Under the pieces are notes generated by a model that saw nothing but the letters and a program-made list of their open reading frames with translations, was not told where the DNA came from and did no database searches. The position numbers were made by a program, and so were the translations under genes. From the NCBI GenBank assembly GCA_048941015.1, contig JBHLNZ010000056.1:1-19380 (forward strand): a DNA stretch of 19,380 nucleotides. The letters are read 5' to 3'. Shown here one piece after another: positions 1 to 19,380 of the stretch. Within the stretch, counting starts at the first letter, position 1. Each line of letters starts with the position of its first letter. Source of the stretch: Promethearchaeota archaeon (GTDB lineage: Archaea > Asgardarchaeota > Lokiarchaeia > Sigyniarchaeales > SOKP01).

Positions 1-486
1 TATCAAGAATTCATTGATTTTTTGAACATTAAAACTAAAGGCAATTTATTTATTGTAAGGGGTAATATGGATTATTACTATGGTAATAGAGATGCTCCAA
101 TGTATCAAAAAATGCAATTAAGTTTTTCAGATAATAATATAATGACGATTGGTTTAACTCATGGACATCAAATTGCGTTAAGAGGAAATCATGCTCAACT
201 TGAATCTCTGGCAATGGATAATAATTATAATATTCTAATCTCTGGTCACACTCATAAAGAGGAAGTATTTCTCACTTCAAAAGGAATTTTATTATTAAAT
301 CCTGGGAGTGTAACGGGTGCCTGGTCTTTTTTAGCTAGCGGAAATCCTTCGTTTATCGTTTTAATGATAAATGAGAAAACTGGAGAGATATATGCAATTT
401 TATATCAAATGGACAAATTCTCTTCAAAAATTAATGAATTAAAAATATTATTTCTCTTCAAAAACAGTAGAATTCTTTATAAGTAA
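1..486 (+). CDS. YfcE/Vps29-family metallophosphoesterase, 5'-truncated by the window edge
   Basis: Frame 1 is open from base 1 (YQEFIDFLNIK...), so the track's TTG at 22 is probably internal. Calcineurin-like motifs are present: VRGNMD, LTHGHQ, ISGHTH, LNPGS. The NPGSVTGA...PSFIVL segment resembles Vps29. Confidence 0.85.
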   Translation, partial: YQEFIDFLNIKTKGNLFIVRGNMDYYYGNRDAPMYQKMQLSFSDNNIMTIGLTHGHQIALRGNHAQLESLAMDNNYNILISGHTHKEEVFLTSKGILLLNPGSVTGAWSFLASGNPSFIVLMINEKTGEIYAILYQMDKFSSKINELKILFLFKNSRILYK

Positions 487-617
487 AATTTTTTTTGCTC
501 TAATTATACCGAATTTTTTAATTTAAGTGCATTAAATAAAATATTTATTGTTAGAACTCTTTAGCAATCTATCTGGAATTTAGCTTAAATCAAATAATCA
601 AAAATAGTGATTGTTAG

Positions 618-1025
618 TTGGATTCTGAAGAATTATATGAAAAATTAAAAACATTTTTTCCAAATGAATTAGATTTAATGAGACATCTGAATGTAAATGC
701 CTGTTGGGAGTATATAATTACTGAAAATACTACTTACGATACCAATATTAAATTATACTACTTTTTAATCAAAAGGAATAAAAATACTTTAGAAATGACA
801 AAAGAAAAGCCTGATATTAAACCAGATTTAATTTTATATTTCACAGAAAAAGCTATTTTAAATATGATTGAAGGAAATCCAAGCGCAGAAGAATATTATA
901 TACGTTATCATAAAGCTATGAATAATCCTAAGCCTGGTATTGAAGTGGACAATAAAATTAATAAAGCTAGACTTAAACTTTGGCAGATTGGGTATAAAAA
1001 ATGGCAAAAAGACTTTAAATTTTGA
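618..1025 (+). CDS. Hypothetical protein, possibly a divergent SCP2 (sterol carrier protein 2)-like fold
   Basis: 135-aa ORF with a TTG start preceded by AGTGA. The segment KPDLILYFTEKAILNMIEG resembles the SCP2 'PD-beta strand-helix-G' region. The fold call is tentative. Confidence 0.55.
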   Translation: MDSEELYEKLKTFFPNELDLMRHLNVNACWEYIITENTTYDTNIKLYYFLIKRNKNTLEMTKEKPDIKPDLILYFTEKAILNMIEGNPSAEEYYIRYHKAMNNPKPGIEVDNKINKARLKLWQIGYKKWQKDFKF

Positions 1026-1290
1026 TTTGGTCCTACTGATTCTTATAAAAGCATATAAGTAGTTGATCTAAAAAACCTATTTTTAATCTCCATTGTGCCA
1101 TTTTCCTTAGGTTTAGAATACATATCTATCATCAAGGTATTTTTTATTATTTTATAAATTTATCAATTTTAATTAAACGTAAGTTTTAACTAATATGCTT
1201 ATAAAATTTTTAGGTTTCTCTATTTTTTAATAAACTAATGTTAATTATTTAAAGCAATTTACTTAAAATATTAAGACTTTGACACTTTTG

Positions 1291-1309
1291 AATAAACTTT
1301 TATATATAA
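1291..1309 (+). promoter_or_regulatory. Candidate archaeal BRE/TATA promoter for the 1351-6754 gene cluster
   Basis: AATAAAC followed by TTTTATATATAA about 45 nt upstream of ATG 1351. The AT-rich background limits specificity. Confidence 0.4.
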
Positions 1310-1350
1310 TTAAATCATAATTATCTTTACTAGCTGAGGTGAAAAATCTA

Positions 1351-2835
1351 ATGGTAGAAATAGAACAAATTGTTGGCGAAAAGGGTAAAGAACTAATTTA
1401 TCACAAGAGAAGAACAAATCATAATACTATTTTAAAAGATTTAATCGATATAGTCGGTGAGGAATTTGTAATGGATGATTCCGCAAGTCTATTCGTTTAT
1501 TCGGGGGATATGACTGAAAATGTCCCTCATATGCCTGAGTTTGTAGTGGCACCTTTAACTACTGAGGAAGTTCAAAAAATCGTTCTCTTGGCTAACAGAG
1601 AAAAAATACCTGTAGTTCCTTTCGTATCAGGAAGCAACTTAGGAGGATTAACAATTCCACTAGAGGGAGGTATTATTGTTGATCTAAAAAGAATGAACAA
1701 GGTCTTAGAAGTAAATGAACGGGATCAATATGCCATTATAGAGGCGGGTGTTACATTCTCAAATATTAAAAACTTTCTTGACAAGAATCATCCAGATTAT
1801 GTATATACTTATACATATGCTACACCAGCAGCTGGTGTTGTTCCTAATGCGCTTTTGGAAGGGCTTGCCACGCTCTCTAGTAAATATGGAACCACAGCTG
1901 CATTTATTAATGGTCTTGAGGCAGTGCTTCCAACAGGGGAGATAGTAAAGGTAGGATCTTGTGCTGCTAGCAATTATTGGTTTAGTCGTAATCCATTACC
2001 CGATCTAGTTGGGCTTTTTACTTCTTGGCAAGGTATGACTGGTATTGTAACTAAACTTGCGGTTCAACTTGAACCTAGGCCAGCTTACACAGGAATTAAA
2101 ATAATTATGCTAGACGATGTCCATAAAGGCTTTCGATTAATGGAAGAATTAGGTAGAACACAAATTCTCGATAATTTAATTATGTTTAATTGGGGATTGA
2201 TGTATTCTGTAATTAAAATGCCTAGAGAGACTGCAGGGAGCAAACCAATGGAAGGCACACCCGATTTATACTTAGAAATGGATATCTCAGCTATGAATAC
2301 TGCAAAAGAATTTGAAGCAAAAGTTGAAATTATTGAGGAATTTGGCAAGAAATACGAATCTGCCGTCTGGGATTATAAGACTGTAGGAGATGGCATAACA
2401 TTGGTTCTTGATGTCCCTATGACTTTTTCGGGGTTATTTACTCATGGACCTGGTGGTTTAACTTGGATTGGTGCTTATGGTCCATGTAGCCAATATGAAA
2501 CGGCTTGGAACACCGCAACTGAAGTTTTTGCAAGACACCCAAGAATAACTCCTTGGCTTTATGCTAAAACGTTTAAAAACGGACATTTTGGAGCAGTAAG
2601 AACACTCATGGGTTTTGATAGATCAAATGCTGAAGAAGTGAGAGAAATTAGAGAACTTATGAAAGAAATGGGAGAAGCGTTAATGAACCTTGGTTTTATA
2701 CCATATAAAACTCCAGTAGAGATTGCTGAAATGTTATTAGAAAGAAGCGACCCAAATTTCGCACTTTTTTTGAAAAAAATTAAGAATGCATTAGATCCAA
2801 ATCGAATAATGAATCCAGGAAGGTGGAATTTATAA
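1351..2835 (+). CDS. FAD-binding oxidoreductase, VAO/PCMH superfamily (FAD_binding_4 plus FAD-oxidase C-terminal domain)
   Basis: FAD-binding motifs P..VVAP.TTEEVQKIV, GSNLGG, GGIIVDLKRMNKV, EAGV, GLEAVLPTGEIV, GIVTKL and the C-terminal LDPNRIMNPG. Start moved to ATG 1351 because the track's GTG (1339) lies inside the SD-like GAGGTGA (1336-1342). Confidence 0.9.
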   Translation: MVEIEQIVGEKGKELIYHKRRTNHNTILKDLIDIVGEEFVMDDSASLFVYSGDMTENVPHMPEFVVAPLTTEEVQKIVLLANREKIPVVPFVSGSNLGGLTIPLEGGIIVDLKRMNKVLEVNERDQYAIIEAGVTFSNIKNFLDKNHPDYVYTYTYATPAAGVVPNALLEGLATLSSKYGTTAAFINGLEAVLPTGEIVKVGSCAASNYWFSRNPLPDLVGLFTSWQGMTGIVTKLAVQLEPRPAYTGIKIIMLDDVHKGFRLMEELGRTQILDNLIMFNWGLMYSVIKMPRETAGSKPMEGTPDLYLEMDISAMNTAKEFEAKVEIIEEFGKKYESAVWDYKTVGDGITLVLDVPMTFSGLFTHGPGGLTWIGAYGPCSQYETAWNTATEVFARHPRITPWLYAKTFKNGHFGAVRTLMGFDRSNAEEVREIRELMKEMGEALMNLGFIPYKTPVEIAEMLLERSDPNFALFLKKIKNALDPNRIMNPGRWNL

Positions 2836-4016
2836 CTGAAATAGAAAACTGGACATCATTATGCACCAGATGTGGCACCTGTCATACTATATACAAACTT
2901 AAATTGTGGGAAAGAAGCAACCCTGATTGGCTCCCAATTTGTCCTGCAGGGGAAAAATATGGTTTTGAACCATACTATTCTAGTGGCAAAATGTGGATTG
3001 CCAGAGGAGTCACAGAAGGTAAGTTGGATCTAGATGACCCGGGGCTTCTAAAGATAATCTATAGCTGCACTTTGTGTGGAAATTGTGAAAAGCAGTGCCA
3101 AACAGATATATTGAATGAACATATAACCGAAATAATTGAGGTTTTAAGAGAAAGAGCTGTAGAATCTGAAATAGGACCTATGCCGAAACAAAAAGAGTTT
3201 GGACAGTGGATTAAAAAAGAATATAACCCGTATATGGAACCTCATAAGGAAAGGCTAAACTGGTTTCCATTTGATATAGCAGAATTGCCTGATAAAGCCG
3301 ATATAGTATATTTTGTAGGTTGTACTTCTTCTTACAGACAAAAAAACATAGCATCAGCCACTGCAAACATTCTAAAGAAGTTAGCTCTCAACTTCACTAT
3401 TCTAGAGGATGAATGGTGTTGTGGTTCTCCACTCCAAAGAACTGGGCAATCAGAGACTGCAAGGGAGTGTGCAGTGCATAATATTGAAGAATTGAAAAAA
3501 GCTGGTGTAAAACAAGTTGTCACATCCTGCTCTGGATGTTATAGAATGCTAATCAAGGATTACAAAGAAAAATATGGATTAGATTATGATTTTGAGGTAA
3601 TACATTTTCCAGTCTTCCTTTTGGACTTGATCAATAAAGGAGACTTAAAACTGGAGAAAGGATTTAACCAAATAATAACATATCATGACCCATGTCACAT
3701 TGGTCGACATATGGGTATTTATGATTCTCCAAGAGAGCTATTAGAAAAAATTCCAGGTGTAAAACTTGTTGAAATGGATAGAATTAGGGATAATGCTTGG
3801 TGCTGCGGATCTGGAGGAGGCGTGAAATCAGCGTTTAATGACTTAGCGATGTTTGCTGCAAAAGAAAGATGTGATGAGGCTATGAGGACAGGTGCACAAG
3901 GTATAGTATCTTCATGTCCTTTTTGTTGGCGGAATTTAAATGATGCAATCGAAGAAAACAATCTAAACATAAAAATGTACGACCTTGTTGAACTTGTATG
4001 GGAATCAATTAAATAG
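2823..4016 (+). CDS. HdrD/GlcF-like Fe-S oxidoreductase (two 4Fe-4S motifs plus two CCG domains)
   Basis: CTRCGTC...CP and CTLCGNCEKQC, then CCG domains FVGC...WCCG...SCSGC and YHDPCH...WCCGSGGG...SCPFC. The GTG start overlaps the upstream gene by 13 nt. Confidence 0.9.
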   Translation: MEFITEIENWTSLCTRCGTCHTIYKLKLWERSNPDWLPICPAGEKYGFEPYYSSGKMWIARGVTEGKLDLDDPGLLKIIYSCTLCGNCEKQCQTDILNEHITEIIEVLRERAVESEIGPMPKQKEFGQWIKKEYNPYMEPHKERLNWFPFDIAELPDKADIVYFVGCTSSYRQKNIASATANILKKLALNFTILEDEWCCGSPLQRTGQSETARECAVHNIEELKKAGVKQVVTSCSGCYRMLIKDYKEKYGLDYDFEVIHFPVFLLDLINKGDLKLEKGFNQIITYHDPCHIGRHMGIYDSPRELLEKIPGVKLVEMDRIRDNAWCCGSGGGVKSAFNDLAMFAAKERCDEAMRTGAQGIVSSCPFCWRNLNDAIEENNLNIKMYDLVELVWESIK

Positions 4017-4108
4017 AATCCCAGATAAAATAATTAAATAAAACAATTTAATAAAAAAAGAAAGTAATAAAATTTTATAAAAATAAAATAAATAAAAAGG
4101 GAAAATAA

Positions 4109-4990
4109 ATGTGTAGACATTGTATAAAATTTGGAGATGGGAATAAATGGTATTTGAATCCAAAAAATTTCAGCGATGAAATGATTCACGGCGAATTAAC
4201 TAAGGTAAAAATGGAAGACACTATGGTAGGGCCACTCCTTGGCGTAAAAGGTACAATTCAAGAAATAATGACCACTGCACAACGCTTTAATTATGATATC
4301 GGTTTTGGAGAACATATAGATGCGGTTTTTCCAGACTTAAACGATGATATGGCCAATACAATGCGATCAGGATTACCTGATCTCATGGATAAAGCTGTTG
4401 GTGGACAAGTAGTTCCACTTGAGGATGCTCAGAAGATTATTGATCTGAATGAAGGAGATATCTTTGTACTTCCATGCATATGCCGAAAATATTATGGTGG
4501 AGTAGAAAAAATGAGTTGTATGTTCCTTAGACCAGCAGCGAAACCGTTACAGGAAAATTTATCTTGGGATACTCCAAATAAAATGGTATCTAAGGAAGAC
4601 GCAAAGGAAATGTTAAAGGAATTTGATAAAGAAGGCCTATTCCATGGTATTTTCTGGTGTCCAGCTCCAATTCCAACTATGCTCTGTAATTGCGAATATC
4701 CATACTGCATTGCACTTAGAGCGAGACTTCATTATGATATTATTGATACTTTTAGAAAGGGAGAATATGCCTCCCTTGTAGATCCCAATAAATGTGATGG
4801 GTGTGATGGTAACCCAAGTTGTCAAACTGCATGCTCATTTGGAGCCCTAAAATATTCACCAACTAATGGTAAAGTTAGTACGAATCAGATGCAGTGTTGG
4901 GGCTGTGGTTTATGTCGAACAGCATGCCCAAACAATGCAATAACACTTATACCTCGAGAAAACATTCCCCAAATCAAAGATATGTGGTGA
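4109..4990 (+). CDS. Cys-rich 4Fe-4S ferredoxin-domain protein of unknown function
   Basis: C-terminal CDGCDGNPSCQTAC and CWGCGLCRTACP ferredoxin motifs. Extra Cys motifs MCRHC, PCICR, SCMF and CNCEYPYC. Confidence 0.8.
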   Translation: MCRHCIKFGDGNKWYLNPKNFSDEMIHGELTKVKMEDTMVGPLLGVKGTIQEIMTTAQRFNYDIGFGEHIDAVFPDLNDDMANTMRSGLPDLMDKAVGGQVVPLEDAQKIIDLNEGDIFVLPCICRKYYGGVEKMSCMFLRPAAKPLQENLSWDTPNKMVSKEDAKEMLKEFDKEGLFHGIFWCPAPIPTMLCNCEYPYCIALRARLHYDIIDTFRKGEYASLVDPNKCDGCDGNPSCQTACSFGALKYSPTNGKVSTNQMQCWGCGLCRTACPNNAITLIPRENIPQIKDMW

Positions 4991-4999
4991 GGTTAGAAA

Positions 5000-5254
5000 A
5001 TGGTAACAATAAGGCCTGATATAATTTACAATAAAGAAAAATGCGGAGATCCAAGTGCTTGTTTAAAATGTATAAAAACCTGCCCTTATGTAGTGTTAGC
5101 GTATAGGCCCTCAGAGATTCCAGAACGACCCAATCCACCTGAAGATTGGGTTGTTGTCCCAACATGTCGCGTTATGTGTACTTATCCTTCTTGTAAAGCA
5201 TGTGTTGAGATATGCCCTAATGATGCTCTTAATATCTCTATTCCTAGCGCGTAA
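5000..5254 (+). CDS. Small 2x[4Fe-4S] ferredoxin-like protein
   Basis: CGDPSACLKCIKTCP and CTYPSCKACVEICP, with expanded first-Cys spacing. Starts 9 nt after the upstream stop, with an SD-like GGTGAGG. Confidence 0.8.
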   Translation: MVTIRPDIIYNKEKCGDPSACLKCIKTCPYVVLAYRPSEIPERPNPPEDWVVVPTCRVMCTYPSCKACVEICPNDALNISIPSA

Positions 5255-5306
5255 ACTATAAAAAATTTAATAAATTTTTTTTTTTAAATGAAAATTCTTG
5301 TATAAT

Positions 5307-5966
5307 ATGATACGCGAAAAAGTCCTATGTGCAGCCGCAGCAGCTTTTTTTTCTTCGCAAGGCTATTTTGTAAGGAGAAATTTCGAGATACCTGAAAAGA
5401 AAACCGTAGATATAATTTGTATTATGCCAAGGCTTTCTGATCTAAAGAATAGGATAAAGAGTAAATATTTTGTTCCATCGGGTATTCTCTATACCTTAAT
5501 CGGTCAGGGGTGGAAAAATGCTGAGGAAATAGCGATCGAAACTAATTCAAATATTCTTTTTATTAACTCCGCTTTAGAGGAAATAAGTGAGGATGGATGG
5601 GTAGAAAAGAAAAAAGAAAGCAATAAAATCCTATGGAGGCTCAAAAATTACAGGATTCCCTCTAAGGATTGTGTGATTGCACATTGTAAATATAGAGAAT
5701 GCATGGAGTTCTTAGAAAAACTCAGTGATTTTGATGGATACTACAATAAAGCTTATCTTATATTTCCTTACCCCATTGATGAGGAATTTATGGATTTATG
5801 CCATGAAAAAGGTGTTGGGATTATGATATTCTACGAAAATGTAGGTTTTTTTAAAGAATTAATACCACCAGAGTTTAAAGAAATTACTGGCTTAAAAACT
5901 TATGCAAACCTTTGTGAAGTTATTATCAAGGAGAATCTTTTATATAAATCAATAGATAGCATTTGA
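5307..5966 (+). CDS. Hypothetical protein: degenerate PD-(D/E)XK-like fold with an inserted winged helix-turn-helix
   Basis: Nuclease-fold pattern E..(helix)..GYFV...VDII...VIAHCK...KAYLIFP...GVGIMIF. The central segment ILYTLIGQGWKNAEEIAIET...INSALEEISEDGWVEK matches a wHTH pattern. Start could be TTG 5298 or ATG 5307. Confidence 0.55.
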   Translation: MIREKVLCAAAAAFFSSQGYFVRRNFEIPEKKTVDIICIMPRLSDLKNRIKSKYFVPSGILYTLIGQGWKNAEEIAIETNSNILFINSALEEISEDGWVEKKKESNKILWRLKNYRIPSKDCVIAHCKYRECMEFLEKLSDFDGYYNKAYLIFPYPIDEEFMDLCHEKGVGIMIFYENVGFFKELIPPEFKEITGLKTYANLCEVIIKENLLYKSIDSI

Positions 5967-5989
5967 GAAGATGTAAGGAGGAATTAATA

Positions 5990-6754
5990 ATGAATTTAAG
6001 AAAGGCATTAACATTTTCAATATCAGGTAAAGGTGGTGCGGGTAAGACAACATTGACAGCATTACTACTGAAAACATTATTGGAATCCAATAAACAGGAC
6101 ATTCTTGTGATAGATGCAGACCCTGCTATGAATCTACCAAGTGTTCTCGGGATTGAATTAAGGGATAAGACTACTCTAGGAATGATTTTGGATAAAAAGA
6201 AAGACGAGTTGGAGTCAGGATCTCATATCTACAGCAAACTTTTAGAGGGGGAAATATGGGAGAGTATTATTGATCAGAATGGTTTTGATATGTTAATAAT
6301 GGGGTGGAAGAAAGGTGAGGGTTGTTATTGCGCTCTTGATAGTTTTACTGCCATAATAATCGAATCTCTAACGAAAATGTATGATATTATTCTTATTGAT
6401 TTTTATGCTGGATTCGAACATCTTAGTCGAAGAACCGATAGATCTGCAGATATTCTTTTAATTGTCACAGACCCATCTAAAATGGGATTAGAAACCTCAC
6501 GTCGAATTAAAGAACTTGTTGAAGATGTGAATATATCATTCAAGGATATTTTTTTAATAGGTAATAGGTTTAATGCAGAGTTAGAACGCCAACTTTCCGA
6601 TTTTTCAAAAGAAATTGGAGTTAGATATGGGGGATTAATTCCATATGACAAGAACATCGCAGAATTTAATTTGAAGGGTATACCGCTAATTAATATGCCG
6701 AAGGATTCTCCAGCATTAATGGCAATAAAGAACATATTAAAAACAATATTCTAA
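5990..6754 (+). CDS. cooC: CooC/AcsF-type MinD-family ATPase (nickel-insertion accessory family)
   Basis: Deviant Walker A GKGGAGKTT, IDADP, metal-binding GCYC, and D..AGFEHLSRRT. AGGAGG (5976-5981) supports ATG 5990 rather than TTG 5963. Confidence 0.85.
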   Translation: MNLRKALTFSISGKGGAGKTTLTALLLKTLLESNKQDILVIDADPAMNLPSVLGIELRDKTTLGMILDKKKDELESGSHIYSKLLEGEIWESIIDQNGFDMLIMGWKKGEGCYCALDSFTAIIIESLTKMYDIILIDFYAGFEHLSRRTDRSADILLIVTDPSKMGLETSRRIKELVEDVNISFKDIFLIGNRFNAELERQLSDFSKEIGVRYGGLIPYDKNIAEFNLKGIPLINMPKDSPALMAIKNILKTIF

Positions 6755-6870
6755 ATCTATAGGTAATGTTCTAGAGGCTCATAATTTTCTAATTAATATA
6801 TATAATTTTTTTATTAGAATATAGCAGTCTTTTTAAAAAAATTAAATAGACATTTTTCTGATATATTAAT

Positions 6871-8220
6871 GTGAACCAAAATTTAAACCCTGAAATAATT
6901 CGAGAATATTATGCCAATGGTAAATTGGATAAAAATTCCGCTTTTAAATTGTTAATTTCAATAATAGAAAAAAGTAATGATGATACTAACAGGATAAAAG
7001 CTATTGAATTAATGGGAGAAATTGAATTTTCCAATTCAAAAGAATACGAAATTTTAGAAGAATTAATGGTTTCGGATTCAAATAAGTATGTTAGAGGTAC
7101 AGCAGGGAAAATTATTATCCATAATTTCATAGAAAAAGGAATAAAGCCAATAAAATGGGCAATAAGAAATGACCCTTCACTGGATTTTTTATTTATAATT
7201 ATGGAAGATTTAAAAGTAATTGATGAAAATGTTCTCCATTTAATTTTAATCAATAAATTTAAGGAGATAATTAGTAATAAGATAAACAATGCAAATAATA
7301 GATTTATTAAATATTACATTGAAGAATTTAAACGATTATTTAAGAAAAAGTCAATTTCAAAGTTTACATGTCAAAAACTTTGTGATATGTTCCTTAATTT
7401 TAAAGTAATTTCGCAATTAATACAAAAATATGCTATTAGTGATACTCATTTCAAGTATTATTTAAAAGATGGGCTTGTTGTTAGGTTAATGATAAATGGA
7501 CAAAACATCAGAAGAATAAAAGAGATCAATGGACTTGAAAAACTAATTAATTTGGAAATTTTGGATATTTCAATGAATCAAATTATCGAAATAAACGGCA
7601 TTGAAAGTTTAATCAACCTAAAAACATTATTATTAGGAAATTTTACTCACAACGACGGGAATGAAATAACTGAGATTAAAGGACTTGAATCCCTCACACA
7701 TTTAGAATATTTAGATCTATCTTTCAACCGTATTACCAAAATCAAAAACCTTGACAATCTTACTAGCTTAAAATTTCTAAGTTTAAGAAAAAATAATATT
7801 ATTGAAATAACGGGACTCAAAAAGCTTAGAAATCTTGAACGACTGAATCTTGGAGGAAATCAAATAAAAGAAATAAAAGGGCTTGAAAGACTTACTAATT
7901 TAAAACAATTATACCTTGAAGGAAATCAAATTACCGAAATAAAAGGACTCGAAACTCTAACAAATCTAGAATGGTTAGATCTTAGTTTTAATAGGATAAA
8001 AGAAATAGAAGGACTTGAAAACCTCCTTAAATTATCTGTTTTGAATCTTAATCATAATCAAATTACAGAAGTAAACAAATTGGAAAATCTAATCAATTTA
8101 CGTTTACTTCATCTTGATAAAAATCGAATAGTTAAAATATATAACCTTGAAAATCTCAAAAAACTTGATCATTTAAGTCTTGCATTTAATCCCATTACAG
8201 AAATTAAGGATTTAAATTAG
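6871..8220 (+). CDS. HEAT-like repeat plus SDS22-type leucine-rich repeat protein
   Basis: N-terminal helical repeats (RIKAIELMG, LMVSDSNKYVRGTAG) followed by about ten 22-aa LRRs of consensus LxxLxLxxNxIxEIxGLExLxN. Confidence 0.9.
   Translation: MNQNLNPEIIREYYANGKLDKNSAFKLLISIIEKSNDDTNRIKAIELMGEIEFSNSKEYEILEELMVSDSNKYVRGTAGKIIIHNFIEKGIKPIKWAIRNDPSLDFLFIIMEDLKVIDENVLHLILINKFKEIISNKINNANNRFIKYYIEEFKRLFKKKSISKFTCQKLCDMFLNFKVISQLIQKYAISDTHFKYYLKDGLVVRLMINGQNIRRIKEINGLEKLINLEILDISMNQIIEINGIESLINLKTLLLGNFTHNDGNEITEIKGLESLTHLEYLDLSFNRITKIKNLDNLTSLKFLSLRKNNIIEITGLKKLRNLERLNLGGNQIKEIKGLERLTNLKQLYLEGNQITEIKGLETLTNLEWLDLSFNRIKEIEGLENLLKLSVLNLNHNQITEVNKLENLINLRLLHLDKNRIVKIYNLENLKKLDHLSLAFNPITEIKDLN
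7552..8217 (+). repeat. 66-bp coding repeats underlying the LRR array
   Basis: Adjacent units are visibly similar at DNA level, e.g. cttggaggaaatcaaataaaagaaataaaagggcttgaa (7849) and cttgaaggaaatcaaattaccgaaataaaaggactcgaa (7915), 66 nt apart. Confidence 0.75.
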
Positions 8221-8345
8221 TTTTTAACTTTAAGAGATTCAACATTCTAATTTTTTAGTAATTTTAAATTTAAACCATTAAATATAATCTTTTAAATTCA
8301 TATCTGTCATACTTTTTTTTTAGATTTTTAAAATTTTACTTCTTG

Positions 8346-8361
8346 AAAAACTTTATATAAA
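8346..8361 (+). promoter_or_regulatory. Candidate BRE/TATA promoter upstream of aor
   Basis: AAAAAC-TTTATATAAA resembles the AAAC-TTTTATATA motif at 1294-1306. It lies just after a T-tract at about 8313-8321. Confidence 0.4.
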
Positions 8362-8451
8362 ATCTTGAGAAAATAAACAATGATATAAAAATTTATTCAT
8401 AAATTTGTGAAAATTCAATTAAAATAATATTCAATTAAAAGAGTTATAAAA

Positions 8452-10320
8452 ATGTATGGATATATGGGAAAAATTTTGCGAGTAGATCTTACAAATGGGA
8501 GAATAACTGAAGAATTTCCTGATGAAAATACTTTAAAGATGTTTCTAGGAGGAGCAGGATTAGCAACTAAATATCTTTTTGATGAAATTAAACCTGGAAT
8601 AGATCCATTAGGTTCAGAAAACAAGTTAATATTCATGACAGGCCCCTTAACAGGAACCCCTTCTCCAAGTACCGGAAGATACAGCATAGTTGCCAAATCC
8701 CCTCTCACTGGTATTTGGGGTCAGGGGAATTCAGCGGGTTTTTGGGGAAGAGATTTTAAAAGATCAGGTTTTGATGGGGCTATTTTCGAAGGAATATCAC
8801 CAAAACCAGTATATCTAGTTACAAACGATGGAAAAGCTGAGCTTAGGGATGCAACACATCTCTGGGGTAAAAATACTTCAGAAACTACACGATTAATAAA
8901 AGAGGAACTTGGAGAGAAGTTCAATGTTTCTTGTATAGGTCTTGGTGGAGAACTCCTAGTTAAATATGCAGCCGTTATGAATGATTGTGATAAACCAAAT
9001 TACGGTCGAGCAGCTGGAAGAACAGGTATGGGCACTGTTATGGGTTCTAAAAAATTAAAAGCTATTGCCTCACATGGCACAAAGACGATCGAAGTTGGAG
9101 AACCAGAATCATATAAAGAAGAAGCTAAAAAGAGGTATGATTGGGTTAATGAAAGTTTATTAAAAATGACTATTGAAGAATATGGAACTGCAGCAATAGT
9201 TGATATAACAAATGTCAAGGGTGGATTCCCCACAAGAAATTGGCAAACTGGAGTTTGTAAGTTTATAGATAAAATTAATGGAAGTACTATCAATGAAACG
9301 ATTCTTACCGGTAGAAAACCTTGTTTTGCTTGTCCTGTCGCTTGTGGACGGCTTGTAGAAATTAAAGAAGGTCCCTATAAAAGTAAAGGAGAGGGACCAG
9401 AATATGAATCAATTGGAGCGTTGGGTGCTATGTGCAACATTGATGATATTAATGCAATATCTTTTGCGCATTTCCTATGTAATGAATATGGTTTAGACAC
9501 GATTTCTGCTGGAAATACAATCGGTTTTGCCATGGAATGTTATGAAAAGGGAATATTAACTAAGGAAGACACAGGAGGTTTAGAGATTAACTTCGGTGAT
9601 GCAGACGTAGTTATAGATCTCGTGCATAAAATAGGTAAAAGAGAAGGTATTGGAGATTTATTGGCTGAAGGGACAAGAATAATGGCGAATAAACTTGGTA
9701 AAGATTCTATTAAATTTGCTATGCAGGTTAAAGGATTAGAACTTCCAGCTTACGATGTTAGAGCCGCTAAGATTATGGGATTAGCATATGCTGTTGCAAA
9801 TCGAGGAGGTGATCATATGACAGCTTTCATTCAAGGTCCATCTTTAATTGATATGCCTTTTATACTCGTTGATGATTCCTTTGTAGGAGATCCACTCCAA
9901 GAAATTCCAGAGAAGACTTATATCTGCAAGGATTTTGAAGATGCATTTGGTATATTTGATGCAATCGGGGGATGTAAATTCATGGGAGCCGTTTTAACTC
10001 AGGATGATTGGGCAACATTGATATCGAAACTTATGGGTTATGAATTTACTATAGAAGATTTTAGAAAAACTGGAGAAAGAATCTACAATCTTGAAAGAGC
10101 CTTTAATGTGAGAGAAGGAATAACTAGAAAAGATGATACCCTTCCCGCTCGCTTATTAGAAGAACCGTTACCTGAAGGTCCAGCTGAAGGACAAGTAGTA
10201 AATCTAGATCCTCTATTAGATACTTATTATGAGTTTCGAGGATGGGATAAGAATGGCATACCAACCCCTGAAAGGTTAAGAGAACTCGGATTAGATTGGG
10301 TTATTAAAGAAATTCATTAA
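8452..10320 (+). CDS. aor: Tungsten-dependent aldehyde:ferredoxin oxidoreductase family protein
   Basis: MYGYMGKILRVDLT, KSPLTG, GRAAGRTGMGTVMGSKKLKAI, CFACPVACG, GPEYES, GLDTISAG, VKGLELPAYD, RGGDH, the fourth cluster Cys in GGCKF, and YYEFRGWD. Confidence 0.95.
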   Translation: MYGYMGKILRVDLTNGRITEEFPDENTLKMFLGGAGLATKYLFDEIKPGIDPLGSENKLIFMTGPLTGTPSPSTGRYSIVAKSPLTGIWGQGNSAGFWGRDFKRSGFDGAIFEGISPKPVYLVTNDGKAELRDATHLWGKNTSETTRLIKEELGEKFNVSCIGLGGELLVKYAAVMNDCDKPNYGRAAGRTGMGTVMGSKKLKAIASHGTKTIEVGEPESYKEEAKKRYDWVNESLLKMTIEEYGTAAIVDITNVKGGFPTRNWQTGVCKFIDKINGSTINETILTGRKPCFACPVACGRLVEIKEGPYKSKGEGPEYESIGALGAMCNIDDINAISFAHFLCNEYGLDTISAGNTIGFAMECYEKGILTKEDTGGLEINFGDADVVIDLVHKIGKREGIGDLLAEGTRIMANKLGKDSIKFAMQVKGLELPAYDVRAAKIMGLAYAVANRGGDHMTAFIQGPSLIDMPFILVDDSFVGDPLQEIPEKTYICKDFEDAFGIFDAIGGCKFMGAVLTQDDWATLISKLMGYEFTIEDFRKTGERIYNLERAFNVREGITRKDDTLPARLLEEPLPEGPAEGQVVNLDPLLDTYYEFRGWDKNGIPTPERLRELGLDWVIKEIH

Positions 10321-10360
10321 AGAAGATGCTTGAATCTCTGATAAAGAAGAGGTGAATGCT

Positions 10361-12067
10361 TTGGTTGAAGAAGAAAAATTAACTTATGCAGATAAACCTT
10401 GGTTGAAAAGTTATAAAATTGGTGCCTACAAACTACCTCAAACCATGGAACCATACCCCAAAATATCCGTTTACAAGTTCCTCGAAGAGACAGCTAAAAA
10501 TTATCCCAATAATGTTGCTATAGTTTATTTGGGTGAGGAATTAACATATGAAAGTTTAAAGCTTCAAGTAGACAAGTTTGCAGCAGCACTGGCAGATTTG
10601 GGTGTGAAAAAAGGTGATAGAGTAGCAACAATTCTTCCAAATTGTCCACAGTACGTTATTTGCGATTATGCAATAATGAGATTAGGCGCAGTACATGTTC
10701 CTCTCAGTATATTACACAGAGCTCCCGATTTACTCTATGAGTTAAGTGAATCTGGAGCTGAAACAATAATCTGTTCTTATAGACGTTTAGAGCGTGTCAA
10801 TGAAGTAAAAGATGAAACGAACATAAAAACGATAATTTATACACCAACAAAAGTGTTCCCTGATTATTCCTCACCTGAACTAAAAGAAGTACCTAGAGCC
10901 TATTTATTAGAAGATTTAATGGAAAAATACGAACCTAATCCTCCAAATGTTGAAATAAACCCATTAGAAGACTTAGCAACTTTACCTTTTACTGGAGGCA
11001 CAACTGGTGTTCCGAAAGGCACCATGCAAACTCATTATAACATAACAACAAATGTAGTTCAAACATTACATTGGATGATGAAACCATTAACATCAGCAGT
11101 TAAAGGGAAAGCTTCTTTAGTAATATGTGTTCCTATTTTCCATCAATATGGGCATTGGGCTTTACATTCTTGCATTTCTTGGGGGTTGCGTATTTTTTTA
11201 ATGGATCCAAGAGATATTGATAGAATCGTGGAAGTAATAAAAGAATATCGTCCTTTCATGACTATTGGTGTTCCTACCCATTACATATTATTACTTAAAA
11301 AAGATCTTCAGAGGATACCAAAATTTTTCTATTCTGCTGCAGCTGCTCTTCCTGAAGAGGTTGCGGAACAATTTGAGAAGAAAATTGGTATTCCTATGGG
11401 TGAAGGGTATGGTGCGACAGAAACAACCGGGGGTACTCATTTAAATCTCACAGCACTTTCAAAAATTACTGGATTTATGGCAAAAGTAAAAAGAGGTATT
11501 GGAATTCCAGTTCCTGATACAGAAGTTAAAATTGTTGATCCAGAAACCGGTGAAGAAGTCCCATTTGGTGAAACTGGTGAAATCTGGGTTCGAGGCCCGC
11601 AAATAATGAAGGGTTATTGGCCAACACCAGGTAAAGGTCTAGCCGAAGAGGGTTGGCTTGCTATGGGTGATATTGGAAAAATGGATGAAGATGGCTATTT
11701 TTATATAGTCGATCGTATCAAAGATATGATTAATGTATCAGGAATGAAAGTTTATTCCAGAATTGTTGATGATATTTTATATGAACATCCGGCAATAAGA
11801 GAAGCAGGAGTTATTGGAATCCCAGACCCAGAACGCCCTGGAAGTGAAAGGGTAAAAGCTTTCATATCAATAAAACCGGACTTCGAAGGTAAAATTACAT
11901 CCGAAGAAATAATTGAATATTGCAAAGAAAAACTTCCACCCTATGCTGTACCAAAATTTATTGAATTTAAGGAGGATATGCCATTAACCCCTGTTATGAA
12001 GATCTTTAAGAGAAAACTTAGAGAAGAAGAGATAAAAAAGATGAAAGAGAGAGGCGAAATAAAATAA
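10361..12067 (+). CDS. Long-chain-fatty-acid--CoA ligase-like acyl-CoA synthetase (FadD family)
   Basis: FTGGTTGVPKG P-loop, EGYGATE, GEIWVRGPQIMKGYW, MGDIG.MDEDGYFYIVDRIKDMI, and the catalytic Lys in TPVMKI. The track's GTG 10352 lies within the SD GAGGTGA (10349-10355), so TTG 10361 is preferred. Confidence 0.92.
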   Translation: MVEEEKLTYADKPWLKSYKIGAYKLPQTMEPYPKISVYKFLEETAKNYPNNVAIVYLGEELTYESLKLQVDKFAAALADLGVKKGDRVATILPNCPQYVICDYAIMRLGAVHVPLSILHRAPDLLYELSESGAETIICSYRRLERVNEVKDETNIKTIIYTPTKVFPDYSSPELKEVPRAYLLEDLMEKYEPNPPNVEINPLEDLATLPFTGGTTGVPKGTMQTHYNITTNVVQTLHWMMKPLTSAVKGKASLVICVPIFHQYGHWALHSCISWGLRIFLMDPRDIDRIVEVIKEYRPFMTIGVPTHYILLLKKDLQRIPKFFYSAAAALPEEVAEQFEKKIGIPMGEGYGATETTGGTHLNLTALSKITGFMAKVKRGIGIPVPDTEVKIVDPETGEEVPFGETGEIWVRGPQIMKGYWPTPGKGLAEEGWLAMGDIGKMDEDGYFYIVDRIKDMINVSGMKVYSRIVDDILYEHPAIREAGVIGIPDPERPGSERVKAFISIKPDFEGKITSEEIIEYCKEKLPPYAVPKFIEFKEDMPLTPVMKIFKRKLREEEIKKMKERGEIK

Positions 12068-12070
12068 AAA

Positions 12071-12125
12071 TGATTTTATGATTTTTTAATCATAAACATC
12101 AATTCAAACAAAATTTCTTTTTTTT
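12071..12125 (+). terminator. Hairpin plus T-tract after the acyl-CoA ligase gene
   Basis: TTTATGATT (12075-12083) pairs with AATCATAAA (12088-12096) and extends to 12071/12101 with one bulge. A T-rich run follows at 12114-12125. Confidence 0.5.
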
Positions 12126-12216
12126 ATTATAAAAATTCCTAAACATGATATTAATAATCATTCTCTTTAATATATATTAAATTGAGCATGATAACTAAAA
12201 GATTGAAATAATATAT

Positions 12217-12510
12217 ATGAGCGTGGATAAGATCAAAATTACAGTAAAACTATTTGCGCAATTTAGAGAATTCCTTAAAAAAAATAAGATTGAAATTGAA
12301 GTAGAAGAAGGAACAAATATTTTTCAACTTATAGAATCTCTATGCGATTTATATGACTTAAGAGAGAAAATATTTGATAAGAAAAATGAAATTAAACAAC
12401 AGATTAATATTTTGAAAAATGGAAGGCAGATTAAGTTTTTAGAAGGTACTAAAACCAAACTTGAACATGGAGATGAAATATCATTATTCCCACCTATAAT
12501 GGGAGGATAA
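12217..12510 (+). CDS. MoaD/ThiS/SAMP ubiquitin-like sulfur carrier
   Basis: VKLFAQFRE, ILKNGR, TKLEHGDEISLFPPIMGG with a terminal Gly-Gly. MoaD-like genes are commonly found beside aor genes. Confidence 0.92.
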   Translation: MSVDKIKITVKLFAQFREFLKKNKIEIEVEEGTNIFQLIESLCDLYDLREKIFDKKNEIKQQINILKNGRQIKFLEGTKTKLEHGDEISLFPPIMGG

Positions 12511-12813
12511 TTTTACTTATGTATGTCATTTAAACGATTAGAAAATATAAAATTTCAAAGTATTAAGACTATTGATTGCTGTTTATTTATGGAAAATCCC
12601 TCATTAATGAAGAGTGATTATTTATGAAGTAGTATCCAATATTATTAGGAAAGATTGAAGGCTTTTTATATGATGGAGCAACAATTTACCATTTAAACAT
12701 AAAAAATAAATTATTTATAGTAATCTTTCTTAGATTAAATTTAGCCTTTTTCAAAATCTAAAAAAAGCTATTTAATAAAAATATTTTAAATAATATTAAA
12801 AAGGGTGAATGTA

Positions 12814-13278
12814 ATGGTTAAATTTGCAACTCAAGGGTGGTGTGATTTATATGCTAAAGCCCTTAATGAAAATGAAGCTTATAGAGAAGCGGCTGGACCT
12901 AAAGGTTTCCCACCCAATGGATGGGAAGGAGATTTTATCTTTGTAGTTGATGCTGGTGGCAATTTACCAGAAACCATACATATGTGGATAGGATTATGGC
13001 ATGGAGATTGTAAAGGAGCTAAAATTTTAAAAGAAGATGAGTATGTACTCATAAAACCAGGAGAAAAAGTCCCGGAAGGTAAAGTTGGAGTTGAATTTAT
13101 TTATTCTGCAACCTATCCTAATTGGGAGAAGATCTTAAAGAAAGAATTGGATTCAATTAAAGCATTATTGGGAGGTCAAGCGAAACTCCAAGGAGACATG
13201 GCAAAAGTTATGAGAGCTACAAAAGCTGCAGCAGAGATGGTAAATACATCAACTCAGATCGCGACTGAATTTTGGTAA
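12814..13278 (+). CDS. SCP2 sterol/lipid-binding domain protein
   Basis: KFATQGW..Y...LN.N..Y, WEGDFIF, LWHGDC, ATYPNWEKIL..ELDSIKALLGGQAKLQGDMAKVMR. The track's GTG 12805 lies within the SD GGGTGA (12803-12808), so ATG 12814 is preferred. Confidence 0.85.
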   Translation: MVKFATQGWCDLYAKALNENEAYREAAGPKGFPPNGWEGDFIFVVDAGGNLPETIHMWIGLWHGDCKGAKILKEDEYVLIKPGEKVPEGKVGVEFIYSATYPNWEKILKKELDSIKALLGGQAKLQGDMAKVMRATKAAAEMVNTSTQIATEFW

Positions 13279-13356
13279 GATAAAAAATTTTCCTTACTTT
13301 TTTAAATATCTCTTATTTTTTTTTCTTAAAATTAAGACATTTAAGAATTAACTCAA

Positions 13357-13380
13357 AATTCACGAAGGAATTCATGAATT
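13357..13380. terminator. Inverted repeat between convergent SCP2-like genes
   Basis: AATTCACGAA-GGAA-TTCATGAATT, a 10-bp stem with one mismatch (G-U on the minus strand). A T-tract at 13316-13324 (+) and A-tracts near 13393 flank it. Confidence 0.5.
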
Positions 13381-13411
13381 AATTAAATTGTAAAAAAAGT
13401 TAAGAAAAGAT

Positions 13412-13819
13412 TTAATCTAAAACAAGAACCTTAGAAAGTTTTAATAAAATCCCAAGATGACGTTTCCCATCACTTCCCTTTTCAGTTCGTAATTTTCTAT
13501 AACCAAATTCATTCTTTCTAGTTAGCATGTGTAAGCTTGAAGCTTGACCACTATGCATAGCCATTGAATCTTCTGGAGTAACTTTTAATGCCAAATCATA
13601 CTCGTCTAATTTACCTCTTGAAAAAGTATAATTTCCATTTTCTGCTATCATATTGCACCAAAAGTATTCATCTTGTCCAACTTGATAACCAATATTTATT
13701 CTCGCCTTAAATTCATCCATGGCTTTTGTATTTTTAGGATTTTTTCTTTTATCTTCTACTATGCTGTTAAGTGTTGCTTTTAAATTTAAAAATAAATTTT
13801 CCTTTTGATATTCTTCCAT
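13412..13819 (-). CDS. Hypothetical protein, probable divergent SCP2-like fold
   Basis: 135 aa. The segment AENGNYTFSRGKLDEYDLALKVTPEDSMAMHSGQAS fits the SCP2 hairpin-D-strand-helix-G pattern. SD-like GAGTGA lies upstream on the minus strand. Confidence 0.6.
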   Translation of the reverse strand: MEEYQKENLFLNLKATLNSIVEDKRKNPKNTKAMDEFKARINIGYQVGQDEYFWCNMIAENGNYTFSRGKLDEYDLALKVTPEDSMAMHSGQASSLHMLTRKNEFGYRKLRTEKGSDGKRHLGILLKLSKVLVLD

Positions 13820-13961
13820 AATTGATCACTCAGTTTAAACATATTTAAGAGTCTTTTTAATAAGTTTTTATCAAATGATATTTAAACTTTAAAAATATTT
13901 AAATATTGTTTTAGTATGTTTATATTACAAAAAAATAAAAAAAATGGGGTGAAAGAAATCA

Positions 13962-15167
13962 ATGTGGTTTTTTTATTGCCCAAATATTATTTATGGTGAT
14001 GACGCTGTAAATTATTTGGAGCAAATTGCGGGAGATAGAAATTTTATTGTCACTAATAAAAATCTTGAAAAAGTTGGTTTCCTAAAAATATTAACTGATA
14101 AATTTGATGGATGGGGTAAACATTACGAAATTTTTAATGAAATTAGTTCAGATAAGGAATGCAATGAAGATGACATTTTAAAAGGTAAAACGCCATGTAT
14201 ATCATATGAACCCGATACCATAATCGCTTTAGGTGGTGGATCTGTTATTGATGCTGCCAAAACAATTTGGGGTTTTTATGAATTTCCAGAATTCAGTATA
14301 GACGATTTTAATCCATTTAGAGAGGAATTAAAAGATCTTGGCAAAAAGGCAACATTCATTGCGATTCCAACAACGTCAGGAACTGGTTCAGAAACAACAT
14401 GGGCAATGGTTATATCACGAATTCTCGATGGTATCGAAACGAAATGTGGAACAGCTCATAGGGGATTTATCCCCCATTATGCTGTACTTGATCCCATTTT
14501 TCCTGCGGAAATGCCTCCAAAACTAACTGCCGGTACTGCGTTTGATGCACTAGCGCATTCATTTGAAGGATTGGCATCTTCTTATAGAAACGAGTTTAGT
14601 AATGCAATGGGCTTAAAAGCTATTGAACTTGTTTTTAAATATTTGCCAATTGCTTACAAGGACCCTAAGAACTTGGAAGTGAGAGATTACCTTCATCAAG
14701 CAGCGACTATGGCAGGTTTATGCTTTGGTAATGGCCAAGCTCATTTAGGACATTCATTTGGTCATCCTTTAGGGGCCGCTTTCCATATTCCTCACGGGTA
14801 TGCTGTTGGCCTTATGCTTCCTTATATTTCACAGTATTGTTTACTCAATCCTGATGAGGCTGATGTATCGGCTGGAATATATGCAAAAATTGCGAAACAG
14901 TTGAACTGGGCAAAATGGGAGGATGATGATAAAAAAGCAGCTAATAATGTCGTCAATAAAATTAAGGAACTAATGAAAGAAATTAATTTCCCACTTTCTC
15001 TTAAAGAATACGGAATTCAGAGAGAGCTCTTTGATAAAAAATTAGAATCGTTAGTTACTCAAGTTATCCAAGATCCATGTACATCAATGAGTCCTAGAAA
15101 TCCTAGTCTTGCAGAATTAGAAAAGATCTTAAAATATGCTTATGAGGGGAAAAATATAGATTTTTAA
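13962..15167 (+). CDS. Iron-containing (group III) alcohol dehydrogenase, paralog 1
   Basis: ALGGGSVIDAAK, IPTTSGTGSE, FDALAHSFE, AHLGHSFGH, HIPHG. SD GGGGTGA at 13946-13952. Confidence 0.93.
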   Translation: MWFFYCPNIIYGDDAVNYLEQIAGDRNFIVTNKNLEKVGFLKILTDKFDGWGKHYEIFNEISSDKECNEDDILKGKTPCISYEPDTIIALGGGSVIDAAKTIWGFYEFPEFSIDDFNPFREELKDLGKKATFIAIPTTSGTGSETTWAMVISRILDGIETKCGTAHRGFIPHYAVLDPIFPAEMPPKLTAGTAFDALAHSFEGLASSYRNEFSNAMGLKAIELVFKYLPIAYKDPKNLEVRDYLHQAATMAGLCFGNGQAHLGHSFGHPLGAAFHIPHGYAVGLMLPYISQYCLLNPDEADVSAGIYAKIAKQLNWAKWEDDDKKAANNVVNKIKELMKEINFPLSLKEYGIQRELFDKKLESLVTQVIQDPCTSMSPRNPSLAELEKILKYAYEGKNIDF

Positions 15168-15534
15168 AATATTTTTTTCCTTCTCTTTTTTTTAACTTTC
15201 AAGATTGAAAATCTACTTAAAGAATATTCACTTAGTAAATTCGTCATTATTTATTCGAGATAATCATTAGCTAGCATAAGAATGAAGATATAATCTTTAT
15301 ATTGTATAGAATTTTTAAATAATTCATATTCAGAATTAAGACTAAAAAAATTAATTAATCAATTAAAATTAATCTAATTTTACAATTTTTCGGTTTTTAG
15401 GATTTTTCCGTTTATTTGCAATTATAGTATATACAAATTATTGATTAATTATTTATTCTACTTAATATTAATAAATCTAATTCAAATATAAACAAAGTCA
15501 AAAAGAAGTATAAAATTAGGGTGAAAAATAATAA

Positions 15535-16734
15535 ATGTGGTTCTTTTTTGGTCCTAATATTATTTATGGAGAAGATGCTTTAGATTTCTTCGAGAATATT
15601 TCTGGAGAGAAGTGTTTTATATGTACGGATAAAGTTTTAGAAGATCTAGGCTATTTAAAAATATTAACCGATAGACTAGATAAATATGGAAAAAAATATA
15701 CTGTTTTTAATGATATTCTCCCTGATCCAAGAGAAGAAGGAGTATTAAAAGCACTAGAACTTTGTAAGCAATATGAACCGGAATTAATTATTGCATTAGG
15801 TGGAGGATCTGTAATGGATACTGCTAAAACTATATGGTGTTTGTATGAATTTCCAGAACTAACTCTGGATGATATACATGCATTCAGAACAGATTTATAT
15901 GATATGGGTAAAAAAGCTAAAATGATTGCGATTCCTACTACCTCCGGGACAGGTGCAGAAACAACCTATGTAACTGTTATTTCAAGATACGAAGATGAAA
16001 TCTGGAAGAAATTTTTATATCTTCATAGAGGGTTAATTCCTACTTATGCTATCGTGGATCCAATTTTTCCAGCAGGAATGCCTCCAAGATTAACTGCTGA
16101 TACTGCATTCGATGCGTTATCTCACTCAGTTGAAGCGATTGGAACTATTTGGAGAAATGATATTAGCAGCGCTTTAGCAACAAAAGCAATAGAACTTATC
16201 TTTCAGTATCTCCCTATTGCTTATAAAGATGGAAGTAATAAAGAAGCAAGAGATAAACTTCATCTAGCTGCAACTGTCGCAGGATTAGCTTTTGGAAACG
16301 CAAACGTGCATATTGGTCACACTTTAGGTCATTCTTTTGGAAGCATGTATCACGTTCCCCATGGAAGGTCAGTTGGAATAGTTTTAAAATATGTAACACA
16401 GTTTATTATGAATAATCATCAAGACCGTGAAGAAGTTTTAGCACAATACTCAAAGTTATCTAAACAATTAGGTTGGGTTAATTGGGACGAAGATGAAGAA
16501 AAAGCTGCTTACGTAGTAATAGAAAAAATTGAAAATCTACAAAAAGTAGTTGAATTTCCGACTAGTCTTAAAGAAACTGGGGTTTCAAAAGAAGATTTTG
16601 AAAATAATTTAGAAGAATTAGTCAATTTATGTTATCAAGACGCCAGTTCGGTCTTAGCACCAAGATCACCAAGTTCAGAGGAATTTAAAAAGATATACAG
16701 ATATTGTTTTGAAGGAAAAGATATCGATTTTTAA
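15535..16734 (+). CDS. Iron-containing (group III) alcohol dehydrogenase, paralog 2
   Basis: ALGGGSVMDTAK, IPTTSGTGAE, FDALSHSVE, VHIGHTLGH, HVPHG. SD GGGTGA at 15519-15524. Colinear with paralog 1 from MWFF to EGK.IDF. Confidence 0.93.
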   Translation: MWFFFGPNIIYGEDALDFFENISGEKCFICTDKVLEDLGYLKILTDRLDKYGKKYTVFNDILPDPREEGVLKALELCKQYEPELIIALGGGSVMDTAKTIWCLYEFPELTLDDIHAFRTDLYDMGKKAKMIAIPTTSGTGAETTYVTVISRYEDEIWKKFLYLHRGLIPTYAIVDPIFPAGMPPRLTADTAFDALSHSVEAIGTIWRNDISSALATKAIELIFQYLPIAYKDGSNKEARDKLHLAATVAGLAFGNANVHIGHTLGHSFGSMYHVPHGRSVGIVLKYVTQFIMNNHQDREEVLAQYSKLSKQLGWVNWDEDEEKAAYVVIEKIENLQKVVEFPTSLKETGVSKEDFENNLEELVNLCYQDASSVLAPRSPSSEEFKKIYRYCFEGKDIDF

Positions 16735-16809
16735 ATTTTTATTTCTTAATTTATAGCTTTTTTTTTTATATTCAAAATTTTCCTAAACTGTTAAACATGA
16801 GCTTGTAGA

Positions 16810-16950
16810 ATAAGGCATAATAATTTATTATCTCCCTTTATTCACTCACTACGAGTCCACCATCTCCTATTATTTCCAATGATGGGGCTGTATTTCGTAG
16901 CAAATCCAACCTCTTGAGGAAGGATTCCTCTGCCATCGAGGGTTGTTGTG
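16810..16950 (-). ncRNA. Candidate TnpB omega-RNA (reRNA) scaffold overlapping the 3' end of tnpB
   Basis: Locally GC-richer nested stems: CTACGA(16849-54)/TCGTAG(16895-900), CCATC(16860-64)/GATGG(16881-85), CAACCTC(16907-13)/GAGGGTTG(16938-45), GAGGAA(16916-21)/TTCCTC(16925-30). TnpB guide RNAs are known to arise from this position. Confidence 0.6.
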
Positions 16951-18154
16951 ATAGGAAATCAAATTGGTGCTTCTGTTTTAAAAATCGCTCCAAAATATTT
17001 ACGGCTGAATTTAAATCCCTATCCATATGATTTCCACAATCACACTTGATAACACGCTCTGAAAGAGCTCTTTTTGTCCGCTTCCCGCATATGCAACATT
17101 GTTGGGAAGTATACGATTCATCAATTCTTATTACTCTCTTACCTATTTTTTTTGCTTTATAGGTTAAGAATTGAGAAAATCGTCCTAAACTACCGGTGTT
17201 CTGAATAGAATGATTTAAAGTTTTTCGAGCTTTATTATTTTGTCTGTTTCCTATTTCATTTTGTTTTTTTACCATCTTTTTTACATCTAAGTCTCCAATA
17301 ATGATGGTATTTGCCCGAGTATTCTTAATGATTTTATTTGAAATTTTATGTTGATAGTCTTGCATTTGGTTTTTACATTTTTTTTTAATCTTAAGGAGTT
17401 TCCTATTATAAAATATCCAGCGATGACTGCCTCTTTTACAATGATCCCGCTTAGATTGGATTTCCTTCATTATATTATTCCAATATAAATCCGATCTACT
17501 ATTCTTTACTTGAATAAACTTAAAACTTAAATTTACAGCTGAAACAAGATTAATAACTCCTAAATCGATAGCTTGATATAAACCATTATCTTTATAGGTT
17601 GGTGCTTCTAATTCAAATACGATACAAATAAACCATTTATTATCTTTCTCCTGCTTGATTTCTACTTGCTTAATTTTATCAAATCCTTCATAAAAACTTG
17701 GTATTATGAAATTTAAGTTTATATTAGATGGATGTTTATGAGAAAAGTATAGAACTCGCTTGTCAATTTTAAAGCCACTCTGATTGTAACAAAGAGTAAA
17801 AAAATATTTTTTCCCTTTGAAACGGGGAGGGTGAGCATTTTTTTCTCCTTTTTCAATTTGAATAAAAAATGATTTAAAGTTCTCATCTAATTTTTTTAAT
17901 ACTTGTTGGAGTACTTTGGAATAAACCCATCGATATTCGGGATATTTCTGTTTAATAATAGGAAGAATTTTACTTTGTTGTTGATATGTCAGATAATGTC
18001 TTTCTTTTCTTTCTAAATTTTTTTTAGCTATCCAATCTTGTTTACGCTCTTGGAGGGCAAAATTGTATAAGAGTCGACATTTTTCTGAAAGATCCCATAA
18101 AACTTGTTCCTGCTCTAAGGAAGGCCAAATTCGGATTTTTTGAGTTAATAACAT
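16838..18154 (-). CDS. tnpB: RNA-guided endonuclease TnpB (IS200/IS605 OrfB family)
   Basis: N-terminal KIRIWPS.EQ...CRLLYNFAL helix, PPRFK, RuvC-I AIDLG (D197), IIIGDL, IDESYTSQ, Zn finger CCICG...CDCG, and RuvC-III DRDLNSAVNI (D380). Confidence 0.93.
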   Translation of the reverse strand: MLLTQKIRIWPSLEQEQVLWDLSEKCRLLYNFALQERKQDWIAKKNLERKERHYLTYQQQSKILPIIKQKYPEYRWVYSKVLQQVLKKLDENFKSFFIQIEKGEKNAHPPRFKGKKYFFTLCYNQSGFKIDKRVLYFSHKHPSNINLNFIIPSFYEGFDKIKQVEIKQEKDNKWFICIVFELEAPTYKDNGLYQAIDLGVINLVSAVNLSFKFIQVKNSRSDLYWNNIMKEIQSKRDHCKRGSHRWIFYNRKLLKIKKKCKNQMQDYQHKISNKIIKNTRANTIIIGDLDVKKMVKKQNEIGNRQNNKARKTLNHSIQNTGSLGRFSQFLTYKAKKIGKRVIRIDESYTSQQCCICGKRTKRALSERVIKCDCGNHMDRDLNSAVNILERFLKQKHQFDFLSQQPSMAEESFLKRLDLLRNTAPSLEIIGDGGLVVSE

Positions 18155-18352
18155 AGATTGGTAATCAAATTAATACAACTTATTAGTATTAAAATTAAGA
18201 GAAATTTAATTATTAAAATGAAGAGAGGGTCCTAATTTTATAAGAATTATTAGTTTTTTTTTGCTCAAACATAAATATGACTTTTTTGATTATTTTTGTA
18301 CAAGGAAACTATTAATTTTCAATCGATAATTTTAGGTAGAAGTAATATTTAA

Positions 18353-19380
18353 ATGAGTATCTCAGAAGAAGAACAAAATTATCTTAATACTTTAGAGAAA
18401 TTAATCGGACACCCTATCCCCCAAGTTTTAGATCTCCAAAGTCACACTTATGGATACACTATAGCAGAAGGTCATGTTGAAGGTTTAGGTCTTTTTTCCT
18501 GTAAATTGACTTATTTTCCAGAAAAAATCAATAATTTGTCAAATTTAAAATATTTAATGGTTAGAGGTAACAGATTAAAAGTCATACCTGAAGAATTAAG
18601 TTTTATTTCATCATTAAAAGTATTAGATTTAAGTGAAAATAAATTAATTAAATTACCAAAAGCAGTTTATTCCCTTAAATCAATAAAGGAACTTCATTTA
18701 GAGTCAAATAGATTGACAATACTTTCAGATTCGATTGAATCTTTAAATTCTCTTAACTTATTGGATTTAAGTGAAAATAACTTAAAATCAATTCCTGATG
18801 CAATTGGAGCTCTAAAAAACCTAAAAACTCTTGATTTAAGTGGAAATGAACTTAGTGATCTTCCAGATTCAATAAAAAATCTCTCATCAGTAGAATTATT
18901 ATATTTAGGTAATAATAAATTAACAAGATTACCTGCTTCGATAGGAACCTTAAAAAATTTAAAAAGACTTAATATTAGAAATAACTATTTAAAGACATTA
19001 CCAGAAACCATAGGTGAATTATCTTCGTTATCTTCTCTTTTCTTAAGTCACAATAAATTAACTTTTCTTCCTGATTCAATTGGAAATTTGAAATCATTGA
19101 AATATTTAGGATTAACTGAGAATGAACTTTCCAGTTTACCTGAAGCAATCGGAGCACTGGAAATGCTCGAAAATCTAAGTTTATCTTCAAATAAATTAAC
19201 CAATCTTCCTTCTAGCATTGGTTCTTTGAATTATTTAATAAGGTTAGAATTATCTAATAATCAATTGAAAAACTTTCCTGAAGTTGAGAACTTAACATGT
19301 TTAAAAATTCTTAGATTGGATCGAAATAAATTAAATAAACTTCCAGTTTCAATTTCTAATATGAAATCACTTGAGAGCTT
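18353..19380 (+). CDS. Leucine-rich repeat protein (23-aa typical/bacterial LRRs), 3'-truncated by the window edge; absent from the ORF track
   Basis: Translated by hand from ATG 18353: MSISEEEQNYLNTLEKLIGHPIPQV...GHVEGLGLFSCKLTYFPEKINNLSNLKYLMVRGNRLKVIPEEL...LKTLDLSGNELSDLPDSIKNL...LPDSIGNLKSLKYLGL. No stop before 19380. Confidence 0.92.
   Translation, partial: MSISEEEQNYLNTLEKLIGHPIPQVLDLQSHTYGYTIAEGHVEGLGLFSCKLTYFPEKINNLSNLKYLMVRGNRLKVIPEELSFISSLKVLDLSENKLIKLPKAVYSLKSIKELHLESNRLTILSDSIESLNSLNLLDLSENNLKSIPDAIGALKNLKTLDLSGNELSDLPDSIKNLSSVELLYLGNNKLTRLPASIGTLKNLKRLNIRNNYLKTLPETIGELSSLSSLFLSHNKLTFLPDSIGNLKSLKYLGLTENELSSLPEAIGALEMLENLSLSSNKLTNLPSSIGSLNYLIRLELSNNQLKNFPEVENLTCLKILRLDRNKLNKLPVSISNMKSLES

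Follow-up and report, generated by a model that had tools for sequence, protein, structure and literature searches.

A predicted aldehyde:ferredoxin oxidoreductase-acyl-CoA ligase-SCP2 unit, widely conserved and apparently undescribed, on an accessory island of an Asgard archaeon

Genes predicted to act on alcohols, aldehydes and acids lie side by side in a 19,380-nucleotide stretch from a Promethearchaeota archaeon (GCA_048941015.1 JBHLNZ010000056.1:1-19380; the whole stretch is hereafter called the window), and the question they raise is whether they form a single anaerobic route from hydrophobic alcohols to acyl-CoA, as had been proposed in a sequence-only reading of the same DNA. The seven contiguous genes of that proposal are all present as intact-looking ORFs where they had been placed (Table 1), and the ligase gene, described as starting about 40 nt downstream of aor, begins after a gap of 31 nt from the aldehyde:ferredoxin oxidoreductase (AOR) stop codon, or of 40 nt if translation starts from an in-frame TTG at 10361. 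An Rfam scan of the window gave no matches. The explanation judged best overall, and held with modest confidence, is a core of AOR, ligase and SCP2-fold protein, accompanied by MoaD and fed by alcohol dehydrogenases (ADHs), with a medium to long hydrophobic chain as the favoured substrate. The core itself would probably convert poorly soluble aldehydes to acyl-CoA without oxygen.

Table 1. Features of the window discussed in the text, with the basis of each assignment.
Position	Strand	Feature	Basis
1339..4016	+	VAO/PCMH-like flavoprotein (gene 1339-2835) and CCG/Fe-S protein; possible alternative feeder dehydrogenase	Pfam
4109..4990	+	Fe-S protein with C-terminal 2x[4Fe-4S] domain; candidate electron-transfer partner	Pfam, PDB
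5000..5254	+	Small ferredoxin-like protein; candidate AOR electron acceptor	Pfam Fer4; conserved in L002, L024, L028
5298..5966	+	222-aa protein co-conserved with the module	Orthologues in L002, L024, L028
5963..6754	+	CbiA/MinD/CooC-type P-loop ATPase; possible metallocentre maturation	Pfam, NCBIfam; conserved in L002, L024, L028
8452..10320	+	Predicted tungsten-type aldehyde:ferredoxin oxidoreductase (AOR proper)	Pfam; PDB 9mqx_D and 1aor; distinct ligase-linked clade (SH-aLRT 100)
10352..12067	+	AMP-forming acyl-CoA ligase (ANL superfamily, FadD/4CL-like)	Pfam; NCBIfam below equivalog cut-offs
12217..12510	+	MoaD/SAMP1-type small sulfur carrier, C-terminal GG	NF041918, TIGR01687
12805..13278	+	SCP2-family lipid-carrier-fold protein, by homology	PDB 2cx7/1wfr, E 1e-13; PF02036 in orthologues
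13412..13819	-	135-aa conserved Asgard protein, SCP2-like by predicted fold only	7 orthologues, AF2, Foldseek, ESM
13962..15167	+	Fe-type alcohol dehydrogenase 1	Pfam; Asgard ADH clade
15535..16734	+	Fe-type alcohol dehydrogenase 2	Pfam; 3zdr

AORs are reversible enzymes that are commonly annotated as generic sinks for amino-acid-derived aldehydes, and about 11 of them are encoded in this genome. The one in the window is predicted to be an AOR proper of the tungsten type. Both of its domains are full length (Pfam PF02730, AFOR_N, E 6e-74; PF01314, AFOR_C, E 4e-144), it matches 1aor at E 5e-153 in the PDB comparison, and in the alignment to that structure the CxxCxxxC motif (CfaCpvaC), the fourth cysteine (ggCkf), the glutamate of EGPEYE and the histidine of GG(D/C)H (GGdH) are kept, giving the four [4Fe-4S] ligands and the equivalents of Glu313 and His448. 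The ligase, which is probably co-transcribed with it, carries AMP-binding (Pfam, E 7e-92) and AMP-binding_C domains, and its translation includes TGGTTGxPKG, GYGxTE and the C-terminal catalytic lysine region. Its top NCBIfam families are named long-chain ligases (E 5e-118), and it shares the ANL fold with Escherichia coli FadD and the curated long-chain-fatty-acid-CoA ligases, but it scores far under every curated FadD/long-chain NCBIfam cut-off (at best 394.8 against 705 for PRK08314, and 326.9 against 884 for FadD PRK08974). Among its best PDB relatives, feruloyl-CoA synthetase and 4-coumarate ligases are as prominent as FadD-type enzymes, with equal or better similarity.

The linkage of these two genes speaks for a functional unit. 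Among loci with AOR orthologues of at least 56% identity and with room for a ligase, the ligase orthologue directly follows AOR in 55 of 56, namely in 18/18 Asgard (tblastn) and 37/38 bacterial loci, whereas it follows none of the more distant AORs (43-48% identical; 0/8 loci). The AOR tree has a single ligase-linked clade and the ligase tree a single AOR-linked clade, each with SH-aLRT 100, and the two mirror one another in matching archaeal and bacterial subclades. In two loci of the Thor type, AOR and ligase are a single ORF (L017, 1,211 aa; L015, 1,213 aa). An order aldehyde to acid to acyl-CoA is the sole reading that explains both the fusions and the co-inheritance.

The third member of the core is assigned by homology to the SCP2 family. 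The protein is homologous over its whole length to Thermus thermophilus SCP2 (TT1886, PDB 2cx7/1wfr; E 1e-13 in the PDB search), and differs from it and from PF02036 by an insert of 15-20 residues that is also found in L002, L003, L012, L015 and L017. Its own PF02036 score of 18.1 is under the 21.3 cut-off, and the domain was found in 20 of 24 orthologues (best 2e-13). The family is present in 48 loci overall and lies within 6 kb of AOR in 45 of 66 (18/22 Asgard and 27/44 bacterial), against 0/13 in the outgroup. For the other gene proposed as SCP2-like, which lies on the minus strand, the likeness is in the predicted fold only. Its product had no SCP2 match by Pfam, PDB, BLAST or hhalign, and no sequence-level link between the two small proteins was found. 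The AF2 model has a pLDDT of 70, falling below 50 over residues 88-110; SCP2 proteins make up all of the top 16 Foldseek matches (E about 1e-4), at TM scores of only 0.45-0.57, and weaker matches lower down include methyltransferases; among its ESM look-alikes, the only ones that bear a family carry SCP2. Because of the Foldseek matches and ESM look-alikes the protein is counted as SCP2-like by fold only, an assignment with moderate support, and its family adjoins SCP2 in L002, L015, L017 and L027.

The MoaD/SAMP1-type protein scores above the cut-offs of its NCBIfam models (NF041918, 82.1 bits, cut-off 60; TIGR01687, 79.7, cut-off 49.5), ends in MGG, and has counterparts beside AOR in 15 of the 66 related loci. 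The clustering of AOR, ligase and SCP2 is not due to chance, and the order AOR>ligase>SCP2, often with MoaD, represents a widely conserved and apparently undescribed unit: a search of the literature on AOR with CoA ligase and SCP2 found no description of the module, and no characterised enzyme was found from its AOR clade or its ligase clade.

From these assignments a mechanism can be outlined. The tungsten-pterin AOR would oxidize an aldehyde to the free acid and pass two electrons to a ferredoxin-type acceptor, for which the products of 4109-5254 are candidates, and the AMP-forming ligase would then convert the acid to acyl-CoA for beta-oxidation encoded elsewhere in the genome. One or two SCP2-fold proteins may keep the substrate or product, itself poorly soluble, in bound form, MoaD would serve pterin sulfuration, and the two Fe-type ADHs, which are separately transcribed, would supply aldehyde from alcohol, probably feeding the unit.

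AOR, ligase, SCP2-fold protein(s) and MoaD are conserved as a unit, but the ADHs are not conserved with this core, and the case for their clustering with it is weaker. Conservation across Asgard genomes, which the sequence-only reading had named as a check, holds for the ligase and fails for Fe-ADH, which occurs within 6 kb in 2 of 22 other Asgard loci and not in the closest relative, L002. It had also named clustering unique to this genome as a refutation; the core is widespread, and the full seven-gene set with two ADHs was seen in no other searched locus. Both ADHs have PF00465 and PF25137, the GGGS nucleotide motif and intact Asp/His/His/His metal ligands, and they are 54% identical to one another. 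They could be unrelated neighbours, partnering any of the genome's AORs in the metabolism of short-chain alcohols (ethanol, propanol, butanol) and brought here by island rearrangements, so that the unit would consist of AOR, ligase and SCP2, with or without MoaD. This would agree with their scarcity at other Asgard loci, with the 1.9 kb and the minus-strand gene that lie between them and the core, with their separate transcription units (gaps of 142 and 367 nt, with a convergent/divergent gene between), with the TnpB and LRR genes flanking the region, and with their nearest solved relative, the short-chain AdhE ADH domain (3zdr; for ADH 2, E 3e-74 with the D/H/H/H ligands kept). It is nevertheless unlikely, since Fe-ADHs independently adjoin the AOR-ligase pair in Dehalococcoidia (SCP2>ADH>AOR>LIG), Bathyarchaeia, Hodarchaeota and Heimdallarchaeota, and genomes of the same order carry a paralogous set, LIG<AOR<o135b-like<>ADH>SCP2, with an ADH 47-52% identical. 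Fusions of SCP2 with ADHs also exist in other organisms: a word-index search found none, and an exhaustive HMMER search with the SCP2 profile retrieved P0103, in which SCP2 is fused to an Fe-ADH, and P0138, a fragment that joins SCP2 to a Zn-ADH. Within the genome, ADH 1 belongs to the same Asgard ADH clade as the module-linked ADH of L003 and the genome's own paralogue at C118, this paralogue (66% identical to ADH 2) lies 159 nt from another AOR, and each of the genome's three members of this clade is within about 5 kb of an AOR. The two ADHs are best described as a local add-on, with ADH 1 as a lineage-specific feeder of the unit.

Other lineages have other feeders beside the pair, including a GMC oxidoreductase that resembles cholesterol oxidase, TPP enzymes, and a flavoprotein accompanied by a CCG Fe-S protein, and several unrelated types of alcohol-oxidising enzyme have been recruited repeatedly beside the AOR-ligase unit. 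The module was not found in 24 genomes of the same genus, in which no AOR match reached E<=1e-150 and the best ligase, 42-44% identical, adjoined neither AOR nor SCP2. Their canonical locus reads DUF1512>SCP2>...>HAD>PPDK without AOR-ligase. A non-orthologous replacement in the 3.7-kb gap of that locus was considered and rejected, as the genes there specify CBS-domain, zinc-ribbon and SLATT-like proteins and no enzymes. In the window the module sits on an island that separates genes found side by side elsewhere, and it is an accessory-island unit in this Asgard archaeon.

The genes at 4109-6754, co-conserved with the module, had been overlooked in the earlier reading. The family of the 4109-4990 Fe-S protein occurs in 8 loci carrying the AOR-ligase pair, including Dehalococcoidia and Desulfobacterales, and directly flanks the pair in L050, L052, L055 and L058; the protein itself resembles known electron-transfer subunits of AORs only in generic ferredoxin motifs. 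The 222-aa protein had no Pfam or NCBIfam match, and none was found in 40 relatives.

As substrate of the unit, a hydrophobic aliphatic or isoprenoid chain, medium to long, is the leading candidate class, and is put forward tentatively. SCP2 and the beta-oxidation neighbours in Chloroflexi favour the fatty or isoprenoid substrates originally suggested, while the ligase scores, the AdhE-like ADHs and the upstream PCMH-like flavoprotein do not. In the Chloroflexi locus L037 the unit lies downstream of genes for a FadB-like protein, a thiolase and a VLCAD-like ACAD, bacterial loci often have ACADs and sigma-54 regulators as neighbours, and this genome has at least 8 ACAD matches plus 3HCDH and thiolase matches. 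The same chemistry might instead serve aromatic or phenylpropanoid compounds (e.g., lignin-derived benzyl or cinnamyl alcohols and aldehydes), with the upstream flavoprotein and CCG protein carrying out the first oxidation, in an anaerobic parallel to the pathways for eugenol (ehyAB-calA-calB-fcs) or p-cresol (pcm). The best solved relatives of the flavoprotein are p-cresol methylhydroxylase (PCMH; 1dii, E 5e-30) and the eugenol and vanillyl-alcohol oxidases (together E 5e-30 to 1e-28), with D-lactate dehydrogenases behind them at E 4e-21, and its pairing with the CCG protein recurs beside AOR-ligase in L002, L031 and L035. The aromatic-acid ligases among the PDB matches would fit, as would the two BadF/G ATPases and HGD-D protein that follow the pair in Syntrophaceae; the latter genes and the flavoprotein hint at aromatic or other substrates. 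On the other side, the HGD-D protein is ambiguous among double-cubane reductase, BCR-B and HadB (each about 1e-15), the flavoprotein pair accompanies only 4 of 66 loci, and SCP2, VLCAD-like ACAD, FadB and thiolase contexts suit aliphatic chains better. PCMH-type phenol oxidation by the flavoprotein was rejected, its phenolate-binding triad being incomplete (Tyr95 opposite a gap, Tyr473 kept, Arg474 replaced by Lys). An aromatic substrate is, on this evidence, distinctly improbable.

The oxidative direction of the pathway is inferred from its context. AdhE-type ADHs often act reductively. In a reversed route, AOR would reduce free acid by means of reduced ferredoxin and the Fe-ADHs would dispose of electrons by reducing aldehyde to alcohol, as happens in acetogens and in engineered Pyrococcus. 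This would suit energy-limited syntrophs that need electron sinks and the reduction of non-activated acids by AORs reported in PMC9295118 and PMC12727526, but is very improbable because the conserved, sometimes fused AMP-forming ligase would be reversed or unconnected, with no role in acid reduction, and because the ACADs, other beta-oxidation genes and catabolic regulators nearby speak for oxidation. Anaerobic alpha-oxidation, with a 2-hydroxyacyl-CoA lyase feeding AOR, was also rejected: it rests solely on the TPP enzyme of L037, whose best matches are acetolactate synthases and which scores 235 against a cut-off of 600 with the HACL model.

The association of an AOR clade with a ligase and a lipid-carrier-fold protein in two domains of life, sometimes within a single protein chain, points to a pathway dedicated to bringing hydrophobic aldehydes or alcohols to acyl-CoA without oxygen, with low-potential electrons as a further yield. 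Such a route would fill a gap in the understanding of how lipid-derived alcohols are used by microbes of anoxic sediments, among them the archaea most closely related to eukaryotes, and biocatalysis gains a natural AOR-ligase pair. What the window adds is the modular nature of the ADH feeder and the accessory-island behaviour of the unit as a whole. It could be speculated, as a rather unlikely extension, that the AOR, the ligase and the SCP2-fold proteins assemble into a complex that channels intermediates, equivalent to the Thorarchaeota fusion but built of separate proteins, and represent a general ferredoxin-yielding anaerobic counterpart of the fatty-alcohol/fatty-aldehyde cycle, with which Asgard archaea of sediments, as well as Bathyarchaeia, Dehalococcoidia and sulfate reducers, would carry lipid-derived alcohols and aldehydes (from wax esters, ether lipids, phytol or sterol side-chains) into beta-oxidation. 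If true, Asgard archaea would have a route from isoprenoid and ether lipids to acyl-CoA pools.

Among known systems, the AORs of Pyrococcus furiosus (1aor), 9mqx_D, Clostridium autoethanogenum (9g7j) and Aromatoleum (AorB, 8c0z) share with the window enzyme the two full-length Pfam domains (E 1e-155 to 1e-125), the [4Fe-4S] cysteines and the catalytic Glu and His. The window AOR differs in forming a separate clade that nearly always has a ligase following it or fused, plus SCP2, and AorA/AorC-type subunits are not encoded beside it. Fe-type ADH and tungsten AOR are also paired in the ethanol couples of C. autoethanogenum (PMC12727526) and engineered P. furiosus (PMC12094016), which act on C2-C4 compounds and mostly reductively. 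Those couples lack the ligase and SCP2 of the present module. Closer in logic are the lower alkane pathway of Pseudomonas, comprising AlkJ (a GMC alcohol dehydrogenase), AlkH (ALDH) and AlkK (acyl-CoA synthetase), and the eukaryotic fatty-alcohol pathway of fatty alcohol:NAD oxidoreductase/FALDH, ACSL and SCP2, both of which run, as the module would, from alcohol to aldehyde, acid, acyl-CoA and beta-oxidation; the order GMC>AOR>LIG>SCP2 even occurs in Chloroflexi loci. Unlike either pathway, the module would use an oxygen-sensitive, ferredoxin-linked tungsten AOR in place of an NAD(P)-dependent ALDH, has a dedicated SCP2-fold protein in the operon, and can have its AOR and ligase fused.

The AOR-ligase-SCP2 unit of the window is real and old. 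Species-representative genomes supplied 80 loci surrounding relatives of the AOR; the window proteins were mapped onto these loci, and all of their ORFs were clustered. Where the AOR was at least 56% identical to that of the window, an orthologous AMP-forming ligase lay directly downstream of it in 18 of 18 Asgard loci with room for one (tblastn) and in 37 of 38 such bacterial loci, the bacterial hosts of the pair including Dehalococcoidia, other Chloroflexota, Thermodesulfobacteriota, Syntrophaceae, Syntrophomonadaceae and Actinomycetota; the ligase was found in none of the eight loci whose AORs are 43–48% identical. Of the Asgard loci, 18/22 have an SCP2-family member within 6 kb, as do 27/44 of the bacterial and 0/13 of the outgroup loci; MoaD occurs within the same distance in 15 of 66. 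In the AOR tree, the sequences linked to a ligase group as a single clade (SH-aLRT 100) that divides into Asgard and bacterial branches. The ligase tree repeats this shape, with linked ligases apart from the paralogues of the same genome, and among the genome's approximately 11 AOR paralogues that of the window alone adjoins a ligase. The sequence-only reading had proposed a module of ADH, tungsten AOR and acyl-CoA ligase with SCP2 carriers, and the AOR-ligase-SCP2 clustering does recur across Asgard and bacterial loci, rather than being confined to this genome.

AOR and ligase are a single ORF of 1,211 aa in L017 (Thorarchaeota; 10001–13636) and of 1,213 aa in L015 (10001–13642). In both of these Thorarchaeota-type loci, the fused ORF has MoaD, SCP2 and the 135-aa gene upstream of it in divergent orientation. 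Such a fusion, and the strict coupling, make sense if the product of AOR is the substrate of the AMP-forming ligase. A catabolic direction is supported by the ACAD and beta-oxidation surroundings and, in bacterial loci, by sigma-54/PAS regulators. The reversibility of AORs and the habitually reductive role of AdhE-type ADHs leave a low probability for a reductive direction of AOR and the ADHs.

The contig is from an Asgard-type MAG (3.59 Mb, 95% complete) and is covered whole by the window; the loci nearest to it carry the label Promethearchaeota. All the genes named in the earlier reading were found, and each appears functional. AOR aligns end-to-end with P. furiosus AOR and keeps the CxxCxxxC motif, the fourth Cys, the Glu of EGPEYE and the active-site His; its stop codon is 31 nt from the start of the ligase, in which the ANL core motifs are present. 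MoaD scores above two curated cut-offs and has GG at its C-terminus, and the two ADHs (54% identical) have intact metal and nucleotide motifs.

Genes of the window and their positions
Feature	Positions	Strand
Metallophosphoesterase	1–486	
ORF	618–1025	
VAO/PCMH-like flavoprotein	1339–2835	
Fer4 + 2xCCG protein	2823–4016	
Fe-S protein	4109–4990	
Small ferredoxin-like protein	5000–5254	
222-aa protein	5298–5966	
CbiA/MinD-type ATPase	5963–6754	
LRR protein, first	6871–8220	
AOR	8452–10320	
AMP-forming ligase	10352–12067	
MoaD/SAMP1	12217–12510	
SCP2 homologue	12805–13278	
135-aa protein	13412–13819	minus
Fe-ADH (ADH1)	13962–15167	
Fe-ADH (ADH2)	15535–16734	
TnpB (TnpB/IS605 OrfB), directly downstream of ADH2	16838–18154	minus
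LRR protein, second (to contig end)	18353–19378	

Two SCP2-like genes had been claimed, and they differ in standing. The first is SCP2 by homology (2cx7/1wfr, E 1e-13; PF02036 in 20 of 24 orthologues). For the 135-aa protein, sequence and profile comparisons reveal no detectable similarity to SCP2; with its AF2 model (pLDDT 70), Foldseek retrieves mainly SCP2 structures, including all of the top 16 at modest TM, and ESM look-alikes point the same way, so that its SCP2 label is limited to a predicted fold, with moderate support. Module-linked SCP2s align as two types, one in Asgard and Dehalococcoidia with a WEGD motif, the other in deltaproteobacteria and Chloroflexi, extended at the C-terminus by a conserved stretch of about 25 aa (PDEMSxxxLExY...).

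The place of the ADHs is looser than had been proposed. An Fe-ADH lies near the pair in two of 22 other Asgard loci (Hodarchaeota L003, Heimdallarchaeota L016), the sole Bathyarchaeia locus and 8 of 44 bacterial loci, the typical Dehalococcoidia arrangement being SCP2>ADH>AOR>LIG. In the closest relative, L002, AOR and ligase are 81% identical and the genes are fully syntenic from the flavoprotein through the 135-aa gene; the 6 kb that follow contain no ADH. Conserved membership thus does not hold, but other evidence ties the ADHs to the unit: ADH1, ADH2, a paralogue on contig C118 of the same genome and the module-linked ADH of L003 form one clade; two genomes of the same order encode a paralogous set, LIG<AOR<o135b-like<>ADH>SCP2, with ADHs 47–52% identical to those of the window; and an exhaustive search with a profile of the SCP2 alignment recovered a 717-aa SCP2-Fe-ADH fusion, carried by two metagenome contigs, as well as an SCP2-Zn-ADH fragment. 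The paralogous set (L101, 5466–11281, in the closed genome G038, and L103) contains another AOR/ligase pair, separate from that of the window but accompanied by the same accessory genes (ligase 37%, AOR 36%, SCP2 42% identical; o135b-like gene 132 aa). The C118 Fe-ADH, 66% identical to ADH2, lies 159 nt from another AOR; this downstream paralogue (C118, 55870–58952, minus strand) has one in-frame TAA and could be a pseudogene or an artefact of assembly.

Other genes occupy the feeder position elsewhere: a GMC oxidoreductase in the ADH position in four Chloroflexi loci (best curated match cholesterol oxidase, 565 bits, below cut-off), an FAD_binding_4 flavoprotein with a CCG protein in the window, L002, L031 and L035, and, in Desulfobacterales, a split transketolase together with a protein of metallo-beta-lactamase fold. 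In Desulfobacterales L054, L057 and L059 the order is sigma-54/PAS regulator, split transketolase, metallo-beta-lactamase-fold gene, then AOR-ligase-SCP2-MoaD. We read the ADHs as a modular feeder, optional for the core; that ADH1 and ADH2 work with the window AOR is a proposition we hold at slightly under even chances.

The block at 4109–6754 is conserved along with the unit in L002 and, on the bacterial side, in the Chloroflexi loci L024 and L028, and the Fe-S protein family occurs in eight pair-carrying loci; the products of the block are plausible electron-transfer or maturation partners. The FAD domain of the flavoprotein is nearest to p-cresol methylhydroxylase (PCMH) and eugenol oxidases, with an incomplete phenolate triad (the Tyr95 equivalent is missing and Tyr-Lys replaces Tyr-Arg), and the protein may belong to a separate branch of the VAO superfamily that pairs with a CCG Fe-S protein.

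In a sample of 24 same-genus and 16 same-order genomes, some incomplete, there were no orthologues of AOR, ligase or the 222-aa protein. The same-genus genomes retain the canonical Loki neighbourhood (PheRS ... DUF1512 > SCP2 > ... > HAD > PPDK), with AOR-ligase absent between DUF1512 and SCP2 (L096–L100, L102); other Loki lineages have DUF1512>AOR>LIG>SCP2>HAD. Between SCP2 and the HAD gene, the same-genus loci carry CBS-domain, zinc-ribbon and SLATT-like proteins. A search for the canonical block in the window's assembly found it absent altogether, and the contig begins at the metallophosphoesterase gene that elsewhere closes it. Region 618–13278 falls between this gene and the 135-aa gene, direct neighbours of each other in L008 and L029 (ORF maps) and in L007 and L009 (tblastn), and the first LRR gene splits an ATPase-AOR junction that is contiguous in L002. 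Given this insertion between elsewhere-adjacent genes, the LRR gene and the downstream TnpB, 618–13278 with its surroundings is a rearranged accessory island.

The substrates may be hydrophobic aliphatic or isoprenoid chains, judging by gene content: SCP2 is persistently present, Dehalococcoidia loci have an extra canonical SCP2 and an alpha/beta-hydrolase, ACADs often neighbour the unit, the genome itself holds beta-oxidation genes, and L037 reads Zn-ADH > FadB-like > thiolase > VLCAD-like ACAD > GMC > AOR > LIG > SCP2 > LIG > ACAD. This Chloroflexi operon (1–17228) also has a TPP enzyme, and its GMC oxidoreductase is cholesterol-oxidase-like. On the other side, the ligase falls under every curated FadD cut-off and has feruloyl-CoA and 4-coumarate ligases among its best solved relatives, the nearest solved relative of the ADHs is the AdhE ADH domain, the flavoprotein has the PCMH/eugenol oxidase affinity despite its incomplete triad, and Syntrophaceae loci contain BadF/G and HGD-D genes whose type is ambiguous. 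Substrates of the unit may differ from one lineage to another.

Literature searches found no description of a clade of AORs tied in this way to a ligase and an SCP2-fold protein. Local to the window are its pair of ADHs, the block of flavoprotein and Fe-S genes and the placement on an island; the pathway logic, from alcohol or aldehyde to acid to acyl-CoA, is familiar in aerobic and eukaryotic systems.

Follow-up and report, generated by a model that had tools for sequence, protein, structure and literature searches.

Positions 16797–18270 of the window (the 19 380-nucleotide stretch of contig JBHLNZ010000056.1 that was analysed here) very probably represent an intact non-autonomous IS200/IS605 insertion in the genome of a member of the Promethearchaeota (Loki-type Asgard archaea), carrying a TnpB with a relocated RuvC-II glutamate together with a guide-RNA scaffold. 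The whole element lies on the minus strand, is 1474 bp in length and consists of a left end, the tnpB gene, the scaffold and a right end, without tnpA. The TnpB is of the published class whose RuvC-II glutamate has moved from the end of strand β4 (now Gly287) to a position after strand β5 (Glu346), and the last ∼160 nt of the element encode the guide-RNA scaffold, overlapping the C-terminal codons of the protein. In the mechanism that we propose, read-through of transcription beyond the right end would append the flanking sequence GTTTAACAGTTTAGG... as a guide, and the resulting ribonucleoprotein would cut a TTTAT-flanked copy of the guide sequence, namely the empty donor site or a homologous site. 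Cutting of the empty site may promote retention of the element by homing, as in other TnpBs. Homing-type retention has been demonstrated for other TnpBs, and a homing role for the window TnpB is proposed here by analogy. The locus is a clean and complete example of an Ealt-type TnpB element, comprising the protein, the scaffold, a predicted target-adjacent motif (TAM) and guide and, in sister species, the site in its unoccupied form.

The element, its insertion site and its family

The tnpB open reading frame (16838–18154, minus strand) is uninterrupted over 438 amino acids, as established from its translation, domain matches and an AF2 model. Subterminal hairpins are present at both ends of the element. 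The left-end hairpin (18214–18240, minus strand) is an imperfect inverted repeat with a position-equivalent hairpin in the copies from two other genomes (G207 and G219). The right-end hairpin (16808–16843, minus strand) is an AT-rich inverted repeat that matches the covarying helix 4 and forms the last stem of the RNA scaffold.

We searched 40 other genomes of the same genus at the DNA level. The two flanks of the element, an Fe-alcohol-dehydrogenase (ADH) gene and a leucine-rich-repeat (LRR) gene, abut in contig C28 of G065 and contig C191 of G141, where query positions 1264 and 2733 are joined; the uninterrupted site is seen in these two species of the genus. A virtual empty site, obtained by joining the two flanks of the window, differs from the G065 sequence by 12 substitutions in 55 nt, with no insertion or deletion at the junction, and reads ...ATATTTAT|GTTTAACAGTTTAGG... 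in the orientation of tnpB. The match of this junction to the intact G065 site therefore delimits the insertion as 16797–18270 (1474 bp), placed 3′ of TTTAT without a target-site duplication. Insertion 3′ of a short motif without duplication is the pattern of IS200/IS605 elements; the window element displays it together with subterminal hairpins at both ends.

A 6-nt sequence (ATGTTT) is common to both junctions, so that the cut points can be placed only to within a few bases. The right end was fixed by family conservation: in some 40-odd related loci the similarity ends abruptly after ...GTAGTTCAC, with unrelated sequence beyond, and the corresponding end of the window copy reads ...AAGCTCAT. 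Its terminus is GCTCAT, compared with GTTCAC in most relatives, and recognition of this right end by TnpA might be impaired. Two further descriptions of the boundaries were considered and discarded. The ATGTTT at both junctions is not taken as a target-site duplication, and GAGC/GCTC is not taken as a short terminal inverted repeat: the right end is set by family conservation at ...TCA[C/T], and relatives lack a duplication.

The surroundings of the element contain tandem ADH paralogues (13962–15167 and 15535–16734) with 68% DNA identity over 800 nt. Two LRR proteins are encoded in the window (6871–8220 and 18353–19378), and for the gene starting at 18353 just 82 bp of the original upstream region is left after the insertion.

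Neither a Y1 TnpA nor an IS607 TnpA was found in the genome of the window, which is 95% complete. The window copy is therefore non-autonomous, and the mobility of the element has probably been lost at present. Relatives retain a transposase: a 142-residue Y1 TnpA immediately precedes family members in G041 and G058, overlapping the start of tnpB in G041, and the TnpBs beside it have the same AIDLG/IIVGDL/FDERNTS layout. The family therefore belongs to the IS200/IS605 type, as does the active TvTnpB. In G058, truncated Y1 TnpA remnants (C20:20611–20799 and C80:3492–3584; loci L070 and L072) adjoin full-length family tnpB genes and look like autonomous elements in the course of decaying into tnpB-only elements such as that in the window.

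Copies within each of G207, G219 and G041 have ∼1460 bp in common, with 73–96% identity and sharp ends. Matches to the family occur in 68 of the 301 genomes sampled across the phylum, where multiple copies and in-frame stop codons are frequent, making a relocated glutamate common in Asgard genomes; matches were found in just two of 27 other genomes of the genus of the window (E ≤ 1e-20). Such a multicopy, pseudogenized and patchily distributed family shows the behavior of a transposon. The hosts of the named homologues are Lokiarchaeota, Promethearchaeota, Odinarchaeota and Hodarchaeota metagenome-assembled genomes (MAGs), and the first-pass annotation was correct in its assignment of the DNA to a probable Asgard archaeon. 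A 49%-identical family member is also present in a Methanolobus sp. MAG of the Methanosarcinales (JAVEPM010000001.1:73160–77296; locus L006). The family is mostly but not strictly confined to Asgard archaea, and the Methanolobus copy suggests transfer between archaeal phyla.

The TnpB protein and its relocated glutamate

The 438-residue product is a full-length TnpB. It matches the Pfam families HTH_OrfB_IS605 (PF12323), OrfB_IS605 (PF01385) and Cas12f1-like_TNB (PF07282), all above their gathering scores, and its match to the NCBIfam model guided_TnpB (NF040570) scores 225.4 bits (cut-off, 100) and spans positions 2–389 of the 389-position profile. The AF2 model, for which 146 homologues were used, has a mean pLDDT of 94.3, and its top Foldseek matches are Cas12f, ISDra2 TnpB, ISFba1 TnpB and the mimivirus Fanzor2. 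The C-terminal tail (codons 396–438; 16838–16970) contains two confidently predicted helices, with a pLDDT of ∼95 up to residue 428, and is specified by the same DNA that encodes the RNA scaffold.

The RuvC-I aspartate, Asp197 (17564–17566, minus strand), is located in a D-L-G motif (AIDLGV), aligns with D191 of ISDra2 TnpB and is Asp in 217 of 218 homologues. The RuvC-III aspartate, Asp380 (DRDLN; 17015–17017, minus strand), aligns with Asp501 of ApmFanzor2 and is Asp in 214 of the 218. The canonical RuvC-II glutamate position is occupied by Gly287 (IIIGDL; 17294–17296, minus strand), which the alignment and the model place at the end of strand β4 (residues 283–288) and which aligns with the glycine of ICIGKL in Fanzor2. 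The alternative glutamate, Glu346 (IDESYTS; 17117–17119, minus strand), directly follows strand β5 (residues 340–345) and is invariant in all 149 homologues with Gly287. The codons of these four residues in the minus-strand reading frame are exactly where they had been assigned in the first-pass annotation. A zinc finger, C353-x2-C356 ... C371-x-C373 (17036–17098, minus strand), is recognizable from the sequence and the alignment. Its second cysteine pair (17036–17044) has the spacing C-x-C (CDCG) where C-x-x-C is usual, and this shorter spacing is kept in ∼118 of 119 close homologues.

The initial proposal that the canonical glutamate is replaced by glycine, with a compensating glutamate before the zinc finger, is borne out by a MAFFT alignment of 218 full-length homologues, comprising 119 close sequences (47–71% identity) and 99 representatives (∼28–53%). 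At column 287, 149 sequences have Gly and 68 have Glu; at column 346, exactly the same 149 have Glu, and those with Glu287 have Pro, Ala or Ser. The lone exception, with Ser at both positions, also lacks the RuvC-I aspartate. This pairing is far beyond chance. In a FastTree phylogeny of 130 of the 218 sequences, in which the two trait columns were kept (two of 432 columns), the canonical-Glu (Ecan) and alternative-Glu (Ealt) layouts are split by one branch with a support of 99, and the window TnpB is on the Ealt side.

Ealt has been defined as the pattern E-x6-CxxC (PMC10711439), and in the window TnpB six residues separate Glu346 from C353-x-x-C356. A phmmer comparison of residues 240–395 with PDB chains placed Gly287 on the glycine of ICIGKL, Glu346 on Glu467 and Asp380 on Asp501 of the mimivirus Fanzor2 (PDB entry 9B0L). 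The cryo-EM triad of this Fanzor2 consists of Asp324, Glu467 and Asp501 (PMC11832414), and the E467A substitution abolishes cleavage (PMC10530073). The move of the glutamate from β4 to β5 was described by Altae-Tran et al. (2023; PMC10691335); in the secondary structure of the AF2 model Gly287 closes β4 and Glu346 follows β5, as in the published relocation. As one part of the overall explanation, in which as a whole we have high confidence, the catalytic triad of the window TnpB is predicted from the alignments and the model to be Asp197, Glu346 and Asp380. The protein has the sequence characteristics of the rearranged RuvC-II class (TnpB2/Ealt/RIIr). Collateral cleavage of ssDNA is absent from the Ealt enzymes published so far. 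A pairwise HMMER alignment to ISDra2 TnpB placed L289 under E278, which corresponds to a two-residue shift of RuvC-II; it was discarded because the multiple alignment and the alignments with an AI-designed nuclease and with Fanzor2 all put Gly287 in the Glu/Gly column.

A second, unrelated TnpB of 402 amino acids is encoded in the same genome (G000 contig C118:43715–44794; L003:1465–2673, plus strand). It has Gly at the canonical glutamate position (IVIGYNFGWKQN) and Glu in IEESYTSK, lacks the zinc-finger cysteines and resembles the large zinc-finger-less rearranged group. It was matched by the family profile only and not by the window TnpB (P0001) as a query.

Guide RNA and the predicted guide and TAM

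The analysed part of the guide-RNA (ωRNA/reRNA) scaffold (16797–16958, minus strand) overlaps the last ∼40 codons of tnpB and extends to the right end of the element; a structured guide RNA at the 3′ end that terminates at the transposon right end is characteristic of TnpB. Nucleotide conservation in the last ∼160 nt of the element is far above that in the rest. RNAalifold analysis of 39 loci gave 24 base pairs in four helices, of which 20 show double compensatory substitutions, as in CUACGA/UCGUAG, CAUCGA/UCGAUG and CUGCGA/UCGCAG. In the scaffold alignment 92.6% of the cells are paired, compared with 35–44% when the partners are slid by 1–3 columns, and the covariation score is 0.55, compared with ∼0.1 when slid; the observed values were reached by none of 500 shuffles. 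The RNA of the window copy itself keeps all of the helices, and its single-sequence fold is not better than that of shuffles (z = −1.2), such that the evidence for the RNA is entirely comparative. A scan of 16400–18500 against Rfam at E ≤ 1 gave no family match.

The overlap with the scaffold is also reflected in the codons. Comparisons of the window gene with three relatives gave dS values of 2.2–3.0 for codons 1–395 and 0.15–0.6 for codons 396 to the end, and synonymous divergence in codons 396–438 is 5–15 times below that in the rest of the gene. The dN/dS ratio of the TnpB body in the same comparisons is 0.09–0.12. Taken with the low dS of the tail, this indicates that the protein is under purifying selection and that the RNA places a second constraint on the tail.

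The predicted guide corresponds to the first 20 nt past the right end (GTTTAACAGTTTAGGAAAAT; 16777–16796, minus strand). Family conservation stops just before it, and in the intact G065 site it follows TTTAT. The guide has no other match in the genome of the window at up to three mismatches. The predicted TAM, TTTAT (18271–18275, minus strand), is located in host DNA on the left-end flank and is suggested by the junction with the intact site and by the left-end flanks of independent insertions in the family, among which TTTAT, TTTTT, TTAAT and TTTAA are found. The exact TAM and the length of the guide are predictions at this stage. In two species (L048, contig C25 of G207; L054, contig C75 of G219) a family copy has the same flanking DNA on both sides and, owing to these shared flanks, does not count as an independent insertion for the TAM. 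The shared insertion was either vertically inherited or the two MAGs are close.

Alternative interpretations and comparison with known systems

The presence of Gly in place of the canonical RuvC-II glutamate could indicate a TnpB relic that is decaying or has lost catalytic activity, or alternatively a repressor of the TldR type, and the copy is single in its genome and without a transposase. We nevertheless regard this as unlikely, because Gly287 never occurs without Glu346 among the 149 homologues, the equivalent glutamate is catalytic in Fanzor2, the full-length reading frame has a dN/dS of ∼0.1, and the zinc finger, RuvC-I, RuvC-III and the RNA scaffold are all intact. Published TldRs have lost RuvC residues and the C-terminus. 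A check of the window locus for these losses and for fixed host-gene synteny found none of the three: the catalytic positions and the C-terminus are present, and the locus is not syntenic in the sister species, where the site is empty, which argues against a conserved host gene. The preference in the first-pass annotation for a rearranged TnpB over a dead TnpB or TldR holds in view of the retained catalytic positions, the alignment with the Fanzor2 triad, the selection on the gene and the intact scaffold and ends. The rearranged archaeal TvTnpB cleaves DNA (PMC10530073), and we infer, with good support from this analogy and from the sequence, that the window TnpB is likely to be an active nuclease. 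Domestication, in which the host would use the protein and its RNA for a function unrelated to transposition such as RNA-guided regulation or defence, would fit a single copy in which the gene and RNA are intact in a genome where TnpA was not found, but appears very unlikely. The locus is filled in this genome only, the ADH and LRR genes being adjacent in the other genomes of the genus among the matches listed; the spread of the family is patchy, reaching two of 27 genomes of the genus at the threshold given above; the guide is simply the insertion flank and matches nowhere else in the genome; and no conserved partner gene accompanies tnpB.

The remaining alternative concerns Fanzors, to the origins of which the first-pass annotation considered the locus relevant; this part of the annotation is not borne out. 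The window TnpB could be a pro-Fanzor, either a member of the lineage from which the eukaryotic Fanzors arose or the nearest archaeal relative of that lineage, since it has the Ealt arrangement in common with Fanzors and an Asgard host, its RuvC-II/III half scores higher against Fanzor2 (54.6 bits) than against ISDra2 TnpB (36.9 bits), and a few near relatives have D-P-G in RuvC-I. The published fingerprint of Fanzors and pro-Fanzors is D-P-G in RuvC-I combined with Ealt; the prokaryotic pro-Fanzors are cyanobacterial and are paired with IS607 TnpA, whereas the other Ealt clade has D-hydrophobic-G (PMC10711439). The window TnpB instead has D197-L198-G199, with Leu in 115 of 119 close homologues, and the association of its family is with Y1 TnpA, located directly upstream, rather than with IS607 or eukaryotic transposons. 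Full-length bit scores to Fanzor2 (9B0L) are 51.4 for the window TnpB and 50.8 for the canonical-Glu TnpB P0166, compared with 72.3 for P0154, an Ealt TnpB outside the Asgard clade, and 45.5 for the D-P-G relative P0151; the D-P-G protein P0209 gave no match to 9B0L. By these pairwise bit scores the window TnpB is no nearer to Fanzors than are other prokaryotic TnpBs. The combination of D-P-G, Gly and Ealt is found in eight near relatives (P0209, P0151, P0152, P0164, P0197, P0128, P0134 and P0252; loci L075 and L077), and one of them, P0209, is annotated as being from a Lokiarchaeia MAG. The D-P-G sequences are dispersed over the tree and represent three or more origins, and the two D-P-G relatives whose contigs were read (P0151 and P0197) adjoin Y1 TnpA. 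From these Asgard and Y1 settings it follows that D-P-G with Ealt is not restricted to cyanobacterial IS607 elements. The D-P-G relatives were rejected as pro-Fanzor-like because P0151 and P0209 are no closer to Fanzor2 and because of the Y1 TnpA beside P0151 and P0197. Placement of the window TnpB in or next to the Fanzor lineage is, on balance, extremely improbable. The occurrence of D-P-G with Ealt among the nearest relatives, one of them from a Lokiarchaeia MAG, is the basis for a related reading in which the Fanzor lineage had an Asgard-associated archaeal source with the window clade as its sister, to which we give equally little credence. On this evidence, the Asgard clade appears to have no special tie to Fanzors. 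A relocated glutamate alone is no evidence of Fanzor kinship, and the defining features, D-P-G and an IS607 partner, are absent here.

The preferred reading of the locus, as an IS200/IS605 insertion with a relocated-glutamate TnpB, places the protein in a published and widespread class (TnpB2, Ealt/D-φ-G, RIIr) of which one archaeal member, TvTnpB, has been proven to be active. What is new is the complete anatomy of one intact copy, covering its ends, its RNA scaffold, the predicted TAM and guide, and the site as it stands without an insertion in sister species. The locus has little importance beyond annotation, except as a possible addition to the pool of compact editing candidates. The description of the 438-residue protein as an editing candidate stands in this sense, although it is an ordinary and not a special one because its arrangement is that of a large published class.

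The closest known systems are the TnpB2 proteins of Jiang et al. (2023; PMC10530073), such as Thermoplasma volcanium TvTnpB with its IS605 TnpA, which have the same Gly at the canonical glutamate position. The Ealt D-φ-G clade (PMC10711439) and the RIIr branches of Altae-Tran et al. (2023; PMC10691335) represent the same rearranged class. In common with the window TnpB, members of this class have the alternative glutamate six residues before CxxC, D-hydrophobic-G in RuvC-I, a length of ∼400–440 amino acids, Y1 TnpA in the family, a guide RNA overlapping the 3′ end and an archaeal host. Unlike the published rearranged TnpBs, the window TnpB belongs to a different subclade that is largely confined to Asgard genomes and has CxC as its second zinc-finger pair. 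Its predicted TAM is TTTAT, in contrast to NTGAC for TvTnpB, and the window copy lacks tnpA, whereas TvTnpB is accompanied by IS605 TnpA. The Acanthamoeba polyphaga mimivirus Fanzor2 (PDB entry 9B0L) has the same relocated glutamate, with Glu346, Gly287 and Asp380 corresponding to Glu467, the glycine of ICIGKL and Asp501, respectively. Fanzors differ from the window TnpB in having D-P-G, an N-terminal extension with an NLS and IS607 or eukaryotic transposon partners, and their hosts are eukaryotes or giant viruses rather than an Asgard archaeon; the overall similarity of Fanzor2 to the window TnpB is no higher than that to a canonical TnpB. ISDra2 TnpB (PDB entries 8EXA and 8H1J) has the same domain order and fold as the window TnpB (Foldseek E = 1e-17), and the two agree in their RuvC-I and RuvC-III aspartates and their zinc finger. 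In both elements the reRNA is encoded at the right end, the TAM (here predicted) lies beside the left end and no target duplication accompanies insertion. The two proteins differ in that ISDra2 TnpB has the canonical glutamate on β4 (Glu278), whereas the window TnpB has glycine at this position and a glutamate after β5.
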